This document shows positions 1 through 64,000 of a stretch of DNA of 64,000 nt, piece by piece. The stretch comes from Candidatus Vogelbacteria bacterium RIFOXYD1_FULL_44_32 (lineage in GTDB: Bacteria; Patescibacteriota; Minisyncoccia; Phycocordibacterales; XYD1-FULL-46-19): the NCBI GenBank assembly GCA_001823065.1, contig MHTJ01000003.1:9844-73843 (forward strand). Reading direction: 5' to 3'. The number at the start of each line of letters is the position of its first letter. Within the stretch, counting starts at the first letter, position 1. The position numbers were made by a program, and so were the translations under genes. The notes under the pieces were generated by a model that had not been told where the DNA came from, made no database searches, and saw only the letters and a list, made by a program, of their open reading frames with translations.

Positions 1-2
1 AC

Positions 3-758
3 GCGGAAGTTTTTGAAAAAATATTTTTTCCGACTTTTACCAAAGAGGATATGGTGGGCTTGGGTTTTGCCCAAATCTATTTATCACTGTCGATTGATGG
101 CATTGGGTCGAAGCCATTTTCCGCAGTGACTTTACCTCCGATTTTAAGTGCCGAGACTTCCAGTAAAGAGGAGGCGATTAGGCGGTCGCGGGCTCACTAT
201 ACACGGGCCCGGGAATTGGTGGAGAAAGAAATTATGGATATCCATATGCCAGCCACTAGTGGTAGCAATGTAGCCAAGTCGGTAAGTAGCAATTCTCCTA
301 GCCAAAATAATACTAGAAATAATAATTTTTCAGCTTCTAGTGACCGTCCAAAAAGGGACCTACCGCCACCACCGCCAGCCCGCCCGAGCCCAAAACCAGT
401 TATCTCTAAACCCGAACCACCAAAAAGTGCGCCGGCGGTTCCAGCTCCCACTTTGGTCAAGGCCGTCCCTTTGTCGGCCCGCCCAGTATCTTTGAGTGAC
501 CTACGGGCACAAACCGCCAAGGACCCGCAATCTAAAAGTAGTGAAGCTGGGCGCAGTGCGCTCCGGAGTGCTCTGGCCGAAATTATGAATGCGTCGAATA
601 AGTCAGCCGAACCTAAACCAGCTAAACCAAACATCCCTGAGGTTAAATCAGAGGCAAGGCTAATAAAACCAGAGCAAGTGGCAACGCCAACTAAACCTGC
701 TGTGGCTGAAGTCCCAGAAGATATCCTCCGTGGTATGCTTAATGTCGATGGTAAGTAA
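3..758 (+). CDS. 5'-truncated CDS (continues upstream of window); C-terminal Pro/Ala/Ser-rich low-complexity tail (PPPPARPSPKPVISKPEPPKSAPAVPAP)
   Basis: The open frame runs from position 3 with no stop until 756-758. There is a proline-rich repetitive C-terminus but no recognisable catalytic motif. Confidence 0.45.
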   Translation, partial: AEVFEKIFFPTFTKEDMVGLGFAQIYLSLSIDGIGSKPFSAVTLPPILSAETSSKEEAIRRSRAHYTRARELVEKEIMDIHMPATSGSNVAKSVSSNSPSQNNTRNNNFSASSDRPKRDLPPPPPARPSPKPVISKPEPPKSAPAVPAPTLVKAVPLSARPVSLSDLRAQTAKDPQSKSSEAGRSALRSALAEIMNASNKSAEPKPAKPNIPEVKSEARLIKPEQVATPTKPAVAEVPEDILRGMLNVDGK

Positions 759-1866
759 TAGACCAAAAATATTAATTTTCTCCACCGCTTATTTGCCTTT
801 AATTGGCGGAGCGGAGATAGCGATTAAAGAAATCACTGACCGTTGGCCGGATTGTGATTTTGATTTAGTGACGGCTAAACTTAGACCTGGTTTGCCGAGC
901 TTGGAAAAAATCGGGGCGGTGACAGTTTATCGGTTGGGTTTTGGTTGGTCATTAGATAAATTTTGGTTGGCGGTAGTGGGCGCCGCTTTTGCCAGTAAAT
1001 TGCACCGTCAAAATAACTATGATGTAGTGTGGGCCATGATGGCTAGCTTCGGTGGTTTGGCAGCCGTTTTGTTTAAGCAGAAATTTCCAGCCGTAAAATA
1101 TTTATTATCTTTGCAAGAAGGAGATGAACTGTCGCGACCAACCAAGAAAGCTTTTTTAATAAAAAAATGGTGGAGTAATATTTTTAAACTGGCCGATATT
1201 ATTCAAGTGATATCTAGTTATTTGGCAGAGTGGGCTAAGACAGAAAACCCGTCCGCTAAGGTGATGGTTATTCCCAATGGGGTTGATCTGGCTGGCTATA
1301 ATTTTAGGCCAAAAACTTGGTCGCTAGGCGCTAAAAAATTGGTCACCACTTCGCGCCTGGCTCATAAAAACGGACTTGATTTGGTGATTAAAGCTTTGCC
1401 TTTACTGCCAGCGGACATTACTTTTCATATTGCGGGCATGGGTGAGGAAGAAAATAAATTGCGGGGGTTGGCTACAAAATTAGGAGTGGCTGACCGCGTG
1501 ATATTCCACGGTTTAGTAGCGAGAGAAAATTTACCCAGCTTTTTAATGGCCGGGGATATTTTTATTCGCCCTTCCCGCTCGGAGGGTTTGGGCAATTCTT
1601 TTTTGGAGGCCATGGCGGTGGGTTTGCCGATTGTGGCCCCTTTGGTTGGAGGTATCACTGACTTTCTAGTAGACAAAGAGACGGGCTTTGTTATCAAGCC
1701 TGAAAGTCCCGCGTCGATTGCCGAAGTGGTCAAATATGTGTTAGAGGAGGAGAATAAGACAGAGGTTTTAGGGGTCACCCAAACCGCGCGCGAGCTAGTC
1801 GTGGACCGTTTTGACTGGACCAAAATTAGTCAACAATTTAGAGAATTATTTGAATCTATTATATGA
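742..1866 (+). CDS. GT4 family glycosyltransferase
   Basis: Shows the GT4/GT-B C-terminal motif EGLGNSFLEAMAVGLPIVAPLVGGITDFLVDKETGFV and starts with KILIFST. Its start (ATG 742 or 748) overlaps the stop of the upstream gene. Confidence 0.85.
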   Translation: MSMVSNRPKILIFSTAYLPLIGGAEIAIKEITDRWPDCDFDLVTAKLRPGLPSLEKIGAVTVYRLGFGWSLDKFWLAVVGAAFASKLHRQNNYDVVWAMMASFGGLAAVLFKQKFPAVKYLLSLQEGDELSRPTKKAFLIKKWWSNIFKLADIIQVISSYLAEWAKTENPSAKVMVIPNGVDLAGYNFRPKTWSLGAKKLVTTSRLAHKNGLDLVIKALPLLPADITFHIAGMGEEENKLRGLATKLGVADRVIFHGLVARENLPSFLMAGDIFIRPSRSEGLGNSFLEAMAVGLPIVAPLVGGITDFLVDKETGFVIKPESPASIAEVVKYVLEEENKTEVLGVTQTARELVVDRFDWTKISQQFRELFESII

Positions 1867-2876
1867 AAATCGTCATTGCGACTCCACTTTACCCACCAGA
1901 GGTGGGTGGTCCAGCGTATTATGCCTTTAATTTGGAACAGGCGCTGGTCGCCCAAGGGGTGAAGGTGCGGGTAATATCATATCGCTTCGAGAGGAAATTA
2001 CCACCCGGCCTTAGACATATCTTATTTTTTCTTCGTTCTCTGACCGTGGTACCAGGGTCAGATGGGATAATTGTTCTCGATACTTTTAGTGTTGGCTTGC
2101 CGGCGGGGTTGGCCGCCTTAATATTTCGGACGCCTATTATTGTGCGAGTGGGTGGGGATTTTTTATGGGAACAATATGTGGCCCGCCGGCAAGAGGCCAC
2201 AACGCTGAGTTCTTTTTACCTGGCTCCACGTTTTTTTACGATTAAAGAGAAAATAATTTTTAAATTAACTAAGATTTTTTTACACTGGGCGACGGTAATT
2301 GTCTTTAGCACTAAGTGGCAGGCCGATATTTGGCAACAGCCATATAATATTAGCCCGGCTAAAATAAAATATATTGAAAATTTTTATGGCCACAAAAAAA
2401 ATACTTCACCCCGGCCCTATCCCCAGGATTTTATTTTAGTCTGGGCGGGGCGTGATATTTTTCTAAAAAATTTAACACTACTGCAAGAAGCCTTCGCTTT
2501 AGCCCAAGTCGAACAACCGGCCTTGAAACTGCAAATTGTTACAAATGTCAGGCAAGCGGAACTTTTTCAAGTATTAGACAAAGCCTCGGCCCTTATTTTG
2601 CCTTCATTATCCGATATTAGTCCAAACATTGTTCTGGAAGGTTTGATGTTTAATCTGCCAATGATTGTTACAAAAGAGATGGGCCTTAAAGACCGACTAC
2701 AGGATACGGTTTTATATATTGACTCTTTAGATATTTCCGATATTAAAGAAAAAATATTGCTTCTCGCTAGCCGGGCGGGGTATGAGCAGGGGGCTAAGGC
2801 CGCGGCTAATTTTAGCTTTACCCACAGTTATGAAGCGATCGCCGAGGAGTTTATAAATTTATTTTCCAAATTATGA
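1863..2876 (+). CDS. glycosyltransferase (GT4-like, GT-B fold)
   Basis: N-terminus MKIVIATPLYPPEVGGPAYYAFNL is typical of GT4 enzymes. The ATGA start/stop overlap with its neighbours indicates an operon. Confidence 0.7.
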   Translation: MKIVIATPLYPPEVGGPAYYAFNLEQALVAQGVKVRVISYRFERKLPPGLRHILFFLRSLTVVPGSDGIIVLDTFSVGLPAGLAALIFRTPIIVRVGGDFLWEQYVARRQEATTLSSFYLAPRFFTIKEKIIFKLTKIFLHWATVIVFSTKWQADIWQQPYNISPAKIKYIENFYGHKKNTSPRPYPQDFILVWAGRDIFLKNLTLLQEAFALAQVEQPALKLQIVTNVRQAELFQVLDKASALILPSLSDISPNIVLEGLMFNLPMIVTKEMGLKDRLQDTVLYIDSLDISDIKEKILLLASRAGYEQGAKAAANFSFTHSYEAIAEEFINLFSKL

Positions 2877-3943
2877 AGGTGTTAAGTTTAGGATTGGATA
2901 ATAGTGTTTTAAACCAAGCTTCCAAAGTAGCTGATCGCTTGCGTCGCTTTGAAGGTCTAGTCGCTAAATATGTTGTGATTGTGCCTAGTTATAAATCTAG
3001 ATTTATTGAACTGGCGCCCACTATTCACATCTATGGTGTATCAGGTTTTGGTAAAGTCGGTCAATTGTGGCAAATATATCGTTTGGCCAATAAATTGGTC
3101 AAAACCGAGGGTTATAATATTTTAACCGTGCAAGATACTTATTATTTGGCTCTAGTGGGTTGGCTGATTGCTAAAAAAAATAAGCTTCCGCTTGAGATTC
3201 AGGTTCATGGATTTGAAAAGGAAAATTATTTGCGCCAATTGGTGGCCCGGTTTGTGCTAAAAAAGGCGCAGGTGGTACGAGTGGTTAGTGGGCGCTTAAA
3301 GTATGAAGTGTGCCGAGATTATAATTTAAATTTAGAGCAAGTTTATATTCTACCAATTTTCCCGCCACTTTTAGCTGGCCCGTTACCGAAATCAGATTAC
3401 AATATTGGTCAGCGGTTTATGTTTTTAGCAGTTGGTCGCTTGGTACCGATTAAACGTTTTGATTTACAATTGCGGGCGGTCGCCCAATTGGCCTTGCGTC
3501 ATAGTAATTTTGAACTTTGTATTGTGGGTGATGGTCCAGAGAGAGTTAAACTAGAAACTTTGGCTGTTAATCTTGGCATCAGAAATTTGGTCGAATTTTG
3601 TGGCCACCAATCTCCGTTTTATTTTTATCACAAAGCCGATGTATTTCTTTTAACCTCTGACCGTGAAGGATGGGGGATGGTGGCGATTGAAGCGGCGGCG
3701 GCTGGCTTACCAATTATTATGACTGATGTCGGCTTGGCTGGAGAGGTGTTGCATGGTAATAAAGAGGCCCTTATTATTCCCACTGGCGATGAGGAAGCGT
3801 TGGTTGAAGCGATGGCCAATTTAATGACTGATGATAAATTGCGCTGTAGTTTGGGGACCAATGCGACCAAAGCTATCGCCAAGCTTCCCGCTGGTGATAA
3901 AGTTGCCAGTCTTTACATTAAGGAGTGGAAAAAGCTATTATAA
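2873..3943 (+). CDS. GT4 family glycosyltransferase
   Basis: Motif EGWGMVAIEAAAAGLPIIMTDVGLAGEVL is present. It is translationally coupled to the upstream gene. Confidence 0.85.
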   Translation: MKVLSLGLDNSVLNQASKVADRLRRFEGLVAKYVVIVPSYKSRFIELAPTIHIYGVSGFGKVGQLWQIYRLANKLVKTEGYNILTVQDTYYLALVGWLIAKKNKLPLEIQVHGFEKENYLRQLVARFVLKKAQVVRVVSGRLKYEVCRDYNLNLEQVYILPIFPPLLAGPLPKSDYNIGQRFMFLAVGRLVPIKRFDLQLRAVAQLALRHSNFELCIVGDGPERVKLETLAVNLGIRNLVEFCGHQSPFYFYHKADVFLLTSDREGWGMVAIEAAAAGLPIIMTDVGLAGEVLHGNKEALIIPTGDEEALVEAMANLMTDDKLRCSLGTNATKAIAKLPAGDKVASLYIKEWKKLL

Positions 3944-3948
3944 AAGCT

Positions 3949-4806
3949 ATGAATTTTTCTATCGGCTTTATTGGTCAAGGTTGGATTGGCAAAAATTATG
4001 CCGATGATTTTGAAAATCGGGGATTTTCGGTTGTCCGTTATGGTTTAGAACCGAAATTTGCTGCCAATAAAGATAAAATCAAGGATTGTGACATTGTTTT
4101 TATTGCAGTGCCTACCCCCACTACGCCCACAGGTTTTGATGATTCGATTGTCCGTCAGGTGGTAGGGTTGGTTGGAGCGGGGAAAATTGCGGTTATCAAA
4201 TCAACCGTCAAGCCCGGAACAACCGAATCAATCCAAGCTGATTACCCAAATGTTTTAGTTTTACATTCGCCGGAATTTTTGGTTGAATCATCGGCCGCTA
4301 TCAACGCCGCTAACCCGTTTAGTAATATTATTGGTTTACCTAAACAAACCAAAGAATACCAAGTGGCAGCCGAAGCGGTGCTCAAAGTTTTGCCCCAGGC
4401 GCCGTTTGTGCAAGTTTGTTCGGCCCAAGAAGCGGAATTATTTAAGTATTTACATAATGTTCATGGTTTTGTCGAAGTGATCTTAATGAATCTTTGTTAT
4501 GATTTGGCTGAAAAACTAGGGGCGCGTTGGGAAGTATTAAAAGACGCGATGCTGGCTGACCCGATGTTCTCCAATTATTATCGGGAACCAATTCATAAAA
4601 GTGGCCGGGGGGCGGGGGGTCATTGCTTTATTAAAGACTTTGCGACTTTTCGTGATTTACACCGCAACTTGGTTGCGACTGATACCATCGGCCAGCAGAT
4701 TTTAACGGCTCTGGAAGCCAAAAATATTGAGCTACTTAGCCAATCGGGCAAAGACTTGGATTTGTTACAGGGTGTCTATGGGCCCCGTCATGAAAAAAGT
4801 GACTAG
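3949..4806 (+). CDS. short UDP-glucose/GDP-mannose dehydrogenase-family protein (N-terminal NAD-binding plus central catalytic domain only)
   Basis: Rossmann motif IGFIGQGWIG, the FIAVPTPT motif and the catalytic-Cys motif GRGAGGHCFIKD (GGxCxxKD) are present. At ~286 aa it appears to lack the C-terminal UDP-binding domain. Confidence 0.55.
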   Translation: MNFSIGFIGQGWIGKNYADDFENRGFSVVRYGLEPKFAANKDKIKDCDIVFIAVPTPTTPTGFDDSIVRQVVGLVGAGKIAVIKSTVKPGTTESIQADYPNVLVLHSPEFLVESSAAINAANPFSNIIGLPKQTKEYQVAAEAVLKVLPQAPFVQVCSAQEAELFKYLHNVHGFVEVILMNLCYDLAEKLGARWEVLKDAMLADPMFSNYYREPIHKSGRGAGGHCFIKDFATFRDLHRNLVATDTIGQQILTALEAKNIELLSQSGKDLDLLQGVYGPRHEKSD

Positions 4807-4820
4807 GTTTGTCTTGTGTT

Positions 4821-5876
4821 ATGCGACTTTTAATTATTACTCAAAAAGTTGATAGTAGCGACCCAATTCTGGGATTTTTTCACCAGTGGATTTTAGCACT
4901 GGCTAAGCATTTTTCCACAGTGATTGTTATTTGTCTCGAACGGGGTGAATATAATTTGCCCGCCCAGGTGCGAGTTTTATCGCTGGGTAAAGAAGCCAAT
5001 CAATCTCGCTGGCAATACCTGACTCGCTTTTACCGGTATATTTGGCAGGAGCGTAAAAATTATGATGTGGTTTTTGTGCATATGAATCCAGAGTATATAG
5101 TTTTAGGCGGTTGGCTGTGGCGGGTGATGGGTAAAAAGGTTGCTCTCTGGTACGCTCATGGGGCGGTTGGTTGGTCGCTTTGGTGGGCAATCTTTTTTAC
5201 CCATATTGTTTTTACTTCGACTGAATCAGGATTAAAAATAAAAACGCGGAAAAAAAATATTGTTGGACAGGGGATTGACACAAACTATTTTACCTTTGTG
5301 CCACGTCAGCGGGGGCGAGTCTTGCGCTTAGTCGCTGTTGGCCGACTAGCTCGGTCTAAAGACTGCCTTTTTATGGTTAAAGTTGTCGAGACTTTAAAAA
5401 ATAATGGGCAGGCGGTTTGTCTTACTATTGTGGGCGGGGCGGTGACAGCCGCTGACCGTCTTTATCAAGCAGAAATCGAGCGTTATATCACAGAGCATAA
5501 ATTAGCACCGGAAATCAATTTGACCGGGCCGGTTACAAGTGCGGGTGTGCGTGATTTTCTCTCTACTGCCGATATTATGCTATCGGCCAGCCATAATGGC
5601 AGTTTAGATAAGACAATTGTGGAAGCGTTGGCCACTGGTTTACCGGTGGTCACTTCCAATGAATCAGGACGGGCCCTTTTGGCTGAAAATTTTCCGGAAT
5701 GTGTTTATTCCGCGGGTGCACTTGATGAAGCTATTGAGCGTTTGCAGTATATCTTTGCTTTGTCTGATGGGGAATATTTTAAACTAGGGCAACGTTTGTC
5801 AGCTTTAGTCGAAAAAGAACACAGTTTACCGCGACTCATAAACGAAAAAATTGTCCCTTTAATAAGGGAAATATAG
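4821..5876 (+). CDS. GT4 family glycosyltransferase
   Basis: Motif KTIVEALATGLPVVTSNESG and N-terminus MRLLIITQKVD. The ORF track used an alternative TTG start at 4809. Confidence 0.8.
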   Translation: MRLLIITQKVDSSDPILGFFHQWILALAKHFSTVIVICLERGEYNLPAQVRVLSLGKEANQSRWQYLTRFYRYIWQERKNYDVVFVHMNPEYIVLGGWLWRVMGKKVALWYAHGAVGWSLWWAIFFTHIVFTSTESGLKIKTRKKNIVGQGIDTNYFTFVPRQRGRVLRLVAVGRLARSKDCLFMVKVVETLKNNGQAVCLTIVGGAVTAADRLYQAEIERYITEHKLAPEINLTGPVTSAGVRDFLSTADIMLSASHNGSLDKTIVEALATGLPVVTSNESGRALLAENFPECVYSAGALDEAIERLQYIFALSDGEYFKLGQRLSALVEKEHSLPRLINEKIVPLIREI

Positions 5877-5879
5877 CTA

Positions 5880-7151
5880 TTGCTGGCCCTTGCTCAATAT
5901 TCTAATAATTTAAAAATTGACTCGCTAAATATTATACCTATGCTCCATACTGATAATACTCATCGTCCCCTCATTTTTATTGTCAATTGCGATTGGCGTG
6001 ATATTTTTCGGACAGCCCCGGCAGAGTTTGAGGCCAAAATTAAGCGGGATCACCTAGGTTTAGACCAAAACGATTTCTTTTATTTGTCATTTGCTCATAT
6101 TAACTATAATCTAACAGTTAAAAATTTTTCGACTCGGCATCTCAAGACTTATTTAGGGTTTATCAAACCCTGGCTTGACTTGAAGGCGCTCTGGGCAGTT
6201 CCTTTGACAATTTATCGGTACCACTTGCGTCCTACTGTTTGGCTAGCTTACGATTTTGGTTCTTTGCCTGCCCTTTCCCTGGCGCGGGCAATTTGGGGAG
6301 GTACTATTGTTATGGTCCTGACCAATCAGCCCCGATTTTATTCGAGCACGAGACAATTTGGTGCCTTTAAATCTGTCTATTCGTTTTTCCTCGAGCGACT
6401 TTTTTCCGGTTTGCCGAATTATTTTATGACTATTAATGAGACGATGAAATCATATCTACTTGATTTGCAGGTGCCAGCGCATAAAATAAAAATATTTTCG
6501 ACTGATACTATCAACCGCGATCAGGTCTGGCTTAAACAAGCAAGGTCGGGTCGAGTGCGAGCTAAATTGGGTTTATCTTCAACTGCTAAAATAGTGCTTT
6601 CGGTTGGCCGACTTGAGCCAGAAAAAAATTTTTCCGAGCTGATTACTCTTTTTGCTACTTTGCCGGCTGATTATGTATTGATTATTCTAGGTCAAGGGCG
6701 CATGTTAGCAAGTTTACAGGCGGAGATTAAGGCTAAAAATCTAGAGGGACGAGTTTTTTTCCCGGGTTTTGTCAGTCGCGAAGATATATGGAACTATTAT
6801 CTTGATGCCAATGTTTTTGTTCTTTTGTCTAAAGCCGAGGCCCTAGGGATGGTTTTTTGGGAGGCGATGTATCTAGGAGTACCAGTTATTGGCAGTACTG
6901 CTTCGGGAATAGTGGAAACAATTGGTGCTGATTTTGATCGGGGTCGTCTGTGGCAGACCGAAGACAAAGTCGAGGTTTTCAAAGAGAAAATATTTTCTTG
7001 TGTTGAGGCTAGCACGGCCAAAGACGCGATGTGTGCCCGGGCCAAGGCTTATGTTGAAGTTAAAATCAAAAATAGTGTAACTCTAAATGATATTATTGAT
7101 ATGAGCCATAATGAGAAAAAAATTTCTGGCCAAAGCTTGCTCTCTGATTAA
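5880..7151 (+). CDS. GT4 family glycosyltransferase
   Basis: C-terminal motif EALGMVFWEAMYLGVPVIGSTASGIVETI. The start is uncertain (TTG 5880, or ATG 5940). Confidence 0.75.
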   Translation: MLALAQYSNNLKIDSLNIIPMLHTDNTHRPLIFIVNCDWRDIFRTAPAEFEAKIKRDHLGLDQNDFFYLSFAHINYNLTVKNFSTRHLKTYLGFIKPWLDLKALWAVPLTIYRYHLRPTVWLAYDFGSLPALSLARAIWGGTIVMVLTNQPRFYSSTRQFGAFKSVYSFFLERLFSGLPNYFMTINETMKSYLLDLQVPAHKIKIFSTDTINRDQVWLKQARSGRVRAKLGLSSTAKIVLSVGRLEPEKNFSELITLFATLPADYVLIILGQGRMLASLQAEIKAKNLEGRVFFPGFVSREDIWNYYLDANVFVLLSKAEALGMVFWEAMYLGVPVIGSTASGIVETIGADFDRGRLWQTEDKVEVFKEKIFSCVEASTAKDAMCARAKAYVEVKIKNSVTLNDIIDMSHNEKKISGQSLLSD

Positions 7152-7172
7152 ATACCTTTTATTATGTAAATC

Positions 7173-7829
7173 ATGACAGAAATCTTGGAAAAAATATATA
7201 CGACTCGTCACGACCATAAAGACGCCTTGGGTGGGGGGTCGAGTGGGTTTGAGGCCGAACGGGTAGCTCTTTTTGTTAGCTTGATTGGTAGTGGGAAACG
7301 GGTGCTTGATTTGGGTTGTCGTGACGGTCGAATCGCTCGTCATCTACTGGCTAGTGGTAATGAGGTGGTTGGTTTTGATGTTGATTCCAATGCTCTTAAA
7401 CGTTGCCCACCGGGGATGGTAACCGAATGGAAGGATTTGAATGATGATTGGCACCGCGGGTATGAAGGTCAGTTTGATGTTGTGGTTGCTTCAGAAGTGA
7501 TTGAACATATTTACTATGCTGACCGGACTGTGGCGAAAATTGTAGCTGTTCTAAAACCAGGTGGGGTGTTTATCGGTTCGGTGCCCAATGCATTTAATAT
7601 CAAAAATCGTTTACGCTTATTGTTTGGGCAAATCCAAAATACACCCTTGGCCGAGCCGACACATATCAATCACTTTTCGTATCAATCTCTTACTAGACTT
7701 TTAGCCCAACAATTTGCCGCCGTTTGGGTCAGTGGGATTGCCAGACCGCGCTGGCGTCTGGTGGCTAAATTGTTACCCGGTTTAGGGGGTTCACTTTTAG
7801 TATTTAAAGCTCAAAAACCGAAGAATTAG
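7173..7829 (+). CDS. class I SAM-dependent methyltransferase
   Basis: Motif I VLDLGCRDGRIARHL and a post-I acidic residue ...GFDVD. Confidence 0.8.
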   Translation: MTEILEKIYTTRHDHKDALGGGSSGFEAERVALFVSLIGSGKRVLDLGCRDGRIARHLLASGNEVVGFDVDSNALKRCPPGMVTEWKDLNDDWHRGYEGQFDVVVASEVIEHIYYADRTVAKIVAVLKPGGVFIGSVPNAFNIKNRLRLLFGQIQNTPLAEPTHINHFSYQSLTRLLAQQFAAVWVSGIARPRWRLVAKLLPGLGGSLLVFKAQKPKN

Positions 7830-8887
7830 TGAAGAAAATTTTATTTATAACCAGTGCTTCACTTGCCGATCTGAAACGAGGAACGCCGATTCGGATTTTT
7901 AACTTTGTTGAGCAGCTAAAAAAAGACCATCAAGTGTTGCTTTACGAGTCAGTGCCGACCAATCAGTTATTAAAACAACTGTGGCGGTTTTTGGTGATTG
8001 TTAAAAATGAGAAGCCAGACTTGGTGATGACTGCCACCGATGTCGATATTAGTTTGCCATTCTGGTTAAAAATTATAACCGGTGTCAAAATCGCGATTGA
8101 CCTACATGGTCTGGCCGCCGCGGAAATGTATTTTCATGGCCAAATGGGACAGATTAAGAGTTGGTTATTTCAGCGGAAAATAAGTTGGCAAATCCGTTGG
8201 TATGATCTAGTTTTTGTGGTTTCCCCTAAACTTATCGACTATTATGGGCACCGATTAAAACAGGGAGTGGTCGTGTATGGTGGTGTCACTACCAATGAAT
8301 TTTATCACGGTGCTATCAGGCCCCCAGCTGTTTTTACTATCGGCTATACTGGCAACTGCAATCCCTATCAAGGGGTAAACACTGTTCTCAATGTGGCTAG
8401 CCGTATTCGCCAGAAAAATTTATTTTCCTTTCGACTTAATTTAATTTTAAGTAATGGACGGGGTGAAATTGAAGATCAGCTTAAGGTTTTAGGTCTTTCA
8501 GATGTGACCGAGCTTCATTTTAAGGTGCCTCATGAGGAAGTACCGGCTTTAATTGCAGCTTCGGATGTTTTAGTTATTGCACGACCGAGTGTCCCAATGA
8601 CCGAATACGCCTACCCCTCAAAATTACCGGAATATTTGGCCACCGGTATTCCGGTGGTGACAACCCGAGTTGGTCCAGTGGAAGCTCTATTTCAGGATCA
8701 AAATTGTCTTATTATTATCTCGCCAGATCAGGTGGAGGTAGAGCTCGAGCAAGCCCTGGTCAAATTACAGGTTATGACGAGAGCTGAGCGCGAGATTTTA
8801 GGGTCACGGGCGGTGGCTTTTGTTCGTCAAAATTTGACTTGGGATGTCCTGGGTGCCACTATAAACAAAAATGTGGAAGCCCTGTGA
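7829..8887 (+). CDS. GT4 family glycosyltransferase
   Basis: Motif KLPEYLATGIPVVTTRVGPVEAL. A GTG start overlaps the previous stop (taGTG). Confidence 0.75.
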   Translation: MKKILFITSASLADLKRGTPIRIFNFVEQLKKDHQVLLYESVPTNQLLKQLWRFLVIVKNEKPDLVMTATDVDISLPFWLKIITGVKIAIDLHGLAAAEMYFHGQMGQIKSWLFQRKISWQIRWYDLVFVVSPKLIDYYGHRLKQGVVVYGGVTTNEFYHGAIRPPAVFTIGYTGNCNPYQGVNTVLNVASRIRQKNLFSFRLNLILSNGRGEIEDQLKVLGLSDVTELHFKVPHEEVPALIAASDVLVIARPSVPMTEYAYPSKLPEYLATGIPVVTTRVGPVEALFQDQNCLIIISPDQVEVELEQALVKLQVMTRAEREILGSRAVAFVRQNLTWDVLGATINKNVEAL

Positions 8888-9110
8888 TGACAAGTGGTAG
8901 TGTAAATTAATTATTGGCGTGCCGTAATACCCTGCGACTCGACCACAGGGATAAGAGGCACTAACGATAGGAGCGGCGGAGCCGCTACCTCTTCCAAAAA
9001 ACCAGCCCCGATGCTGTCCGCGTCATACCCCGTCCGCTTGCGGCGGGGAATCGACGGACAGACTGGTTTATTTGCTAGAGTATTTACCAATCTAATCTAT
9101 TTAGAAAAAT

Positions 9111-9926
9111 ATGGCAGTTACAGACAAAAAAGGCAGAGTAGCGGACAAAATCGCTTTAGTCACTGGTGGTGCGGATGGTATTGGCCTAGCGGTGGCCAAA
9201 CTTCTGGCCCAAGAAGGAGCCAAGGTAATAATTGCTGATATTAATGACGCGAAGGGGGTGCTCGCAGCGAAATTGGTGCGGGGGACTTTTCTACATTTAG
9301 ATGTATCTAATGAGGCGTCGTGGCAAGAAGCTAGTAATAAAATTAAAGCCAAATTTGGGCGGTTAAATATTTTAGTGAACAATGCTGGTATTCTGGGTCA
9401 GGGTGCCCAAGACCCAGAACATGTGACACTCGCCGATTGGCGAAAAATACACGCGATTAATCTTGATAGTGTTTTTTTGGGTTGTAAATATGCGATTGGT
9501 TTAATGAAAAAAAGCGGGGGTTCAATCGTCAATATGTCTTCCCGTTCCGGTATTGTGGGAGTGCCTTTTGCGGCCCCTTATGCCTCGACCAAGGCGGGAG
9601 TCAGAAATCATACTAAATCTGTGGCACTCTATTGTGCGGCGAAGAATTATCCCATCCGTTGTAATTCAGTCCATCCTGCTTCGATTATGACCGAGATGTG
9701 GAAGGCGATGCTTGGCACGGGTCAGACTTTTAAGAAAAATCTAAAACATCATAGCGAACACATACCAATGAAGCGTTTTGGTACAGTTCTCGAGGTGGCG
9801 CAAGCGGTTCTTTTTCTTGCTTCCGCTGAGTCTAGTTATACCACTGGTTCAGAACTTGTGGTGGATGGAGGGACTCTCGCCGGCACTCTAACCAGTCCAG
9901 ATACCAATATTAAGAAAAAGGTTTAA
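9111..9926 (+). CDS. SDR family NAD(P)-dependent oxidoreductase (3-oxoacyl-ACP-reductase-like)
   Basis: TGGxxGIG motif ALVTGGADGIGLAV, NNAG motif, and catalytic YASTK (YxxxK). Confidence 0.85.
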   Translation: MAVTDKKGRVADKIALVTGGADGIGLAVAKLLAQEGAKVIIADINDAKGVLAAKLVRGTFLHLDVSNEASWQEASNKIKAKFGRLNILVNNAGILGQGAQDPEHVTLADWRKIHAINLDSVFLGCKYAIGLMKKSGGSIVNMSSRSGIVGVPFAAPYASTKAGVRNHTKSVALYCAAKNYPIRCNSVHPASIMTEMWKAMLGTGQTFKKNLKHHSEHIPMKRFGTVLEVAQAVLFLASAESSYTTGSELVVDGGTLAGTLTSPDTNIKKKV

Positions 9927-10963
9927 TTAAGAGTCGCGGTTGGGGCTAGATGTAGTTCCTCAAAACTGAGTTTATGTTCAATGGGCGATTTACCCATCAT
10001 CAATAAAATAGCATTGGCGATGTCAACTTTTGTCGGGTAGAAAAATTCAGTTAAGGCTGTCGAGGTGGGGCAGGGAACATTAGGACAGGCCACCGCCACA
10101 GAAGTATTTTTGAGAGTAATTGATTTGTTTTTTGCCACTAGGGCAATAATTTCCGAACTGACACCAAAGGCCTCGTTGGTGGTGTCAATACATATTAACC
10201 TTCCGGTTTTTTCGACTGATTGCGAAATTGTTTGGGTATCAATCGGGTTTAGACTAACTAGGTCTATTAGTTCGACATCAGTTTCGTGGCCGATCAGTTC
10301 AAGGGCCTCGGTGGCAGAAAAGAGGCCATCGCCATAAGCAACAACAGTAATATCACGCCCAGTTTTAACGATTCGAGCTTTGTCCAATGGTTCCGCATAC
10401 CTTTCTATTGGGACATCTTGTTTTATATTGAAAATCCAGCGTGGTTCAAGAATAACAACTGGTGAGCTTTCCTTTAAGGCTGATATTAAAAGTCCTTTGG
10501 CCATTTTGGGAGTGGCGGGAATAACCACTTTAATACCTGGAACATTTCCAAAAAGGGAATAAAGCGCTTGGGTGTGTTGGGGCCCGTTGCCCCACTGTCG
10601 ACCAATATTAATACGAAAAACTATTGGGACAGGGTTGTTTCCACCAAACATATAATTCCACTTAGCGGCTTGGGTAAACATTTGATCCGAAGCGAGCAGA
10701 CTAAATTCGACTCGACCATGGTGTACAATAGGCCGTAGTCCGTTGATAGCTGCACCTACCGCCATGCCAGTAACTGAAGCTTCTGATACCGGCACATCAA
10801 AAATTCGTTCCGGGTATCTTTCTTTTAGTCCAGCCGTGGTACCATCAGCCCCATTTTTATAGGACACACCAAGGCCAATTACAAAAATAGTTGCATCAAT
10901 TGCCATCATTTGATCGGTTGCTTCTTTGATGGCTTCGGTATATTTTATAATTCGATCAGACAT
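9923..10963 (-). CDS. thiamine-PP enzyme, transketolase C-terminal section / 2-oxoacid dehydrogenase E1 beta-like
   Basis: Shows transketolase pyrimidine-binding and C-terminal domain features (GMAVGAAINGLRPIV, VVIPATP). The likely start MSDRIIKY overlaps the end of the alpha gene by 8 nt. Confidence 0.8.
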   Translation of the reverse strand: MSDRIIKYTEAIKEATDQMMAIDATIFVIGLGVSYKNGADGTTAGLKERYPERIFDVPVSEASVTGMAVGAAINGLRPIVHHGRVEFSLLASDQMFTQAAKWNYMFGGNNPVPIVFRINIGRQWGNGPQHTQALYSLFGNVPGIKVVIPATPKMAKGLLISALKESSPVVILEPRWIFNIKQDVPIERYAEPLDKARIVKTGRDITVVAYGDGLFSATEALELIGHETDVELIDLVSLNPIDTQTISQSVEKTGRLICIDTTNEAFGVSSEIIALVAKNKSITLKNTSVAVACPNVPCPTSTALTEFFYPTKVDIANAILLMMGKSPIEHKLSFEELHLAPTATLN

Positions 10964-11918
10964 ATAAATTAGCGTAGAGATTTTCTTTGTCTGGATATTT
11001 GGCCTCAATGGCGTACTTCAGACTCTTATCAACTTGATTGTGAATTTCTTTTTCAATTTCGACTAGCATATTTTCGGCAATTCCTTCGCTGTAAAGTTGG
11101 TCTTTTAATTTCTTTAGAGAATCTTTTTCAAGGCGGACTTCAAGCACATCTTCTTCACGATAACCTTGAGCATCATCAAATATTGGTGCGCTGTGTGCCA
11201 TATGTCGATAGGTTATACATTCTAAGACGGCTGGCCCTTCGCCATTCTTTATTTTTTCTACTAAACGCTTTGATTTATTAAATACATCTTGATAATCATT
11301 TCCGTCAGCTTTTATATACTCTACTCCAAAACCTGTAACAATTTGTTCTGTATTGTGTTTGGCCGATCTTCGATCTCTCATTTTTGAATTAACTGAATAA
11401 AGATTGTTTTCTACTACGAGTAAAAGGGGTAGATTAAACAGCGCAGCTAAATTTAAGGTTTCATACACTACCCCTTCTTCAAAGGCACCATCACCACAAA
11501 ATACGGCTGTAATATTTTTTTTGGCTGAGTATTTTTGTTCGAAAGAACTGCCATTTGCTAAAGGGACGGCACTTCCTAAAATTGGGGTTGAACCAATAAA
11601 ATTTACTGATTTATCAATCATGTGCATGGAACCACCTTTACCCTTAGCCAGTCCGTCCTCTTTTCCTAAAAGTTCACAGATCATTTTTTTTAAATTGCCG
11701 CCTTTGGCTAAATAGTGACCATGGGAACGGTGGTTACCCATAACCCGATCCTCTTTTTCTAGAGCATTACAAACGCCAACAGCAACCGCTTCTTGACCGA
11801 CACAAAAGTGAACAAAACTCATAACCTTGTTTTCTAAATAATATTTTGCAATTTCCTCTTCCGCTATTCGGATGGAAAGCATCTTTTTATAAGCATCAAG
11901 AAGGAGGGGGGAGGACAT
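10956..11918 (-). CDS. thiamine-PP enzyme, transketolase N-terminal section / E1 alpha-like
   Basis: ThDP-binding motif GDGAFEEGVVYETLNLAALFNLPLLLVVENNLYS. The preferred start is ATG 11918 (MSSPLLL), not the TTG at 11933. Confidence 0.8.
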   Translation of the reverse strand: MSSPLLLDAYKKMLSIRIAEEEIAKYYLENKVMSFVHFCVGQEAVAVGVCNALEKEDRVMGNHRSHGHYLAKGGNLKKMICELLGKEDGLAKGKGGSMHMIDKSVNFIGSTPILGSAVPLANGSSFEQKYSAKKNITAVFCGDGAFEEGVVYETLNLAALFNLPLLLVVENNLYSVNSKMRDRRSAKHNTEQIVTGFGVEYIKADGNDYQDVFNKSKRLVEKIKNGEGPAVLECITYRHMAHSAPIFDDAQGYREEDVLEVRLEKDSLKKLKDQLYSEGIAENMLVEIEKEIHNQVDKSLKYAIEAKYPDKENLYANLYV

Positions 11919-11922
11919 AAAT

Positions 11923-12957
11923 TTACATCTCAATCAAAATCCGGCTCGCCTGGCCTTTTCTGACCAGGTCTATTGCCTCGTTTATTTGCTCGAGCTTAAA
12001 ACGGTGAGTAATAATATGATCAATATTTAATATTCCCGCTTTATGTAATTTAACATAGCGGGGGATATCCTTGCTGGGAGAAAATTTCCCACCCTGAGTC
12101 GCTTTGATCATTTTTCCTTCACCACCAAACAGGTGGTTAGCATTTAATAAGCCTACCGTTTCGCCGGGTTTTGGTTGACCGACCATAATATATCTACCAA
12201 TACCACTTAAAAGGGGAATCGTATTTTCAATCGCTTGTTTATTGCCCGAGGTGTCAATAATAACATCCACCTCCTTGATATTAAATTTTTTATCTAACTC
12301 CTCCACAATATTTTGGGTTTGGGAATTAATAAAAAGATGTGCCCCCAAAGATTCCGCGAGCTCTTTTTTATGGTCATAGATATCAACCGAGATTATCGGG
12401 TAAGCGCTCGCAGCGGTTGCGGCTCGGACGAGGTTGAGTCCCAGTCCACCGGCGCCAATTATCATTATACTCTCGCCAAATTTGACCTCGGCCTCATTAT
12501 TAATCGTCCCTAGAGCGGTAGATAGGCCACAACCAAGAAGGGCACACAGCTCATTTGGGGTATCGTGGGGGACGGGGGTAATCCTATTTTCTGAGACAAT
12601 GGTGTATTCACTGAAAGTAGTAACTTTACCGCTCTTGATTACTTTGTCTTTAAAGAGATAGCTGGGGAAATCTGACTCAATACCATCACCTTTGCGCCAG
12701 TGCATTATAACTTTGTCCCCTTTTTTTACTTTAGTCACGCCCACGCCAGTGTCTTCTACTATACCGGCTCCTTCATGCCCTAAAAGATGGGGGACAAATT
12801 TAGCATTACCTTTATTGCCAGCTATTTCTTGCAACTGGGCGCCACAAATCCCACTAACTAGTACTTTCACTAGGACTTGGCCAAATGTGAGGTCGGTCAA
12901 CCCAACCTCGCCCACAGTCAGAGGGCCATTGATTTCTTCTAAAATAGCCGCTTTCAT
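11923..12957 (-). CDS. zinc-dependent alcohol dehydrogenase (MDR family)
   Basis: GHEGAGIVEDTG zinc-ADH signature, Rossmann GAGGLGLNLV, and a GroES-like N-terminus. Confidence 0.85.
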   Translation of the reverse strand: MKAAILEEINGPLTVGEVGLTDLTFGQVLVKVLVSGICGAQLQEIAGNKGNAKFVPHLLGHEGAGIVEDTGVGVTKVKKGDKVIMHWRKGDGIESDFPSYLFKDKVIKSGKVTTFSEYTIVSENRITPVPHDTPNELCALLGCGLSTALGTINNEAEVKFGESIMIIGAGGLGLNLVRAATAASAYPIISVDIYDHKKELAESLGAHLFINSQTQNIVEELDKKFNIKEVDVIIDTSGNKQAIENTIPLLSGIGRYIMVGQPKPGETVGLLNANHLFGGEGKMIKATQGGKFSPSKDIPRYVKLHKAGILNIDHIITHRFKLEQINEAIDLVRKGQASRILIEM

Positions 12958-13018
12958 TATTTAATCATTCTAGCACAAAGTGCCCCCTCGTCCAGAAAAC
13001 TTCTGCTATACTGTTTTT

Positions 13019-13810
13019 ATGTCCAAAATTATTCTGCTTTTACCTTTTGGCCTTGGGGATCATATTTATTGTAATGCGATTGTTCGGCATTATTGTCAGA
13101 AATATGAGAAAGTGGCAACTTTTTGCCTACCCCAAAACTACCCAACGGTCGCTTTTATGTTTCGTGACTTGCAAAATTTGGTTATTATTGCGGGGGATAA
13201 AAGTTTTGCCAAGCGATTTATTGCTACTCATAGTGGCGATAATGGCGATAGGGAATATGATGAAGCTAAAATAATTGGTTTTGAAAATTTTAATCGTCAA
13301 TCGGGTGAGCTTTTTCAACACCAGCTTTATCGCCTGGCTGGGGTAGATTTTGACCTACTGGAGAAAAATTTTTTGGTAGAGAGAGACCGGGGTCGAGAGG
13401 AAGTTTTGTTTGCAAAAATTGCTCCCAGTGGGAGCTATATTTTTCTCCACGAGGATCGTTCGAGAAATTACACTATTAAGCGCCAGAAAATCAACTTAAA
13501 ATATAAAGTTGTTGAGCCGGACCCTACTCTCACTGACAATATTTTTGATTACTGTACTTTGCTTGAACGAGCCAAGGAAATCCATGTGATAGATTCCTCT
13601 TTTATGTTTTTAGTTGACTGTTTACCTTATCAAAACTCTCAACAAAAATTATATGTTCATCGCTACGCTCGGCCCAATGAAGACTGGAAACTGCCAGTCC
13701 TTAAAAAAGATTGGCAGATTATTACTGTCGGCTATTCAAGACTAGAAAAATTTTATTTCGCCAGCTGGTTTTGGGGGCGAAAAATTATGCGGAAATTTTT
13801 TTCACTTTAA
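13019..13810 (+). CDS. hypothetical protein (weak resemblance to GT9 heptosyltransferase N-terminus: KIILLLPFGLGDHIY)
   Basis: The ORF starts with a likely ATG at 13019. No firm family could be assigned. Confidence 0.4.
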   Translation: MSKIILLLPFGLGDHIYCNAIVRHYCQKYEKVATFCLPQNYPTVAFMFRDLQNLVIIAGDKSFAKRFIATHSGDNGDREYDEAKIIGFENFNRQSGELFQHQLYRLAGVDFDLLEKNFLVERDRGREEVLFAKIAPSGSYIFLHEDRSRNYTIKRQKINLKYKVVEPDPTLTDNIFDYCTLLERAKEIHVIDSSFMFLVDCLPYQNSQQKLYVHRYARPNEDWKLPVLKKDWQIITVGYSRLEKFYFASWFWGRKIMRKFFSL

Positions 13811-14474
13811 AAATAGCTCCACCCCAACCAAAATAGCCTGTTAGCTCGGTGTCAATTTCCGGATGAAGGGCTAAAAATTCTCGCCAAGCCCGGCGTTCAC
13901 CTTTTTGTTCATCAGCTTCAAAACAGTTCCAGTCGTCAAAGAGGATGGCGGTACCGGGTTGGAGGTAGGGATAGATAAAATTGAGCACATCCCGAGCGGA
14001 TTCATATAGGTCAGAATCAATCAAAACCACTTTGGCGGGACCCAGTGGTAAGTGGTTTAGTTTGGCCTTATTTTTGAGCGACTCATTATAAAAACCTTTG
14101 ATCAAATAGACATTATCAGCCAGGCAATTTTTGCTTTTTAGGTTGGCTGTAACTTCCTCGAGGGACGAACGGTATTGACCACGCTTGAAGCGCCAGCCAG
14201 CGTCAATGCCAGTAACATCTGGTAATCCCTCAAACGAGTCAAAGCCAAAATAATGCGCTGTCTGGCCCCAGGTTTTGCCAAGCTTAATTGCCCGATAAAA
14301 TGAATAACCCTCAAAGAGGCCAAATTCATAGTAATCTCCAGCCAGGCTTTGTGTTTGTTTGAAAGCTTGTTTTAAACCCCGAGCCGTGTCTGGGGTCGGC
14401 GTATAGAAAGAATGCCAGCCAAACTTTTTTTTGAGATGATAGTATTTGCGAATCAAACGATCAGATAGTTTCAT
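13785..14474 (-). CDS. TylF/MycF-family (macrocin O-methyltransferase-like) SAM-dependent sugar O-methyltransferase
   Basis: Motifs GDYYEFGLFEGYSF and VVLIDSDLYESARDVLNF are typical of the TylF family. Confidence 0.7.
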   Translation of the reverse strand: MKLSDRLIRKYYHLKKKFGWHSFYTPTPDTARGLKQAFKQTQSLAGDYYEFGLFEGYSFYRAIKLGKTWGQTAHYFGFDSFEGLPDVTGIDAGWRFKRGQYRSSLEEVTANLKSKNCLADNVYLIKGFYNESLKNKAKLNHLPLGPAKVVLIDSDLYESARDVLNFIYPYLQPGTAILFDDWNCFEADEQKGERRAWREFLALHPEIDTELTGYFGWGGAIFKVKKISA

Positions 14475-15207
14475 AGTTGGTATCGAGGAAAATAGAATTA
14501 ATGTAGGTATCGCCAAAAAGAGTATAGCCCTGATGTCTCAATTTTTCAATTATATTGGCTTGTTTTTCGAGGTGTCCAGCCGCATTATAGCGCAACGTTT
14601 CGATGCAGATCACCTTTGGCCGATATATTTTAAAATTGAGCGAGCTAATAATCTCCTCGTCATAACCTTCGGTATCAAGCGACAGCAGGTCCAGGCCGGT
14701 GGGAAAATATTTTATCAGCAGTTCATTGATGGTGGCGAGGGGGATTTTAATTATCTCGCTAATACTTTGGGAGCCATATTTTTGGTCCTTGATATATCGG
14801 TCAGCCTCATCTTGGCGAAAAGTACTTAGGGATTTTGACTTCATAACGTAGAAATTGGTTGCTGGGGAGGGAACCGGAGCCACGCCTAGATTTAGACAAA
14901 TATCATTTTTACGAATTTTTTTGGTGAGAAGACAAAGTTTTGGGTCTGGTTCCACACATACACCATGATTACCTTGAGTGTAAAAAAGGAAGGTATTATT
15001 GTCACGCACCGGATAATTGCTACCAATATCAAGATAGGTTGGACGGCGAATACCTCTAGTGGCGAGTGCCGCCTCAATTATTAGGTCTTCTCCACATTGG
15101 GAGTAGCTCACCTTGTGAGGTTTGGTTAGGCGATATTTAAAAAATTCCCGGTAATTTTTAAGGGTAAAATATTTTTGGAAATTCATTGCAGTCAGAGTAT
15201 ATAACAT
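14461..15207 (-). CDS. FkbM-family methyltransferase
   Basis: The SQCGEDLII motif is characteristic of FkbM/Methyltransf_21 enzymes. Confidence 0.7.
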   Translation of the reverse strand: MLYTLTAMNFQKYFTLKNYREFFKYRLTKPHKVSYSQCGEDLIIEAALATRGIRRPTYLDIGSNYPVRDNNTFLFYTQGNHGVCVEPDPKLCLLTKKIRKNDICLNLGVAPVPSPATNFYVMKSKSLSTFRQDEADRYIKDQKYGSQSISEIIKIPLATINELLIKYFPTGLDLLSLDTEGYDEEIISSLNFKIYRPKVICIETLRYNAAGHLEKQANIIEKLRHQGYTLFGDTYINSIFLDTNYETI

Positions 15208-15275
15208 TTTCCAGATTTATTCATTAGTTGAAAAGTTGACGAAAAATTATTAGTAGACCAAAATACTCCGTCGGT

Positions 15276-15297
15276 TATATTGTGAGAGCACAATATA
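15276..15297. promoter_or_regulatory. palindrome TATATTGTG-AGAG-CACAATATA in the divergent promoter region between the FkbM methyltransferase (minus) and flippase (plus) genes
   Basis: Perfect 9-bp arms. It is a candidate operator. Confidence 0.35.
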
Positions 15298-15360
15298 GCC
15301 TAGTCTATTTTTCGAGCCAAATATTTTGCATGTGGCCTTAGATTAAGCTAGTATTTTCTT

Positions 15361-16635
15361 ATGTTACAAGTGCTTCAAGTTAAGTTTTATCGCTTCCTCC
15401 GGTGGAGCGAACAATACACGAAAACTGATATGGTCTATATGGCTAAAGGCGGGTCTTGGCTTGTCGCGAGCCAAGTGATTTCTTCTTTGTGTTCTTTGGT
15501 TCTAGTGATTGCTTTTGCCAATTTAATTCCCGCCGAATTGTACGGCAAATATCGTTATGTTATTTCAATCATCGGTATTTTGGCGGTCGCGACTTTTCCC
15601 GGCCTAAACTCGGTGGCTATCACCAGTGTGGCTCAAGGCCATGATTCGACTTTCTGGAAATTACTTTATCGGCGGACCCTCTGGTCATTTGTGAGTACTT
15701 TGGCTGGTTTTTTCATCGCCAGCTATTATTATCTACAAGGTAATAATGAACTTGCATTAGTCTTTGTAGTCGCGGCGGTGGCCACCCCACTTTTGAGTAC
15801 CAGTGGCATGTACGCCGCTTTTTTAAATGGTAAAAAAGATTTTCAGCGGTTGGCTCAATGGTCCACCATTGCCAAATTTGGTACAACCGGTGCTTTAGTC
15901 TTGGCCCTCTTTTTTGTCAAAAGTCTCTGGGTTTTATTCTTAGTTTATTTTATTCCAGAGCTAATCATTGAGAGTATTTTTCTGTGGTACTTATATCGGC
16001 ACAATATCAAAGGGGTGGAGTCCGAATTTGATTTTAAGAAATATAGCCATTTTGGTTTTCATTTAAGTTTAATGGAGGTTTTTAAAATTGTGGCCAGTCA
16101 GATAGACAAAATTCTGGTTTTCCATTATCTAGGGGCGACCCAGCTGGCGGTTTATGCGATTGCGACGACAGCGCCAGGACAAATTAAAAGTCTGTTTCAA
16201 AATATGACCACTTTGGCTTTACCAAAATTAAGCGCGGTGACTGAGGAGGATATAAGAGTCAACTTGCCTCAAAAGCTTTTACGGCTCGAATTGCTCATTT
16301 TGGGCTTTGTTGCGTTGTACTGGATTGTGGCGCCGGTTCTTTTTCCACTGTTTTTTCCTCAATACGCCGAGGCTGTGTTTATTTCTCAAATTTTTTCGCT
16401 CTCACTCCTATTTTTTCCTCGAACCTTCCTTTCAACCGCGATGACTGTGCATTTGAAGAAAACAGAAATGTATTGGATCCGCATCGTGGCTCCAGCTATT
16501 CGCATTATTGTTTTTGCAATTGCACTACCTTGGTGGGGGCTGTGGGGAGCGATTATTGGCTCAATTGTTTCTGGCGGTCTCACCGCTTTTGTCTACCAGT
16601 ATTTTTTCCGACGGGCGTTTAGGGGGGTAGTTTAG
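15361..16635 (+). CDS. polysaccharide flippase (Wzx/MOP superfamily)
   Basis: A ~12-TM hydrophobic protein of ~420 aa within a glycan locus. The start may be a downstream ATG (~15430). Confidence 0.65.
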   Translation: MLQVLQVKFYRFLRWSEQYTKTDMVYMAKGGSWLVASQVISSLCSLVLVIAFANLIPAELYGKYRYVISIIGILAVATFPGLNSVAITSVAQGHDSTFWKLLYRRTLWSFVSTLAGFFIASYYYLQGNNELALVFVVAAVATPLLSTSGMYAAFLNGKKDFQRLAQWSTIAKFGTTGALVLALFFVKSLWVLFLVYFIPELIIESIFLWYLYRHNIKGVESEFDFKKYSHFGFHLSLMEVFKIVASQIDKILVFHYLGATQLAVYAIATTAPGQIKSLFQNMTTLALPKLSAVTEEDIRVNLPQKLLRLELLILGFVALYWIVAPVLFPLFFPQYAEAVFISQIFSLSLLFFPRTFLSTAMTVHLKKTEMYWIRIVAPAIRIIVFAIALPWWGLWGAIIGSIVSGGLTAFVYQYFFRRAFRGVV

Positions 16636-16650
16636 TTTCAACCAAAAGAT

Positions 16651-16678
16651 TTGACATATATAATATATATGCTATAAT
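16651..16678 (+). promoter_or_regulatory. sigma70-like promoter (TTGACA -16 nt- TATAAT) upstream of the GC-rich gene
   Basis: Consensus hexamers lie 49 nt upstream of the ATG at 16727. Confidence 0.5.
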
Positions 16679-16726
16679 AGGTGATAGTTAGATTAAACTG
16701 AATATTTACAACTCGGAGGACGAAGG

Positions 16727-17425
16727 ATGAGAAAACTGGATTCTGGTTTACTCAATCAGCCGGTGGTGGCCGCTCAAGTGGCCCTCGCCTACGCTGTGAT
16801 GAGTGACTGGCCGCTGGAGCCGCTGCAGGTCGTGGTGTTGCACGGGCTCTCCGAGGGCATGTACGCCTCGGGGGATTTGTTCCGCTACACGGCAAGGGTG
16901 CAGAGTATTTGTCCGGTGGCGGTGGTTGGTGGTGATGGCCGAACGACTGGTGGCACGGTGCCCCAAGCGTCTTGGATTGGCTTTGAAGCGGTGGTGCAAA
17001 AACTGCTCCAAGCCGGAGTTGACCGACAGTCCATCATCGAGTTGGATCCAACCACCAACTCGAAAGAAGAAGCGGTGGCTATTGTGAAGATGGCCAAAGA
17101 GCGGGGTTTCAGTCGGGTCGGCAGTGTGTCGGTGGCCTACCATGGCGGGCGGATGTTCCCGTATATGGTGGCAGCGATGAAAGAGTTGGGTTACTGGCTT
17201 GACTATCGGATGTTGCCACCAGCGCGGACCGATTGGTGGCTGCCAATGGTCGCAAGCCAAGGGGCAGGGACGACCAACAGTATCGAGGCTACCTTGCTCG
17301 ATGCCGTCAAAATCGAGCGTCATATCGAACAGGGTTTCGCCGCTTCGTTTCCGGAGGTGTTCTACTACCTCGAACATCGGGCGGAGATTGTTCGCACCCA
17401 GGTGTGGGACTACCCCAACACCTGA
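16727..17425 (+). CDS. GC-rich hypothetical protein, tentatively DUF218/YdcF-like
   Basis: It has ~60% GC against ~40% flanks, a GGAGG SD at 16715-16719, an AT-rich sigma70-like promoter upstream and a terminator downstream. Long antisense ORFs here are a high-GC artefact. Confidence 0.55.
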   Translation: MRKLDSGLLNQPVVAAQVALAYAVMSDWPLEPLQVVVLHGLSEGMYASGDLFRYTARVQSICPVAVVGGDGRTTGGTVPQASWIGFEAVVQKLLQAGVDRQSIIELDPTTNSKEEAVAIVKMAKERGFSRVGSVSVAYHGGRMFPYMVAAMKELGYWLDYRMLPPARTDWWLPMVASQGAGTTNSIEATLLDAVKIERHIEQGFAASFPEVFYYLEHRAEIVRTQVWDYPNT

Positions 17426-17448
17426 ATAACCGTTTGCGTTAGGTCCCT

Positions 17449-17476
17449 GGCCGCTCTACAAAGAGCGGCCATTTTT
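17449..17476 (+). terminator. intrinsic terminator (GGCCGCTCT-ACAA-AGAGCGGCC + ATTTTT)
   Basis: A 9-bp stem with a T-run, located after the GC-rich gene. Confidence 0.65.
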
Positions 17477-17533
17477 GTATTTGAAAAGTGGTGGCTGGAG
17501 TGTTAGTATGGAAGTTACTTAAATTTACATTTT

Positions 17534-18493
17534 ATGGCTCGGATATTAATCACTGGCAGTAAAGGAGTAGTCGGAAGCTGGCTCTCTAAAATTTTACAAG
17601 AGCGCGGGCATGCTGTTTTTGGTTTGGATCTCACTCATCAGCTGGGGGCGGTTGGCTTTGAACATGAAATGTCCGCTGGGCATTTTCATTATGCTCGTTG
17701 TGATGTGGCCAATTTTCGTCAGTTAGAGCGTATTTTTGATAAGGCCGGACCCTTTGATTTTGTCTATCACTGTGCGGCCGAATTTGGGCGCTGGAACGGG
17801 GAAGATTATTATGACCAAGTTTGGAACACTAATGCGATTGGTACAAAAAACATAATCAAATTGCAGGAACGTTTGGGCTTTAAACTAATTCATTTTTCTT
17901 CGTCAGAAGTTTATGGTGATTTCCCAGGCGTAATGAAAGAAGAGGTAATGGAAACAACAGAGGTCAAACAACTAAATGATTATGCTTTGTCCAAATGGGT
18001 TAATGAACAACAAATTAGAAATTCCATCACTCAATACAATACGCAAACGATAATTGTTCGTCTGTTTAATACCTTTGGTCCGGGGGAGTGGTATCACCCT
18101 TACCGTAGTGTCAACTGTAAATTTTCTTATCATGCTCTACACGGTTTACCGATTACTGTTTATCGCGGTCACAAACGAACTTCTACTTATCTCGAAGATA
18201 CTTGCACTACTCTGGCCAATATTGTGGACAATTTTAAGGCCGGTGAGATTTACAATATTGGGGGTAAAGAGGAACATGATATTGAAACCTTGGCGGATAT
18301 AATTTGGAATTATACCGGGGCCTCACGAGATCTTATTACCTATAAAGATAGCGAAATTCTGACGACTAAGGTTAAACAAGTAGACACTTCCAAATCCGAA
18401 CGTGATCTTGGCCATACTTTGACTATTGATCTTAAAACCGGGGTAGAAAGAACTATTGATTGGATGAGGCAATATTATGGGTTATCTAAATAA
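17534..18493 (+). CDS. NAD-dependent epimerase/dehydratase (extended SDR, nucleotide-sugar modifying)
   Basis: N-terminal GxxGxxG motif ILITGSKGVVGSWL and a YxxxK motif (YALSK). Confidence 0.8.
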   Translation: MARILITGSKGVVGSWLSKILQERGHAVFGLDLTHQLGAVGFEHEMSAGHFHYARCDVANFRQLERIFDKAGPFDFVYHCAAEFGRWNGEDYYDQVWNTNAIGTKNIIKLQERLGFKLIHFSSSEVYGDFPGVMKEEVMETTEVKQLNDYALSKWVNEQQIRNSITQYNTQTIIVRLFNTFGPGEWYHPYRSVNCKFSYHALHGLPITVYRGHKRTSTYLEDTCTTLANIVDNFKAGEIYNIGGKEEHDIETLADIIWNYTGASRDLITYKDSEILTTKVKQVDTSKSERDLGHTLTIDLKTGVERTIDWMRQYYGLSK

Positions 18494-18521
18494 CCTATAA
18501 TCTTGATATTTACCGCAGTGT

Positions 18522-18965
18522 TTGTTGGCGAAAAAAAACGATGGTAGAACTATTTTACCTATTATGCTTGAAATGTTTAAAATTAAATTTTACCGCTACC
18601 TTTGGTTTGTGCTAATCGGTGCGCTTGGTTCTCTATTTGTGCTTGGAGGCACTTATGTTCTGACCGAGTTTTTGCATTGGTGGTATTTGCTGGCCTATGT
18701 TTTAGCCACTTTCGTGGCTTGGACAGCTGTTTTTTTTCTCAACGCGCAAGTAACTTTTAAGGACCATAACCGCGACCATTATCTGCAACGTTATCTAAGT
18801 TTTTTCGGATTGTACACGATTATTGGTCTTGTTAATTTTGGTTTGGTATTTCTTTTGACTTCAGTCGTCGGCCTTTATTACTTGTTGTCTATTGTTCTCG
18901 TCGTGGTTCCTCTCTCCCTTTTTAATTTCTGGGTCAACCAGATTTATATTTTCAATTCTACCTAA
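18522..18965 (+). CDS. GtrA-family membrane protein
   Basis: A small 4-TM protein starting FKIKFYRYLWFVLIGALG. The start may be an internal ATG at 18564 or 18573. Confidence 0.6.
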   Translation: MLAKKNDGRTILPIMLEMFKIKFYRYLWFVLIGALGSLFVLGGTYVLTEFLHWWYLLAYVLATFVAWTAVFFLNAQVTFKDHNRDHYLQRYLSFFGLYTIIGLVNFGLVFLLTSVVGLYYLLSIVLVVVPLSLFNFWVNQIYIFNST

Positions 18966-18969
18966 AATT

Positions 18970-20787
18970 ATGTGTGGCATTATTGGCGAACATAATCCAA
19001 GTGGGGATGACAAGGAGTTTACAAAGCGCCGAGACTCCATGTCCCACCGTGGTCCCGACGCTACTGGGTTTGTAAAGTTGTCTGATGGCCGAGTTCGTTT
19101 GGGGCACCGACGTCTCGCGATTATTGACTTGTCTAACCGCGCTGATCAGCCACTAATAATAGATGGTTATGCTCTTGTTTATAATGGTGAAGTCTATAAT
19201 TTTCGCCAACTAGCCCAAGAGATTGGTGGCCAATTTACCACCACTTCTGATACGGAAGTGATACTGCGGGGCTATATTAAATATGGGCCAGAAATTTTTG
19301 CTAAACTCGATGGAATGTTTGCCCTTGCTATCTATGATCCTCGACGCCAAATACTTGTTTTAGCTCGTGACCGTTTTGGGATTAAACCTTTATATTATTA
19401 TCACGCTGGTCAGGAATTTTCCTTTGCTTCAGAGCCACAAGCGGTGGCTAGACCCTTGACCTTAAGTCGGCCGGCTTTACGTTCTTACCTAACGCAGAAT
19501 TATATTTATGGTGATGAAGAAATTGTTGGAGGGCTTCGTTCTTTATTGGCTGGTAGTTATGCGGTGTTTGATTTAAACCAAGCCACTTTGTCCTCAGTGG
19601 TTTATGACAAGGTTAAATTTAGCCAAAAATTTAGCGAACCCACTCAAGCAGCTGATCATTTGCAGGCGGTGTTAAAACAGTCAGTCACCGATTCTTTAAT
19701 TAGTGATGTACCAGTTGGAGTTTTTCTATCTTCTGGTATAGATTCGAGTCTGATTGCTGCTTTGGCTCAGGAAATCACCGGCCAAATAAGTTCCTTCACT
19801 ATTAGCTTTGATTTTAAGTCATTTGATGAATCGCGTCGGTCAGCGGAAATTGCCAATATCCTCGGCACTGACCATCACACGGTGACCTTAGATAAAGCTG
19901 TTGTTTTAGAAGCTATTCCGACTATCCTCAACCAGTTTCATTTACCTTTTGGTGATTCGGGCGCCTTGCCATTTTACTTTTTATGTCAGTACGCTCGCCA
20001 ACATGTTAAGGTCTGTTTATCTGGTGATGGGGCTGATGAATTGTTTGGCGGTTATCCAATCTATTATTTACCCCCTTTGGCTACCCTCTACCAGCGGTTG
20101 CCTTGGCAACGACTAATCGAGCGCGTAGTAGCTATGCCTTTTGCCTCCTTTGCCAAAATGAGTTTTGATTATAAACTTCGGCGGTTTGTTGGGGCAGCGA
20201 AGTATAATTACCCCCAAGCTCATTTTCTTTATCGCGCCATGCACAACGAGGGCGTACTTAAGCCAGCATATCAAGCTGATCAGCAATATTTTGACAGTAT
20301 TTTTGCTCAAGTCCAAGGAGAGGATATTCGGGATCAGTTGATGTATGTTGACCAGAAAACAGTCTTAGAATATGACTATTTAGTCAAAGCTGATCGGATG
20401 AGTATGGCCCATGGTTTGGAAGTGCGGGTGCCATTTCTTAACAACCAAGTCGTGCAATTTAGTCGTGAGCTCGACCCAAATTTGAAAGTTCGTCGGCTTA
20501 CTACTAAATATTTACTCAAGCGTGTTCTCGAGCGTTACTTGCCCGCCAAATATATTTACCGCAAAAAAGAGGGTTTTGCTTTTCCCATCGCGTCTTGGCT
20601 CTGCTTAGAATTGCGGGATTTTATGCTTGATACTCTCTCAGCGAAAAACATAGCTCAAATCGAGTTTTTGGAGTATAGTAAAATTCGCCAGATGATAGAT
20701 GATCATTTGGCTCATCGCCGTGATTATAACCGTGAGCTTTGGGGTCTAATCAGTCTGGTTTGTTTTTTACGATCTAATCGTTTCTAA
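18970..20787 (+). CDS. asnB: asparagine synthase (glutamine-hydrolysing)-family amidotransferase
   Basis: MCGIIG N-terminal nucleophile, SGGIDSS PP-loop motif, and ~605 aa length. Confidence 0.85.
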   Translation: MCGIIGEHNPSGDDKEFTKRRDSMSHRGPDATGFVKLSDGRVRLGHRRLAIIDLSNRADQPLIIDGYALVYNGEVYNFRQLAQEIGGQFTTTSDTEVILRGYIKYGPEIFAKLDGMFALAIYDPRRQILVLARDRFGIKPLYYYHAGQEFSFASEPQAVARPLTLSRPALRSYLTQNYIYGDEEIVGGLRSLLAGSYAVFDLNQATLSSVVYDKVKFSQKFSEPTQAADHLQAVLKQSVTDSLISDVPVGVFLSSGIDSSLIAALAQEITGQISSFTISFDFKSFDESRRSAEIANILGTDHHTVTLDKAVVLEAIPTILNQFHLPFGDSGALPFYFLCQYARQHVKVCLSGDGADELFGGYPIYYLPPLATLYQRLPWQRLIERVVAMPFASFAKMSFDYKLRRFVGAAKYNYPQAHFLYRAMHNEGVLKPAYQADQQYFDSIFAQVQGEDIRDQLMYVDQKTVLEYDYLVKADRMSMAHGLEVRVPFLNNQVVQFSRELDPNLKVRRLTTKYLLKRVLERYLPAKYIYRKKEGFAFPIASWLCLELRDFMLDTLSAKNIAQIEFLEYSKIRQMIDDHLAHRRDYNRELWGLISLVCFLRSNRF

Positions 20788-20799
20788 TCTAATTTATTT

Positions 20800-21564
20800 A
20801 TGGCGTCTACTGATCGTTTTGGATATGAATGGGCTAAATATGACCAAATATTACCAGCTCATGAGGGTCAATTTTTGATGTGGGTAACACCACTGACGGC
20901 TGTTGATTTTAAAAATAAACGAGTTTTAGATGCGGGCTGTGGGATGGGGCGCAATAGTTATTGGGCCTGCCATTATGGGGCGAGGGAAGTGGTGGCTTTT
21001 GATTATGATAAACGTTCTGTGACAGCGGCTCTTAAGACATTGGCGAAATTTCCCCAAGCCAGTGTTCGGTATGAAAGCATTTACGATATCAATTATCAAA
21101 ATGAATTTGATATTGTTTTTTCCATTGGGGTTATTCATCATTTAGTCGATCCCGAAAAAGCCATTCTTAATTTATATCGAGCCCTCTGTCCTGGGGGTCG
21201 GTTGTTATTATGGGTCTATGGGGATATGCATAAGCACAAAATTCGGCTGATTAATTTGGTTCGTTTGGTGCTGTCTAGAATGCCGGTAGCTTTGGTCCAC
21301 TTTTTAACTTACTTTATTTCAGTGCCGTTTTATCTTTATTTAAAAGTATTTCCACAACGAAGTGATTATCTAAAACTGCTCAAGACCTTTTCTTTCCTCC
21401 ATGTTCACGCTATTGCCTTTGACCAATTAATCCCTCAAGTTGCTCATTACTGGAGTCGAGCTGAGATTGAAGTATTACTGCGAGTTTTACCTCCGGAGCA
21501 CGAGAGTTTAATAAGTCCTATTCGGGGTTATAGCTGGTCAGTGTTGATAACTAAACCACTATGA
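20800..21564 (+). CDS. class I SAM-dependent methyltransferase
   Basis: Motif I VLDAGCGMGRNSYWA. Confidence 0.75.
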   Translation: MASTDRFGYEWAKYDQILPAHEGQFLMWVTPLTAVDFKNKRVLDAGCGMGRNSYWACHYGAREVVAFDYDKRSVTAALKTLAKFPQASVRYESIYDINYQNEFDIVFSIGVIHHLVDPEKAILNLYRALCPGGRLLLWVYGDMHKHKIRLINLVRLVLSRMPVALVHFLTYFISVPFYLYLKVFPQRSDYLKLLKTFSFLHVHAIAFDQLIPQVAHYWSRAEIEVLLRVLPPEHESLISPIRGYSWSVLITKPL

Positions 21565-22418
21565 ACACAATTTCTGTTGTTATTCCAGTTTACAATGAAG
21601 AAAAAGGGATCAAGGGCACTTTAGAAATCCTGCAAAACCTGAGGCGTCAGTATCCCGATATTATTGAAATTATTGTCGTCAACGACGGGAGTGTTGATCG
21701 TTCGGGCGAAATTTTAAGCACAGAAACGGGAATTAAGCTTTTAACCAATGGTTATAATATTGGCTATGGTTCATCATTAAAACGTGGTATTAAAGCGGCG
21801 AGTGGCGATTGGATTTTTATTGCTGATGCTGATGGTACTTATCCAGTAGAACGTTTACCTGATTTTTTTAGTTTTATGGCTGATTACGATATGATTGTTG
21901 GGGTTAGAACAACGGCGGTCAATCATATACCAGTGTTACGTCGGCCGGCCAAGAAATTTTTAAATTGGTTTGCTGGCTGGATAGTAAATTTTCCGATTCC
22001 TGATCTCAACTCAGGTATGAGGTTGTTTCGTCGGCGAGAGTGTCTAGAGTTCTGGGGACTTTACCCAGAGCGGTTTTCTTTTACTTCAACTATTACTTTA
22101 GCTTTTATTCGGAGTCATTATTTAGTAAAATATGTGCCAATTGATTACCATAAGCGCTTAGGTAGTTCGAGCTTATCGCCGTGGAATTTTTTTACTTTTT
22201 TGGGTTTAGTTTTTCGGATTGCATTTTATTTTAATCCGCTTAGATTCCTGCTGCCATTTGTCCTATTACTTATAAGTACTGGCGTTATTAAAGGGGTTTA
22301 TGATCTGGCCTATTCTAATGCTATTGGGAACTTTAGTATTTTACTGGTAACAATAGGTTGTTTTGTTTTACTGCTAGCCTTATTATCTGATCTGCTTTTT
22401 CGCCAAAGATCAAAATGA
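21561..22418 (+). CDS. GT2 family glycosyltransferase (Dpm1/GtrB-like polyprenyl-phosphate sugar transferase)
   Basis: ISVVIPVYNEE and DADGTYP motifs, with a C-terminal TM segment. Confidence 0.8.
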   Translation: MNTISVVIPVYNEEKGIKGTLEILQNLRRQYPDIIEIIVVNDGSVDRSGEILSTETGIKLLTNGYNIGYGSSLKRGIKAASGDWIFIADADGTYPVERLPDFFSFMADYDMIVGVRTTAVNHIPVLRRPAKKFLNWFAGWIVNFPIPDLNSGMRLFRRRECLEFWGLYPERFSFTSTITLAFIRSHYLVKYVPIDYHKRLGSSSLSPWNFFTFLGLVFRIAFYFNPLRFLLPFVLLLISTGVIKGVYDLAYSNAIGNFSILLVTIGCFVLLLALLSDLLFRQRSK

Positions 22419-24091
22419 GAGTAAAGATATCAAACTTTTTCAATCTATTTTTTTCTTCGCCTTGGTTTTTTGGGCTTGGCTTGGTCGGGTTGATTTTGCT
22501 TTATGTTGTTAGTAATGTTGGAAATAATATTTCATCTGTGAGTAGTGATGTGTGGTTATATAATTTTTCTCATACTCAAACCATTGAAGGACTATGGAGT
22601 GAGGTGCCGAAAAATTATACTAATGAACCATATTATTTGGCGTATCCTATTCTTAATTGGGCGGCTGCCAATTGGCAGGTTGGAGTGGCGCGTTTTCACT
22701 TTTTAGCTCTTTTTCTTCTTACTGCTACTTATCTAGTAAATGGTCTGGTAATTTTTGCTTTTACTAAAAAGTGGTGGGCGGCCACTTTAGCGGGTCTTCT
22801 GCTTATTATTCCCCATAATGTGTTTTCCACCCAAATTGGAATGCTTAATTTCAATAATGTTCGGGGGCTGGGCTTTGCTTTTCCTTTTTATTTTTTACTT
22901 AGTTTCTATTGGATTCATTTTGGGCTTGGTCATAGGGTGCGTAATATTGTTTTAGCTATTACCGCTGGGGCTCTGGTTTATTTATACCCTCTAGTTGGCG
23001 TGATTATTGTTCCACTTTTTGTGTTGACAGCGGCTATCCTCAAAGGGAAAAAATATTGGCGAGAAATCTCTCTGTTTTTTGCTATCTACCTCTTGGTTTC
23101 AAGTTTATTCTGGTATGGTCATTTTACGGCTGGGTATACCGGTATGCTAAACCAAGAGTCAATACTTTCGCCAGCGCAAGCGAATTTACAAATTGAAATA
23201 TTAAAGGAACGTTTTCATGGTTCGCTATTTGATCTTGAATTTGGCAAATTAAAACGTTCCGCGTGGGATGGTCTACCACTTTTAGTTCTTTTTATTGGAT
23301 CGATTTGGTGGATTAGACGGCGGTCGCTGGAGATTACACCACCCCTTAAAAATTTCACCTCTATTTCCTTAGTTTTTTCTCTCCTGATGGTATCTTTTAC
23401 GGTTGGGGTAGAAATTATCAATCAAATTCTAAGTTTTTATGGTCAGCCGGCCTTTTTTATTGAACATATCAGACTTTTGCGGGCTTTAGGTTTTGTGCTG
23501 ATTGGTCAAGTTGTGGTTGGTCTTGTGGTTCTAGTGAATGCGGGTCGATGGGGGCAAGTCACCGCTTTTGTACTTGCCCTCCTACTTTTGTTTTCGCCCC
23601 TGTCATTGTCGACGCCAGTGGTTCGCCCGGTTGTTCGCACCGTGGTACCGACTTCCATTCGCACCAAGTACAATTTAGCCCCGATTGTCGATCAATCCGA
23701 CTACAAAAGTTTTTCTAATTTGGAGGCGGCCGCTATTTGGAGTCGAGATCAGCTAGCTCCCAAAGCCAAGATTTTTGTTTTTGATGATAGTCAATGGGAA
23801 TTTATTTTTAAGATACTAAGTAAACACGATACTAATCTTACGGTTAAAGAGGGTTCAGTTTGGACCACCGCTGGCTTTGCCAATAGTCTAAGGTGGTACA
23901 CCGAAAGACAAAATTATAAACAAAAGGTAGAGTCGGCGGGCACATTTGGGGAAATTGTTCTGTTTGCTCGATCCTTAGAGATGACCCACATGCTTATTCC
24001 GCGTGGAAAATATGAAGATTTATTTAAACAAAATAATTTTAATCTAAATACTGTCTATGTGAATCCGGATTATCGTTTAATTAAGTTATAA
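22415..24091 (+). CDS. polytopic membrane protein, possible GT-C glycosyltransferase or polymerase
   Basis: About 11 hydrophobic helices in the N-terminal 400 aa, followed by a soluble C-terminal domain. It is operon-coupled to the GT2 gene. Confidence 0.45.
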   Translation: MRVKISNFFNLFFSSPWFFGLGLVGLILLYVVSNVGNNISSVSSDVWLYNFSHTQTIEGLWSEVPKNYTNEPYYLAYPILNWAAANWQVGVARFHFLALFLLTATYLVNGLVIFAFTKKWWAATLAGLLLIIPHNVFSTQIGMLNFNNVRGLGFAFPFYFLLSFYWIHFGLGHRVRNIVLAITAGALVYLYPLVGVIIVPLFVLTAAILKGKKYWREISLFFAIYLLVSSLFWYGHFTAGYTGMLNQESILSPAQANLQIEILKERFHGSLFDLEFGKLKRSAWDGLPLLVLFIGSIWWIRRRSLEITPPLKNFTSISLVFSLLMVSFTVGVEIINQILSFYGQPAFFIEHIRLLRALGFVLIGQVVVGLVVLVNAGRWGQVTAFVLALLLLFSPLSLSTPVVRPVVRTVVPTSIRTKYNLAPIVDQSDYKSFSNLEAAAIWSRDQLAPKAKIFVFDDSQWEFIFKILSKHDTNLTVKEGSVWTTAGFANSLRWYTERQNYKQKVESAGTFGEIVLFARSLEMTHMLIPRGKYEDLFKQNNFNLNTVYVNPDYRLIKL

Positions 24092-24098
24092 TTTATTT

Positions 24099-25214
24099 AT
24101 GAATTTTTTTAATCCTTTTTATTCCTTACCTCGTCGTCTGGCGGTGATTGTTGGCACCAGACCGAATTTTGTGAAGGCAGCCCCTTTCTTACGTGAAGCC
24201 AAAAATCATCCCCGTTTTGATTACACCGTTATTCACACTGGCCAGCATTTTGACCAGAATATGTCGGAAGTTTTTTTTGCGGAATTAGGAATTCCACGAC
24301 CAGATGTTTTTCTTAATCCTGGGGGGGAAAAACATACAGAAAAAATTGCCCTGATGTTTGACCAGATGAAGGATGTTTTTAAGCAACACAAATTTGCGGG
24401 GGCAATAGTTTTTGGTGATGTTAATTCTACTTTGGCTGGGGCACTGGCGGCGATCAAACATAATGTTCGCTTGGCGCATATTGAAGCTGGTCTCCGCAGT
24501 CATGACCGACGCATGCCTGAGGAAATCAATCGGGTGATTGTTGACCATCTGGCTCATTTGCATTTTGTTACGGAACAGTCGGGTGTCGAAAACCTGCGTC
24601 GGGAGGGAGTGAAAGAAAGGAAAATTCACTTGGTCGGTAATATTATGATTGAATCCCTCGAGCTTTATCGAAACAAAATTGAGGCCTCGCCGATTTTAGC
24701 TCAACTTCAGCTAAAGCCTAAAGGTTATATTTTGGTCACCATTCATCGCCAAGAAAATACCGACAGTAAACAAGCTTTGGCCGAAATCCTCCAACTCGTG
24801 GCAGGTCTTAAGAACCAGTATCAGGTAGTTTTTCCGCTTCACCCGGGGACCAAAAAACGGATTGAGGAGTATGGCTTGGCCAGTTTTCTCACCGGACTAA
24901 CTGTGATCGAACCGGTTGGTTATTTTGATTTTGTAAAATTAACTAAAGATAGTCTGGGGGTGGTCACCGACTCTGGCGGGATTCAAGAAGAGACCAGCCA
25001 TCTAGGTATTCCCTGTGCTACTTTGCGAGACAATACTGAACGACCAGTGACTCTTGAACTTGGTTCCAATAAACTTTTTCCTATTGCCGAAGCGACCAGC
25101 AGTGAGATTCTTCAGCATCTCAAACGACTAGACTTCAAGCCTGGCCTTATTCCGTTTTGGGACAGCGGTGTCAGTAAGCGAATTTTTCAGGTCCTCGATA
25201 ATTGGGAAATTTAA
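24099..25214 (+). CDS. wecB: UDP-N-acetylglucosamine 2-epimerase (non-hydrolysing)
   Basis: Motifs VIVGTRPNFVKAAP, HIEAGLRS and DSGGIQEE. Confidence 0.9.
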   Translation: MNFFNPFYSLPRRLAVIVGTRPNFVKAAPFLREAKNHPRFDYTVIHTGQHFDQNMSEVFFAELGIPRPDVFLNPGGEKHTEKIALMFDQMKDVFKQHKFAGAIVFGDVNSTLAGALAAIKHNVRLAHIEAGLRSHDRRMPEEINRVIVDHLAHLHFVTEQSGVENLRREGVKERKIHLVGNIMIESLELYRNKIEASPILAQLQLKPKGYILVTIHRQENTDSKQALAEILQLVAGLKNQYQVVFPLHPGTKKRIEEYGLASFLTGLTVIEPVGYFDFVKLTKDSLGVVTDSGGIQEETSHLGIPCATLRDNTERPVTLELGSNKLFPIAEATSSEILQHLKRLDFKPGLIPFWDSGVSKRIFQVLDNWEI

Positions 25215-25234
25215 GTAGGTTATAATTTTTTACT

Positions 25235-26266
25235 ATGAAATTTGTTTTTATTGCCCCCCGTTTTCATACCAATTTTTATTATCTGGTCAAGACCTTGCTT
25301 GACCATGGCCACCAGGTTGATTTTTTGGCTCTTTATGAGGGTAAGTCTGAGGACCATAGCTTAGTTAAACCGATAATTGTGGGAAAGCCCAATTCACGCT
25401 GGCCTTTAATTATAAAATTAATCAAACAAATATTATTTAGTCAGGCTGATGTCCTTATTATTAAAGATATTGTTACGCCCTATTCACTTATTGCTCTTAC
25501 GACTGGTTTTTTGCTCCGAAAAAAAATGCTGGCGCTAACCCAGATTCCCAAATATCGAGCGCAACTGGTAAGTGGGGCGGTGACATGGCTCTGGCGAGTT
25601 TTTCACACGGAAGCTATTACGCCCGTCCAGGGTGACTTACGATTTTCCAACGGCAATCCAACCTTATGGTATGTGCCGTTTGTAATTGAGGCCAACGATA
25701 AACCCTATGAAGCTCATCCCGATGTTGGTCAAATAAATATCCTTTGTGTTGGTAAATTTCAGACGCGTAAAAATCAATTACTGCTGGTGCAAGCAGTTGA
25801 ACAACTTTGCCAAGAATTTCCGCTTAAGCTACTTTTGGCCGGTGAAGTAGAAGAATTTTCTTATTTTGAAAAATTACAGCACTATATACATAATCACAAT
25901 TTGGATTCCATTGTAACAATTGTGCCCCATTTGCCCTGGGCAAAAATGTCTGACTTGTATCGCGCCAGTGATATTTTTGTTCTTCCTAGCTCGGGTGAGC
26001 CAGCTGCTTATTCTATTTTAGAAGCCATGAGTTATGGTTTGCCGGTCGTAAGTTCTGATGACAATGGGACCCAGTGGTATATCAAATCTAACAGCAATGG
26101 TTTTATTTTTCGCCATGATGATCTGGCTGATCTGATTTTAAAACTGCGGACAATATTGGGCGACAAAGCTAAACTTAAGGTTATGGGTGGGGTTAGTTTG
26201 CAACTTACCAAACAACTCCACCAGCCGGTTATTTTCTATCAAAAAGTAATGGCCATAATTAACTAA
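25235..26266 (+). CDS. GT4 family glycosyltransferase
   Basis: Motif EPAAYSILEAMSYGLPVVSSDDNG. Confidence 0.75.
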   Translation: MKFVFIAPRFHTNFYYLVKTLLDHGHQVDFLALYEGKSEDHSLVKPIIVGKPNSRWPLIIKLIKQILFSQADVLIIKDIVTPYSLIALTTGFLLRKKMLALTQIPKYRAQLVSGAVTWLWRVFHTEAITPVQGDLRFSNGNPTLWYVPFVIEANDKPYEAHPDVGQINILCVGKFQTRKNQLLLVQAVEQLCQEFPLKLLLAGEVEEFSYFEKLQHYIHNHNLDSIVTIVPHLPWAKMSDLYRASDIFVLPSSGEPAAYSILEAMSYGLPVVSSDDNGTQWYIKSNSNGFIFRHDDLADLILKLRTILGDKAKLKVMGGVSLQLTKQLHQPVIFYQKVMAIIN

Positions 26267-26273
26267 AAGTGTT

Positions 26274-27341
26274 ATGCTCAAAAACACTATGGTCAAAAAA
26301 ATTATTCCTCATGTCCGTTTGACCCTTGGTCCGGCCGAGCTCGAGGCTGTGGCCAAAGTTCTTAAGAGTGGGTATCTCGCTCCTGGTCTGGTTGGTGAGA
26401 CTCTCGAGCGGGGGATTGCCCGTTTGTCTAATCAAAAGTCTGGGGTGGCGGTCAGCTCTGGTACCGCTGCCCTTCATGTTGCTTTACTTGCACTTGGAGT
26501 TAAGGCTGGAGATGAAGTGATTATTCCCGCTTATTCCTGCCAAGCCCTTTTAAATGCCGTCCTTTATGTTGGCGCTCGGCCAGTGGTTGTTGATATTGAC
26601 CTTTCTACTTTTAATATTGATCCTCAGGAGGTTCAAAAAAATATTACTAAAAAAACCAAGGCCATTATTGTACCACATATGTTTGGTTTGATGGCTGATA
26701 TAGTTGCTATCAAGCGTTTTAGCATTCCGATTATTGAAGATTGTGCGCTATCAATTGGGGCCAAATTTAAAGGTCAACCCGCTGGTTCTTTTGGCGTAGT
26801 GGCGATATTTTCCTTTTATGCCACCAAGACTATCACTGGCGGTGAGGGGGGTATGGTGGTGTCTTCAGTTGAAGCAATTGTCGACCAGGCGCGCGATGTG
26901 CGTGAATATGACAAAAAGAAAAACTTTATTATCCGCTATAATTACAAATTAAGTGATGTTAATGCGGCTATTGCCCTCGCTCAACTAAAACAACTTCCGT
27001 CTTTTGTTACTAAAAGGCAGGCCATCGCTAAAAAATATACCAAAGCCCTTGCTGGCACTAATTTTATCTTGCCCACCGTGCCGGTCGACTATCATCACAC
27101 TTTTTCCCGCTATATTATTCGTACCCCCCAAGCGGAACAATTGCGAACGTATCTTAAAGACCACGGTGTTGGCACAGGCCGAGGGGTTGTGCTTGGTATT
27201 CATGAGCTAATAAAAACTAAAGCCTCTTTACCTAAAAGCAAGCAAGCTCTTCGTGAGGCGGTATCACTTCCAATTTATCCTACTTTGACGGCTAGCGAGC
27301 AACAAAAAATTATTACACTTTTGATAAACTTTAAATCATAA
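26274..27341 (+). CDS. DegT/DnrJ/EryC1/StrS-family PLP-dependent sugar aminotransferase
   Basis: Motifs SSGTAALHVALLALG and ATKTITGGEGGMVV (PLP lysine region). Confidence 0.85.
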   Translation: MLKNTMVKKIIPHVRLTLGPAELEAVAKVLKSGYLAPGLVGETLERGIARLSNQKSGVAVSSGTAALHVALLALGVKAGDEVIIPAYSCQALLNAVLYVGARPVVVDIDLSTFNIDPQEVQKNITKKTKAIIVPHMFGLMADIVAIKRFSIPIIEDCALSIGAKFKGQPAGSFGVVAIFSFYATKTITGGEGGMVVSSVEAIVDQARDVREYDKKKNFIIRYNYKLSDVNAAIALAQLKQLPSFVTKRQAIAKKYTKALAGTNFILPTVPVDYHHTFSRYIIRTPQAEQLRTYLKDHGVGTGRGVVLGIHELIKTKASLPKSKQALREAVSLPIYPTLTASEQQKIITLLINFKS

Positions 27342-27344
27342 GTT

Positions 27345-28040
27345 ATGCCTGAAGAAGCGATTAATAAAACTACTTACAGCACCGCCAAATCGGTTGAAAT
27401 CTATTCCCAATTATATCTTTGGCCCTATGAAAAAGTGTTGTTCGACCGCTATATTACGCCAGGTCTCTCTGTCCTTGACGTGGGTTGTGGTACTGGTCGG
27501 TCAACTTATTTTTTAAACCAGCGGGGAGTGACCGTGATTGGTATTGATATGGTTGAAGCTTTTATCAATCATGGACACGAGCTCTACCCCGAGCTTGATC
27601 TACGGCTTATGAATGCCACTAAGCTCGAATTTCCGGACAATTCATTTGATATTGTTTTCTTTTCCAATCAGGGTATCGATTATACTGACCGGCGGCTTGA
27701 CGTTTTGCGAGAAGTTTACCGTGTGACCAAGCCGGGTGGTGTTTTTGCTTACTCTAGTCACAACAGTTTGTATTTACCCCGTACTAAAAAAGGGTGGGTT
27801 AATTTCGGTCGTAATCTACGCTATTTTCGACTTGGCTATCACTTTCGGATTGAGCATCATCCAAACGGTGATCTCCATGTTGCTCATAATAATATTTGGA
27901 ACGAAGCAAAAACTTTGCGCCAGCTTGGTTTTAAAGTTATCGAAATTCTCTCGAATAGTCAGCGGTTTTCAAGCTTACCAAAACTCATCACTGGGCTTTT
28001 TACTCGTTGGCCCCTTTTTGTTTGTCGTAAACCATTATGA
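27345..28040 (+). CDS. class I SAM-dependent methyltransferase
   Basis: Motif I VLDVGCGTGRSTYFL. Confidence 0.75.
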   Translation: MPEEAINKTTYSTAKSVEIYSQLYLWPYEKVLFDRYITPGLSVLDVGCGTGRSTYFLNQRGVTVIGIDMVEAFINHGHELYPELDLRLMNATKLEFPDNSFDIVFFSNQGIDYTDRRLDVLREVYRVTKPGGVFAYSSHNSLYLPRTKKGWVNFGRNLRYFRLGYHFRIEHHPNGDLHVAHNNIWNEAKTLRQLGFKVIEILSNSQRFSSLPKLITGLFTRWPLFVCRKPL

Positions 28041-29176
28041 AGAAAGTCCTTTTCCTGATTAATAATCTAAATCGGGGCGGAGCTGAACGAGTGTTTGTTA
28101 ATCAAGCTAATAATTTGCACCGAGCTGGTGGACTAGTTTATTTTGGACTTTTGTTTTCTTCCCCCGTAGATAGTTTTGCCAGCGAGCTAGAATTACCAGT
28201 CGAGCAGATTTTTTCTCTAGCTGGATTAAGGAGCGGAAATCTGGGTCGGTTTTGGACTCTGCAGAAAATAATTCGTCGGCACAAAATCGAGGTGATTTAT
28301 TCTACCCTTGAGCTTTCAAACATTTTTGCGCGTCTAACCAAGATTTTTAATCCCCGTTTGCGTGTAATTATTCGCGAAGGGAGCGCTGTTATTGACAAAA
28401 ATGGTCAAACATCGCCGAAACCTACCAAATTTAGACTGCTTGATATTATCCTTAATCTTTTGGCCAGTCGTGTTATTGCTGTCTCGGACGAGATTGCCAT
28501 TATTTTGCGGGGCTATCAACCCCATATCGCTTCTAAGATTGTTGTTGTGGAAAATGGGGTAATGCTCGGAGAGTCGCGGGCCGAAGTTGAAAAGCGACTT
28601 AAAGCAAAAACTAGCCAGAACACTTTTCAGATTCTGACTGCCGCTTCGATGAATTATTACGAGCGGGCGTTTGAATATCTAATTGAAGCCATTTCACTTT
28701 TGCCAACTGAATTACGAAATCGCACAACCTTGATTTTTGCTGGTGATGGCACCTTGCGGCCGATGTATGAAAAACAGACCAAGGAGCTTGGTTTAGAGAA
28801 ACAAATTAAATTTTTGGGTCGGCTCGATACGGCCCGGCTTGTCGAGGAGTACAAACGGGCCGATGTTTTTGTGCTGTGTTCCACTTCCGAAGGTTCGCCT
28901 AATGTCATTATCGAAGCCGCGTCCCGTGGTTTGCCGGTGGTGACGACGCGCGTTGGCTCGGCTGTGACCATGGTGGTGGAAGGGGAGACGGGCTGGTTTA
29001 TTCCGTTTAAAAATAGCCAAGCAATCGCCGATAAACTTATCTGGTTGGCAACACACGAGTCCAAGCGACTAGCGATGGGTTTAACGGCCTATGACCATGT
29101 GGCCAAGCAATTTTCCTTTGTCAGTAAAATGGAGGAGCTAAAGGGTTTACTTTTTGGGTCAAATCCTGTTAAATGA
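28037..29176 (+). CDS. GT4 family glycosyltransferase
   Basis: Motif EGSPNVIIEAASRGLPVVTTRVGS. Confidence 0.85.
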   Translation: MKKVLFLINNLNRGGAERVFVNQANNLHRAGGLVYFGLLFSSPVDSFASELELPVEQIFSLAGLRSGNLGRFWTLQKIIRRHKIEVIYSTLELSNIFARLTKIFNPRLRVIIREGSAVIDKNGQTSPKPTKFRLLDIILNLLASRVIAVSDEIAIILRGYQPHIASKIVVVENGVMLGESRAEVEKRLKAKTSQNTFQILTAASMNYYERAFEYLIEAISLLPTELRNRTTLIFAGDGTLRPMYEKQTKELGLEKQIKFLGRLDTARLVEEYKRADVFVLCSTSEGSPNVIIEAASRGLPVVTTRVGSAVTMVVEGETGWFIPFKNSQAIADKLIWLATHESKRLAMGLTAYDHVAKQFSFVSKMEELKGLLFGSNPVK

Positions 29177-29188
29177 CATCATTAACTT

Positions 29189-29830
29189 ATGTTTAGTCAA
29201 GCTAAAAAAGTGCTCATTATTAGTGCCCATGCCGATGATATGGAGATTGGCTGTGGGGGCACTGTCCAGAAGCTCCTGAAAGAGGGAAAAGATGTCTATC
29301 AACTTATCCTCTCATTAAATATGAAAGGGGCTTCGGATAAATTTTCCGAAGATCAAATTCGGGCTGAAGTCTATGCCAGTGCGAAGGTTCTTGGCCTGCC
29401 CCAGGAAAATATCTTTTTTGAGAGATTTGAAAATCGGGTTTTTCCTGAGCATCGCCAAGAAATTCTTGACACACTTTGGGTCTATCATCGCAAACTCAAT
29501 CCCGATGTTGTTTTTACAATGGCTCTTGATGATATGCATCAAGACCATGTGACCGTTGCTGTCGAAAGTTTTAGGGCTTTTAAAGAATGCACCTTACTGT
29601 CCTATGGCTATGACTGGAATCGGCTCAACAAAACGGCTGACTTTTATAATGTGTTGTCGGAGGAAGAATTGACTAAAAAAATTACTGCTGTTCAGTGTTA
29701 CCAGAGTCAGCAAGATGGTCGGGCCTATTTTTCACCGGAATATATTAGAAGTTGGGCGATTGCTCGGGGAGTCGAGATTAAGGAAAGATACGCTGAGGCG
29801 TTTAATATTATTCGCTTTATTGTCCGTTAG
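29189..29830 (+). CDS. PIG-L/LmbE-family N-acetylglucosaminyl deacetylase
   Basis: Motif VLIISAHADDMEIGCGGT. Confidence 0.8.
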   Translation: MFSQAKKVLIISAHADDMEIGCGGTVQKLLKEGKDVYQLILSLNMKGASDKFSEDQIRAEVYASAKVLGLPQENIFFERFENRVFPEHRQEILDTLWVYHRKLNPDVVFTMALDDMHQDHVTVAVESFRAFKECTLLSYGYDWNRLNKTADFYNVLSEEELTKKITAVQCYQSQQDGRAYFSPEYIRSWAIARGVEIKERYAEAFNIIRFIVR

Positions 29831-29833
29831 TTT

Positions 29834-30520
29834 ATGCTTGTGTCTATGCATCAGCCGGACTATTTGCCTTGGTGTGGCTACTTCAATAAAATTGTCACAG
29901 CCGACGCCTTTATTTTTTTTGATACGGCCCACTTTTCTAAAGAAGGTTTTCATGAACGGAACAAAATAAAAACCGCAACCGGTTGGGCCTATTTGACTAT
30001 CCCCATGCCCCACGAGTCGGCCTTTAAACCACTCAAAGATGCAAAATTGCCGATCGACACTAGGTGGGCCAATAAGCATTGGCGGGCATTAATATCTTCC
30101 TATAATCGTACCCCTTATTTTAAAGAACATGCGCCCTATTTTGAAGATTTATATGCTAATGTTGGACGTTTTACCACTTTGGCAGATTTGAATATTGATA
30201 TTATTACTTATCTGTGCCAAGCTTTTGGTATCAAGACTATGTTTTCACGAGCCAGTGACTATCCCTTTGATTCGGGTTTAAAGTCTACTGAAGCCATTTT
30301 GGCCATTATTAAGCAAGCCGGGGCCACCGAATTTCTGGCCGGTCCCTCGGGCAAAAAATATCTCAATCAGCCCCGTTTTCCCGAGGAGGGAATTAAGCTA
30401 ATTTTTCAGGAATATCATGAACCCGAACATACTCAAAGGAAACAGCCGTTTGTGGCGGGCTTGTCGGCCGTTGACCTGCTTTTTAACGAAGGGCCACAAG
30501 CTATAAATTTTTTAAGATGA
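29834..30520 (+). CDS. WbqC-family protein
   Basis: The N-terminal MHQPDYLPWCGYFNKI is the WbqC-like signature. Confidence 0.75.
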   Translation: MLVSMHQPDYLPWCGYFNKIVTADAFIFFDTAHFSKEGFHERNKIKTATGWAYLTIPMPHESAFKPLKDAKLPIDTRWANKHWRALISSYNRTPYFKEHAPYFEDLYANVGRFTTLADLNIDIITYLCQAFGIKTMFSRASDYPFDSGLKSTEAILAIIKQAGATEFLAGPSGKKYLNQPRFPEEGIKLIFQEYHEPEHTQRKQPFVAGLSAVDLLFNEGPQAINFLR

Positions 30521-31188
30521 TTCGTTTAGCTATCAGACAATATATTTATCGGCATCACTCACTTGTACGTAGGTTGTTGGGTTTGTTTATCCGTTTGCAT
30601 AATTACAGTTACAAAAAAATCACCGAATACTCCACAATTTTAAACGACGGTTTCAATCCGAAATACCAGATCACTCGCTATCATGATTTTTTCAGTGAGC
30701 GTGTTGCCCCGGGTGAGAGAGTGTTGGATATCGGCTGTGGGGTGGGTTTTTTGGCCAATCGTTTGGCGGATAAAGCGGGGAAAGTCATTGGTATTGATAT
30801 TTCGGCGCGCAACATTGCTCGTGCCCAAGCTGACTACCAACAAGACAATTTGGAATTTATCTTAGGCGATGCCACAACCTACAATTTGGCCGGCCGTTTC
30901 GACAAATTGGTTTTATCAAACGTCCTCGAACATATTGCCGACCGCGTCGCTTTATTGCAAAAAATCGGCCGGTTGGGCGACACTTTGCTTCTGCGGGTGC
31001 CCATGATTACACGTGATTGGACCGCTGCCTACAAGCGCGACCATGGCTACCCCTACAAGCTCGACGATACTCACGAAACAGAGTTTACCCTTGAACAAAT
31101 AAAGGAGGAAACTGCTCTGGCCGGTTGGCGCGTGGAATCTTATCAAGTAAATTGGGGGGAGTTTTGGGGTGTATTAAAGCGGGACTAA
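30517..31188 (+). CDS. class I SAM-dependent methyltransferase
   Basis: Motif I VLDIGCGVGFLANRL. Confidence 0.75.
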   Translation: MIRLAIRQYIYRHHSLVRRLLGLFIRLHNYSYKKITEYSTILNDGFNPKYQITRYHDFFSERVAPGERVLDIGCGVGFLANRLADKAGKVIGIDISARNIARAQADYQQDNLEFILGDATTYNLAGRFDKLVLSNVLEHIADRVALLQKIGRLGDTLLLRVPMITRDWTAAYKRDHGYPYKLDDTHETEFTLEQIKEETALAGWRVESYQVNWGEFWGVLKRD

Positions 31189-31195
31189 TTCTATT

Positions 31196-31990
31196 ATGAC
31201 CAAACTTTCTTTTGCCGCTTATCGAGAAAAAGTGCATACGACCAAATCCGCGCGCATGGAGGTGGATACTATTTATTGGCTGGAGCGACATATCTCGGTT
31301 TGGTTGTCGTATATTTTAATCCGTCTTTGGCCTCAAATTTTACCAACCTATGTTTCTGTGGCCAATGTTTTATTAGTGCTCTTGGTGCTGGTGCTAAATC
31401 TTGGTAAACCCACTGGTTCAATTATTGGGCTGACTTTGGTTCAGTTGTTTTTATTGCGTCTAGCCACTATTGGCGATAAGGTTGACGGGGAAATTGCTCG
31501 TTATCGCGCTTATTTTACTCAGGCGGGTATTTATTTTGATTTAGCTTTTCATTTTTTTTATCCTTTTGTTTTTATTTTTTCGATTGGCTATACCTTTTCA
31601 CTTATTCTCAACAACCCACCACTGACCATTGCTGTGGTAGTGGTAGCCATTCTGATGGTCCACTATCGTCTCTTAGGTAAATTACGTCATCATATTCGTT
31701 TCAAGATCCAACTTGAAAATCACGGGGGAGTCTTGCGTGACTATCGGGAAAAAAATATCCGCTCAGTTGCTTGGCCAGCTAGTTTTCGCTTCATCCGCTA
31801 TCTTCTCTTTTTTATTTATGACTGGACTTGGTTTTTCTATTTACTCCTTATTTTAGGCTTAACTTTTAGTCCATACGCCATGGCGGTTATTTACTGCTTT
31901 TATTTGGCTGTGCTGGCTTTTGCTCTTCTCTTGCAAATATTCGTTATTTATCCTAAACATTATTTGTTTAGTGTTGATGATTTTTCTTAA
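31196..31990 (+). CDS. membrane protein, possible CDP-alcohol phosphatidyltransferase family
   Basis: Multi-TM protein with a D-G-x2-A-R...G...D...D-like motif (DKVDGEIARYRAYFTQAGIYFDLAFH). Confidence 0.45.
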   Translation: MTKLSFAAYREKVHTTKSARMEVDTIYWLERHISVWLSYILIRLWPQILPTYVSVANVLLVLLVLVLNLGKPTGSIIGLTLVQLFLLRLATIGDKVDGEIARYRAYFTQAGIYFDLAFHFFYPFVFIFSIGYTFSLILNNPPLTIAVVVVAILMVHYRLLGKLRHHIRFKIQLENHGGVLRDYREKNIRSVAWPASFRFIRYLLFFIYDWTWFFYLLLILGLTFSPYAMAVIYCFYLAVLAFALLLQIFVIYPKHYLFSVDDFS

Positions 31991-32080
31991 TTTTTTGCCA
32001 ACAGTAAAGGTTGGGTATTCTTTAGCTGTTTTTAGGGTTAACTTGGCAATGACTGATTATCGGGTTATGATATTCGCAAT

Positions 32081-34288
32081 ATGAAAAAACTATATGGTGA
32101 GGAGTTTTTGGCCCCAGTCCTAATTTTTGGCTTGTTTTTAGTGCCCTTTTTGGTCTTATTTGTTCCATCATCATTCTTTTTTCCTTATATTGCCGGCAAA
32201 GCCTTTGCGTTCCGACTGATTGTGGAAATTATCACGGCTGGCTGGCTAGTACTCGCGGTTCAAAGTCCAAAATACCGTCCCCACCGTTCTTATATTTTAC
32301 TCGCCGCCACTATTTTTATTGTCGTTCTGGGGGTGGCCATGGTGGCGGGCGAAAATCCGTATCGCAGTTTTTGGAGCAACTTTGAACGGATGGAAGGACT
32401 AGTGACCCACCTTCATCTTTTCTTTTATTTTTTAGTGGCTACTTCGGTTTTGCAGACTAAAGCTATTTGGCACCGCCTATTCCTAACCAATGTGGTGGCC
32501 AGTATTTTGGTCGGTGTGTATGGTTTTTTTCAACTGGTGGGAGCGATACCGATTAGACAAGGTGGGGGTCGTCTTGATTCAACCTTGGGTAATGCCGCTT
32601 ATCTAGGAACTTATATGTTTTTTTTGTTTTTTGTCACGTTGTATTTATTAATCAATGATTGGCAAAATCGCAGTTGGCGTTATTTCTATCTAGGAGCGAT
32701 GTTGTTGCAGACAATTATCCTTTACGAAACCGCCACCAGAGGCGCTATTCTTGGTTTTATTTTTGGCCTGCTCCTGGCGGCGGGTCTGGGGGCCTGGTCG
32801 GAGCGGAAAAATATTTTTGTCCGCAATATTGCCCTCGGCACCTTAGTCGGACTCGCCCTACTAGCTGGCGGTGTTTGGTTGGCCCGCGATTCTGCTTTTA
32901 TTAAAGGTAATCCAGTGTTGTCTCGTTTTGCCTCTATGTCTTTAACTGAAGGGACAGTCAAATCTCGGTTTATGATTTGGAATATTTCTTGGCAGGGGGT
33001 CAAAGAGCGACCAATTCTGGGCTGGGGTCAAGATAATTTCCAATTTGTGTTTACCAAGTATTATAATCCGCAGATGTATGCCCAGGAGCCGTGGTTTGAT
33101 CGCTCGCATAATGTTTTTCTCGATTGGTTGGTGGCGGCGGGGGTGGTGGGACTGGGCGCTTATCTATATTTATTTTTTAGTGCCACTTATGTCTTGATTA
33201 GGCCTAAAAATAAAATATTTAGCTCGGCCGAAAGAATAATTTTACTTGGTTTGTTGGGGGGCTATTTTCTCCAAAATTTGGTTATTTTTGATAATCTCAT
33301 TAGTTACGTTTTGTTCTTTAGTCTTATCGCTTATATTCATGTTCGTTCCGCTGAGCATAATAAAAATATTATGCCGTATGAGTTGGATCGTGAATCAATG
33401 GTTAAATATGCACCGGCGGTTGGAGCGGTGGCAGTAGTGTTGTTTGGCCTAGTTTCATTTTTGGTGGTGGTTCGTCCGGTTTTAGCATCGTCTAGTTTAA
33501 TCAATGCTCTGCGGGCCACTGGCCAGGGTGACTTAAAAACTGCCACTGAGTCATTTGCCCAGGTCTATCGTTATCATACTTTTGCGGATCGGGAGACGTC
33601 TGAACAAGCCACTTCGGCTTTGACTAGTGCCATTGTTTATCGCAATCCTGATACGGCTAGTATCACTCAATTAAGTGCAGTGGCTGAAGCGGGGCTAAAA
33701 AAACAATTAATTTCGGCTCCCAAAGATGTCCGGTTGCACATTTTTTATTCCGAATTGTTGCAATTGACCAATCGTCCACAGGAGGCTCTAGCTGAACTTG
33801 AGCTGGCTCGCACTTATTCCCCCAAAAAACAAGATATTTTGTATCGGTTGGCTTACTTTTCAGCTAGCAATGGTAACTTGAAAGAAGCTTTACGCTATGC
33901 CCGAGAATCTTATGAATTACTGCCGGCCAATGACCAAGCGGCCAAGATGTATGGTTTGATGGCTATTCAGACGGGTGATCAGGCATTAGCCAAAACCATC
34001 CTATTGCCTCGCTTTGGCACTTTAGCTGTCGATGATGATAATTTTATTAATTATTATTCCAAAATAAAACGTTATGATTTGGTCGCCGCCATCTGGGGCC
34101 AAAGAACCAAAAATAGTCCCAATGATATTAATGCTTGGACTAAATATGCCATGTCTTTATATGCTATTGGAGAGCGGGCCGAAGCGGTCAGTGTTTTAGA
34201 ACAAGCTATAGTTGTTAATCCACAATTCAAGACCGAAGCAGACAAAATTATCGAAATTATTAAAGCGGGCCGAGCGGAGGTTGGTTAA
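32081..34288 (+). CDS. O-antigen ligase (Wzy_C) family membrane protein with C-terminal TPR repeat domain
   Basis: About 12 TM helices, the O-antigen-ligase signature loop (SHNVFLDWLVAAGVVGL), and a C-terminal ~250 aa of TPR-like repeats. Confidence 0.75.
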   Translation: MKKLYGEEFLAPVLIFGLFLVPFLVLFVPSSFFFPYIAGKAFAFRLIVEIITAGWLVLAVQSPKYRPHRSYILLAATIFIVVLGVAMVAGENPYRSFWSNFERMEGLVTHLHLFFYFLVATSVLQTKAIWHRLFLTNVVASILVGVYGFFQLVGAIPIRQGGGRLDSTLGNAAYLGTYMFFLFFVTLYLLINDWQNRSWRYFYLGAMLLQTIILYETATRGAILGFIFGLLLAAGLGAWSERKNIFVRNIALGTLVGLALLAGGVWLARDSAFIKGNPVLSRFASMSLTEGTVKSRFMIWNISWQGVKERPILGWGQDNFQFVFTKYYNPQMYAQEPWFDRSHNVFLDWLVAAGVVGLGAYLYLFFSATYVLIRPKNKIFSSAERIILLGLLGGYFLQNLVIFDNLISYVLFFSLIAYIHVRSAEHNKNIMPYELDRESMVKYAPAVGAVAVVLFGLVSFLVVVRPVLASSSLINALRATGQGDLKTATESFAQVYRYHTFADRETSEQATSALTSAIVYRNPDTASITQLSAVAEAGLKKQLISAPKDVRLHIFYSELLQLTNRPQEALAELELARTYSPKKQDILYRLAYFSASNGNLKEALRYARESYELLPANDQAAKMYGLMAIQTGDQALAKTILLPRFGTLAVDDDNFINYYSKIKRYDLVAAIWGQRTKNSPNDINAWTKYAMSLYAIGERAEAVSVLEQAIVVNPQFKTEADKIIEIIKAGRAEVG

Positions 34289-34430
34289 CCGAGCCGAGCA
34301 CTAATGATTTAAATGGTGCTCGGGTGCTCAACCCAGTTGACTTTTATTGCTTAATTTGCTAGACTGGAAGGGTGAGTGTTGTAATCTAATTCTAGGTTGC
34401 GACTCTAAGTGCAATTTAAATGTCTTACAT

Positions 34431-34452
34431 AAAAACCCCTTCGGGGGTTTTT
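34431..34452. terminator. intrinsic terminator hairpin (AAAAACCCC-TTCG-GGGGTTTTT), bidirectional
   Basis: A perfect 9-bp stem with a tetraloop, flanked by an A-run and a T-run. Confidence 0.6.
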
Positions 34453-34607
34453 ATGTTCGTAAATATTGCATTTAGGTGTAGTTGCTATATCATAAAGTAG
34501 TGGGTTGCCGGTACAAGTGGCCGGCGGCTGCACTCACATTAAGACATTTAGCCTTTGGAGTTCCGCCCCGCCGGCCTCTTGTGCCCACTGGGCAACCAAA
34601 CTAAACT
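34453..34607 (+). ncRNA. candidate small structured RNA bounded by two intrinsic terminators (strand uncertain)
   Basis: A ~155-nt GC-richer non-coding segment with several hairpins (GCCGG-N9-CCGGC; GTGGGTTGCC/GGCAACC; AATGTCTTA/TAAGACATT) sits between terminators at 34431-34452 and 34608-34645. No known RNA family was recognised by eye. Confidence 0.3.
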
Positions 34608-34645
34608 AAAAGTGCGACCGCCTTCGGCGGTCGCACTTTTAGTTT
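34608..34645. terminator. strong intrinsic terminator (AAAAGTGCGACCGCC-TTCG-GGCGGTCGCACTTTT)
   Basis: A 15-bp perfect stem with a tetraloop, flanked by A and T runs. Confidence 0.7.
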
Positions 34646-34776
34646 CTAAATAGTATAAATATTTTTTAACCCTGTTATATTTTTTAGATCAAATTATAAA
34701 ATTATTTTTAAAATTAATTAAAATTAAAATAAAAATTTAAAAATAATTAAATATAAAAAGTTTTTAAATTTTTTAG

Positions 34777-34785
34777 TTATCCACA
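34777..34785 (+). promoter_or_regulatory. perfect DnaA box TTATCCACA inside a ~280-bp extremely AT-rich region (34650-34930)
   Basis: An exact match to the 9-mer consensus, followed by a degenerate box TGTGGTAAA. The surrounding A/T tracts resemble a DNA unwinding element. Confidence 0.35.
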
Positions 34786-34933
34786 TTTTTGTGGTAAAAA
34801 ATATTGTGAGCAAGACATATTTGCTTGATAATGTAATTAACAGTTTGTAACAACAAAATTTTTCATCGACAAAATTTCCTAACAAAGGTCGAAGGTTGTT
34901 ACAAAAACTTTTAAAAATAATTTTTTCTAAACC

Positions 34934-35044
34934 ATGGCTAAGAAGAAAAAAGCTGCCAAGAAAAGCGCAAAGAAGCGCCCAGCAGCAAAAAAGAAGGCAA
35001 CCAAAAAGACTGCCAAGCGCCGCACTGCAAAGCGCCGCAAATAG
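34934..35044 (+). CDS. 36-aa Lys/Ala-rich highly basic small protein (histone H1-like / nucleoid-associated), absent from the ORF track
   Basis: The sequence is MAKKKKAAKKSAKKRPAAKKKATKKTAKRRTAKRRK. The stop sits 12 nt before a strong terminator and an AT-rich promoter-like region lies upstream. Confidence 0.5.
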   Translation: MAKKKKAAKKSAKKRPAAKKKATKKTAKRRTAKRRK

Positions 35045-35055
35045 TCTTTACCAAA

Positions 35056-35087
35056 CACCCCGCAAGCGAAGCTTGCGGGGTGTTTTG
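35056..35087 (+). terminator. intrinsic terminator (CACCCCGCAAGC-GAA-GCTTGCGGGGTG + TTTTG)
   Basis: A 12-bp stem with a 3-nt loop and a T-run, immediately after the small basic ORF. Confidence 0.7.
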
Positions 35088-35128
35088 AGTTAGATTTGAT
35101 TTAGATTTCATTACTAAAAATTACAGTT

Positions 35129-35155
35129 TTCAAACCGCCCATTTTATGCTAAAAT
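35129..35155 (+). promoter_or_regulatory. candidate secA promoter (TTCAAA -35; extended -10 TGcTAAAAT)
   Basis: Lies 26 nt upstream of the secA ATG. The spacer is ~15 nt, slightly short. Confidence 0.3.
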
Positions 35156-35180
35156 ACAACTTTCTCCTAAGTGTAAAATA

Positions 35181-37691
35181 ATGAGTATTTTCAAGGCCAT
35201 ATTTGGTGACAGTGACGCCCGTGAGGTCAAAGCTATCCAGCCCGTGATTACTAAAATCAATGCGTTGGAAGCGACTTTTGCGGTCCTGTCGCCCGAAGAA
35301 TTAAAAAATAAGACTGCCGAGTTTAAACAGCGCGTCGCTGCTGGAGAAACTCTCGAACAAATTTTACCCGAAGCTTTTGCAGCGGTACGCGAAGCTTCAA
35401 AGCGGACTTTAGGCCAGCGCCATTTTGATGTGCAGTTGGTGGGCGGAGTGGTGCTGGCTCGGGGTGGTATTGCCGAAATGCGCACTGGTGAAGGAAAAAC
35501 TTTAGTGGCGACCGCACCGGTTTATTTACATGCTTTAACAGGTAAGGGGGCGCATGTGGTGACGGTCAACGATTATTTGGCGCGTCGTGATGCCGCGTGG
35601 ATGGGACAAATTTATAACGCCCTTGGTTTTTCGGTGGGGATTGTCAATCAACATGAGAGTTTTCTTTATGACCCCACTCATATTGAAAAAGATCACGAAC
35701 GTGATGATGTTGCTTCTTATAAAGTCGTTTATGAATTTTTAAAACCTTGCGCTCGTCGTGATGCCTACTATGCTGACATTACTTACGGCACCAACAATGC
35801 TTTTGGTTTTGATTATTTACGTGACTATTTGGCGCACAGTGACCAGCAGTTGTCGCAACGGCGAGCCAAAGACGAGCGTCACCACTTTGCGATTGTGGAC
35901 GAGGTGGATTCAATTTTAATCGACGAATCGCGCACCCCACTTATTATTGCTGGTCCCGCCGCCGAAGCGGAAAATCTTTATGGCACTTTTGCTAGTCTGG
36001 TGGCTAGTTTTAAAGAAGATGAAGATTACACCGCTGACCATAAATTTCACGCGATCACGGTCACTGAGCGTGGTATCGAAAAAACCGAGCAAGCGCTAAA
36101 GGTGGATAATATTTATACTGACAAGGGTATCAAATATGTTCATCATTTGGAAACAGCTATTCGGGCCAAGGCCCTCTACGAACGGGACAAGGCCTATGTG
36201 GTGAAAGATGGCGAGGTTATTATTGTCGATGAATTTACGGGGCGTCTTCAACCAGGGCGACGCTGGTCCGAGGGTTTACATCAGGCCGTCGAGGCCAAAG
36301 AGGGGGTGGCTATAAAAGAGGAGTCGCGCACTTATGGTTCCGTGACACTCCAAAACTATTTTCGCTTGTATCAAAAAATAGCGGGGATGACTGGGACGGC
36401 CAAAACCTCGGCCGAAGAATTTGAAAAAGTTTATGGTCTCGATGTTATTTCTATTCCCACCAACCAAACCCCAACCCGTCTCGACCATCCTGATTTTATT
36501 TTTCAAACCGAAACGGGCAAATTTAAAGCGATTGCGAAAAGGGTGCGCGATCTGTACGATAAGGGCCAGCCGGTCTTGATCGGTACGGTATCAATTGAAA
36601 AAAATGAATTATTGTCAGCTTATCTGAAAAAAGAGGGAATACCACACGAAATATTAAATGCTAAAAATCATGAGCGAGAAGGGGAAATTATTGCCGCCGC
36701 GGGCAAGAAAAAGGGGGTAGTCATTGCCACCAATATGGCTGGGCGCGGAGTGGATATTAAGCTGGGGGGGATTTCGGCCACCGCCGAAGAAATGGCCGAG
36801 GTTAAAAATCTCGGTGGTTTGTTTGTGCTCGGTACCGAGCGTCACGAAGCCCGCCGGATCGACAACCAGCTCCGCGGGCGCTCGGGGCGCCAAGGTGACC
36901 CAGGGGCGACCCAGTTTTATATTTCCCTCGAAGACTCGCTGATGAAAGTTTTTGCTTCGGACCGTGTCAAAAATATGATGGGGCGTTTTGGTATACCCGA
37001 AGACGAGCCCATTCAAAATAGTATTGTGTCGCGAGCAATTGAAAGCGCCCAGTCACGGATTGAAGGGATGAACTTTGATACCCGTAAACATCTGTTGGAA
37101 TATGATGATGTGGTCAATTTTCAACGCGTGACCATGTATGGCCGGCGCGAAGATGTGCTTTTGGGAGGTAATGCTGAAATTGCCGATTTTCTGGAGCGGG
37201 CCACGATTGAGCTTGGCCTCTCGGTCGAGGAACAGCGCGCGGTGAGCGACCAATTTACCTCGAAGGTGGCTTCACTTGGTCAGGAATATGTCGGAGCAGT
37301 CCGCGAGCTTATTTTGCAGGTGATTGATATGTATTGGATGCAACACCTCGAAGCGGTGGAATATATGAAAGGGTCGGTGCGCTTGCGCGCCTATGGTCAA
37401 CGCGACCCACTGGTGGAGTTTAAGCGTGAGGGTTTGAAAATGTTTAAGGATTTAGAAGCGTCCATTTTTTCGGATGTTATTCGTTTATTTCCCAATGTGG
37501 GCACCGATTTGAAACCACCCGAAGTAGTAAATTTACAGGAAGTCCATACCGATATTACCGCTTTACCAGGCACCGACCCAATTAATGCTGGCGATGTTCC
37601 CACTCCAACCACTAGTGAGCCAAAAATCGGTCGCAATGACCCTTGCCCGTGTGGCTCGGGTAAAAAATATAAAAAGTGTCATGGGCAGTAA
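35181..37691 (+). CDS. secA: preprotein translocase ATPase SecA
   Basis: Walker [16 protein letters not shown]-like motor motifs, N-terminus [17 protein letters not shown], and the C-terminal zinc finger [14 protein letters not shown]. Confidence 0.95.
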
Positions 37692-37713
37692 AAATTAGTG
37701 TTATAATTAAAAT

Positions 37714-38241
37714 ATGTTAAGGATCAAGATACATTTCTTGTTAAATATAGCTTTATTTTCTTTGTTGATTTTGGCTTCGGTTGCAATAATGTTTTATACG
37801 CAAGATTCGCGTAATCCATTAAGGTTTAGTGATGGCCAACAGTGGGGTTTTATTGCCGTTTTGGTTTGGTTTTTACTATTTTGGATTTTTGGTTTAGTAA
37901 CTTCTAATTTAAATAGCCCCTGGTTTAGGGTCTCTCATATTCTTAATTATACAGTGGGGCTGATTTCTCTTTTTATTGCATATAGAACCGTACCAACAGC
38001 TTCTCATCTAGAGTCGTTAAGAGGAGCTAGTCCGGGGATCTTTCCGGTCGAGTTTTTAATCTTAGGTATTGGCGGAATTTTGGCGGTGATTTCTCTAATT
38101 TTTCTGGCCAGTGGAATTTTGGTAACGCAGAAAAATGGCCGAACCAAATGGTCCTACTTTTGGTTTTTCTTTCTGCTATTTTTACCTGTAATCTTATATT
38201 TATCTCAGATTCCACTAGGGTATATTTATAATCTTTTATAG
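37714..38241 (+). CDS. hypothetical integral membrane protein (5-6 TM)
   Basis: The ORF is hydrophobic throughout and is followed by a terminator at 38338-38366. Confidence 0.5.
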   Translation: MLRIKIHFLLNIALFSLLILASVAIMFYTQDSRNPLRFSDGQQWGFIAVLVWFLLFWIFGLVTSNLNSPWFRVSHILNYTVGLISLFIAYRTVPTASHLESLRGASPGIFPVEFLILGIGGILAVISLIFLASGILVTQKNGRTKWSYFWFFFLLFLPVILYLSQIPLGYIYNLL

Positions 38242-38337
38242 ACCATTCTTTTAAAAATCACCCTATGTGGTGAGTAAAATATAATAAAAAGTGCTTGTTA
38301 TAAGTCAGTAAAAAATAAAAAAGTAATAAATCATATC

Positions 38338-38366
38338 AAAAAATCGCGCCCGGCGCGATTTTTTGT
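38338..38366 (+). terminator. intrinsic terminator (AAAAATCGCGCC/GGCGCGATTTTTT)
   Basis: A GC palindrome hairpin followed by T6. Confidence 0.6.
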
Positions 38367-38374
38367 GTGGATAA
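38366..38374 (-). promoter_or_regulatory. perfect DnaA box (TGTGGATAA, = TTATCCACA on the minus strand)
   Basis: An exact 9-mer. It is paired with an inverted copy at 38455-38463 flanking a 45-nt palindrome. Confidence 0.35.
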
Positions 38375-38407
38375 CTTTTAAAATATAATTCAAAAAAATA
38401 TCATAAT

Positions 38408-38452
38408 CCCCACCAAAAATACACCATAATTTATGGTGTATTTTTGGTGGGG
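38408..38452. promoter_or_regulatory. 45-nt perfect palindrome (22-bp arms, CCCCACCAAAAATACACCATAA-T-TTATGGTGTATTTTTGGTGGGG) upstream of the giant protein gene
   Basis: Read directly from the sequence. It lies 74 nt upstream of the 38526 start. Confidence 0.6.
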
Positions 38453-38454
38453 AT

Positions 38455-38463
38455 TTATCCACA
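38455..38463 (+). promoter_or_regulatory. perfect DnaA box TTATCCACA
   Basis: An exact 9-mer adjacent to the palindrome. Confidence 0.35.
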
Positions 38464-38525
38464 AAATCGCCTTTATTTTCAATAATAAATAACGCAAAAA
38501 ATGATAGAATAAGAGTAATTAAATA

Positions 38526-41500
38526 ATGCCAACAAGTTACGGAAAACTGTTACAGACAATCCGTTATTATGTGTTGGTTTTGAAGCAAATAATTTTTAAA
38601 TTTGCTTTTTCAAAGTGGATTAGCAAAAAAAATATCCTAGGAAAAATAAGGGTATTTGGAGTAGTGGTGATTATCCTAGCCAATATTTTTACTCCACTTA
38701 CCGCCAGTGCCGCTATTAATCAGCAAATAAACTATCAGGGTAAACTTACTACTACGGCTGGCGCCGCGGTCACCGACGCTACCCGTAGTACTGTCTTTTC
38801 ACTTTACACCGCTTCGTCTGGGGGCACCGCTATTTGGACCGAAACTCAAAGTGTCTCCACGACTGATGGCTTGTTTAGCGTGATGCTCGGTTCAGTGACT
38901 TCGCTAGCGACAGTCAATTTCAATCAAACTCTCTATCTGGGGGTCAATGTGGCCAGTGACGGCGAAATGTCACCCCGCAAAATTATCGGCGCTGTGCCCG
39001 CTTCTTTTTATTCTAGCGATTCCGATAAACTCGATGGTTTGACCGCCTCTGATTTTCTGTATGCCACTACCACCAATGCCACCGCCACTATTACCTCTTT
39101 AAATGTTGGCAATTCTACGACCACCAACGCGACCACTACCAGTTTATATGTTGGGTCAACTGCCACCGTGGCTGGATCTTTGGTTGTATCAGGAACAGCC
39201 ACTAGTACTTTTAATGGAGGTATAAATCTTCTTGGGACTAATGCTACTTTGACTATTGGCAACAATCTGGCTGAAAATAATTATCTTAAATTCAACTATT
39301 CGTCGACGGGTGGTGGTGATGTGACCGGCCAGCTCGAAGGGGTAGACCAAATGTCCTATGGGTTTAACAATCGGGCTTACTACGGCGGCACGGCGGGCGT
39401 AGCCAGCGGTCGGACTTTGTATATTCTTGATCGCGTGGCCGGGCTCAATCGGGGTGGCTTCAACGCCTCTGGCGATTTCTATGTTGGCCCATCCACTACC
39501 AACTATGGTCTCAATGTCAAAGGTCCCAATTCTGGCGTTACCGGGCTCACTGTTTTGGGAAACGGATATGTGGGCATTGGTACTAGTACTCCAGATACAG
39601 ATTTGGCGGTTTTTGCTAGTACCGGCACCACTACTTTAAAGATTCATAATTCTGGCACCGATTTAAACGCTGTCTTGCAATTTATGGAAGATACAGTGGG
39701 ACAGGGAATGGAACTTCTCTACGATGCCAATGGTAATGATCTAACCATTCGGGGTATTACTGAACAAACACCAATTTTTACGGCGGAACGTACTGGCCGA
39801 GTGGGTATCGGCAAGGCCAACCCTTCAACTACATTGGATATTGTGGGTACTGCTTCCTCAACTGGTTTACAAGTAAATGGCAGTGGAACAATCGCGGGGA
39901 GTTTGACTTTGGGTACTGCCCTAGGTGTTGCCAGTGGTGGTACCGGCCTTACTTCCTACACTTTGGGTGATGTTATTTATGCTTCTGGTACAGGGACACT
40001 GGCTGGCACTTCTACCGCCAATTTGAAAACCACTTTAAGTTTGAACAATGTCGAAAACACGGCCCTGTCCACTTGGGCGGGAACAACCAATTTGACAACG
40101 TTAGGGACAATCGCCACCGGCCTCTGGCATGGCACGGCAATTGAAGATGCTTACATTACCAAAACTGGTGCTTGGACTGGTACCTTTGATGGTCAAGAAG
40201 GTAGTTATTATTTAGACGCCACGAACCTCACCAACTTTGGTACACCGTTCTACACCTATTTCTCCGCCACCACCACCGATGCTCTGACTCAAGGTTCAAC
40301 CAACAAATATTACGCCGACTCTTTGGTTAATGCTTACATTCATGCTTCATCAACTATCCCTAAAACTTACACCGCCAACACTTTCACCGGCGCCAATACT
40401 TTCAACAGCACTTTCACTATCGGCTCCTTCACTGGCCCATTGCAAGCCGCCAACGGCGTCGTCTCCGCCACCACTTCCATCGGCGTCGTCTACGGTGGCA
40501 CCGGTCTCACTTCCGCTCCGGCCTACGGCAACCTGCTGGTTGGTAATGCTTCCAGTGGCTACACTTTGACGGCGACTTCGTCACTCAACCTCGCTATCTC
40601 CGACACTGTTGGTACCTTGAGTGTGGCCAAAGGGGGGACGGGCGCCACCACATTCGGTCAAGGTTGGATATATTCCGATGGTGGCACTGGTGCGCTCGCT
40701 GCTTCAACTTCACCAACGGTCAATTATATTACCGCTACCTCGACCATCGCCACTTCCACCTTTGCTGGTGGCCTCGCGGTGGAGACGAGTGGTTTGGTAT
40801 ATGACTATTCGACCAATAAGGTTGGTATCGGTACAGATAGTCCCACCAATGAACTGCACGTAAATGGCAATGCCCGCATTGGTGAGCTCGGCTTTATAGC
40901 CAACTGGCCGGTGGTATGGTTCAACGCCTACTATGACGATACTGACGCACGGGCAGAGTTTACCACCAGCGATTCTGCTTTTGCTTTGTATCATGATCAA
41001 ACCAATGACTTGTTCAAGATTTTATATAACGCAGTAGGCACGGCTGGAAACCAGGTGAGCTCATCAAACGTTGCATTGTCAGTAAATACATCTGGCAATG
41101 TCGGCATTGGTTCTACCACCCCTGAGGCAAAACTCACCGTTCAAAATACTGGCACGGGTAACTCGTTCATCGTCGAAGACCAAGCCGACGATACCTCACC
41201 TTTTGTCATCAATGCCAGTGGCAATGTGGGTATTGGCATGACTGCTCCCGGCTATAGCCTAGAGGTTTCCAATGCGATTGTCTCATCTTTGGCTAATGGT
41301 TCTGGTCACCCTTATATCGGTATTCGGTCTTCTGGAGCTTCAATGTGGTATTTGTCTGACAATGACACAACCAATGACTTTCATCTCGGTACATCTCTCA
41401 ATGATACAAAGTTTGTCGTTGACTTTTCAACAGGCAACGTCGGCATCGGCGACTCCACTCCCGACTATACCCTCGATGTCACCGGCAACGCTCGATTCAC

Positions 41501-44500
41501 TTCGCTTGTTGATGCTGCCAACTTTGTCGCCACTTCCACCACCGCCACCTCCACCTTTGCTGGTGGCCTCGCGGTGGAGACGAGTGGGTTGGTGTATGAC
41601 TACTCCACCAATTTTGTGGGTATCGGTACAGCTTCGCCATCTCAAGAATTGGAAGTTATCTCCTCGGCAAGTAATAGTAATGTTTTTGTTGTTTCCGATT
41701 CCGCGGGTACTGATACCAGTATTTTCCGTATCTTTGAAGTATCTGGTGGCGGTGGGCTGGCCTCACTTTATAGTGCGTCTGATGCAGAAGCGATTAGGCT
41801 AAGTGCCACCGGTGACTCGTGGATTAACACCGACAATGATCTGGGTATTGGCACCACTTCACCCCTGGCTCGCCTCGATGTCGTCGGCTCTCTATCTGGT
41901 ACTACACCGCTATTTCAAGTTTCTAGTCTGGGCGCGAGCTATGCCACCACGACTCGAATGATAATTGATTCGAGTGGTAATGTGGGGATCGGTTCATCCG
42001 CTCCTTCTGAATTGCTCACTATTCAAGGAGCAAGTGGTGGTATATCGGGTGTTACAGCCGATACGGTGAGAGTTATGATCCATGATACCTCTAATGGTGG
42101 AACTTGGGATATTGTAAATCCGTTTGCTTCTTTTGCTTTTTCGCGGGCTGACACTAGCGGCGAAGGCGCTGGAATAGCCGCGGAAATTGGAGCCGTCCAT
42201 AATGTCTCTAGCACTGGTGGTAATGTGCGAATAGGATTTTTTACCGCTCCAACAACCTCTGGGACTATGTTGGAAAGAATGAGTATTATGGATGCTGGTG
42301 AGGTGGGTATAGGTACCACTACTCCAAGTGCTAAATTGACTGTTACATCAGATACCGCCAGTGATACTTTTGCTTCTTTGTATCTTGGAGCTATTGAAAC
42401 AGCCAGTGACACCTATCTGACTGGTCTATTTAAATCTGGTACAACCAATGGAGCTCCAGATGTGCGGATAGTAGACAAGGATACCAGTCAAGCTCGCGCT
42501 GCTTTACAGATTCAAGGTAATAATGGAAGTACCGAAATCGCTTTCTTTGGGGCCGGTGGTAATGTCGGCATCGGCACCACTACTCCCCAAAATATTTTGA
42601 CAGTAAATAGTGCTTACAATGTGAGCAATGATTCATTGGATGTGAGAATTAACAATACGACCGATAGTTATAATCGGGGGGCGGGTATCCTTTTCTCTGA
42701 CGCCTATCTTACTACTGGGCGGATAATGGGTATGCGTAGTCGGGGGGCATCACTAGCTGCCGACCCACTTTATGGCAGTATGTTTTTGGATTATCGCAGT
42801 AATTTTCATCTATTTAATAATTTAGCTGGTACGACGGAATTTATGCGGATTACTTCAGCGGGCAACATGGGGATTGGCACTACCACACCCCTTGCCCGTC
42901 TTGATGTTGTCGGCTCTCTATCCGGCACTACCCCACTCTTCCAAGTTTCCAGTCTGGGGGCCAGCTATGCTACGAGCACTAAATTTATAATTGATTCCAG
43001 TGGTAATGTCGGCATCGGTACTACCACCCCCGGCACTTCACTTGGTGTCGCGGGGGCTGGAGTCTTCGGGGCCAATGTAACAGCCAGTGTTTTCAATGCG
43101 ACCTCCACCACCGCTACCTCCACTTTTGCGGGGGGTTTGGCGGTGGAGACAAGCGGGTTGGTGTATGACTATTCAACCAATTTTGTGGGAATTGGAACCG
43201 CTAATCCTCATGGAGCTTTAGAAGTCGATGGTAGTATATATACAAGTCGTGAAAATAGAGGCATCTTCTTTAATAATTTTTTCAATGGTACTAATTACAC
43301 AACCATTAATAACGGAGAATCTGGCGTTTTAAATTTCGGTTCTTCTGGGGAGTTAAATTATAGTACCGCCGCTTCTCGCTCAGCTGGGGCAACTGGTTCG
43401 CAGACAAATATATTTACCGTTCTTAATACTGGGAATTTTGGTATCGGCACCTCCACTCCCGGTACCCAACTTGGTGTCGCTGGCGCGGGTGTCTTTGGTA
43501 CTTATGTCAATGCCAGCATATTTAATGCGACTTCTACAACCGCCACCTCCACCTTTGCTGGTGGGCTGGCAGTAGAAACCAATGGACTGGTTTACGACTA
43601 CTCCACAAATTTTGTGGGGGTTGGGACGGCTGCCCCTCAAACAAAATTCAACGTTAATACAGCTAGTGCTTCTCTAAGTTGGAATGGTATGTTTAGAAAT
43701 ACGACTCATCAGTCGGCTGTTGGTCCTGGAGTGGGAGTAAAGTTTCAGCTGGGTGGTGCCGACACTCCTTCTGAATTGCAAAAATGGGCGGGTATTGCCG
43801 GGGTCTCAGAAGTAGGCACTTATGAACAAACAGTCGCTCTAGCCTTTTATACTCGTTTGGAAGCTAGTGCGGCTGATGCGACTGAAAAAATGAGAATTAC
43901 AGGATCGGGCAATGTCGGCGTGGGTACCACCACCCCCTTAGCTCAACTCACCGCTTCGTCTACTAGTAAGATTGGTCTTATTATTGATCAGCGTGGAACT
44001 TCTGACATTGCTCAATTTCAAGATGCTGGTACTTCAATTTTTGTGATTAAAGATGGTGGCAATGTCGGTATCGGTACCACTACCCCGGGGTCGCTTTTGT
44101 CTATCGGCAACACCGGCACCGGGCCTATCAACCTGTCCGCTACCGCCACTTCCACCTTTGGTTTTGGCATCAACCTCCGCGGCGGTTGTTTCTCGATTAA
44201 TGATTCCTGTCTCGCCAGCGGTGGGTCGGGGACCCCGGTGGGTAGTAATGGAAATATTCAGTTTAATAATTCCGGTTCTTTTGGTGGGGAAAATGACTTA
44301 AACTGGAATTCTACTTTGGACATCTTACAAGTTGCAACATCTACTGGTGGTCAGATACATGTCGGATATATAAATAACAGTAATATCACAGGTACAGCAG
44401 CCGCTAATACCTATATATCGTCCGGCCATAGTTTTCTTTCAAACGGAACAAATGCGGCAACTATCTATCTTGCGGTTGGAGGCGCCGACACTTCGATTGG

Positions 44501-45899
44501 GGTTGGCCAAGGAGGAGATGGTGGAGTTGTAAATATGGTTCAGGGGGGTAGTAGTAGTGATACTAACGGTGCTGATGGCACAGTCAACATTGGTCTATCA
44601 ACCGGTAACAAAAATGCCACCGTCAATGTTTATGGGACCATCAATACTATGTTTAGAAATACTGCTACCACTAATGGCGTCTGCCATTCTGGTACTGATC
44701 TAGATACTACTGACACAACTAATACCTACTCTTTAGTTGCCTGTTCGGCGGCACCGGGTGACATCGCCGAATTTTATCCTGTATCTGACGAGGATATAGA
44801 AGCTGGCGATATTGTTGCACCATCACTAGATGAATTTTTGTATAGTGCCGAAGGTAGTGATCCTTATACTGGAGTTGTTAAATCTCTAGGCACTCAAGAT
44901 GTTTCAATAATGGACAAGGCTACTAAAGAGACGGGTTTTGTTGGGGTTGTATCTACTGGTCCATTCCAGACTTTTGGTAAGGATATTTTGAAAGCTAGAG
45001 GCAAAGACAAATCTCGAGCTATTGCCCTAGTTGGTCGGGTGCCAGTAAAAGTAAATGGCGAAGGGGGAAATATAAAGCCCGGTGACCGCATTACTATTTC
45101 ATCCGAACCAGGCATTGGGATGAAGGCTACTACCACTGGTATGACTTTGGGTGTGGCTCTCAATTCTTTTGCTGGCGAAAGTGTCAGTGATACTGGCGAA
45201 GTTATGGTATTTATAAATATGTCTTACGCCAAGATTTCCGATAGTGTCAGTGACGGTGATATTACTGAAGCTTTGTGGCAGATAGACAACACAACTGGAG
45301 ATATCAAAGCTCTAGCCTCGCTTGATTTAGGTGGTAAATCACTAAAAAACATTTCTTCACTTTCTAGTATTACTGGTAAATGGAGTATTAGTGAAGATGG
45401 CAAGCTGGTTGTTGACGAAATAGAAACCAACAAGCTGACAGTCAAAAATGGGATTACGACCCAAGATAAAACCACTGGTGATTTTTATTGTATATATATA
45501 GACAATGGCACTCTTGAAACTGAACAAGGTAGGTGTGAAGATTTGGTTGTAGAAGTAGTGGCTGAACCAGAGCCTGAGCCAGAACCACCGGCCGGTGATA
45601 GCGGTACTGGTGGCGAAACAGGAGACGGAGACGGTGATGGTGACGCTGGTGGTGATATCGGGGGCGAAGAAAATTCCAGTGGTACAACAGAAGAGGGTGG
45701 AAGCACAAGCGGTTCTGCTGGAGAAGAATCGACAGGAGACGAGGAGGCTACTACTGGAGGAGAAACTGGTGGTGGGACAGACCCCGGCGCAAGTGAATCG
45801 GATGTAGGAACTTCTGAAAGTGGAGAGCCATCAGTCGAGTCGGGTGGCGATAGTCAGACCGGTGATTCGAGTGGTGGGGAAACTACTAGTGGTGTGTAA
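38526..45899 (+). CDS. giant (2457 aa) secreted/surface fibre-like protein with Thr/Ser/Gly-rich beta-repeat arrays and an acidic low-complexity C-terminus
   Basis: It has an N-terminal hydrophobic anchor or signal. There are at least 4 copies of ATSTFAGGLAVETSGLVYDYSTN(F/K)VGIGT, many (S/G)GNVGIGTTTP...L(T/D)V motifs resembling phage tail-fibre-like repeats, 2 copies of a ~45-aa LARLDVVGSLSGTTPLFQVSSLGASYAT block, and a C-terminal EPEPEPEPPAGDSGTGGETGDGDGDGD tail. Confidence 0.8.
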   Translation: MPTSYGKLLQTIRYYVLVLKQIIFKFAFSKWISKKNILGKIRVFGVVVIILANIFTPLTASAAINQQINYQGKLTTTAGAAVTDATRSTVFSLYTASSGGTAIWTETQSVSTTDGLFSVMLGSVTSLATVNFNQTLYLGVNVASDGEMSPRKIIGAVPASFYSSDSDKLDGLTASDFLYATTTNATATITSLNVGNSTTTNATTTSLYVGSTATVAGSLVVSGTATSTFNGGINLLGTNATLTIGNNLAENNYLKFNYSSTGGGDVTGQLEGVDQMSYGFNNRAYYGGTAGVASGRTLYILDRVAGLNRGGFNASGDFYVGPSTTNYGLNVKGPNSGVTGLTVLGNGYVGIGTSTPDTDLAVFASTGTTTLKIHNSGTDLNAVLQFMEDTVGQGMELLYDANGNDLTIRGITEQTPIFTAERTGRVGIGKANPSTTLDIVGTASSTGLQVNGSGTIAGSLTLGTALGVASGGTGLTSYTLGDVIYASGTGTLAGTSTANLKTTLSLNNVENTALSTWAGTTNLTTLGTIATGLWHGTAIEDAYITKTGAWTGTFDGQEGSYYLDATNLTNFGTPFYTYFSATTTDALTQGSTNKYYADSLVNAYIHASSTIPKTYTANTFTGANTFNSTFTIGSFTGPLQAANGVVSATTSIGVVYGGTGLTSAPAYGNLLVGNASSGYTLTATSSLNLAISDTVGTLSVAKGGTGATTFGQGWIYSDGGTGALAASTSPTVNYITATSTIATSTFAGGLAVETSGLVYDYSTNKVGIGTDSPTNELHVNGNARIGELGFIANWPVVWFNAYYDDTDARAEFTTSDSAFALYHDQTNDLFKILYNAVGTAGNQVSSSNVALSVNTSGNVGIGSTTPEAKLTVQNTGTGNSFIVEDQADDTSPFVINASGNVGIGMTAPGYSLEVSNAIVSSLANGSGHPYIGIRSSGASMWYLSDNDTTNDFHLGTSLNDTKFVVDFSTGNVGIGDSTPDYTLDVTGNARFTSLVDAANFVATSTTATSTFAGGLAVETSGLVYDYSTNFVGIGTASPSQELEVISSASNSNVFVVSDSAGTDTSIFRIFEVSGGGGLASLYSASDAEAIRLSATGDSWINTDNDLGIGTTSPLARLDVVGSLSGTTPLFQVSSLGASYATTTRMIIDSSGNVGIGSSAPSELLTIQGASGGISGVTADTVRVMIHDTSNGGTWDIVNPFASFAFSRADTSGEGAGIAAEIGAVHNVSSTGGNVRIGFFTAPTTSGTMLERMSIMDAGEVGIGTTTPSAKLTVTSDTASDTFASLYLGAIETASDTYLTGLFKSGTTNGAPDVRIVDKDTSQARAALQIQGNNGSTEIAFFGAGGNVGIGTTTPQNILTVNSAYNVSNDSLDVRINNTTDSYNRGAGILFSDAYLTTGRIMGMRSRGASLAADPLYGSMFLDYRSNFHLFNNLAGTTEFMRITSAGNMGIGTTTPLARLDVVGSLSGTTPLFQVSSLGASYATSTKFIIDSSGNVGIGTTTPGTSLGVAGAGVFGANVTASVFNATSTTATSTFAGGLAVETSGLVYDYSTNFVGIGTANPHGALEVDGSIYTSRENRGIFFNNFFNGTNYTTINNGESGVLNFGSSGELNYSTAASRSAGATGSQTNIFTVLNTGNFGIGTSTPGTQLGVAGAGVFGTYVNASIFNATSTTATSTFAGGLAVETNGLVYDYSTNFVGVGTAAPQTKFNVNTASASLSWNGMFRNTTHQSAVGPGVGVKFQLGGADTPSELQKWAGIAGVSEVGTYEQTVALAFYTRLEASAADATEKMRITGSGNVGVGTTTPLAQLTASSTSKIGLIIDQRGTSDIAQFQDAGTSIFVIKDGGNVGIGTTTPGSLLSIGNTGTGPINLSATATSTFGFGINLRGGCFSINDSCLASGGSGTPVGSNGNIQFNNSGSFGGENDLNWNSTLDILQVATSTGGQIHVGYINNSNITGTAAANTYISSGHSFLSNGTNAATIYLAVGGADTSIGVGQGGDGGVVNMVQGGSSSDTNGADGTVNIGLSTGNKNATVNVYGTINTMFRNTATTNGVCHSGTDLDTTDTTNTYSLVACSAAPGDIAEFYPVSDEDIEAGDIVAPSLDEFLYSAEGSDPYTGVVKSLGTQDVSIMDKATKETGFVGVVSTGPFQTFGKDILKARGKDKSRAIALVGRVPVKVNGEGGNIKPGDRITISSEPGIGMKATTTGMTLGVALNSFAGESVSDTGEVMVFINMSYAKISDSVSDGDITEALWQIDNTTGDIKALASLDLGGKSLKNISSLSSITGKWSISEDGKLVVDEIETNKLTVKNGITTQDKTTGDFYCIYIDNGTLETEQGRCEDLVVEVVAEPEPEPEPPAGDSGTGGETGDGDGDGDAGGDIGGEENSSGTTEEGGSTSGSAGEESTGDEEATTGGETGGGTDPGASESDVGTSESGEPSVESGGDSQTGDSSGGETTSGV

Positions 45900-45998
45900 T
45901 CAAAAATTAAAAATTTTTTCTAAACGAAAAAGTGCCCGCCCAACGAGTGAGCGGACACAGAGGGTTCCAGGGAGAGAGACTAGTTCTGCCTTAAAACC

Positions 45999-46496
45999 CT
46001 AAAGCTTACAGACTAGCCCGGCGACCGGACTGGTCATAAAAACGTAGACGGTTTCGCCGGTGGTGAGAGTGCCGGCCTCAGCGGGAGCGAGAGAGAGGAA
46101 AATAATTTTCCCTTCAATGTCAGCGGTTCCGTGGAACCGCCAAATCGAAGAGTTCTCCCTCACTGTCACTGACGTGAGCTTGGTCTCGACAACTTCTAGA
46201 GTGTCGAGGTCCCAGCCCTGGGCCTCCCACCAGTCGCGGGCGGGGGTGGTGGCTTCGATCCTCGCATTTTCCTCCGTCCGTTCGCGTCCGCGCGCGAGCT
46301 CGGATTCCGTCATCGGAATCATGCTCGAGTTGGCGGCCGCGTACACCGTGTCCATCGGTGTACCCGGGATGAAAAACGGAATCAACGCAATTGTGCCGAT
46401 AGTGATGGATACCGCCACCATCCCGGCGATCAACACCCGCATTCTCCACGTCATCTTTTTGACGGTCTTTGGGCCGTCATTGTTAACAGTCAACAT
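45999..46496 (-). CDS. GC-rich hypothetical membrane-anchored protein (165 aa from ATG 46496)
   Basis: A GGAGG SD lies 4 nt upstream of the ATG on the minus strand and there is one N-terminal TM helix. Coding DNA is ~60% GC. Confidence 0.45.
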   Translation of the reverse strand: MLTVNNDGPKTVKKMTWRMRVLIAGMVAVSITIGTIALIPFFIPGTPMDTVYAAANSSMIPMTESELARGRERTEENARIEATTPARDWWEAQGWDLDTLEVVETKLTSVTVRENSSIWRFHGTADIEGKIIFLSLAPAEAGTLTTGETVYVFMTSPVAGLVCKL

Positions 46497-46672
46497 ATGG
46501 CCTCCTTGCTGGATAACCAGCCCTAATGATAAGTGCTCTAATTTAGATAATACACAATATAGAAAAAAAGTCAAGTACAAGGGGAAAATAGGGGATAAGT
46601 GATATTTAGGTATAAAAATAGCGCCGACTCTGGGGGAGAGCCGGCGCGCTTGGCTTTGTTCTGGTCTTGAAC

Positions 46673-47545
46673 CTAGAACAAAGCCGTGAGGATTGCGTTC
46701 AGACGGGAAGCGGGACCCCGTCCGGTTGGGTACTTTTCAAACGAAACGTGTCCGTCCATGTACAGGATGTTGGCGCCACCAGGAACGTGGTTGAAATCGT
46801 CGGCTTGGGCGTCGACGATATCCCAGAGGACGTAAACATTGCTCTGGGCCGCTGAGCTTGCCGCCGCGTTGTTGATGTCGGTAATGAAAAATCGCTCAAT
46901 GCCTTCGCGCAAGCGCAAGCCTTTGGTGGCTGCTCCACCCGCGTTGGTCCAAGACAAGTCGTTATCCGCGGCCGTTGCGTTTCCGCCACCGACAGCGGTG
47001 GCCACTCCAACTAAGGCGCCGACAAATCCGGCGTCGATATAGGTGCCAACGGCGTTGGCTAGGGTCATGGCACCGTCGTTGAAGTTGACCCCGGGTACTC
47101 CAATCAGGTCTTGGAAGGCCCAACCGGAATACACCAACGAAAGCGAATCTAATTCACAGGGGGCAAACGTCCCGCTGGGGCTGTTTCCCACCTGCCACCG
47201 ACCACCGGTGAAGCGGTCGATGCCGTCGGAATCGGACGGGCAGACAAACACCTTCAAATCAGCGATGTACTCGGGGAACACTGAGTCCCCGCGCACGATG
47301 AAGTCAAACCCGGGCGACTCGCAAAAGTCCCCGTCCCTCGTCTTCGCGGTTGGGAACTTCTCGCCCTTGCTCTCGTTCGCGTACATCTTGAGCACTATTC
47401 CGATCTGCTTGAGATTGTTGGCGCAGGACGCCCGACGGGCCGCTTCGCGCGCCCGGGCCAGTGCCGGCAACAGAATGGCCGCGAGGATGCCAATGATGGC
47501 GATGACCACCAACAGTTCGATCAGGGTAAATCCCTTTTTCTTCAT
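46673..47545 (-). CDS. DUF1559 / H-X9-DG protein with type IV pilin-like (prepilin-type) N-terminal cleavage/methylation domain
   Basis: N-terminus [49 protein letters not shown] and C-terminus [15 protein letters not shown]. This family is hugely expanded in Planctomycetota/Verrucomicrobiota. It has ~60% GC and a GAAGGAG SD. Confidence 0.85.
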
Positions 47546-47696
47546 TTCTCAACACTCCTTCTTTTTCTGTATTTTACCTCACGCCAGGGCGACGCCCTTA
47601 GCAACTAGATGAGGTGTCAGTCCGCTACCAGTTATACACTTCATATAAATAATGTCAAGGTGTGAAATTTGGAATTTAAATTTGAAAATCTGGGTT

Positions 47697-47737
47697 AGCC
47701 ACCATTCATTTATTCCCCACGAGGTTCAACCTCGTGG
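47697..47737 (+). repeat. 41-bp direct repeat copy 1 (AGCCACCATTCATTTATTCCCCACGAGGTTCAACCTCGTGG) containing an 8-bp-stem hairpin
   Basis: It matches 48468-48508 at 40/41 positions. Confidence 0.8.
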
Positions 47738-47862
47738 TGGGGATCTATTTTCCAAAGTTTAACCTTGGAATTTAGCCGGTGGGTTGTAATTTCCCCCCGT
47801 TTTGGCGAAGCCAAAACGGGGGGAATTTACTTAATATTTTTTAAAATGTTACAATAATTTAA

Positions 47863-48339
47863 ATGAACAATTACGCATTTATTGATGCTCAAAATGTCCA
47901 CCTAGGCATCAAATCTTTGGGTTGGGATTTGGACTGGGGAAAATTTAGAGTTTATCTGAGAGAAAAGTATAATATTTTCACGGCCTATATTTTCATTGGA
48001 TTTATCCAGACCAACCAAGATTTATATTCCGAGCTACAGAAAGCGGGTTATATTTTGATATTTAAACCAATTATTTTAGACAACAACGGAAAAGCTAAGG
48101 GAAATTGTGACGCGGATCTAGTATTGCACTCTCTTATAGAAAAAGATAAATATGACCAGGCGGTTATTGTTACCAGTGATGGAGATTTTTATTCCCTCGT
48201 TCGCTATTTATACGAGAACGGTAAACTGGCAATGGTGCTAAGTCCTTATGCCGAAACCTGCTCCAAATTGTTAAAAAGAGAAGCTAAAGATAAGATAAAC
48301 TATATGGACAATTTGAAGGGGAAAGTTGGGCAAAAATGA
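47863..48339 (+). CDS. NYN-domain (LabA/DUF88-like) protein, predicted RNase
   Basis: Motifs FIDAQNV, GNCDADLV and VIVTSDGDF are characteristic of the NYN/PIN-like family. Confidence 0.75.
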   Translation: MNNYAFIDAQNVHLGIKSLGWDLDWGKFRVYLREKYNIFTAYIFIGFIQTNQDLYSELQKAGYILIFKPIILDNNGKAKGNCDADLVLHSLIEKDKYDQAVIVTSDGDFYSLVRYLYENGKLAMVLSPYAETCSKLLKREAKDKINYMDNLKGKVGQK

Positions 48340-48381
48340 AAACGCACCGCATAAGGACAAAACCTTATGAAGTGCGTTTTC
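48340..48381 (+). terminator. intrinsic terminator (nested hairpin AAACGCAC...GTGCGTTTT)
   Basis: The stem plus T-run lies immediately after the NYN gene stop. Confidence 0.55.
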
Positions 48382-48467
48382 TTGTGGATATATACATCAT
48401 ATAGAAATTACCCTAAAAGTCAACTATTTTGATAGGTCTGGAAATTTAGCATCGGAGAATTGGGGTC

Positions 48468-48508
48468 AGCCACCATTCATTTATTCCCCACGAGATTCAA
48501 CCTCGTGG
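48468..48508 (+). repeat. 41-bp direct repeat copy 2
   Basis: Has one mismatch relative to copy 1. Together the two copies bracket the NYN gene. Confidence 0.8.
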
Positions 48509-49026
48509 CGAAGCCCAATTTTTTGAGAGTTAAAGTAAAAACCGTTCTTGCTTAAAAAATTCCTGCTCTTCCTAGTTCTCCAATGACTCCTTTTAGATAG
48601 CTCAGCGAAGTCTGACCTCAAATGGGTAAGTTGTTGGGGGTAGCTTTTTAGGTATTGTGAGGGTAATTTAGAAGAATAAAGTTTAAAGGACAGGTATTTC
48701 TATCGGACATTTAGGAGGGGAGAAAGTAAAACAGGGGGTTTTTAGGTGGTGGGGGAGTAAAGATGGGGTCAGTTTTTAGACAAACTAAATCTTAAAAAAT
48801 ATATATTTAGACGTAATAAAAAATTTATAAACCAGCCAATAATCTTTTCCTTGACAAGTGGGCTCTAAAGTAGTAGTAATTTCAGGGTAGATAGATCTTT
48901 CCCACCTGTTTCTTTGTAGAAATTGCGGTGGGTTCAACTCAGGTGAAAGTTTGTCTTTCACTCAGTGCTCAATTTAAATTATAAATCTCACTTTGTCCTA
49001 AACGAGGCTCTAACTCGTCGTTTTTT

Positions 49027-51204
49027 GTGTATATGTTCAAAAGTATCCTAAAGACCAATAAAACAAAAATCTTCACTCTACTCCTAGTAGCGGTGGTAGT
49101 TTTTGGTGCCTTTGGTTTACCCCTGACCACTTATGCCGACGACGGTAGTGCTACCGCTTCAGTGGATTCAACCTCGACTGCGGACACTGGTGATACTGGT
49201 AGTACAGACACCGGCAGTGCGGATGCTAGTACCAGCGAAAGTGCTTCTGGTTCAGCTGATACTACTGCCACCGGCTCAACCGAAGAGCCAACGGGCACTG
49301 GAGAGGGTGTATCGGACACTGACCAGAGTGTATCGGACACAGATTCAACCACCACTTCCGGTGAGGGTGAGACTGGTACCAGTGACCAGAATACTGGCGA
49401 TACTCAAACTGGGGATAACTCTACAGGGGAAGAAGAAACCAGTGATACTGGCACGACCACTACTCCGATCTTGCCTGATACAGAAAACACTGATACTGGC
49501 ACGACTACGGAGCCGACCTTACCTGGAGATAATGGGACCACGACGGTTCCTGTGCTTCCTGAAGGGGGTGATACTGGTACGACCACCGTGGCGACTACTA
49601 CCGAGCCAGTGACTGGTGGTGAAGACCAAGATGAACTTCCTTTAGTAGAGGGATATCTTCCTCCGGCGGAAGATGTGTCAGGTGAATATGATATGACTAC
49701 ATCCGAGGACGATGGGTTGCCAGCGGTAGCTGAAGATGTTTCCGCTGAATACAACTTCACCACTCTATCGGACACTCTGCCAGCGGTGGAAGAGGAGGTC
49801 TCCCTCGAATACAATTTTAATACACTTGAATCAGGAGGGGGAACTCTAGCTGAAGATGTTTCCGCTGAGTACCACTTCACGACTCTATCGGACAATAATC
49901 CTCCAGTTGACGAGGAGTATTCCTTGGAGTACCACTTCACCACTCTATCGGACACAAATCCTCCAGTGGATGAGGAACACTCCAATGAATATTTCTTTAC
50001 GACATTGTCCGATACAAATCCTTCTAGCGAGGAGTTTTCTAATGAATACAATTTTACCACCGACGATGATGGTGGTACTAATCCACCAAATGAGGAATAT
50101 TCTAATGAGTACCAATTTGGAACTACTGGTGGGGGTGGAACAGAAACGGAAGAAGAATATTCCAATGAGTACAGCTTTACCACCGACGATGATGGTGGTA
50201 CTAATCCACCAAATGAGGAATATTCTAACGAGTACCAATTTGGAACTACTGGTGGGGGTGGAACAGAAACGGAAGAAGAATATTCCAATGAGTACAGCTT
50301 TACTACCGATAACGGTGGCTGTACCGAAAATTGTGGTGGCGGAGGTGGAGGCGGTGGTGGCGGAGGCGGGCATAATCACAAAAAGAATAAAGTTTTGCCT
50401 AGTCCGTGCATGCCACTACTCTTGAAATATATTCGCTTGGGGGCCAACAACGATCCGTATGAAGTTTACAAACTGCAGTGGTTCTTGCGGACTTTTGAAA
50501 ATATGGAAATACCTTTGTCCGGAGTGTATGACCAGACCACATATGAAGCAGTAAAAATATTCCAAGCGCGCCATGCGACAGATGTGCTCCACAGCTGGGG
50601 TATTACTGAGCCGACCGGCTATGTCTATATCACCACCCAACTGATGGTAAATTATATTTACTGTGATATTGACGAGCCACTGCGTCTAGAATTATTGCTC
50701 GAGGAACAAACGGGCACTGGTTTTGGTTATACTAAATTACCAAGTAAAGGTGATGGTCTAGACTATCTGGTCTATCCGCCAAAAACCGAGCGTACGGTGT
50801 TTGAAGGTATCACTCTTGATTTACCCGCCGAAGCAGACAAAAAAGTTGGTAATATTTTTCAACTAGCCACCGCCGGTTTTATGGATTGGCTTCAGGGTAC
50901 CGAAGGTAAGTATTGGTGGTGGTTGATTATTTTGCCGTTGGTAGTGGTTGCTGGTTATCTATATCGGCGATTGAAAGTTGAACAAACTGACAAAGAATTA
51001 GCCCAAGAGGCGCAGGCCACAATTTTGGAAGCCGACCGCGAAATGACCGCTGAACCAATTGTCGGAGCCGAGGCGGAGACACCACATAAAGAAGATGTGC
51101 CCGATGAAATTATTGCCGAATACAATGCGGCTAATGGCGGACACCAAGCTGGCCAAGAAGCCATAGTTTTGCCAGGCGAGAGTCTAGAGGACCGAGAGAG
51201 TTAA
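49027..51204 (+). CDS. secreted acidic repeat protein with a PG_binding_1-like peptidoglycan-binding domain, a single TM helix and a cytoplasmic tail
   Basis: It has a signal peptide, a Thr/Asp/Glu/Gly-rich region with ~19-aa repeats (EEYSNEYxFTTLSDTNPP), and a G12 tract. The PG-binding region reads YEVYKLQWFL...SGVYDQTTYEAVKIFQARH and the TM segment is WWWLIILPLVVVAGYLY. Confidence 0.75.
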   Translation: MYMFKSILKTNKTKIFTLLLVAVVVFGAFGLPLTTYADDGSATASVDSTSTADTGDTGSTDTGSADASTSESASGSADTTATGSTEEPTGTGEGVSDTDQSVSDTDSTTTSGEGETGTSDQNTGDTQTGDNSTGEEETSDTGTTTTPILPDTENTDTGTTTEPTLPGDNGTTTVPVLPEGGDTGTTTVATTTEPVTGGEDQDELPLVEGYLPPAEDVSGEYDMTTSEDDGLPAVAEDVSAEYNFTTLSDTLPAVEEEVSLEYNFNTLESGGGTLAEDVSAEYHFTTLSDNNPPVDEEYSLEYHFTTLSDTNPPVDEEHSNEYFFTTLSDTNPSSEEFSNEYNFTTDDDGGTNPPNEEYSNEYQFGTTGGGGTETEEEYSNEYSFTTDDDGGTNPPNEEYSNEYQFGTTGGGGTETEEEYSNEYSFTTDNGGCTENCGGGGGGGGGGGGHNHKKNKVLPSPCMPLLLKYIRLGANNDPYEVYKLQWFLRTFENMEIPLSGVYDQTTYEAVKIFQARHATDVLHSWGITEPTGYVYITTQLMVNYIYCDIDEPLRLELLLEEQTGTGFGYTKLPSKGDGLDYLVYPPKTERTVFEGITLDLPAEADKKVGNIFQLATAGFMDWLQGTEGKYWWWLIILPLVVVAGYLYRRLKVEQTDKELAQEAQATILEADREMTAEPIVGAEAETPHKEDVPDEIIAEYNAANGGHQAGQEAIVLPGESLEDRES
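50050..50289 (+). repeat. 2 x 120-bp near-perfect tandem repeat inside the 49027 gene
   Basis: NEYNFTTDDDGGTNPPNEEYSNEYQFGTTGGGGTETEEEYS is encoded twice, with only 1-2 nt differences. Confidence 0.8.
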
Positions 51205-51285
51205 ACGTTCGCTAATTTCTGTTGAAAATTTGCTCGGCTCGGGCTTTACTTTTTATTCTCGTGGAGTATAAAGGAGATAATCAAA

Positions 51286-54200
51286 ATGGTGTCTAACCAC
51301 TCTAAGCGGTATAAAGGCCGATATTCATTTCTAACTTACATCAAGCCAGCTTTCCTAGTGCTGGCTTTTTTATTCTTTTTCCAATTAATCACGCCAGTCG
51401 CCCTGGCTCAAGACGGGACGGTGGAGGAATCATTGCCGCTTCCTCCGGCAGAGGAGCCAGCACCCGTTCTTCCGCCGGCCGGAGGTAGTATCAGCGACCC
51501 CGAAGCTCCAGCCGAACTGGCAGCAGTTGCGGAGGAAGACAACCTAGTCGCTTTGTCACTTACTGTCACCAGTCGTTCGCCGGTAGACTTAGGCAAGCCA
51601 CCAGTGGGAACGGGCTTTAAAATTTCGGCCGACACCTCGGACGGCTCGCTGGCATATGAGTTTCCCCTGACTCTCCCTCCTGGCCGCCAGGGTTTGGCCC
51701 CGGAGCTGTCTTTGCTCTATTCTAGCCGTCCTACTAGCGCTACCTCTTTATTTGGTTACGGTTGGACGTTGTCGATTCCTTTTATCGAACGAAAAAATCT
51801 TCATGGTTCGGATCGGCTGTACGAGGAGACAGATTTCACTTCTTCCTTAAGTGGTGACTTGGTGGCCTTAGGCGGCGAGACCTATCGCGCCAAAGTTGAT
51901 GAGGGGGAGTTTCTGGTTTATGTTTTCCGCGATAATGCTTGGACAGTGACAGACAAAAGCGGCATGGTCTACCGCTTCGGCCAGACCGCCGCCGCCCGTC
52001 AGGATGATGCTGATCATCCGACCCACGTCTACAAATGGATGCTCGAGGAAGTTCGCGATCTAAACGGAAATTATGTTACCTATCGTTATGCCAAAGATTC
52101 CAACCAAATTTATCCGGAATCAATAACTTATACTCACCATGCTGATACGGCTGGTCTATATTCAATACGCTTCATCAAAACTCCACGTGATTATCCCGTC
52201 ACCTCTTGGGCGGCAGGTTTTAAAGTTGTCACCAATCATATTATAAGTGAAATAGTTGTTGAAGTCGGAGGAGGGTGGACGAGGAAGTATTCTTTCGCCT
52301 ATACCCAGCGAGACAACCAGAGTCGGTCATTGCTAACCTCAATCATCGAATGGGGAAATGACGGTTCAAAAATCATCTCTTTACCACCGACCACCTTTAC
52401 TTATCAAGTATCAGCTAAGGCCTGGGTTGAAAACAGCCGTTGGACTTTGCCAGTGTCTCTTGTCGGAGACAACTACGAAGACACGGGCGCGCGAATTGCC
52501 GACATTAATGGCGATGCTTTACCCGATATTATAACTAATAATAATGGCTCCTTTCTTAACACTGGTTACGGTGACTGGGACAGAGCCGGCCCCGAGTGGA
52601 CCCTGCCTGTGGCGTTGACGAAACCAGATGTGGTCCACCCTGGAAGTATGTTGATTGACGTTAATGGTGATGGATTGATTGATATTGCCCAAAGTCGGGA
52701 TGGTGATGAGGACCCGGATATTGTCTATTTTAATACTGGCCACGGCTGGGTGACATCGTCGACCACGGTTCCGGTCTATTTTGCGACGCGAAACGGCAGT
52801 GATAACGGAGTCCGGGTTGCCGACATTAATGGCGACGGTCTGCCTGATTTGTTGCGTTTTCATGCTGGCGACGGCGCATTGGGTAATCGTGTTTATATCA
52901 ATAATGGTTCCGGCTGGAGCGAAGATCGGTCCTGGGTTTTACCGGAGCCGACCCTTGCCGGCGACGGCCAGACTGATTTGGGCACGCGTTTTGGCGACGT
53001 TAATGGTGATGGCCTAGTCGATATCCTTCGCAAAGATGAAAGCGTTAGTAAAGTCTATTTCAATACTGGTCACGGTTGGGAACTGGCCTCTGCTTGGGTT
53101 ATTACCGCCGAGGAATTTATGAACGACGGTGGTGATCGAGGCACGCGAGTTTATGATGTCAATAGTGACGGATTTGACGATCTTGTGAATAGTCAGGCGC
53201 CAGGTGATGTTGGTGTTTATCTCAATACGGGTAGTCCTTCTAACGACTGGACTTTAGACATGAGCTGGCGTATTCCTTTCAGGTTGGTTGATTATCTTCG
53301 CGACGGGGGCCGTTACGTTGATCCGGGAACGCGGTTGGTGGATTTAAACGCTGACGGACTCCTGGACATACTTCAGTCACGATCAAGTGGCCCGAACCAG
53401 GTTTATTTTCAAGCTGGCCCACAGCCTGATCTCCTTCAGAGTGTGACATTTAGTCGGGGCGGTGGGGCGAACATTACCTATCTCTCCAGCACCTTTTATC
53501 ATCCAAATGGTCTTGGTCGTCTCAATCAAAAGTTGCCGTTTCCGATGATAACGGTTAGTACGATTACCGAGCACGATGGCCTCGGCGGTAGTGCCACTAC
53601 CGAATATAGTTATAAAAATGGCGAATATTATCACGAGAACATTCTTGACCGAAAATTTGCCGGCTTTGGCCAAGTGGAAAAAACCGATGCCATGGGCAAT
53701 ATTACTAAAACCTATTTTCACCAAGGTAATGATTCTGATTCTGGTCGCGGGGAATTTGAAGATCATTTTAGTAAAATTGGGCGAATTTATCGAGTAGAAA
53801 AATATGATTCAGCTGGCAATTTATTGACCCAAGAAATTAGTCGGTGGGGGAGGGTGGCCTTGGCTGTCAGCGCTGGCCTTGATCGATCTTTTGTTCCATT
53901 GTTAAACAATATAAAAATGACTTACGATGGCGACAATAGTCACCGTGATGTGGCTGAAGCCTATACTTATGATAATTTTGGTAATTTAGTTCGGGCCGAA
54001 AATTATGGTGAAGTGGTGGCTAGTGACGATGGAAGTTTTAGTGATCTGGGTTCTGATAAAACAACCAAGATTTTGAGTTATGTCACAAACTCAACAACGG
54101 GCATATTGGGGTTAGTAAGGATGGAAGAATTGAGAAATAACAATGGAGCCAATGTGGCGGTCAAAAAATATTATTATGATAATCTTCCCATTGGGGCAGT

Positions 54201-57192
54201 TCAACGGGGCAATTTAACCAAAACGGAAAGTTGGGTTGGGGGCACTAAATGGGTGACGACGGCCAATAGTTATGACAACCAGGGTTTACTTAAAACAAGT
54301 ACTGATGGGCGAGGATATTCCACCACTTATTTATACGACGAATTTGGCTTGTACCCTAGTACAATATCCAATTCTCTAGGGCAGGTCACGTCCTATCAAT
54401 ATGATTATGCTTCAGGGCAGGTCACTAAAGAAACTGACCCTAATGGTTTTGCTAAAATTAAAATATACGATGGGTTGGGGCGAGTGGTTACTGAAAAAGA
54501 GCAAACAGGTGGGGTGGCCGAGGTGGTGACAAAAGAAACATTTTATCGTGACGATATTGTACCTAAACTTATTCAGACCAAAAAATTTCTTCTCTTAAAT
54601 TTATCTAACGAGGTCTATAGTTATTTTGATGGTCTGGGTCGACTAGTCGAAGAGAGGACGCAAATGGAAAATGCCGGCGACTATGCTGTGACCTCGCTTA
54701 AATACAACCCAAAAGGAGAATTATTAGCTAAGACTTTGCCCTACCTGGAAACTGGTTCAAGTTATACTGCACCAACCTTTCCCGTTGGTCTTACCACTAA
54801 TTTTACTTACGACTCTCTTGGTCGGGCTAAAACGGTGAGTGATTCGCTGGGCACGACCAATTACTCTTACACCGATTGGGTGACTACAATTACCGACCCG
54901 CTTGGCAAAGTCAAAAAATATACGACCGACGCTTATGGCCGACTAATCTTGGTTGATGAGGGGTATGGCAAGGGCTTTTATCATACTCGGTATTATTATA
55001 GTCCCACGGGTAATTTAATCAGGATTATGGATGCACTGAATAATATCCGTGATTTTACTTATGATAACCTGGGGCGTCGTCTGTCGGCTCAAGACTTGCA
55101 TCAGTCGAGCGATACTAGTTTTGGTCTGTGGTCTTATACCTATGACGATAATAATAACCTGTTTTCCAGGAAAGATCCGCTCGGTCAAACTGTAAATTAT
55201 ACTTACGATGGCCTAAATCGGCCATTAATAGAAGACTATCTCGGTCGAGCCAATCCGGAGGTAAAATATACTTATGACAATTGTATAAATGGAGTGGGGC
55301 GCTTGTGTAAGGTGGCTATAGTTGGACTGTCTAAAAATTATCAATATACTCCGCGTGGTGAAGTACGGGTGGACAACAGAGTTTATAATCAAGCTTCTTA
55401 CACTACAGTCAATGCTTACGATTTAGCTGGCAATATAGTATCTATTCGTTTACCCGACAACAGTCAAATTATTTATGAATATAATTTAGTTGGAAAAGTT
55501 GAAAACATATCACGCCGTGATATTTTCAATAGCTCGGCCATTATCCCCGTTGTTTCCAATTTTGATTATAGCCCTCATGGCTTACCTGTTTATCAGCAAA
55601 ATGCTGATGGCATAAAAAATATATTTACCTATGACCCGACCAAAAGTTATCGTCTGCAGACAAAGACAACCAAAAAAGATAATATCAATTATCAATTAGT
55701 TAGTTATGAATATGATTCAGTTGGTAATATTACCAAACTCATTGATACCTCTCCTAACCTATTAGCCAAGACAGTTAGTTATACTTATGACGATCTCTAC
55801 CGACTGACCAAGGCCGTAGCGACCAACGCCAGTTCGACTTTATATTCCCAAGATTTTCTTTATGGCCCAACGGGGAACATTTTGAAAGGGTCGATGGGTA
55901 TATATGCTTACAGTGGTATCGATTTTACTTCACCTCAAGCTGTAACCTCAATTGCTTCTTCTACTTACAGCTATGATAAAAACGGCAATATGTTAACCGC
56001 CCCTAGCGCCACTTACGCTTGGGACTACAATAATCGCTTAGTTAAGAGTGTGGCCGGAACCACTACCACCACCTATGAATATGACAACGAAGGCCAACGA
56101 ATCTCTCAAAAAACTGGAGCCAGTGCTACACTGTATATTAGCCCCAACTACGATTTGACCGGTTCGGTCATTGATAAACATGTCTATGCTGGTGACCAGT
56201 TAGTCGCTACTCTCCGTACTCAAAACGGCACCACTAGCCCTTATTACACCCACTCCGACCACCTGTCCGGCACTAGTCTGGTAACTGACCAAAATAGTAA
56301 CGTGATGCAGAGCATAGACTATTTACCTTATGGTGCCAAAAGAATAAGTTCTGGAACGGATGTTTCTCAAAGAGAGTTCATTGGTCAAATTTATGATGAA
56401 TTGACTTCGCTAAGCTATCTGAATGCACGCTACTACGATGGGTCGAGAGGACAATTTCTTTCCCAAGATCCAATGTTTTGGCAACTTCCATCGACCTTGC
56501 TCGTAGATCCTCAACAGCTAAATTCTTATAGCTACGCAAGAAACAATCCTCTAATATATAAAGATCCACTAGGTCTATACAACATAAAAACTGGAGCTGT
56601 TGAAAAGGGTGATAATCTGTCTAAGATTAGAAATTTGATTAATGGGGCAAATGGAACAAGCTACTCTGTTTCTCAACTTGCGAAGCTAAATAATATATCA
56701 AATCCAGATCGTATTTATGTTGGTCAAACAATCAAACCGAATAACTTGGTCCCAGATATTACAAGATCCCTGAATAGTGTCAATCAATCACATGGAGTGC
56801 AAGCCCAGGGTCCGGTTGTTGCAGGTTCTGGTTCTACCAATTCTACTCCAGCGGCCAAGGGTATAGGGTCGGTTGAATTTGGATGGAATTTTAGGGAAGG
56901 AGGTAAATGGGATTTGAAGTCGCAGGGTTCAAATGTAGAAGGAGGAGTATTCTGCCAGAAGTCAGCTTGTGGAGGACAGAGAGCAACAAGTTATATTTAC
57001 AATTCTCAAGAAGTCTCGGGTGACGCACCAGGAAATATTCATTATGGTTATGTTGGCAAAAGAGCAGAGTATAGTGAAAGCACACTCTTATTCTTCGGTG
57101 GAGCAGTTCAAACTATTACACACCCAGGTCAATTTGGAGACCCTAGTTCTGACAAAACTTACATCATGCAGGGTTATGGGTTAAACTATTAA
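51286..57192 (+). CDS. RHS/YD-repeat polymorphic toxin with SpvB-like N-terminal domain and FG-GAP beta-propeller (Tc-toxin TcB-TcC-like fusion), C-terminal LysM plus unknown toxin domain
   Basis: Signal peptide; SpvB motif GSLAYEFPLTLPPGRQGLAPELSLLYSS; six DxNGDGxxD FG-GAP repeats; more than 20 YD repeats (YxYDxxGRL); RHS core end DPQQLNSYSYARNNPLIYKDPLGL; and then a LysM (GDNLSKIRNL...IYVGQTIKP) plus a ~110-aa Cys-containing domain. Confidence 0.9.
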   Translation: MVSNHSKRYKGRYSFLTYIKPAFLVLAFLFFFQLITPVALAQDGTVEESLPLPPAEEPAPVLPPAGGSISDPEAPAELAAVAEEDNLVALSLTVTSRSPVDLGKPPVGTGFKISADTSDGSLAYEFPLTLPPGRQGLAPELSLLYSSRPTSATSLFGYGWTLSIPFIERKNLHGSDRLYEETDFTSSLSGDLVALGGETYRAKVDEGEFLVYVFRDNAWTVTDKSGMVYRFGQTAAARQDDADHPTHVYKWMLEEVRDLNGNYVTYRYAKDSNQIYPESITYTHHADTAGLYSIRFIKTPRDYPVTSWAAGFKVVTNHIISEIVVEVGGGWTRKYSFAYTQRDNQSRSLLTSIIEWGNDGSKIISLPPTTFTYQVSAKAWVENSRWTLPVSLVGDNYEDTGARIADINGDALPDIITNNNGSFLNTGYGDWDRAGPEWTLPVALTKPDVVHPGSMLIDVNGDGLIDIAQSRDGDEDPDIVYFNTGHGWVTSSTTVPVYFATRNGSDNGVRVADINGDGLPDLLRFHAGDGALGNRVYINNGSGWSEDRSWVLPEPTLAGDGQTDLGTRFGDVNGDGLVDILRKDESVSKVYFNTGHGWELASAWVITAEEFMNDGGDRGTRVYDVNSDGFDDLVNSQAPGDVGVYLNTGSPSNDWTLDMSWRIPFRLVDYLRDGGRYVDPGTRLVDLNADGLLDILQSRSSGPNQVYFQAGPQPDLLQSVTFSRGGGANITYLSSTFYHPNGLGRLNQKLPFPMITVSTITEHDGLGGSATTEYSYKNGEYYHENILDRKFAGFGQVEKTDAMGNITKTYFHQGNDSDSGRGEFEDHFSKIGRIYRVEKYDSAGNLLTQEISRWGRVALAVSAGLDRSFVPLLNNIKMTYDGDNSHRDVAEAYTYDNFGNLVRAENYGEVVASDDGSFSDLGSDKTTKILSYVTNSTTGILGLVRMEELRNNNGANVAVKKYYYDNLPIGAVQRGNLTKTESWVGGTKWVTTANSYDNQGLLKTSTDGRGYSTTYLYDEFGLYPSTISNSLGQVTSYQYDYASGQVTKETDPNGFAKIKIYDGLGRVVTEKEQTGGVAEVVTKETFYRDDIVPKLIQTKKFLLLNLSNEVYSYFDGLGRLVEERTQMENAGDYAVTSLKYNPKGELLAKTLPYLETGSSYTAPTFPVGLTTNFTYDSLGRAKTVSDSLGTTNYSYTDWVTTITDPLGKVKKYTTDAYGRLILVDEGYGKGFYHTRYYYSPTGNLIRIMDALNNIRDFTYDNLGRRLSAQDLHQSSDTSFGLWSYTYDDNNNLFSRKDPLGQTVNYTYDGLNRPLIEDYLGRANPEVKYTYDNCINGVGRLCKVAIVGLSKNYQYTPRGEVRVDNRVYNQASYTTVNAYDLAGNIVSIRLPDNSQIIYEYNLVGKVENISRRDIFNSSAIIPVVSNFDYSPHGLPVYQQNADGIKNIFTYDPTKSYRLQTKTTKKDNINYQLVSYEYDSVGNITKLIDTSPNLLAKTVSYTYDDLYRLTKAVATNASSTLYSQDFLYGPTGNILKGSMGIYAYSGIDFTSPQAVTSIASSTYSYDKNGNMLTAPSATYAWDYNNRLVKSVAGTTTTTYEYDNEGQRISQKTGASATLYISPNYDLTGSVIDKHVYAGDQLVATLRTQNGTTSPYYTHSDHLSGTSLVTDQNSNVMQSIDYLPYGAKRISSGTDVSQREFIGQIYDELTSLSYLNARYYDGSRGQFLSQDPMFWQLPSTLLVDPQQLNSYSYARNNPLIYKDPLGLYNIKTGAVEKGDNLSKIRNLINGANGTSYSVSQLAKLNNISNPDRIYVGQTIKPNNLVPDITRSLNSVNQSHGVQAQGPVVAGSGSTNSTPAAKGIGSVEFGWNFREGGKWDLKSQGSNVEGGVFCQKSACGGQRATSYIYNSQEVSGDAPGNIHYGYVGKRAEYSESTLLFFGGAVQTITHPGQFGDPSSDKTYIMQGYGLNY
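52501..53375 (+). other. FG-GAP/integrin-like beta-propeller repeat region of the RHS protein
   Basis: Repeats DINGDALPDI, DVNGDGLIDI, DINGDGLPDL, DVNGDGLVDI, DVNSDGFDDL and DLNADGLLDI. Confidence 0.7.
56579..57189 (+). other. hypervariable C-terminal toxin module (CT1) downstream of the RHS DPLGL autoproteolysis motif; LysM at ~56590-56730
   Basis: Sequence similarity to the orphan copies stops exactly after YKDP(L/T)G. Confidence 0.7.
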
Positions 57193-57201
57193 TAAATTGA
57201 G

Positions 57202-57777
57202 ATGAAAAAATATTCATTCAAAAAAATAATTACTATTTTAGCTGTTGCACTAGTACTGGTAATTCTAATTTACTATATTCTTGGTGAGTTAGGAGGAAAT
57301 GCTTTCCGTATCCGAGCAGGTTTGTTGATTCATAAAGAAGAATTTAATGAATTTGTAGACAAGTTCCTTAATCAAAATTCTATAAAAAATATTCAAACGT
57401 CTGTTGGTTTCTTTAGCACTACGGAAAGTATAAATAGTTGTAGCCGCTATCCTGAAGAAGGCGATACACCTTGGACTTGTAGTGAGGGGGAATACCCAAA
57501 TATCGTATCAATAAATCTTGCGAGTATTAATGCAGTTTTAGAACATGAACATATCCCGAATGAAGAATACCAATACTTTGTTGATTTTATGGAAAGATAT
57601 AAATTCAACGGTGTGGGTAAGAATAATAATGACAGATCTGTCGAAATAGAAGATAAACTAAAAGGCTTGAGATATTACGAACAACAAAATTCAAGTAAGC
57701 TTACTGAAAATAATGAGTATCTTTTTGTTAAAAAAATTAATGAACATTGGTTTTACTATGTGAGAGATTGGAATTAG
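57202..57777 (+). CDS. putative cognate immunity protein for CT1 (N-terminal TM anchor)
   Basis: A small ORF 10 nt downstream of the toxin gene. Both position and size are typical of RHS immunity genes. Confidence 0.5.
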   Translation: MKKYSFKKIITILAVALVLVILIYYILGELGGNAFRIRAGLLIHKEEFNEFVDKFLNQNSIKNIQTSVGFFSTTESINSCSRYPEEGDTPWTCSEGEYPNIVSINLASINAVLEHEHIPNEEYQYFVDFMERYKFNGVGKNNNDRSVEIEDKLKGLRYYEQQNSSKLTENNEYLFVKKINEHWFYYVRDWN

Positions 57778-57789
57778 GATAAATAGAGA

Positions 57790-58881
57790 TTGAAATTTGA
57801 CAACGAAGGCCAACGAATCTCTCAAAAAACTGGAGCCAGTGCTAAACTATATATTAGCCCCAACTACGATTTGACTGGTTCGGTCATTGATAAACACATC
57901 TACGCTGGTGACCAGTTGGTTGCCACCCTGCGTACCCAAAACGGCACCACTAGCTCTTATTACACCCACTCTGACCACTTGTCTGGCACTAGTCTGGTGA
58001 CTGACCAAAATAGTGTGATTACTGAACTAATCGACTATTACCCCTACGGCGATATTCGCCTAGACCAAAAAACCTCCACCTACAATGAAAGCAAGAAATA
58101 TATTGGTCAGGAGTATGATGAGGCTACTGGTCTTTCTTATATGAATGCCCGTTATCAAAATGGAAAAACAAGTCGATTTTTGAGCCAGGATCCTGTGTTT
58201 TGGGAAATCGGAAATGAGGGAGAGATCAAGCAGAAGACGGGGCTCGGTCTACAAGAACTCCTAGCTGATCCTCAGCAATTTAACAGCTATTCTTACGCTC
58301 GGAACAATCCGATTACATATAAAGATCCAACAGGTAATCTTACTTGGGGGGCTCTCTTAAATCATCCTATTGGTAGCATACAAAGTGCGACAAATTGGGG
58401 ATTATTTTCTCTCGGCGGAAACATTATGAATAAACCATTTGCAGCCTCTCTTTTGAGACATTCAGCTTCCCTTAATCCTTCTGCAGAACTTAATATAGAT
58501 TCTGGTAATCAAAAGCAATATGGAAATCCAGTTGACCAAGTAATGCAGACAGATCAGTACAAGAACTACATTAAAGATACAATCCAGAGAGCGGAGAGCG
58601 GTAAGATGAAAAACTCAACTCACTTTGAGTTTGAAAATAGAAGTGATTTGTACTACGCCTTACATGGTGCAAATATTGAATCACAAATTACTCAAGAAAA
58701 TGGGGAATGGGTAGTAAATAGCACTGTGTCAGATAAATATGATTTTAATAAACCTAATCCTCAAACAGAGAAGGGTAGAGTAATTAAAATTCCTGCAAGT
58801 AATGCTTATAAAGCTCAAAGTAAGGGTATCCTAAGTAACTATAATGTAAAGATTAAAATTAGTGATAGAATTAAAAAATAA
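57790..58881 (+). CDS. orphan RHS C-terminal fragment (rhs core remnant plus alternative toxin domain CT2), TTG start
   Basis: 57796-58020 is ~90% identical at the DNA level to 56086-56310 of the main rhs gene. It retains DPQQFNSYSYARNNPITYKDPTG and then a novel ~185-aa C-terminus. Confidence 0.8.
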   Translation: MKFDNEGQRISQKTGASAKLYISPNYDLTGSVIDKHIYAGDQLVATLRTQNGTTSSYYTHSDHLSGTSLVTDQNSVITELIDYYPYGDIRLDQKTSTYNESKKYIGQEYDEATGLSYMNARYQNGKTSRFLSQDPVFWEIGNEGEIKQKTGLGLQELLADPQQFNSYSYARNNPITYKDPTGNLTWGALLNHPIGSIQSATNWGLFSLGGNIMNKPFAASLLRHSASLNPSAELNIDSGNQKQYGNPVDQVMQTDQYKNYIKDTIQRAESGKMKNSTHFEFENRSDLYYALHGANIESQITQENGEWVVNSTVSDKYDFNKPNPQTEKGRVIKIPASNAYKAQSKGILSNYNVKIKISDRIKK

Positions 58882-58886
58882 ATATC

Positions 58887-59396
58887 ATGAAGAGAAAACT
58901 GCTAATTATTGTAACTAGTGTCACATTAATTATTTTGGGTGGTGCCATGTTTCTGTACTACTTTTGGTTTGTTGCTCCAGAAAAAAAGATTGCATTGGAG
59001 TGTCAAAATTTTGTTCCAAGTTGGTTGGATTTTATTGAATGTTCAGGAGTAGTTGCTATCAATGATGGGTGGGATATGGATTATATTTCACTCAAGGATC
59101 ATGTTCATGACTATGAAATTGCACGTGTCTATGATCAGAAGCAATACTTGTTTGTTGAGAATAAGCTATTTGTAATCAATCAAAAGTATATTGAAAATAG
59201 TGCCTCAGATAACGTTGAGGTTACTTATTATCATAAGTTGTTCCAAAATGGAAAATTGATTGAGAACTCTTACGGTAGTATTTCTGATATCCCGACCTAT
59301 TTAATTGTCGACACTAAAACGGGGGAAGTAAAAGCATATAAAGATCTGATGGAAGCTTCTGAAGCAGAAAAGAAGTATTTTTCTGAAATAGAATAA
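58887..59396 (+). CDS. putative immunity protein for CT2 (N-terminal TM helix)
   Basis: Immediately follows the orphan CT2 with a 5-nt gap. Confidence 0.5.
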   Translation: MKRKLLIIVTSVTLIILGGAMFLYYFWFVAPEKKIALECQNFVPSWLDFIECSGVVAINDGWDMDYISLKDHVHDYEIARVYDQKQYLFVENKLFVINQKYIENSASDNVEVTYYHKLFQNGKLIENSYGSISDIPTYLIVDTKTGEVKAYKDLMEASEAEKKYFSEIE

Positions 59397-59408
59397 ATAT
59401 CTCTACAA

Positions 59409-59723
59409 ATGCCTCAGGTAATACCATTAGAAATATTGAATAATTGTGTCGTAAATTTAAGACAAGAAACTAGCGCTGGTGATTTTAAGGTGGGAACAGG
59501 AATTCTTATTGGAAAAGATAACAAACTTTTACTCCTTACAGCTGAACATGTCGCACGGGATATGAAGAATGATGAGAAGCTTATCTTAAGAGTTGATAAT
59601 AATTTACCAATAAGCTTAGAAATTATTCAAGTTTGTAAGTTAGATAATTCAGGAAATATACCATATATAATGGTTCAAATGATCATGCTAAAAGATATGG
59701 AGAAAGAATTAATGCTCAATTGA
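59409..59723 (+). CDS. short protein resembling the N-terminal fragment of a trypsin-like serine peptidase (GTGILIG...LLLTAEHVA)
   Basis: The catalytic-His-like motif TAEHV is present but the ORF is only 104 aa. It may be a gene remnant. Confidence 0.3.
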   Translation: MPQVIPLEILNNCVVNLRQETSAGDFKVGTGILIGKDNKLLLLTAEHVARDMKNDEKLILRVDNNLPISLEIIQVCKLDNSGNIPYIMVQMIMLKDMEKELMLN

Positions 59724-59804
59724 ATAACCCAAACTATAATAAGAACATCGTTGCTAATCAATTGAAAAAATTTATTAAATCATTTAATAAATCAAAGTAA
59801 AAAT

Positions 59805-60143
59805 ATGAAAAATAAAGCGGTTAAAAATCTATATTTAATAACAGGATTATTTTCAATCGTTCCTTTCTTTATTTATTACTGGGAAGCGATGCGTGGGAGG
59901 TTGCCAGATCCAGATGTATGGTTTATGGATTCCAATCACGGTCCTTGGAGATATGAATTACAGGGATTTCTAGTCCTTAATCCGATCCTGTTATTGCTAC
60001 TTATCACAGGAATATTATTCTTGAAGAACGTATTTAAGCTTAAAGAAAATAAAGATGCTGCATTTTATTTGGGATCTTTGATTGTCATTCAAATTCTAGT
60101 TCTTTTACTACAGCTTTTTGTGATGGGATGGACTATAGATTAG
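59805..60143 (+). CDS. small membrane protein (3 TM)
   Basis: A hydrophobic ORF within the cassette array. Confidence 0.4.
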   Translation: MKNKAVKNLYLITGLFSIVPFFIYYWEAMRGRLPDPDVWFMDSNHGPWRYELQGFLVLNPILLLLLITGILFLKNVFKLKENKDAAFYLGSLIVIQILVLLLQLFVMGWTID

Positions 60144-60822
60144 TCCCATTAAAGACATTTAAATCAACGTTCCCTTTTATTCCATCAATACTCCCTCTGG
60201 GATTATATTGCCAAATTTCCCAATCACCGATTTTTTTTGTATCAGGTTTTGAAAAAATATCTCTTATCCATATCTTTTCTTTCTCAAATTCTGGGTAGAG
60301 ATAATCTTCATAAAACTCGTAAGTAGTATAAAGAATTGGCTGTTTATTATAGTGACTCGAAATAACTCTTAGGTAGATTCTAAGTCCATTTACAAATTCC
60401 TCTTTTGGGGGTCTTTTTTTACTGTTACCGACATATTCCAGATCGACAACTGGTGGAAGCTGATACTTATCTAGTGGTACAGTTTTGATAAAATTTTCTG
60501 CTTGGATCTTGCCAGAGTGGGCTAAGGAATAGAAGTGGTACGCTCCAGTCGGAATATTATTTTTTATTGCATTATTCCAATTGAACATAAATTTAGCATC
60601 TCTTAAGTCATTAGCTTCTGTAGCTTTTATGTAAGCAAACCCTACGTCATCTTTTGAGACAGCTTGCCAATCAATGTCTCCCTGATAGTGTGATACGTCT
60701 ATACCCCTTATAGGGTATTTACTTCGATCCGGGTTGACTAGCCAAATCTTTCCCTGAATAAATAAAAAAAGTGATATGACAAATGCCAACAACAAAAAAA
60801 ATAGGAGTAATTTTTTACACAT
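60133..60822 (-). CDS. secreted GH25-family lysozyme (muramidase)
   Basis: It has a signal peptide. Motifs GIDVSHYQGDIDWQAV, GFAYIKATE and GAYHF form the GH25 signature. Confidence 0.8.
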   Translation of the reverse strand: MCKKLLLFFLLLAFVISLFLFIQGKIWLVNPDRSKYPIRGIDVSHYQGDIDWQAVSKDDVGFAYIKATEANDLRDAKFMFNWNNAIKNNIPTGAYHFYSLAHSGKIQAENFIKTVPLDKYQLPPVVDLEYVGNSKKRPPKEEFVNGLRIYLRVISSHYNKQPILYTTYEFYEDYLYPEFEKEKIWIRDIFSKPDTKKIGDWEIWQYNPRGSIDGIKGNVDLNVFNGTNL

Positions 60823-60851
60823 CGTCTATATGTTAATATTAAAAGCAAAAT

Positions 60852-61793
60852 ATGAAAAGCCCCTATTACACCCACTCTGACCACTTGTCTGGCACTAGTC
60901 TGGTAACTGACCAAAGCAGTGTGATTACTGAACTAATCGACTATTACCCATACGGCGATATTCGCCTAGACCAAAAAACCTCCACCTACAATGAAAGCAA
61001 GAAATATATTGGTCAGGAGTATGATGAGGCTACTGGTCTTTCTTATATGAATGCCCGTTATCAAAATGGAAAAATCGGGCGGTTTTTGAGTCAGGATCCA
61101 GTATTTTGGGAGGTAGGACAAACCGATGAAGGTAAAGCCTCCCTAATGAATCCGCAAGCGCAAAATAGCTACAGCTATGCGGGTAATAATCCTATAACTA
61201 ACAAAGATCCGAGTGGACGTTTCTGGTGGGTTGGGTTCTATGATTGGAGCGGTTATGAGGGAATGAGTGGTGTGGCTATGAAAGCGGGTGAGGTCTTAGG
61301 AGGTCACTCGCGTGCTATGAATGCTATTCAACAGAATCAGAGCACGATTAATTCAGCGAGTTCAAAATACGGTGTCGATCCGGCCTTAACTAGTGCAATC
61401 ATAAGGGAAGAGCAATCACATCTTCTGCCTGGCGAAGGAATGAAAGATGCCGCGTTCCCAGACTCTCAACTGGCGGGATATGATGGAGGTGTGGGTATTA
61501 TGCAGGTAAGCGGTCGTGTAGGAAAAGACTTCGGTGGCTACACAAAAGCCGAGCTTGCTCGAAATCCTCAGAAGAATATTGATTCAGGGACGGCGTACTT
61601 GGAAAATATAAGTAGCTCTAGAAATACGACTAATCCTGCCACTATTGGAACAGCGTATAATGGCGCAGGCGCATACGGACAACGCATCCAATCACAGATG
61701 AATAATCCAAATTACAATACAAACGTTGTAGTTTATGGACTTCAGAAACTTGTTAAATCATTAAATTCTTATGTTAAAAGTCTTAAAAAATAA
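60852..61793 (+). CDS. second orphan RHS C-terminal fragment with lytic-transglycosylase (SLT)-like toxin domain (CT3)
   Basis: 60862-61110 is ~97% identical to 57957-58205. After NPITNKDPSG it carries AIIREEQSHL...GGVGIMQVSG...TAYL...AYNGAGAYG (E...GxMQ...AYNxG, SLT family 1-like). Confidence 0.75.
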   Translation: MKSPYYTHSDHLSGTSLVTDQSSVITELIDYYPYGDIRLDQKTSTYNESKKYIGQEYDEATGLSYMNARYQNGKIGRFLSQDPVFWEVGQTDEGKASLMNPQAQNSYSYAGNNPITNKDPSGRFWWVGFYDWSGYEGMSGVAMKAGEVLGGHSRAMNAIQQNQSTINSASSKYGVDPALTSAIIREEQSHLLPGEGMKDAAFPDSQLAGYDGGVGIMQVSGRVGKDFGGYTKAELARNPQKNIDSGTAYLENISSSRNTTNPATIGTAYNGAGAYGQRIQSQMNNPNYNTNVVVYGLQKLVKSLNSYVKSLKK

Positions 61794-61799
61794 AATGTC

Positions 61800-62285
61800 A
61801 TGAAAAGAAATACTTTAATTTTGTTAGGGATTCTTGGCTCAGTTGTTCTAGTAATTGCCTTATATGTAGGAGGCTTCATCTGGATTGTGCCGAAGATGCA
61901 CGATGAAACCCTAACTAAGTTCTCAAACCAAATCTTTTCTGTGCAATTACCCGCTGATACTACCCAGGTCGATTCAATAAGTGTAATTGGCCAGCAATTT
62001 GCGAATGGAAATCATTGTGATTATCTGGCGGCGAGGTTGCTTGAGACATCGCTCCAAAAAGAAAAGCTAGAAAATGACTTTGAAGAGAACTACCAAGGAA
62101 CATCAAAACTACAATTTATCTGGCTGGATGAAAGTAATGCCTACACTGATGACATCTTTGACTCTTCAAAGATTTACTCATTGGATGATTGGCTAGACCA
62201 ACACGCACAAACTTCAAAAGCTGATGTAGTTGTCTATCTTTTTGAAGGCCATATGACATCATCATTTGATTATCGTTGTCGCTAG
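61800..62285 (+). CDS. putative immunity protein for CT3 (N-terminal TM anchor)
   Basis: Lies 6 nt downstream of CT3. Confidence 0.5.
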   Translation: MKRNTLILLGILGSVVLVIALYVGGFIWIVPKMHDETLTKFSNQIFSVQLPADTTQVDSISVIGQQFANGNHCDYLAARLLETSLQKEKLENDFEENYQGTSKLQFIWLDESNAYTDDIFDSSKIYSLDDWLDQHAQTSKADVVVYLFEGHMTSSFDYRCR

Positions 62286-62451
62286 GTAGCTGTCGTATTC
62301 ACCTCTACTTATCACTGCAGTTGAAGCATATGGTCTTCTTTCTATCTTTACTGAGAGGGTAAGGTTGATGAGGTAGGAGCTTACTTTGAGTAATTCTTTA
62401 TCTCGGTTGGTCTATATTGATTTTTTGTAGGATCTAGTAATGTGACTTTAT

Positions 62452-62649
62452 ATGAAAAATAACATTACTATAAAGTTGTTGATTGTAGGTATAATAATGC
62501 TTCTTTGTTATGTTGCTGGTTTGTTTGTGTATGATGTAGTATCCGATCGCGACCCAGTAGTAAAATATGTCTCTAATTCGCGCGAATCAGGGAATATAAA
62601 AAAGTGGGTGGATGATGGGTGGATTAAGGCGGGGCGGACAATTTTATAA
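62452..62649 (+). CDS. small membrane protein (65 aa)
   Basis: Has a single TM helix. Support is weak. Confidence 0.3.
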   Translation: MKNNITIKLLIVGIIMLLCYVAGLFVYDVVSDRDPVVKYVSNSRESGNIKKWVDDGWIKAGRTIL

Positions 62650-62699
62650 ATATGAAATGGACAAATGACATTTTAGGGAGGGCTTGGTAGGATTGGGAG

Positions 62700-63509
62700 A
62701 TGAGAAATATTTTGTTGGTTGGTGGCGGTTTAATTTTACTGACCATATTGGTTTCTTTTGTATTATCCGCAGGGGTGGAGACGGGAGTTCAATCTAAGAC
62801 CGTAGCGATATTAGCGACTAGTACGGCAAAAATAGCGATTGAGGCGACATCAACTGGCCCTGCGTTTTTAGTAGTGCCGAAAGTATTAAACAGCTATCAA
62901 GTGGTAAAAGTAGTGGATGGGGACACGGTAGTGGTAAATATAAATGGCAAGACAGAAACTTTGCGCCTGATTGGGATAAATACGCCTGAGACAGTGGACC
63001 CGCGGAAAGCGGTGGAATGTTTTGGTAAAGAAGCCTCGGCCAAAGCCAAAAGTCTGCTTGCTGGGCAAACGGTACGGCTAGAAGCCGACCCAAGCCAAGG
63101 TGAACGGGATAAATATAACCGGTTGTTGTGCTATGTTTTTTTAGCTGACGGGACTAATTTTAATAAACTAATGATAAGCCAGGGCTTTGCTTACGAGTAC
63201 ACCTACAACTTGCCCTACAAATATCAGGCGGAATTTAAATTAGCGGAAAGGGAAGCGCGTGAACTAAAAAAAGGTTTGTGGGCTGATGGGGTGTGCGAAG
63301 ATAAAATCGTGACCAAAGAGACCCCCGCCGCGCAAAGCGCGGCGGGGGTGGGGGAAAATTATATTTGTGACCGCAATGTTTATAATTGCACAAACTTTAA
63401 GACTCAAACTGAAGCTCAATCAGTTTTTACAGCTTGTGGTGGTCCAATGGCTGACCCCCACAAATTGGACAGTGATGGCGATGGGGTGGTGTGCGAGAGT
63501 TTAAAATAA
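62700..63509 (+). CDS. secreted thermonuclease (SNase-family) with C-terminal Excalibur calcium-binding domain
   Basis: N-terminal TM/signal segment. The SNase core reads [29 protein letters not shown]...[13 protein letters not shown]. The C-terminal [10 protein letters not shown] is the Excalibur motif. Confidence 0.85.
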
Positions 63510-63602
63510 AAAGTGGACAGAGAGATTTTATTGTTGTAGTAATAGAACAGATAAATAAGTCACCAGTGATTAAACCGCAAAGAAAAACAGAAGGGAAAAA
63601 CA

Positions 63603-63875
63603 ATGGGCAGTTTGTCGCGCCAACCAAATTCCAATGAGTCAACGCCAGCCCCAATGACCAATCCGTGGGCCCCAGCTGACACAATGTTTGCGCTCTTGAG
63701 CAAGGGGGCAGTGCGTTGTTGCGTATGTTATCGGCCCACAGCCAAAGAACATGTGACTGTCAAAGGTGAACACGTGTTTTGCCCCGATCATTGTGACGAA
63801 GAGTGTTGCGAGCCTGCTGAATTTGATCACCACTACAATGTGAAAGGCTATTTGGACTATCATTCTAGTCGGTGA
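63603..63875 (+). CDS. small Cys-rich hypothetical protein
   Basis: It contains 8 Cys in 90 aa (CCVCY...CPDHCDEECCEP) and is followed by a strong terminator at 63899-63933. Confidence 0.4.
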   Translation: MGSLSRQPNSNESTPAPMTNPWAPADTMFALLSKGAVRCCVCYRPTAKEHVTVKGEHVFCPDHCDEECCEPAEFDHHYNVKGYLDYHSSR

Positions 63876-63898
63876 GGAGAATATTCCGGAGTTAGTTG

Positions 63899-63933
63899 CC
63901 GTGAGTCCCAGCTGGGACTCACGGCATTTTTTC
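63899..63933 (+). terminator. intrinsic terminator (GCCGTGAGTCCCA-GC-TGGGACTCACGGC + ATTTTTT)
   Basis: A 13-bp perfect stem followed by a T-run. Confidence 0.7.
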
Positions 63934-64000
63934 TAGACAAAAAATTAAATATATTGTAGAAGTATGGGTGGAAAAAACCGCTAAGCGGAAGGAGATTGAA

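Follow-up and report, generated by a model that had tools for sequence, protein, structure and literature searches.

A lysine-rich micro-protein gene upstream of secA in Patescibacteria, with a DnaA-type box in its promoter region

Throughout this report, the window is the whole 64-kb stretch of DNA that was analyzed. Between two long genes on its + strand, we found an ATG-to-TAG open reading frame (ORF) at 34934..35044 that encodes the 36-aa peptide MAKKKKAAKKSAKKRPAAKKKATKKTAKRRTAKRRK. The ORF had been put forward in the original prediction, with a translation identical to ours. The features of the locus, with the evidence for each, are as follows.

32081-34288, + strand: gene for an O-antigen-ligase/TPR protein, the upstream neighbor (Pfam and NCBIfam searches)
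34646..34775, + strand: extremely A+T-rich tract (GC, 6.9%) adjoining the conserved box (base composition)
34776..34785, + strand: GTTATCCACA box, containing an exact match to TTATCCACA (motif search)
34804..34832, + strand: promoter of the peptide gene, with -35 element TTGTGA, a 17-nt spacer, and -10 element GATAAT (promoter scan)
34839..34933, + strand: predicted 5' untranslated region (UTR) of about 95 nt (fold and promoter position)
34934..35044, + strand: peptide gene (ORF translation, family conservation, and frame-specific coding signals)
35053..35086, + strand: intrinsic terminator, with an A-tract, a G+C-rich hairpin of 13 to 15 bp, and a short T-tract (sequence and fold)
35127..35155, + strand: secA promoter (TTTTCA, 17 nt, TG-n-TAAAAT), the downstream boundary of the peptide unit (promoter scan)
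35181..37691, + strand: SecA gene, the downstream neighbor, outside the unit (NCBIfam NF009538, 1013.7 bits)

The peptide contains 21 Lys or Arg residues and no acidic or aromatic residue. Lys and Arg together make up 58% of it and Ala makes up 25%, with Lys specified by 16 of the 36 codons. The net charge at pH 7 is approximately +20, and the computed pI is 12, which is the ceiling of the calculator. Across all six frames of the 64-kb window, this was the only polybasic small ORF with an ATG start. Other ORFs overlap it: a 65-aa ORF with a TTG start (34896-35093, + strand) crosses the terminator hairpin, and hydrophobic ORFs of 43 aa and 57 aa lie antisense to it. Open frames come cheaply in a T-poor tract, so the case for a gene rests on comparative and codon-phase evidence rather than on the ORF itself.

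For the comparison, we used 160 SecA-anchored loci (80 from genomes and 80 from metagenomes, 1.04 Mb in total). The best SecA relatives came from uncultured Patescibacteria (Paceibacterota, Vogelbacteria, Wildermuthbacteria, and similar groups), with identities of at most 68%. A tiny Lys-rich ORF was located shortly upstream of secA, on the secA strand, in 13 genome and 21 metagenome loci. We also scanned the 1.04 Mb in six frames, without regard to position, for ATG ORFs of 12 to 80 aa with at least 50% Lys plus Arg and no Asp or Glu. The scan yielded 51 ORFs: the 34 copies already known, 7 extra family members (in loci L082, L087, L114, L120, L122, L126, and L027), and about 10 unrelated background ORFs. 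The search of relatives for small Lys-rich proteins that the original prediction had proposed thus found the same type of ORF in at least 41 of the 160 loci, mostly upstream of secA (or of an hpf-secA pair) and on the secA strand. Such recurrence at one genomic position, set against about 10 background look-alikes in the entire data set, argues against a chance ORF. In many close relatives (e.g., L001, L004, and L006), the gene is not near secA, and the secA region of L001 has murB in its place. The peptide gene is either dispensable in these relatives or sited elsewhere in their genomes.

The family peptides vary in length between 14 and 58 aa, with a median of approximately 22 aa. All 33 tabulated ORFs start with ATG, and the second residue is Ala in 31 and Pro in 2, followed by Lys or Arg. 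The N terminus reads M-A-(A)-K-K, in which M1 and K4/K5 alone are near-invariant, and past residues 1 to 5 there is no positional conservation. Over 785 codons, we counted 366 Lys, 167 Ala, and 122 Arg, with Thr, Ser, Pro, Gly, and Val accounting for the rest; the family means are about 62% Lys plus Arg and about 21% Ala. Asp, Glu, and aromatic residues are entirely missing from these 785 codons, and bulky hydrophobic residues are nearly absent. Internal tandem repeats in L017 and L089 show growth by slippage. Judged from the sequences, these ORFs form a clade-specific family of oligo-Lys/Arg/Ala peptides in Patescibacteria (Paceibacteria/Parcubacteria-like) that has never been annotated.

Codon-level signals distinguish the Lys frame from the others. 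The counts of Asp/Glu codons and of stops over the 785 codons were 0 and 0 in frame 0, 84 and 7 in frame +1, and 192 and 22 in frame +2. GAR is a single transition away from AAR and yet absent, which points to selection on charge. GC dinucleotides, which here belong to Ala and Arg codons, occurred 75 times in codon phase 0 and 23 and 20 times in the other two phases. In all 34 loci, the share of AAG among Lys codons was higher than in the adjacent secA (0.66 versus 0.38), and the longest A-run of the family ORFs averaged 5.9 nt, compared to 8.2 nt in simulated ORFs. The shift from AAA to AAG shortens A-runs, a pattern expected if a translated frame avoids slippery poly-A. The ATG-GCN start and the stop were kept in every copy inspected (34 loci). 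Drift of sequence and length with the charge retained is, on this comparative evidence, selection on charge alone.

These signals bear on whether the locus might instead produce a purine-rich noncoding small RNA in which the ORF is incidental. Such an RNA would account for a T-poor sequence that is open in several frames by default, for the lack of a Shine-Dalgarno (SD) motif, and for a long 5' region that is partly conserved and contains a recurrent GGTCG motif and hairpins, and two other candidate small RNAs adjoin the unit. It does not account for an ATG kept where the purine tract starts, for the complete lack of GAR and GAY in frame 0 when each is one transition from AAR or AAY, or for the G that accumulates in the third position of Lys codons in all 34 loci, alongside the strong phasing of GC dinucleotides. 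In addition, an in-frame stop precedes the terminator in all 14 loci inspected. We therefore regard a noncoding RNA as very unlikely.

The remaining question of frame is whether the real gene could be the 65-aa ORF or one of the two antisense ORFs, for example as a type I toxin. All three ORFs exist, and the antisense strand of a Lys/Ala tract does yield Phe/Leu/Ala-rich, membrane-like peptides. Stops, however, break the +1 frame of the 65-aa ORF in L003, L008, and L021, and the TTG start of this ORF is not kept. The antisense ORFs vary among loci in start codon, length, and position, and they are not consistently open; where they are, openness is trivial, because a T-poor sequence has an A-poor antisense strand. 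The conserved promoter is also on the + strand. A gene in any of these frames is extremely improbable. The original prediction had regarded the 65-aa frame as less plausible for reading through the hairpin and had proposed weighing the conservation of the two frames; both points came out in favor of the Lys frame, which is retained together with its ATG-GCN start while the alternative is broken. Its main claim, a real and unannotated gene for a small basic protein, is borne out by family conservation and by the codon signals specific to the Lys frame. We conclude that 34934-35044 is very probably a real gene that is translated in vivo. At the level of sequence comparison, the gene, the selection on its coding frame, and the conservation of its promoter, box, terminator, and neighborhood are apparent.

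Upstream of the ORF, the promoter elements of the window are the box at 34776-34785, the -35 element at 34804-34809, and the -10 element at 34827-34832, which places the box at approximately -64 to -55 relative to the predicted transcription start. The box contains an exact 9/9 match to the 9-mer TTATCCACA, which we take to be the textbook DnaA-box consensus, and about 25 family loci share the exact box with the window. Ten of the 13 family loci in the genome set have one exact box, 100 to 230 nt 5' of the peptide ORF and on the same strand, whereas any exact box was found in only 3 of the 67 nonfamily loci of that set. One of the ten, L035, has a second copy downstream. Among the metagenome family loci, 15 of 21 have the box. 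The gap between the box and the -10 element was 38 to 41 nt in 21 of the 27 box-bearing loci measured and is 41 nt in the window. Most copies share one layout, in which GTTATCCACA is followed by 18 nt that end in an A-tract and then by TTGTnn, 17 nt, and GATAAT; TTGTnn-17-GATAAT lies equally far from the box in L014, L017, L081, L083, L091, L094, L098, L105, and others.

The location of the box resembles a class-I-activator site, with DnaA as its putative binder. Transcription from the sigma-70-type promoter would probably be governed by whichever protein reads the box, DnaA or some other, and if it is DnaA, we propose that expression could be coupled to replication status. Only two exact matches to the box occur in the window. 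The second TTATCCACA box, at 38454 and with an identical 41-nt gap to its -10 element, precedes a 2457-aa ORF at 38526. Given that the box and its spacing are shared with this unrelated gene, the regulator may be unconnected to replication.

A DnaA box beside a tract of 7% GC could also suggest an origin of replication. We rejected this idea because the cumulative GC skew climbs monotonically from one end of the window to the other and because all ORFs of at least 200 aa from approximately 18.9 to 45.9 kb are on the + strand. Pfam scans found no replication functions among the nearby genes.

The sequence between the upstream gene and the ORF is rich in A+T. The GC content is 17.4% over the 288 bp from 34646 to 34933 and 6.9% over the first 130 of these; this agrees with the promoter-like, A+T-rich tract of about 280 bp described earlier for this position, and the conserved promoter layout lies within it. 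Similar A/T tracts are found 5' of the box in L012, L014, L017, and L003. The part preceding the box in the window may have a role like that of an UP element or may be curved DNA. In the predicted 5' UTR, a 5' hairpin pairs 34844-34854 with 34895-34905 and has an inner stem that pairs 34866-34870 with 34888-34892, and the 3' part folds as an A/U-rich unstructured linker up to the ATG. The inner stem contains a recurrent GGTCG motif at 34887-34891, and GGTCG(A) is shared by 25 of 33 loci. Between the -10 element and the ATG, the loci have from 48 to 178 nt. A shared 5'-UTR structure at GGTCG was considered and rejected, as the position of the motif and its pairing partner vary by locus. The peptide ORF has no SD motif, and an SD-like motif precedes only 6 of the window's 44 long ORFs. 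Since the lack of an SD motif is normal in this genome, it is no argument against translation of the peptide.

Downstream of the ORF, the terminator consists of the arms AAACACCCCGCAAGC (35053-35067) and GCTTGCGGGGTGTTT (35071-35085), separated by a GAA loop and followed by T-GAGTT. The stem has 13 G+C-rich pairs, or 15 with its A/T extension, and begins 8 to 10 nt past the stop codon. The T-tail is short (4 T only), and for this reason a simple terminator scan missed the hairpin. The original prediction had placed a 12-bp stem 12 nt after the ORF, which was right as to the terminator and approximate in both figures. An A-tract, a hairpin, and a T-tract were found 5 to 50 nt past the stop codon in all 14 loci inspected. 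With the promoter layout present in most copies as well, the suggestion that the ORF has a promoter-like tract and a terminator of its own was borne out.

Beyond the terminator, reading the sequences by eye showed a TGnTAnnAT extended -10 element before the secA ATG in 11 of 14 loci. The next gene after the peptide ORF is not always secA. In 10 family loci it is the gene for the hibernation factor HPF/RaiA (PF02482), followed by secA; in L015, a GIY-YIG gene lies between the peptide ORF and secA, and in L027 there is also an AdoMet decarboxylase gene. In total, about a dozen loci have hpf, a GIY-YIG gene, or approximately 1 to 2 kb between the peptide ORF and secA. Adjacency of hpf and secA is general (39 of the 160 loci), and hpf has been lost from the site in the window. 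On these predicted signals, the peptide gene is transcribed autonomously, from a promoter and up to a terminator of its own, and is insulated from secA.

This arrangement bears on the idea that the unit is a cis-acting leader of secA, working either by attenuation through translation of the Lys-rich ORF or by SecM/MifM/RAPP-like stalling. In most of the 41 loci, the unit does precede secA and shares its strand, and a short ORF rich in one amino acid, a terminator 8 to 25 nt past the stop, and a downstream gene resemble the classical layout of an attenuator. Arrest peptides are known to occur upstream of protein-localization genes (PMC12992588). Against this stand the separate extended -10 promoter of secA past the terminator and the hpf, GIY-YIG, and AdoMet decarboxylase genes that intervene in other loci. 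Moreover, minimum free energy (MFE) and centroid folds of the transcript show the terminator only, with no strong anti-terminator competitor; the 33 members examined have no signal, transmembrane, or hydrophobic segment and no RAPP/SecM-type arrest motif; and secA is unrelated to lysine supply or metabolism. We consequently rejected a secA attenuator or SecM analogue as very improbable.

Directly upstream of the peptide unit lie two candidate small RNAs that are complementary to each other; they may pair in trans or may be parts of a single pseudoknotted RNA of about 280 nt. RNA-B (approximately 34499-34594, with a terminator at 34603-34645) is a 95-nt hairpin in which the motifs CACUCAC and UUGGAG are invariant, and 16 of its 20 predicted pairs show compensatory changes. 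A covariance model detected it in 40 of the 160 loci, some of which lack the peptide gene; in most cases, it lies no more than about 2.3 kb upstream of secA. RNA-A (approximately 34366-34455) begins with GUGAGUG, the complement of the invariant motif of RNA-B, and before its own terminator contains a stretch complementary to the variable apical loop of RNA-B. The loop complement covaries by locus, its length being 13 nt in both L083 and L017, 10 nt in L098, and 11 nt in the window. In L006 and L106, the invariant pair has undergone a compensatory change, to UACUCAC/GUGAGUA. Rfam searches of the window and eight loci gave no family at the gathering threshold, and relaxed E values gave terminator look-alikes only. 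The raiA motif RNA of Bacillota and Actinomycetota occupies a comparable upstream position (PMC10861870, PMC12968392). Both it and the RNA-A/RNA-B pair lie upstream of hpf/secA-type genes, but the order of elements differs, and the Rfam searches gave no raiA-motif match for either RNA.

Homology searches did not assign the peptide to a known family. Pfam and NCBIfam searches with the window peptide gave no match, and when family members were compared to the profiles, the best hit was Rv3852_fam (E = 0.3, in 1 of 10 members), with nothing significant. Against all PDB chains, phmmer with the window peptide matched only a phage endolysin linker (E = 0.13), and the family profile matched no chain, ribosomal chains included. 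A 14-member family profile scored nothing in a word-indexed search of 5.8 billion proteins, and an exhaustive phmmer search of 1.84 billion representatives had 0 matches. An exact look-up of 12 family peptides in a collection of 15 billion proteins showed that none had ever been gene-called. These peptides are short and compositionally biased, and search tools are weak on such sequences, so the results mean that the family is "not assignable" rather than "unrelated." The literature searched contained nothing relevant on polybasic micro-proteins in the candidate phyla radiation (CPR) or on DnaA boxes in Patescibacteria, and no bacterial gene-encoded oligolysine of this kind was found in it.

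What the peptide does is suggested mainly by what selection has kept. Length and sequence drift freely while the charge is maintained, so the peptide most likely acts as an unstructured polycation. We consider it reasonably probable that it is a free polycation that binds nucleic acid by charge, at the nucleoid or the ribosome; these are also the two sites that the original prediction had suggested, and its suggestion is still the best guess. A free and unstructured peptide would bind chromosomal DNA or rRNA electrostatically and would neutralize phosphate charge, as histone-H1 tails, protamines, polyamines, and the smallest polybasic ribosomal proteins do. In its expression, the 5' hairpin could stabilize the mRNA, the A-rich leader would serve without an SD motif, and the strong terminator would insulate the unit from secA. 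The evidence leans toward the nucleoid through the DnaA-box promoter, which would give a replication-coupled supply, and through an H1-like Lys/Ala/Pro composition with fast-changing repeats. It leans toward the ribosome through the adjacency of hpf, the tail of parcubacterial uS19, and the polybasic ribosomal proteins that were found by cryo-electron microscopy (cryo-EM).

The ribosomal side of this reading has a stricter form, in which the peptide would be a dedicated, stoichiometric ribosomal protein of Paceibacteria, equivalent to eL41, bTHX, bL37, or bS22, and would sit in a defined rRNA pocket. eL41 and bTHX are tiny polybasic ribosomal proteins, and proteins of this kind that came to light only through cryo-EM form an established class. 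In 10 loci, hpf directly follows the family gene, and a strong promoter, a 5' hairpin, and a terminator suggest high expression. Ribosomes of Parcubacteria are, moreover, remodeled, and their uS19 has an Ala/Lys-rich tail (PMC9297842). A fixed pocket is nevertheless difficult to reconcile with a 4-fold range in length (14 to 58 aa) and with the lack of any residue pattern past M-A-K-K. No PDB ribosomal chain or NCBIfam entry matched, and the gene is missing from the secA region of many close relatives. Given that hpf-secA adjacency is general, the proximity of hpf may be incidental. We therefore consider a dedicated ribosomal protein unlikely.

Another use of a polycation would be outside the cell, as an exported cationic antimicrobial or cell-penetrating peptide that acts on the host or a neighboring cell of an episymbiotic CPR bacterium. 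Oligo-Lys/Arg composition is typical of cell-penetrating peptides, and many Patescibacteria are episymbionts; the composition of the family and the organism, a patescibacterium, would both fit. The peptide, however, lacks a signal peptide, shows neither a hydrophobic nor an amphipathic face, and is not built like a precursor with a leader. No transporter or immunity gene is adjacent, and the proximity of secA is explained by hpf-secA synteny. Export is highly improbable.

Within the preferred reading of a free nucleic-acid-binding polycation, a bolder proposal can be formulated, which we consider rather unlikely as a whole. The peptide would be an oligolysine "mini-protamine" of the ultrasmall Paceibacteria, 14 to 58 residues long, with a DnaA-box-dependent supply that tracks replication. 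It would be the main counter-ion of DNA and/or rRNA, supplementing or replacing polyamines and classical nucleoid proteins, and it would belong to a module with the two pairing small RNAs, HPF, and secA.

CPR bacteria (Patescibacteria) account for a large part of bacterial diversity; their cells are tiny, their genomes are stripped down, and the organization of their DNA and reduced ribosomes is poorly understood. A family with a median of approximately 22 codons and low complexity is too short for gene callers and homology tools. Purifying selection on charge is nonetheless clear in it, and both its regulated promoter and its neighborhood are conserved. Should the counter-ion reading be true, a free counter-ion of nucleic acid would be a very small gene-encoded factor associated with chromatin or the ribosome, and the family would be a concrete example of functional "dark" micro-proteins. 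The fixed DnaA-box promoter could also offer a handle on cell-cycle-linked transcription in bacteria that cannot yet be grown alone.

Several known systems resemble parts of this unit. At the regulatory level, DnaA-controlled promoters (dnaA, sda, and nrdAB) likewise have an exact TTATCCACA at a fixed site upstream of a sigma-70-type promoter; here, there is a single box at about -60, the product is a polycationic micro-peptide, and DnaA is the putative regulator. SecM and other arrest peptides and attenuators of the hisL/pheL type share a short upstream ORF rich in one amino acid and followed by a terminator. The present unit differs from them in having no export signal, no arrest motif, and, in the folds, no anti-terminator, and in that secA has its own promoter and other genes may intervene.

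At the level of the product, Chlamydia Hc1 and Hc2, Pseudomonas AlgP, the tail of mycobacterial HU/Hlp, and Rv3852 are also Lys/Ala/Pro-rich, of low complexity, and strongly basic, although Pfam and NCBIfam profiles showed no similarity of the peptide to any of them. In such histone-H1-like bacterial proteins, the number of repeats evolves fast, and their presumed mode of action is electrostatic DNA binding and compaction, as proposed here. They are, however, 100 to 350 aa long or are tails on a folded DNA-binding domain, whereas the present peptide is free, with 36 aa in the window and a family median of about 22 aa. The ribosomal proteins eL41, bTHX, bL37, bS22, and bL34 (24 to 46 aa) are likewise mostly Lys/Arg, elude annotation, and bind rRNA by charge; they are conserved in sequence and length within each lineage, in contrast to the oligolysine family with its 14 to 58 aa and no fixed motif. 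Protamines and polyamines are functional analogues in that they are small, unstructured polycations that work by charge density and not by fold. Protamines are eukaryotic and Arg-rich, often with Cys, and polyamines are metabolites. Small polybasic proteins that bind nucleic acid are thus known; what appears to be new is a family of oligolysine micro-proteins that is specific to one clade, retains a DnaA-box promoter, and has a presumptive function of the same kind.

Upstream of the 36-amino-acid Lys/Ala-rich peptide gene (34934-35044, plus strand), we identified two neighboring candidate small RNAs, designated RNA-A and RNA-B:

~34366-34455, plus strand: RNA-A, second candidate small RNA, directly upstream of RNA-B (promoter 34337-34365)
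34499-34594, plus strand: RNA-B, candidate small RNA with hairpin, covariation and -10 element (terminator 34603-34645)

RNA-B folds into a G+C-rich hairpin of 95 nt, in which CACUCAC and UUGGAG are invariant and lie close to the apex, and it has its own -10 element and its own terminator. Comparison of related loci revealed compensatory changes at 16 of the 20 predicted pairs. A covariance model found matches in 40 of 160 SecA-anchored loci, mostly within ~2.3 kb upstream of secA, and these included loci without the peptide gene. No Rfam family matched RNA-B.

The two RNAs share two complementary regions. The 5' end of RNA-A (GUGAGUG) is complementary to the invariant CACUCAC of RNA-B, and this pair has undergone a compensatory change (UACUCAC/GUGAGUA) in two related loci, L006 and L106. 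The second region of RNA-A (34417-34427), ahead of its terminator, is complementary to the variable apical loop of RNA-B (34538-34548). Across loci, this complement covaries with the loop; it is 7 to 13 nt long and in every case lies 90 to 165 nt upstream. As the two pairings are non-nested in order, the regions would belong either to a single pseudoknotted RNA, ~280 nt in length, or to two RNAs that pair in trans.

A 130-bp tract (34646-34775) with a GC content of 6.9% separates the terminator of RNA-B from the DnaA-box-like site of the peptide gene. The tract resembles a DNA-unwinding element; no switch in GC skew or gene orientation was seen at this position. Farther downstream, the 5' untranslated region of the peptide mRNA contains the motif GGTCG(A) (34887-34891), which recurs in 25 of 33 loci with a comparable peptide gene; it coincides with the predicted transcription start in some of them and lies 34 to 56 nt ahead of the ATG in the others. 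Its context differs, being a hairpin loop in some loci and base-paired in others, and a search of these leaders for a consistent structure or function found none.

Further DnaA-box-like sites precede one of two giant open reading frames (ORFs) in the window:

38366-38375, minus strand: DnaA-box-like site, intergenic, before the 2457-amino-acid ORF
38454-38463, plus strand: DnaA-box-like site TTTATCCACA, intergenic, before the same ORF
38526-45899, plus strand: giant ORF, 2457 amino acids
51286-57192, plus strand: giant ORF, 1968 amino acids

The distance from TTTATCCACA to the -10 element TAGAAT is exactly 41 nt, identical to the spacing at the peptide gene, which suggests that the two boxes belong to a small regulon read by one common factor. 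The minus-strand site and the T-tail of a bidirectional terminator overlap. Both giant ORFs may encode surface proteins of CPR cells; no Pfam domains were found in the first 1000 amino acids of the 2457-amino-acid ORF.

Across the whole window, a Shine-Dalgarno-like motif precedes only 6 of 44 long ORFs. TATAAT-like elements lie 7 to 10 nt ahead of the ATG at several genes (e.g., 24099 and 25235), suggesting that leaderless or Shine-Dalgarno-independent initiation is common in this genome.

In several relatives (loci L035, L114, L120, L027, L095, L104, L124, L154, L130, and L122), the gene order is peptide gene, HPF/RaiA hibernation-factor gene, secA. The L027 block also includes a gene for S-adenosylmethionine decarboxylase (polyamine synthesis). 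Read by eye, L122 also seems to encode this decarboxylase, along with what may be a spermidine synthase. Rfam searches gave no match of RNA-A/RNA-B to the raiA motif RNA, to which their arrangement is analogous in position.

Follow-up and report, generated by a model that had tools for sequence, protein, structure and literature searches.

The closest described system to the giant protein considered here is that of the MAT fibres of Bdellovibrio bacteriovorus, which include Bd2133, Bd3182, Bd1334, Bd2439, Bd2734 and Bd2740 (Caulton et al. 2024, PMC10769870). The crystal structures 8OND, 8OML, 8OJN, 8OL4 and 8ON4 are intertwined trimeric beta-helices, the capping loops of the stalk follow the consensus V-G-(x)-G/N-pi-x-x-P-x-x-x-L, and the tips named there include TNF-like, C-type lectin, beta-sandwich, FGE, collagen-like and intimin-like ones. 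Deletion of MAT genes in Bdellovibrio led to no measurable drop in predation (PMC12428579), and because of this the function of the family is not firmly established. Two other kinds of fibre are relevant to the way such proteins end. S74-type fibres, among them K1F endosialidase, T5 pb1, those of cyanophages and pelagiphages, and the PF13884 'tail fiber domain-containing' proteins of Patescibacteria, assemble with the help of a C-terminal intramolecular chaperone (PMC4690869). The preneck appendage gp12 of phage phi29 carries an auto-chaperone of another class (PF11962; 3SUC, 3GQH) behind an enzymatic beta-helix. As for the organisms, all cultivated Patescibacteria/CPR are epibionts according to PMC12206443, and a part in the finding and binding of hosts has been ascribed to type IV pili and to unnamed 'giant surface proteins' (PMC12206443; PMC11665869; PMC8080830).

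Here, we have analysed hypothetical protein A2571_01510 of Candidatus Vogelbacteria RIFOXYD1_FULL_44_32 (Patescibacteria/CPR), whose gene lies in a stretch of 64,000 nucleotides that we refer to as the window. The open reading frame at 38526..45899 (+) starts with ATG and encodes 2457 aa with no internal stop, and database record P0001 is 100% identical to the translation; the original prediction of an intact giant protein of this length was therefore correct. The predicted richness in T, S, G, A and N was also found, these residues making up 54% of aa 63-2345. Taken as a whole, the protein had no Pfam match, PF11962 and PF13884 included (PF11962 not even at E<=1), and phmmer against PDB sequences returned only noise. 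The best explanation of the protein as a whole, and one that we consider likely, is an exported MAT-family fibre that is assembled by a gp12-type self-cleaving chaperone and serves in the recognition of host surfaces.

The protein has in common with Bdellovibrio MATs a layout of signal peptide, beta-rich N-domain of ~130 aa, beta-helix stalk with capping loops and variable C-terminal end. Residues 1-62 (38526..38711, +) read on inspection as a signal peptide of the Sec type and of unusual length, in which an n-region rich in K precedes the hydrophobic stretch VFGVVVIILANIF. The cleavage is predicted, by eye from the translation, at TASA|AINQQ, and in homologues the conserved N-domain begins immediately past an A-A site. 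The 'N-terminal anchor' that had been proposed appears to be this signal peptide, and the presumed cell-proximal anchor is the MAT-type N-terminal beta-sandwich domain at aa 63-195 (38712..39110, +). This domain matches the NCBIfam model NF053851 (Bdello_MAT_N) with E 2.4e-11 and 43.7 bits; as the curated cut-off of the model, which was built for the Bdellovibrio subfamily, is 60 bits, we take the domain for a divergent relative outside that subfamily. The N-domains of 25 of 26 homologues match the same model. AF2 modelled aa ~65-154 as a confident beta-sandwich (pLDDT 89-97), and a Foldseek search of the N-domain against the PDB gave no significant match, only generic Ig-like and beta-sandwich likenesses that all had E>0.01. 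According to PMC10769870, the N-domain of Bdellovibrio MATs is likewise without a PDB homologue.

The stalk consists of a proximal part (aa 196-735; 39111..40730, +) with two capping loops, at aa 349 and 426, and GGTG(L/A)T motifs, and a modular part (aa 736-1890; 40731..44195, +) that holds 16 of the 18 capping-loop repeats (..GN-VGIG-TxxP-xxxL-xV..) at a spacing of 42-107 residues. The GNVGIGTxxP motif, which the original prediction had given as NVGIGTTTP, occurs 18 times, as against a mean of 0.02 and a maximum of 1 in 2000 shuffles of the protein. When a profile of the 18 repeats was searched against 177,635 PDB sequences, it matched only the five Bdellovibrio MAT crystal structures (8OND, E 1.4e-21; 8OML, 1.4e-11; 8OJN, 2.6e-10; 8OL4, 2.1e-6; 8ON4, 7.5e-6), and the first match beyond them had E 0.93. 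The repeat also fits the MAT capping-loop consensus published in PMC10769870. Judged by their sequence, the GNVGIGTxxP repeats are the capping loops of MAT beta-helix fibres, and aa 736-1890 would form a trimeric beta-helix. The AF2 monomer had low confidence outside two globular domains, the stalk included, which is what intertwined trimers would be expected to give and is not in itself proof of them. For the proximal stalk, phmmer with aa 195-760 against PDB sequences found only noise and a separate search against PHROGs found no significant match; its cassettes are 60-83% identical to those of various other fibres.

Two levels of internal duplication are visible in the modular stalk. The 28-aa unit that had been expected in at least four copies was found in four, with ATSTFAGGLAVET beginning at aa 742, 1007, 1530 and 1673 and YDYSTN at 759, 1024, 1547 and 1690. 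In DNA these are copies of ~105 nt of the ATSTFAGGLAVETSGLVYDYSTNxVGIGT unit, lying at 40733..40836, 41528-41633, 43098-43207 and 43527-43631 (+), and their mutual identity is 76-87.5% (blastn). A larger unit of 152 nt is present at 41842..41993 (+; aa 1106-1156) and again at 42868..43019 (+; aa 1448-1498) with 80.9% DNA identity (blastn), so that the duplication described earlier at ~80% identity is real and its length is about 51 aa rather than 45. The predicted likeness to phage tail fibres was borne out not only by the MAT crystal structures. The stalk repeats, which S74-type fibres have in common with this protein, match PHROG tail-fibre families 9942 and 18345 (E 5e-24 and 1e-19), and the stalk is 25-31% identical to tail fibres of cyanophages and pelagiphages, those of S-CBP1 and S-TIM5 included.

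It is in the C-terminal region that the protein departs from Bdellovibrio MATs. Neither S74 nor any of the MAT tips listed above from PMC10769870 is found there; instead, a phi29 gp12-type module is followed by a conserved extension and then by an acidic tail. The module (Peptidase G2-type; aa 2079-2240; 44760..45245, +) starts with D2079-I-A-E2082 and was modelled by AF2 with pLDDT ~90. Foldseek of this model ranked 3SUC (E 4e-4) and 3GQH (E 1e-3) first and second in the PDB, with TM 0.55 on target. In BFVD the first rank was a 'Preneck appendage protein' (E 6.5e-11, TM 0.63 on target), one of 41 viral matches at E<=1e-3. On the strength of the model, aa 2079-2240 has the fold of the phi29 gp12 intramolecular auto-chaperone, the domain being 162 aa long here and 163 in gp12. 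In sequence, the module is only weakly linked to Peptidase G2. Identity to gp12 is only ~12%, and hhalign aligned 56 columns at 71% probability and E 3.6e-5, with D2079/E2082 falling on D692/E695. PF11962 remained unmatched by this fibre, and in the C-termini of homologues it reached 15-21 bits in 4 of 20, below its gathering cut-off of 25 bits. Both proteins have a later G-x-[IV]-[AP]-V-[KR]-[IV] strand. A word-indexed protein search with the module alone retrieved 6 short fragments, and since none of these carries a Pfam annotation they offer no bridge from the module to PF11962. The module had no tblastn match in 50,697 phage genomes, and tip, module and extension, each searched separately, had no significant match in PHROGs. 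S74 (PF13884) was not matched by the protein, though many homologues carry it, and an SDxxxK motif region is not detectable in it with Pfam; the assembly logic would be that of S74-type fibres, with the other known class of auto-chaperone in use.

The gp12-like module suggests how the fibre could mature. The crystallised C-terminal fragment of gp12 comprises 163 aa, residues 692-854, and the cut in gp12 must therefore lie at S691|D692. The motif D-x-A-E-[FY] of the present module aligns at this site, S691|D692..E695, and its D, A and E are invariant in all 20 aligned sequences; D-x-A-E is present in 53 of the 120 listed proteins. D692 and E695 are residues that we take to be the catalytic ones in gp12 cleavage (MEROPS G2; Xiang et al. 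2009). The alignment of the invariant motif with this pair predicts autocleavage at G2078|D2079, and the protein probably cuts itself there by means of its Asp/Glu pair. The residue before the Asp is Ser in gp12, Gly here and variable among homologues. Cleavage of gp12 reportedly may depend on ATP; as the present protein, unlike gp12, would be exported, any such requirement could not be met. Foldseek also found the fold of the module in cement proteins of phage capsids and at the base of the phi29 head fibre, which do not cleave. The module is moreover not terminal: it is followed by 217 residues in this protein and by some 90-850 in its homologues, among which one carries tandem G2-like modules and another an S74 domain C-terminal to the G2-like module. 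These features of position argue against a simple 'terminal, discarded chaperone'.

If cleavage takes place at G2078|D2079, the G/N/S/T-rich distal region at aa 1891-2078 (44196..44759, +), which ends in VCHSGTDLDTTDTTNTYSLVACSAAPG, would become the distal tip of the fibre. It contains a Cys pair (2053/2073), with another (1888/1895) just upstream, was modelled by the AF2 monomer with low confidence, and is present solely in the closest homologues (coverage 9-15 of 119). On the other side of the module, the extension at aa 2241-2345 (45246..45560, +) contains GKWSISEDGKLV, TGDFYCIYIDNGTLETEQGRCE and a Cys pair (2322/2337), is kept in homologues and has AF2 pLDDT 50-83; no family match was found for it. 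The low-complexity tail at aa 2346-2457 (45561..45899, +, stop codon included) agrees with the acidic C-terminus of ~100 aa in the original prediction: by translation and composition it has 112 aa, made up of G/E/S/T/D/P plus a few A/V/I/N/Q; K and R are lacking, the net charge is -30, and both the EPEPEPEP and the GDGDGDGD run are present. Homologues end in comparable tails rich in P/E/T/S/D, variable in composition and with no hydrophobic anchor. Because the tail lies downstream of the putatively self-cleaving module, the mature fibre may no longer carry it, which speaks against the earlier suggestion that it decorates a surface layer. The acidic region of the protein at 49027, with which it had been linked, does exist (D/T/G/S/E); composition is all that the two have in common, and we do not retain the link.

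The protein belongs to a large and mosaic family. Searches retrieved more than 300 giant homologues, 1.3-4.3 kaa in length, 119 of the 120 listed ones have capping loops (median 9), and species-representative genomes hold at least 570 loci, the best 80 of which are almost all from Patescibacteria. The N-domain is kept in ~90 of 119 homologues, and its profile retrieved 25,009 cluster representatives at E<=1e-10, so that such fibres are neither rare nor unique to the window, in which tblastn found no further MAT paralogue. The relatives number in the thousands, most of them from Patescibacteria, and their two ends are kept while the middle is swapped. For example, P0006, the positional homologue downstream of SecA, and the close homologue P0005 align with our protein only at aa ~16-224 and ~1995-2349, with 51-56% identity, and outside these conserved ends the matches are short cassettes, each 60-83% identical to a different protein. 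The C-terminal ends are of more than one type, ~45 of the 120 listed homologues having S74 and 53 the G2-like module. Bdellovibrio MATs show the same mosaic evolution, in which ends are retained and parts exchanged. They differ in size, being ~1000 aa, so that the present fibre with its 18 capping loops is 2.5 times longer, and in coming from a diderm predator and not, as here, from a Patescibacteria bacterium, with an N-domain that has diverged and does not reach the curated cut-off. In PMC10769870, the survey table of MATs across other lineages contains no Patescibacteria.

We propose the following sequence of events for the fibre. The signal peptide (aa 1-62) would lead to export, and the beta-sandwich N-domain of ~130 aa would hold the fibre at the cell envelope. 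The following ~1,900 residues would build an intertwined triple beta-helix stalk, segmented by the 18 capping loops (GNVGIGTxxPxxxL), and scaling from the Bdellovibrio crystal structures would make the fibre roughly 80 nm long. The module at aa 2079-2240 would align three chains in register and nucleate their folding from the C-terminal end, and would then probably cut at G2078|D2079 with its invariant Asp/Glu pair. The cut would release the last 379 residues, acidic tail included, and expose aa ~1891-2078 as distal tip. With this tip displayed at the surface, the fibre could serve to recognise a surface and attach to it, the host of the bacterium being the most likely bearer of that surface; a function in attachment is plausible. 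Internal duplications and the exchange of cassettes with paralogous fibres would diversify it.

Other functions can be considered for such a fibre. It could be a structural coat or spacer with no defined ligand, forming a fibrous and possibly glycosylated layer that shapes, spaces or protects the cell. Such a role would agree with the T/S/N/G-rich stalk being encoded next to SecA and to a surface-glycan biosynthesis cluster of ~34 kb. Fibrous cell surfaces of CPR have been reported and attributed to giant proteins (PMC8080830), and the MAT deletions of Bdellovibrio had no clear predation defect (PMC12428579). Nevertheless, binding to specific glycans of the prey is known for one MAT tip of Bdellovibrio, MAT tips are known adhesion folds, and a mosaic, rapidly replaced middle together with a lineage-specific tip resembles diversifying recognition proteins and not a uniform coat. 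We therefore regard a coat as improbable.

Somewhat less probable still is a tailspike-like enzyme fibre, in which a cleft formed by one or more beta-helix modules would bind and cleave a surface polysaccharide or the cell wall of the host, in the manner of phage tailspikes and phi29 gp12, and so help the epibiont to reach the host membrane. The thought is suggested by the gp12-type C-terminal module, gp12 being an enzyme-bearing appendage, and by the stalk modules of 84-107 residues, which are long enough for clefts; the MAT paper notes tailspike-like clefts and likens Bd3182 to the O-antigen-binding P22 tailspike (PMC10769870). However, Pfam, NCBIfam and PHROG searches detected no glycosidase, lyase or esterase family anywhere in the protein, nor did a gp12-like right-handed beta-helix domain of a single chain turn up: an enzymatic beta-helix precedes the chaperone in gp12, and a MAT stalk precedes it here. 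Finally, a tail-fibre gene of a phage, prophage or tailocin that happens to lie in the chromosome is very improbable in spite of the PHROG tail-fibre matches, the likeness to cyanophage and pelagiphage tail fibres and the phage-type chaperone module. The protein has a Sec signal peptide together with an N-domain of the MAT type typical of cellular fibres, and over 20 kb to each side the gene has no capsid, terminase, baseplate or integrase gene near it; its neighbours are SecA, the glycan cluster, surface proteins, a pilin-like protein, an NYN protein, a peptidoglycan-binding protein and an RHS toxin. In the window, tRNA and Rfam scans found nothing and att-like features are absent, and two related genomes have the gene at the same place downstream of SecA. 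The domesticated phage-derived fibre of the original prediction is likewise not supported if a recent prophage remnant is meant by it.

We also considered a trimeric autotransporter adhesin, to which the repeats had been likened, and rejected it. No Pfam match to the head, stalk or anchor domains of YadA-family adhesins was found, and where those adhesins end in a beta-barrel translocator the present protein ends in a hydrophilic acidic tail and not in a membrane anchor. The polarity is also opposite, as the N-terminus would be cell-proximal here. What remains in common is no more than the concept of a long fibre of three chains at the cell surface.

As a MAT-family fibre for host recognition, the protein and thousands of relatives find their place in a family for which crystal structures exist and of which one member has been shown to bind glycans. 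The attachment organelle of an epibiont that had been envisaged is consistent with the organism, a member of the Patescibacteria/CPR, and an intact, apparently secreted MAT-family fibre with a gp12-type module is a concrete candidate for host recognition by epibionts. In place of a 'hypothetical protein' there is now a testable model with an anchor, limits of the stalk modules, a cut position and a putative binding tip of ~190 residues. Our results extend the MAT family from diderm predators to CPR and point to the G2 type as a second class of fibre auto-chaperone that is seen in cellular fibres. It is conceivable, though we hold it only tentatively and would sooner doubt it than assume it, that Patescibacteria, which are ultra-small obligate epibionts, owe their host range mainly to a very large set of MAT-type fibres whose parts are shuffled rapidly, and that in this branch an ATP-free, extracellular G2 maturation sheds the conserved Cys-containing domain and the acidic tail. 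If so, the repertoire would parallel phage tail fibres and Bdellovibrio MATs, and the shed fragment could keep the unfolded chain soluble during export or act as a released factor.

The gene is flanked by hairpins. A perfect 20-bp inverted repeat with a 5-nt loop lies at 38408..38452 (+), 74 nt 5' of the start codon; it occurs once in the window and could act in regulation, as a hairpin, or in termination. Immediately 5' of it, the terminator scan found a GC-rich bidirectional terminator at 38337-38365. A further GC-rich hairpin, found by the same scan at 45932..45958 with no strand assigned, immediately 3' of the stop codon, is likely the terminator of the fibre gene.

The fibre gene is open throughout at 38526-45899 (+) and encodes the intact giant protein of 2457 aa anticipated in the original prediction; an identical protein is found in databases as 'hypothetical protein A2571_01510' of Candidatus Vogelbacteria bacterium RIFOXYD1_FULL_44_32, encoded on a 688-kb contig, which places the window on a chromosome of the Patescibacteria (CPR). 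A Pfam search of the whole protein returned nothing. The nature of its stalk is indicated by a profile of 18 repeat units (alignment A3), which we searched against all PDB sequences. The sole matches were five fibre crystal structures of Bdellovibrio bacteriovorus, namely 8OND (Bd2133; E 1.4e-21), 8OML (E 1.4e-11), 8OJN (E 2.6e-10), 8OL4 (E 2.1e-6) and 8ON4 (E 7.5e-6), and the next match had an E of 0.93. All five are mosaic adhesive trimer (MAT) proteins, which Caulton et al. 2024 (PMC10769870) describe as intertwined trimeric beta-helices with modules bounded by 'capping loops' of consensus V-G-G/N-pi-x-x-P-x-x-x-L. Judged from sequence, the NVGIGTTTP repeat is this MAT capping loop. Counted in a loose form, [VMFLIY]-G-[IVLF]-[GN]-x(3-4)-P-x(2-4)-[LF], this motif occurs 18 times in the fibre protein against a mean of 0.02 and a maximum of 1 in 2000 shuffles. 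The loops are 42-107 residues apart over aa 766-1847, with two further at aa 349 and 426. The beta-helix modules of the Bdellovibrio MAT crystal structures span ~95-130 residues. The resemblance to phage tail fibres that had been predicted was also borne out: two tail-fibre families of PHROGs match aa ~1135-1464 (E 5e-24 and 1e-19), and actual phage fibres, those of cyanophages S-CBP1 and S-TIM5 and of several pelagiphages, are more distant, with 25-31% identity to the stalk. We consider it very probable that the fibre belongs to the MAT superfamily, broadly defined.

The 28-aa unit ATSTFAGGLAVET...YDYSTN, expected in at least four copies, was found four times (ATSTFAGGLAVET / YDYSTN at aa 742/759, 1007/1024, 1530/1547 and 1673/1690), with 76-87.5% DNA identity between copies. 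A longer unit said to be duplicated at ~80% DNA identity is indeed duplicated (41842-41993 and 42868-43019, 80.9%), but it is 51 aa long and not 45. These internal DNA repeats show recent duplication or gene conversion inside the gene.

Residues 1-62 form a predicted long Sec-type signal peptide ending in TASA|A. The domain that follows is common to ~90 of 119 homologues and, searched alone, matches NCBIfam NF053851 'Bdello_MAT_N' with E 2.4e-11, as do 25 of 26 homologue N-domains. Since its score of 43.7 bits is below the curated cut-off of 60 bits, we regard it as a divergent relative outside the Bdellovibrio subfamily. The AF2 model of this domain (26-sequence alignment) is a confident beta-sandwich, with pLDDT 89-97 over aa ~65-154, and has no significant neighbour among PDB structures. 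The MAT N-domain is likewise without a PDB neighbour, and PMC10769870 proposes for it a place on the cell surface, where it would bind an as yet unidentified element.

Another conserved block (aa ~2050-2340) is present in about 50 of the 119 homologues. AF2 on an alignment of 20 sequences (A1) gave pLDDT ~90 for aa 2079-2234. Foldseek against the PDB placed gp12, the pre-neck appendage protein of phi29, at ranks 1 and 2 (3SUC, E 4e-4; C-terminal fragment 3GQH, E 1e-3), with phage capsid cement proteins and the phi29 head-fibre base lower down. Among predicted viral structures the best Foldseek match was a 'Preneck appendage protein' (E 6.5e-11, TM 0.63 on target), and many of the 41 matches at E<=1e-3 are long tail-fibre-like proteins. 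PF11962 (Peptidase_G2, IMC autoproteolytic cleavage domain) was matched below threshold in 4 of 20 homologue C-termini, each time over a stretch beginning D-L-A-E-N-Y. Alignment of A1 with gp12 residues 660-854 by hhalign (71% probability, E 3.6e-5) pairs D2079-I-A-E2082-F-Y with gp12 D692-F-A-E695-Y-F. Every one of the 20 sequences in A1 keeps the D, A and E of this motif, and 53 of 120 listed proteins contain D-x-A-E. On this structural and sequence evidence of kinship with gp12, we argue that aa 2079-2240 are probably an intramolecular chaperone of the gp12 (G2) type.

As the crystallised C-terminal fragment of gp12 has 163 aa, which corresponds to residues 692-854, gp12 self-cleavage is placed at S691|D692, directly after the serine at position 691. 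This agrees with a serine being the last residue of mature gp12 (PMC4690869). By the same kinship, self-cleavage of the fibre is predicted at G2078|D2079, a prediction to which we give an even chance. Caution comes from the residues after the module, 217 in the fibre and roughly 90-850 in homologues, and from the occurrence of the module fold in proteins without cleavage. Xiang et al. in 2009 reportedly suggested that gp12 cleavage may depend on ATP, which would be missing for an exported protein. In one homologue (P0087) two G2-like modules stand in tandem, and in another (P0083) a near-threshold Peptidase_S74 domain, the other class of fibre auto-chaperone, comes after the module; neither layout fits easily with a chaperone that is simply terminal and discarded. 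The predicted acidic C-terminus is present: the last 112 aa are nearly all G/E/S/T/D/P, with a net charge of -30 and runs of EPEPEPEP and GDGDGDGD. If cleavage occurs, this tail and a conserved extension (aa 2241-2345, with Cys pair 2322/2337) would depart with the chaperone, and aa ~1891-2078, common only to the closest relatives, would form the distal tip once the fibre is mature. A stand-alone protein of 167 aa (P0233, at 5038-5541 of locus L084, on a contig with no recognisable phage genes) consists of the G2-like module; it starts five residues ahead of D-L-A-E, where a cleaved fragment would begin. The six cysteines of the fibre form three close pairs (1888/1895, 2053/2073 and 2322/2337), all in the C-terminal quarter (44187-45539, aa 1888-2337), and homologues have equivalent pairs, e.g. 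GGLCVDNDGSC and KLCVGxxC. These pairs probably form disulfides outside the cell.

A full-length search found >300 giant proteins of 1.3-4.3 kaa, and the named ones are nearly all from Patescibacteria. Capping loops are present in 119 of 120 listed homologues (median 9, maximum 29) and S74 (PF13884) in about 45 of the 120, some of which NCBI names 'tail fiber domain-containing protein'. N-domain loci numbered at least 570 when each species was represented by a single genome, and the best 80 of them are almost all from Vogel-, Taylor- and Kaiserbacteria, Paceibacterota and unnamed Patescibacteria. Searched exhaustively, the N-domain profile matched 45,468 cluster representatives at E<=1e-3, of which 25,009 were within E<=1e-10 and 1,268 within E<=1e-30. 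In one locus binned as a flavobacterium (L033, JBLHQB010000014.1, 'Patiriisocius sp.' MAG) the N-domain is 64% identical to the Patescibacteria type, from either mis-binning or inter-phylum transfer. A positional homologue downstream of SecA (P0006) and a close homologue (P0005) align with the fibre at aa ~16-224 and ~1995-2349 (51-56% identity), with no counterpart detected in either for the intervening 1,770 residues. Short cassettes (45-190 aa) are shared with other fibres in unrelated positions, with 60-83% identity. Conserved ends with a replaced middle are the 'same chassis, exchanged parts' pattern behind the MAT family name.

MAT fibres (2024) and phage fibre auto-chaperones are known kinds. 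New against the literature searched are the occurrence and scale of a MAT-type family in Patescibacteria, its very long form, and what appears to be a G2-type instead of an S74-type chaperone in a cellular fibre. Outside Bdellovibrio, the survey table in PMC10769870 includes Oligoflexia, the PVC group, Alphaproteobacteria, Deltaproteobacteria (Bradymonadaceae, Myxococcales), the FCB group and Omnitrophica, and Patescibacteria are absent from that table. No link between MATs and CPR appears in the titles and abstracts of the papers found to use the term 'mosaic adhesive trimer', nor in the passages on MAT or CPR of PMC10769870 and one review. The value of the finding lies mainly in a structural model, open to testing, for the CPR 'giant hypothetical proteins', which are a large class.

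We propose that Sec would export the chain, the C-terminal chaperone would nucleate trimerisation, and a triple beta-helix of about 80 nm would zip up, a length scaled from the 135 residues per 60 Å of Bd3182 (PMC10769870). The N-domain would keep the fibre at the envelope, self-cleavage, if the prediction holds, would expose the tip, and the fibre would bind a host surface structure. Host adhesion is the putative function towards which we lean slightly. Rival explanations are a non-specific coat fibre, a tailspike-like enzyme fibre and, very improbably, a phage gene. The neighbourhood has no phage genes, and the fibre genes of two related genomes occupy the same SecA-linked position; the fibre gene is a resident cell-surface gene and not what is left of a prophage.

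Upstream of it lies a ~34 kb surface-glycan biosynthesis cluster (~1-34300, mostly +) with a Polysacc_synt flippase, AsnB-like amidotransferase, methyltransferase, UDP-GlcNAc 2-epimerase, DegT aminotransferase, GT1/GT4 glycosyltransferase and Wzy_C-TPR; that the T/S/N-rich fibre is a glycosylation substrate is speculation. After the cluster come SecA (35181-37691) and a 175-aa protein with no known function. With hairpins on both sides, the fibre gene looks monocistronic. A GC-rich bidirectional terminator (38337-38365) stands just before a perfect inverted repeat (38408-38452) with 20-bp arms, CCCCACCAAAAATACACCAT / ATGGTGTATTTTTGGTGGGG, and a loop of 5 nt. This repeat occurs nowhere else in the window, is 74 nt from the start codon on its upstream side and could be a regulatory hairpin.

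Downstream of the fibre gene are a pilin-like protein (46673-47545, -) and an NYN protein. The pilin-like protein carries an N-terminal methylation motif and DUF1559 (SBP_bac_10), a type typical of Planctomycetes. Its gene lies in a patch of G+C 0.52 against 0.42-0.46 around it and was possibly acquired horizontally. The 725-aa secreted, putatively peptidoglycan-binding protein at 49027-51204 (+) has the acidic D/T/G/S/E region expected of it, but its likeness to the fibre tail is one of composition only. It also has about ten 'EEYSNEYxFTT'-like repeats, a poly-Gly run, a hydrophobic helix near the C-terminus and a sub-threshold PG_binding_1 match (21.3 bits, cut-off 23). A 1968-aa RHS/Tc-type polymorphic toxin (51286-57192, +; SpvB, FG-GAP, TcdB_mid, RHS repeats, LysM and terminal Ntox44) comes next, and the two ORFs after it (57202-57777 and 57790-58881), which are without family matches, may be immunity genes.

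Follow-up and report, generated by a model that had tools for sequence, protein, structure and literature searches.

Lateral transfer of genes into CPR/Patescibacteria has been documented, examples being RuBisCO and the host-derived genes of Saccharibacteria. The gene described here, ORF A, resembles these cases in being foreign to an otherwise typical reduced genome and in lying in a variable cell-surface region, but it differs from them in belonging to a pilin-like family that has been thought specific to another superphylum and in keeping the composition and ribosome-binding site of its donor in a host whose genes mostly lack a Shine-Dalgarno (SD) site. The family is that of the DUF1559 proteins (PF07596, "SBP_bac_10"; TIGR04294), of which 68-74 paralogues occur in a planctomycete (PMC10632474, PMC2754498) and whose function is unknown even in the Planctomycetes (PMC10632474). 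ORF A shares with the prepilin-like DUF1559/H-X9-DG-CTERM paralogues of Planctomycetota and allied phyla a prepilin motif placed directly before the DUF1559 N-terminal region, a length of ~290-300 residues, and a C-terminal PGG-N-x4-DGH motif. It departs from them in aligning with only positions 2-42 of the 268 in the Pfam profile, in its H-X10-DG spacing, in occurring as one copy, with no other prepilin motif, in the 64-kb window (the whole stretch of DNA analyzed) of an AT-rich CPR bacterium, and in having its nearest relatives in Hydrogenedentota-labelled MAGs. Type IV pilins and T2SS pseudopilins, such as Thermus PilA4 (6xxd), Vibrio EpsG (4lw9), PulG (5wda), and Geobacter PilA-N, are also close to it.

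The source of the window is Candidatus Vogelbacteria RIFOXYD1_FULL_44_32, a groundwater CPR bacterium with a small, AT-rich genome, which agrees with the context that the initial annotation had described from the DNA itself. We consider it probable that the GC-rich segment at 45930-47625 is genuine Vogelbacteria DNA and holds two foreign-looking genes, separately acquired and separately transcribed, of which ORF A was gained by horizontal transfer and encodes a putative pilus subunit.

Composition and Genes of the Segment

The GC content of 45930-47625 is 0.560 compared with 0.428 in the remaining window, and in 300-nt windows it reaches 0.59-0.62 at 46000-46450 and at 46750-47500. Within the segment, the coding sequences of ORF B and ORF A have values of 0.570 and 0.585, and the AT-rich spacer between them (46497-46620) has a value of 0.331. 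The jump in GC that had been noted previously is confirmed by these figures, but its left edge is less crisp than was described, as the giant gene that ends there already has a GC content of 0.554 in its final 350 nt; this is a consequence of amino-acid content, the GC3 of the whole gene being only 0.407. A 30-nt spacer with a GC content of 0.133 separates the end of the giant gene from the GC-rich segment and adjoins the ORF B terminator region (0.565).

The GC3 of both genes (Table I) is far above that of the 45 other ORFs of the window (0.390 ± 0.066; z ~ +5), and no other 1.7-kb stretch of the window deviates as far in tetranucleotides as the segment does (distance 0.0407, z = 3.3). A comparison of tetranucleotide and codon usage, which the initial annotation had suggested, thus reveals the atypical composition by which horizontal islands are recognized. 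The same annotation remarked on two minus-strand genes with unusually strong SD sites, and both sites are present, AGGAGG 4 nt upstream of the ORF B ATG and AGGAG 9 nt upstream of the ORF A ATG, whereas an SD-type motif of any kind was found in just 4 of the 44 other ORFs. Elsewhere in the window, the repeat-rich parts of the giant genes are nearly as deviant in tetranucleotides (0.040).

Table I. Features of the GC-rich segment and its right flank, in window coordinates
Feature	Position	Strand	Description
ORF B intrinsic terminator	45932-45958	-	11-bp GC-rich stem, then TTTTTCGTTT; terminator scan; left edge of GC-rich DNA
ORF B	45999-46496	-	165-aa orphan; GC3 0.711; AGGAGG SD at 46501-46506
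ORF B promoter region	46547-46600	-	AT-rich; TTGACT-16-TATTAT at 46574-46547; promoter scan
ORF A intrinsic terminator	46621-46647	-	GCGCCGGCTCTCCCCCAGAGTCGGCGC, then TATTTTTATA; region GC 0.654
ORF A	46673-47545	-	290 aa; prepilin-type DUF1559 protein with HX9DG-like C terminus (H-X10-DG); GC3 0.724
ORF A 5' UTR	47546-47625	-	AGGAG SD at 47555-47559; GC 0.50; right edge of GC-rich DNA
ORF A promoter-like site	47630-47657	-	TTGACA-16-TATAAC, read by eye; AT-rich, native-looking DNA
Hairpin element	47763-47855	.	Contains CCCCGTTTTGGCGAAGCCAAAACGGGG at 47795-47821; common to Hainich groundwater contigs

ORF B starts at the ATG at 46496, so that its product is shorter than the 193 residues of the mechanical ORF. 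One N-terminal transmembrane segment (residues 21-39) is predicted, the remainder being extracytoplasmic. No match to the protein was found in Pfam, NCBIfam, PHROG, or PADLOC, and a word-index search returned only the query; when 1.84 billion representatives were searched exhaustively with phmmer, the matches were ORF B itself and one homologue (P0129; 45% identity, E = 3.6e-18), which sits on an AT-rich contig from Hainich groundwater. Three further phmmer matches, to repeat proteins with E values of 1e-4 to 1e-5, were taken as spurious, and AF2 gave no usable model (pLDDT 45.8). ORF B is probably an orphan protein that spans the membrane once and that the lineage already carried.

On the anatomy of its predicted signals, the segment is two monocistronic units, each having its own promoter-like site and terminator, with the AT-rich spacer between them. 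A block upstream of the ORF B promoter, 46564-46600, is conserved in one of the Hainich contigs, L082 (598-634, 89%, BLAST), and since the promoter motif, CTTATCCCCWATTT, is unique within the window, its conservation in L082 reflects homology as opposed to the recurrence of a common motif. The ORF A promoter-like site lies just downstream, on the minus strand, of a copy of the 68-nt D1 repeat (47684-47751); a second D1 copy (48455-48522) is accompanied by a similar promoter-like site at the matching offset (48423-48396), found by the scan. The 5' UTR of ORF A gave no sign of a structured leader or riboswitch (fold z of -0.58; no Rfam family at E < 0.05). When the segment was considered as a defense system, PADLOC matched only the NYN neighbor, and this reading was set aside.

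The ORF A Protein

The identification of 46673-47545 as a DUF1559/H-X9-DG prepilin in the initial annotation is upheld by profile searches, with a correction of the motif spacing, and the N terminus of the protein reads as it was quoted there. The protein has a class III signal peptide (MKKKG/FTLIE) with the prepilin signature, consisting of a basic leader ending in Gly, a Glu at +5, and a hydrophobic stretch; this is followed by a long α1 helix, and the protein contains four invariant Cys. PF07963 (N_methyl) scores 37.3 bits against a curated cut-off of 21.2, TIGR02532 (IV_pilin_GFxxxE) 36.4 against 16.3, TIGR04294 (HX9DG) 23.6 against 19 (residues 255-269), and PF07596 (DUF1559) 48.8 bits against a gathering threshold of 23.3 (E = 1.3e-12), so that all four pass, the DUF1559 alignment being a short one that spans residues 31-73. 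The C-terminal His-to-Asp motif is H-X10-DG and not X9 in 46 of 46 members of the clade, and hence is a spacing variant. Scores for the named pilin equivalogs are below their cut-offs (GspG, TIGR01710, 40.1 versus 88.85; PilA_Myxo, 35.9 versus 400; ComGC, 35.3 versus 75) and these matches do not extend beyond the N-terminal helix; sequence matches in the PDB are to pilins and pseudopilins throughout, over residues 2-69. ORF A is intact, retaining 73 of the 73 invariant columns of the 46-member clade, including the G-1/E+5 signal and the four Cys, and is as central in the clade as its other members (mean identity 0.556 versus 0.559).

Relatives and Probable Donor of ORF A

A protein search with ORF A, one of two such searches that had been advised previously, returned at least 8000 homologues, the best non-self matches being 50-61% identical and from another phylum; that with ORF B gave the one true homologue described above. 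The labels of the best 80 genomic loci comprise 43 Hydrogenedentota and 21 Nitrospiraceae/Nitrospirales, the remainder being uncultured or odd MAGs, and 5 of the 80 are labelled "Bathyarchaeia." The matches that carry names are Hydrogenedentes/-ota, including the groundwater MAG JACPUG01, and the cluster members of unnamed top matches add just one further Hydrogenedentes label. Among the 120 protein matches listed and the best 80 loci there is no homologue from Patescibacteria. The gene had been called Planctomycete-type and its family essentially restricted to the PVC group; the DUF1559 family assignment stands, but the restriction is imprecise, as the best 80 loci are mainly Hydrogenedentota and include none labelled Planctomycetota or Verrucomicrobiota.

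The homologous coding sequences also resemble ORF A in composition, with a GC content of 0.565 ± 0.042 and a GC3 of 0.707 ± 0.107 (0.585 and 0.724 in ORF A), and a GGAG/GAGG SD is found at 77 of their 93 start codons, compared with 4 of 44 native ORFs. The tetranucleotide profile of the segment resembles that of the Hydrogenedentota-type loci (distance 0.0216, normalized r = 0.60) more than that of its host (0.0407), and pieces of the host correlate with the donor profile with an r of only 0.22 ± 0.13. Paralogue arrays are present at 16 of the 80 donor-type loci, which fits a direction of transfer from donor to CPR. The nearest relatives lie outside the Patescibacteria, a phylogenetic incongruence that is judged from match labels and not from a rooted tree. 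Composition, SD usage, and phylogenetic affinity all support a foreign origin for ORF A.

From these labels we infer that the donor was most probably a member of the Hydrogenedentota, although it should be noted that the labels are uneven in quality, since 21 of the 80 are Nitrospiraceae/Nitrospirales and 5 are "Bathyarchaeia," and that a top identity of only 61% implies that the true donor is unsampled. ORF A would have come from a GC-rich (~58%) lineage with an expanded DUF1559/HX9DG family, on a piece of ~1 kb (roughly 46615-47625), retaining the codon usage, SD site, and GC-rich terminator of the donor, and would now be located behind an AT-rich promoter-like site beside a native-looking repeat. 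The setting for the insertion would be a variable region that lies between giant genes for surface proteins and is full of small cassettes and repeated hairpins, and uptake might have occurred, for example, by natural transformation followed by illegitimate recombination. No integrase or transposase adjoins the segment and no tRNA is present in the 64-kb window; mobility signatures are also missing in that no direct repeats were found to flank the segment, and at the borders of ORF A the one candidate for a target-site duplication is an unconvincing 6-nt resemblance (ATCCCC) seen by eye. A phage vector was considered and rejected, as IMG/VR matches reach only the N-terminal helix (residues 1 to ~140), with no full-length DUF1559 protein, and PHROGs match ORF A at the pilin helix alone.

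Contiguity of the Segment and Alternative Origins

It is very unlikely that the segment results from a misjoining of 1-1.7 kb from a GC-rich genome, of Hydrogenedentota or Planctomycetota, into the Vogelbacteria contig, the mis-assembly that was offered as one option in the initial annotation. Such an origin would account for the sharp contrast in composition, and groundwater metagenomes contain donor-type organisms and CPR together, but it would require the assembler to have made a wrong join twice in 1.7 kb. A contig from Logan, which uses a different assembler (L001, SRR2090173; listed for 2 samples), matches 6.8 kb of the window (41558-48374) with 100% identity and no gaps and spans both junctions, which makes an assembly chimera unlikely; SRR2090173 may come from the same library or from a sister one, and although the assembly software differs, the underlying reads may not be independent. 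The order giant gene-ORF B-ORF A-NYN is also repeated on contigs of 320,175 bp and 688,001 bp that come from other sources, and the GenBank accessions for this neighborhood are consecutive (OHA58438, 58439, 58441). Furthermore, the GC-rich coding sequences are framed by AT-rich promoter regions, which would not be expected in a pasted-in fragment, and one of these regions has a conserved counterpart on a further contig that is AT-rich and CPR-like.

If the segment is genuine, its two genes could have been gained in a single event from the same donor, as was assumed when it was described as a single island. They are adjacent, on the same strand, near-identical in GC and GC3, and both have strong SD sites. 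Nevertheless, this origin is improbable, as a terminator, an AT-rich spacer (GC 0.33), and an independent promoter lie between the genes, and a tblastn search with ORF B within about ±4 kb of 80 donor-clade DUF1559 genes gave a best E of 0.9, which disposes of a conserved ORF A/ORF B cassette; in addition, the contig that carries the sole homologue of ORF B shares its promoter block but has no ORF A. In the Hainich contigs L082 and L087, which are only 1.1-1.2 kb in length, the ORF B promoter and coding sequence are present and ORF A is absent, and only 20 nt lie between the hairpin element and the ORF B promoter block, which leaves 46601-47762 (1,162 nt, encompassing D1, promoter, ORF A, and terminator) without a counterpart. 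We regard this arrangement as a putative empty site for the ORF A unit, but the hairpin is itself repeated in Hainich contigs and the colinearity with L082 and L087 may therefore not be orthologous. A metagenome scan with the hairpin returned only the Hainich contigs L086 and L087, and the source contig was not among them. A third GC-rich, SD-bearing gene in the window, a DUF218-like gene at 16727-17425, bears on the age of the transfer: its homologues and that of ORF B stay GC-rich in diverged, AT-rich, CPR-like contigs (GC3 0.61; flanks 0.40-0.47), and GC content alone is thus a poor clock here. The inter-phylum transfer previously proposed is retained, but that it was recent is unproven, since high GC persists in diverged relatives, despite the lack of any amelioration in ORF A. 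The same persistence would be compatible with ORF A being an ancient, vertically inherited CPR gene, with a GC content arising from mRNA selection or a local mutational bias; such a history is scarcely credible given that there is no CPR homologue among the proteins listed or the best loci, that the gene is missing at the putative orthologous site in L082 and L087, and that in composition and SD usage it is a precise match for the donor clade.

A Putative Pilus Subunit

ORF A is most likely a PilD-processed subunit of the type IV pilus of its recipient, a role for which we infer the processing from CPR in general. The pre-protein would be inserted in the membrane through its hydrophobic α1 helix, the prepilin peptidase of the recipient would cut after Gly5 and methylate the Phe, and the mature protein would join the CPR pilus, probably as a minor or tip subunit, with the Cys-stabilized DUF1559 head displayed on the cell surface. 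A type IV pilus system with PilD is widespread in CPR, as is a pilin-folding thiol-disulfide oxidoreductase (PMC6744442), and the ORF A gene is intact, with every clade-invariant residue in place, and has a complete promoter-SD-terminator frame. On the other hand, the 64-kb window contains no pilus machinery, prepilin peptidase, or native pilin and no second protein with a prepilin motif, the ORF A promoter is a consensus match only, the function of DUF1559 is unknown, and the unameliorated composition implies that there has been too little time for selection. ORF A might consequently have no part in a pilus and be either a neutral, unexpressed, or decaying passenger or a stand-alone, membrane-anchored surface protein that is not processed by PilD. 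We view this as doubtful, but as an alternative that carries some weight. Useless DNA is seldom kept by the small genomes of CPR, which counts against a passenger.

Implications

Overall, the acquisition of ORF A is a clear but fairly ordinary horizontal gene transfer, an inter-phylum movement of a pilin-like surface gene into a CPR genome with support at the level of its junctions. It indicates that DUF1559/HX9DG proteins are not confined to the Planctomycetota but include a large H-X10-DG subclade in Hydrogenedentota-type MAGs, with one member in the Patescibacteria. It also provides a caution, in that GC-rich, SD-bearing genes persist across diverged relatives in the lineage, so that a transfer cannot be dated from unusual composition alone.

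A more far-reaching proposal is that ORF A was captured from a Hydrogenedentota-type host, on which this Vogelbacterium would live as an epibiont, and that the recipient exposes it on its type IV pilus to act as an adhesin or recognition subunit that mimics the host. This is a distinctly long shot; were it true, ORF A would offer a molecular clue to the host of a Parcubacteria lineage and would exemplify a symbiont that draws on the surface filaments of its host. As an extension of this proposal, the GC-rich, SD-bearing genes ORF A, ORF B, and that at 16727-17425 might be successive imports from GC-rich partners. For most Parcubacteria no host is known, and contact of CPR with their hosts is generally attributed to type IV pili; a foreign, pilin-like gene is therefore a cheap and testable lead to an association between Vogelbacteria and Hydrogenedentota.

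Composition and Assembly of the GC-rich Segment

The segment at 45930-47625, which holds the DUF1559 prepilin-like gene ORF A and a gene for an orphan membrane protein, ORF B, has a GC content of 56.0% versus 42.8% in the remainder of the 64-kb window, with peaks of 0.59-0.62 at 46000-46450 and 46750-47500 (300-nt windows); the compositional jump described in the initial annotation is real. GC content within the segment is uneven, from 0.331 in a spacer to 0.654 in the region of the ORF A terminator, and the left edge is blurred because the acidic, low-complexity tail of the adjoining giant gene has a GC content of 0.554, GC3 of that gene being only 0.407. The strongest signal lies in the third codon positions, where GC3 reaches 0.711 in ORF B and 0.724 in ORF A but averages 0.390 ± 0.066 in 45 other ORFs (z about +5). 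The tetranucleotide and codon-usage comparison that had been proposed finds the segment deviant in both respects; in tetranucleotide frequency it is the most deviant 1.7-kb stretch of the window (z = 3.3), but the repeat-rich parts of the giant genes are nearly as deviant because of their internal repeats. The strong Shine-Dalgarno sites also stand as described, AGGAGG preceding ORF B and AGGAG preceding ORF A, with any such motif in just 4 of 44 other ORFs; about 40 of the 44 native ORFs have AT-rich leaders and no recognizable motif within 20 nt of the start codon (47 starts in the window, some of which, being mechanically called, may be wrong). Antisense ORFs in the segment, such as 46060-46602 and 47043-47612 on the plus strand, were dismissed as an expected side effect of GC-rich coding sequence.

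That the segment is an assembly chimera, one of two readings originally offered, is very improbable. It would require two false joins in 1.7 kb and would leave the AT-rich regulatory DNA that frames the GC-rich coding sequences unexplained. Furthermore, a 6,817-bp contig from the Logan assembly of run SRR2090173, with the order NYN gene, ORF A, ORF B, and giant gene, matches window 41558-48374 with 100% identity and 0 gaps, so that both junctions are reproduced by different software. The ORF A protein is identical to A2571_01520 of "Candidatus Vogelbacteria bacterium RIFOXYD1_FULL_44_32"; the name Candidatus Vogelbacteria appears in the genome study of the Rifle aquifer (PMC5079060). Consecutive accessions for this organism cover the neighboring proteins (SecA, OHA58436; giant protein, OHA58438; ORF B, OHA58439; NYN, OHA58441), and the contigs that carry them measure 320,175 bp at NCBI and up to 688,001 bp at JGI/ENA. 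The feature is real and, very probably, correctly assembled.

Features of the segment, its surroundings, and related contigs (window coordinates unless a contig is named)
Feature	Position	Strand	GC	Description
Third GC-rich gene	16727-17425	+	0.581	GC3 0.685; GGAGG SD
Giant surface-protein gene	38526-45899	+		2457 aa; "...NVGIGTTTP..." internal repeat units
ORF B terminator	45958-45932	-	0.565 (region)	Scan
ORF B CDS	46496-45999	-	0.570	
ORF B promoter-like site	46574-46547	-		TTGACT-16-TATTAT; scan
AT-rich spacer	46497-46620		0.331	
ORF A terminator	46647-46621	-	0.654 (region)	Predicted
ORF A CDS	46673-47545	-	0.585	290 aa; N terminus MKKKG/...
ORF A 5' UTR		-	0.500	
ORF A promoter-like site	47657-47630	-		TTGACA-16-TATAAC; read from sequence
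D1 repeats	47684-47751, 48455-48522			Each with hairpin CCACGAGGTTGAAYCTCGTGG
Hairpin	47786-47830			Perfect 16-bp stem, CCCCCCGTTTTGGC GAA GCCAAAACGGGGGG
Same hairpin	L082 517-548; L086 1045-1074; L087 362-390, 830-859			
Hairpin element	L082 488-578			= window 47855-47763; contains CCCCGTTTTGGCTTCGCCAAAACGGGG
BLAST block	L082 598-634			= window 46600-46564
BLAST block	L082 757-896			= window 46481-46339
Giant surface-protein gene	49027-51204	+		725 aa; "EEYSNEYxFTT" units, weak peptidoglycan-binding domain
Giant surface-protein gene	51286-57192	+		1968 aa; internal repeats

Family and Origin of ORF A

The assignment of ORF A to the DUF1559 / H-X9-DG prepilin-type proteins is borne out by scores that exceed the curated cut-offs for PF07963 N_methyl (37.3; cut-off 21.2), PF07596 DUF1559 (48.8; 23.3), and TIGR04294 H-X9-DG-CTERM (23.6; 19). 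It needs qualification, however, in that ORF A matches the 268-position DUF1559 profile at positions 2-42 alone and the C-terminal motif has H-X10-DG spacing, as in all 46 members of its clade. In the profile search, ORF A fell far below the cut-offs for GspG, PilA, ComGC, and other named pilins, and its PDB sequence matches, which cover only residues 2-69, are without exception pilins or pseudopilins. Because all clade-invariant residues are kept and divergence is no greater than in other members, the gene looks functional rather than decaying. It stands alone in the 64-kb window, where a second copy of the prepilin motif or DUF1559 was not found.

In the literature DUF1559 is still "apparently restricted to Planctomycetes," where it has no assigned function and reaches 68-74 paralogues per genome (PMC10632474, PMC2754498), and the label "Planctomycete-type" holds at the level of the family but not for the nearest clade. 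Among at least 8000 homologues of the protein, the best non-self matches listed have 50-61% identity, and the named ones are labeled Hydrogenedentes/-ota, with one Nitrospiraceae MAG and one "bacterium." In a scan of species-representative genomes, the best 80 loci (39-54% identity) comprised 43 from Hydrogenedentota, Hydrogenedentes, or Hydrogenedens MAGs, 21 from Nitrospiraceae or Nitrospirales, 9 from "uncultured bacterium," 5 from one "Bathyarchaeia" MAG, and 2 from one 7.9-Mb chromosome; none was labeled Planctomycetota, Verrucomicrobiota, or Patescibacteria. The Nitrospiraceae/Nitrospirales and Bathyarchaeia labels look unreliable, which blurs identification of the donor. Paralogues belonging to the clade found in Hydrogenedentota MAGs also occur in many "Nitrospiraceae" MAGs, and DATKVG01 ("Candidatus Bathyarchaeia archaeon SMAG_U14127"), which has bacterial DUF1559 prepilin genes on at least five separate contigs (L004, L011, L036, L054, and L075), is surely mislabeled or contaminated. 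The best match is in the Hydrogenedentes MAG JACPUG01, which we take to be a groundwater genome because it shares the JACP prefix with "NC_groundwater" MAGs of the scan.

The composition of ORF A is indistinguishable from that of the homologous coding sequences in these donor-clade loci (GC 0.565 ± 0.042, GC3 0.707 ± 0.107), where mean GC is 58.4% and a GGAG/GAGG motif precedes 83% of the start codons. The composition-normalized tetranucleotide profile of these loci correlates with the segment at r = 0.60, compared with 0.67 ± 0.10 for donor pieces and 0.22 ± 0.13 for host pieces. More than one paralogue is present in 16 of the 80 loci versus a single copy in the window, which fits transfer from the donor to the CPR. 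ORF A adds a member to a known family, in a phylum where none was expected, and is most aptly viewed as a pilin-like gene (DUF1559 / HX10DG) of Hydrogenedentota-type origin that this Vogelbacteria genome acquired horizontally.

ORF B and the Organization of the Locus

The true start of ORF B is the ATG at 46496, giving 165 residues versus 147 in the GenBank version, with one strong transmembrane segment (residues 21-39). It matches nothing in Pfam, NCBIfam, PHROGs, or PADLOC, its structure prediction was unusable, and of the 1.84 billion representative proteins searched exhaustively with phmmer just one proved to be a true homologue (45% identity, E = 3.6e-18). This is encoded on L082, a 1.1-kb contig assembled from Hainich groundwater (well H51, 0.1-µm fraction), by a gene that is also GC-elevated (GC3 0.61 amid AT-rich DNA, 0.40) and is preceded by a block, ACTTATCCCCWATTTWCCYCTTGYACTTGACTTTTTT, that is conserved upstream of ORF B and occurs once in the window. 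The homologue (L082 682-1095) ends at a genuine in-contig stop about 55 residues short of the ORF B end and lacks the C-terminal beta-rich part.

The segment had been viewed as one island, but ORF A and ORF B are, from their predicted signals, separate units, each with its own promoter-like site, SD, and terminator; no ORF A adjoins the ORF B homologue in L082, and no ORF B-like sequence was found near any of the 80 donor-clade genes. L082 is 99.8% identical over 664 nt to L087, a contig from a replicate sample, and BLAST comparison with the minus strand of the window gave colinear blocks. Twenty nucleotides in the Hainich contigs replace 1,162 nt of the window (46601-47762) containing one copy of the D1 repeat and the promoter, coding sequence, and terminator of ORF A. 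These contigs look like an empty site for ORF A, with putative orthology only, since the flanking hairpin element is repeated in them. This resemblance suggests that ORF A inserted beside an already resident ORF B, which is best described as an older gene beside the acquired one.

The segment is flanked by giant surface-protein genes (2457 residues upstream; 725 and 1968 downstream), whose products have long acidic Gly/Glu/Thr/Ser tails. It adjoins an NYN-domain gene (47863-48339), matching the PADLOC NYN model, that lies between the two 68-nt D1 direct repeats (84% identical). On the minus strand, each D1 runs on into a promoter-like TTGAC[A/T]-16-TAT[A/G]A[C/T]; one D1 precedes the candidate ORF A promoter, and at the other the promoter-like site is directed antisense into the NYN gene. 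In contigs from the 0.1-µm fraction of Hainich H51, the perfect hairpin is conserved at 90-100% across 30 nt and separates small cassettes (HicA/HicB-like and coiled-coil ORFs and the ORF B homologue). It looks like a lineage-specific intergenic repeat marking a cassette hotspot, and the region around the segment thus resembles such a variable hotspot. Elsewhere, window 8911-9049, which lies between the ORFs at 7829-8887 and 9111-9926, matches positions 7-128 at one end of the Hainich contig L086 with 80% identity over 123 nt (97% over 29 nt) and is a further non-coding element common to these groundwater CPR-like genomes.

Timing of the Transfer

No amelioration is seen in ORF A, which would usually be read as recent transfer, one of the two readings in the initial annotation, but this reading is weakened by ORF B and by the gene at 16727-17425. 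ORF B is GC-rich in two lineages sharing just 45% identity in that protein. The third gene, which like ORF A and ORF B has a GGAGG-type SD, has no Pfam match and about 15 homologues (one named ElyC/SanA/YdcF, from Patescibacteria, and one DUF218); it sits in an AT-rich polysaccharide-synthesis cluster. Homologues at the syntenic position, ahead of an epimerase gene, have GC3 values of 0.615 (contigs L083 and L084) and 0.42 (L085). Elevated GC persists, or decays at differing rates, in relatives, which makes GC a poor clock for dating in this lineage. The date of the insertion is bounded only in that ORF A arrived after divergence from the Hainich relative, unless that relative lost it.

Proposed Uptake and Function of ORF A

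Scans of window ORFs, tRNAs, and repeats found no integrase, transposase, tRNA, or flanking repeat at the insertion, and no full-length relative of ORF A was found on viral contigs; uptake could plausibly have come about by natural transformation and subsequent illegitimate recombination. The gene is an intact prepilin-type gene framed by a predicted promoter, SD, and terminator. Its product would enter the membrane via its α1 helix, have its leader removed after Gly5 and its new N terminus methylated by the prepilin peptidase of the recipient, and join the type IV pilus of the CPR cell, probably as one of the minor subunits, with a disulfide-stabilized head exposed. Genes for pilus machinery, PilD, or a thiol-disulfide oxidoreductase were not found in the 64-kb window; PilB/T, PilC, PilM/N/O, PilD, and a thiol-disulfide oxidoreductase thought to fold pilins are reported to be widespread or enriched in CPR (PMC6744442). 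ORF A may offer a clue to the partner organism of the recipient.
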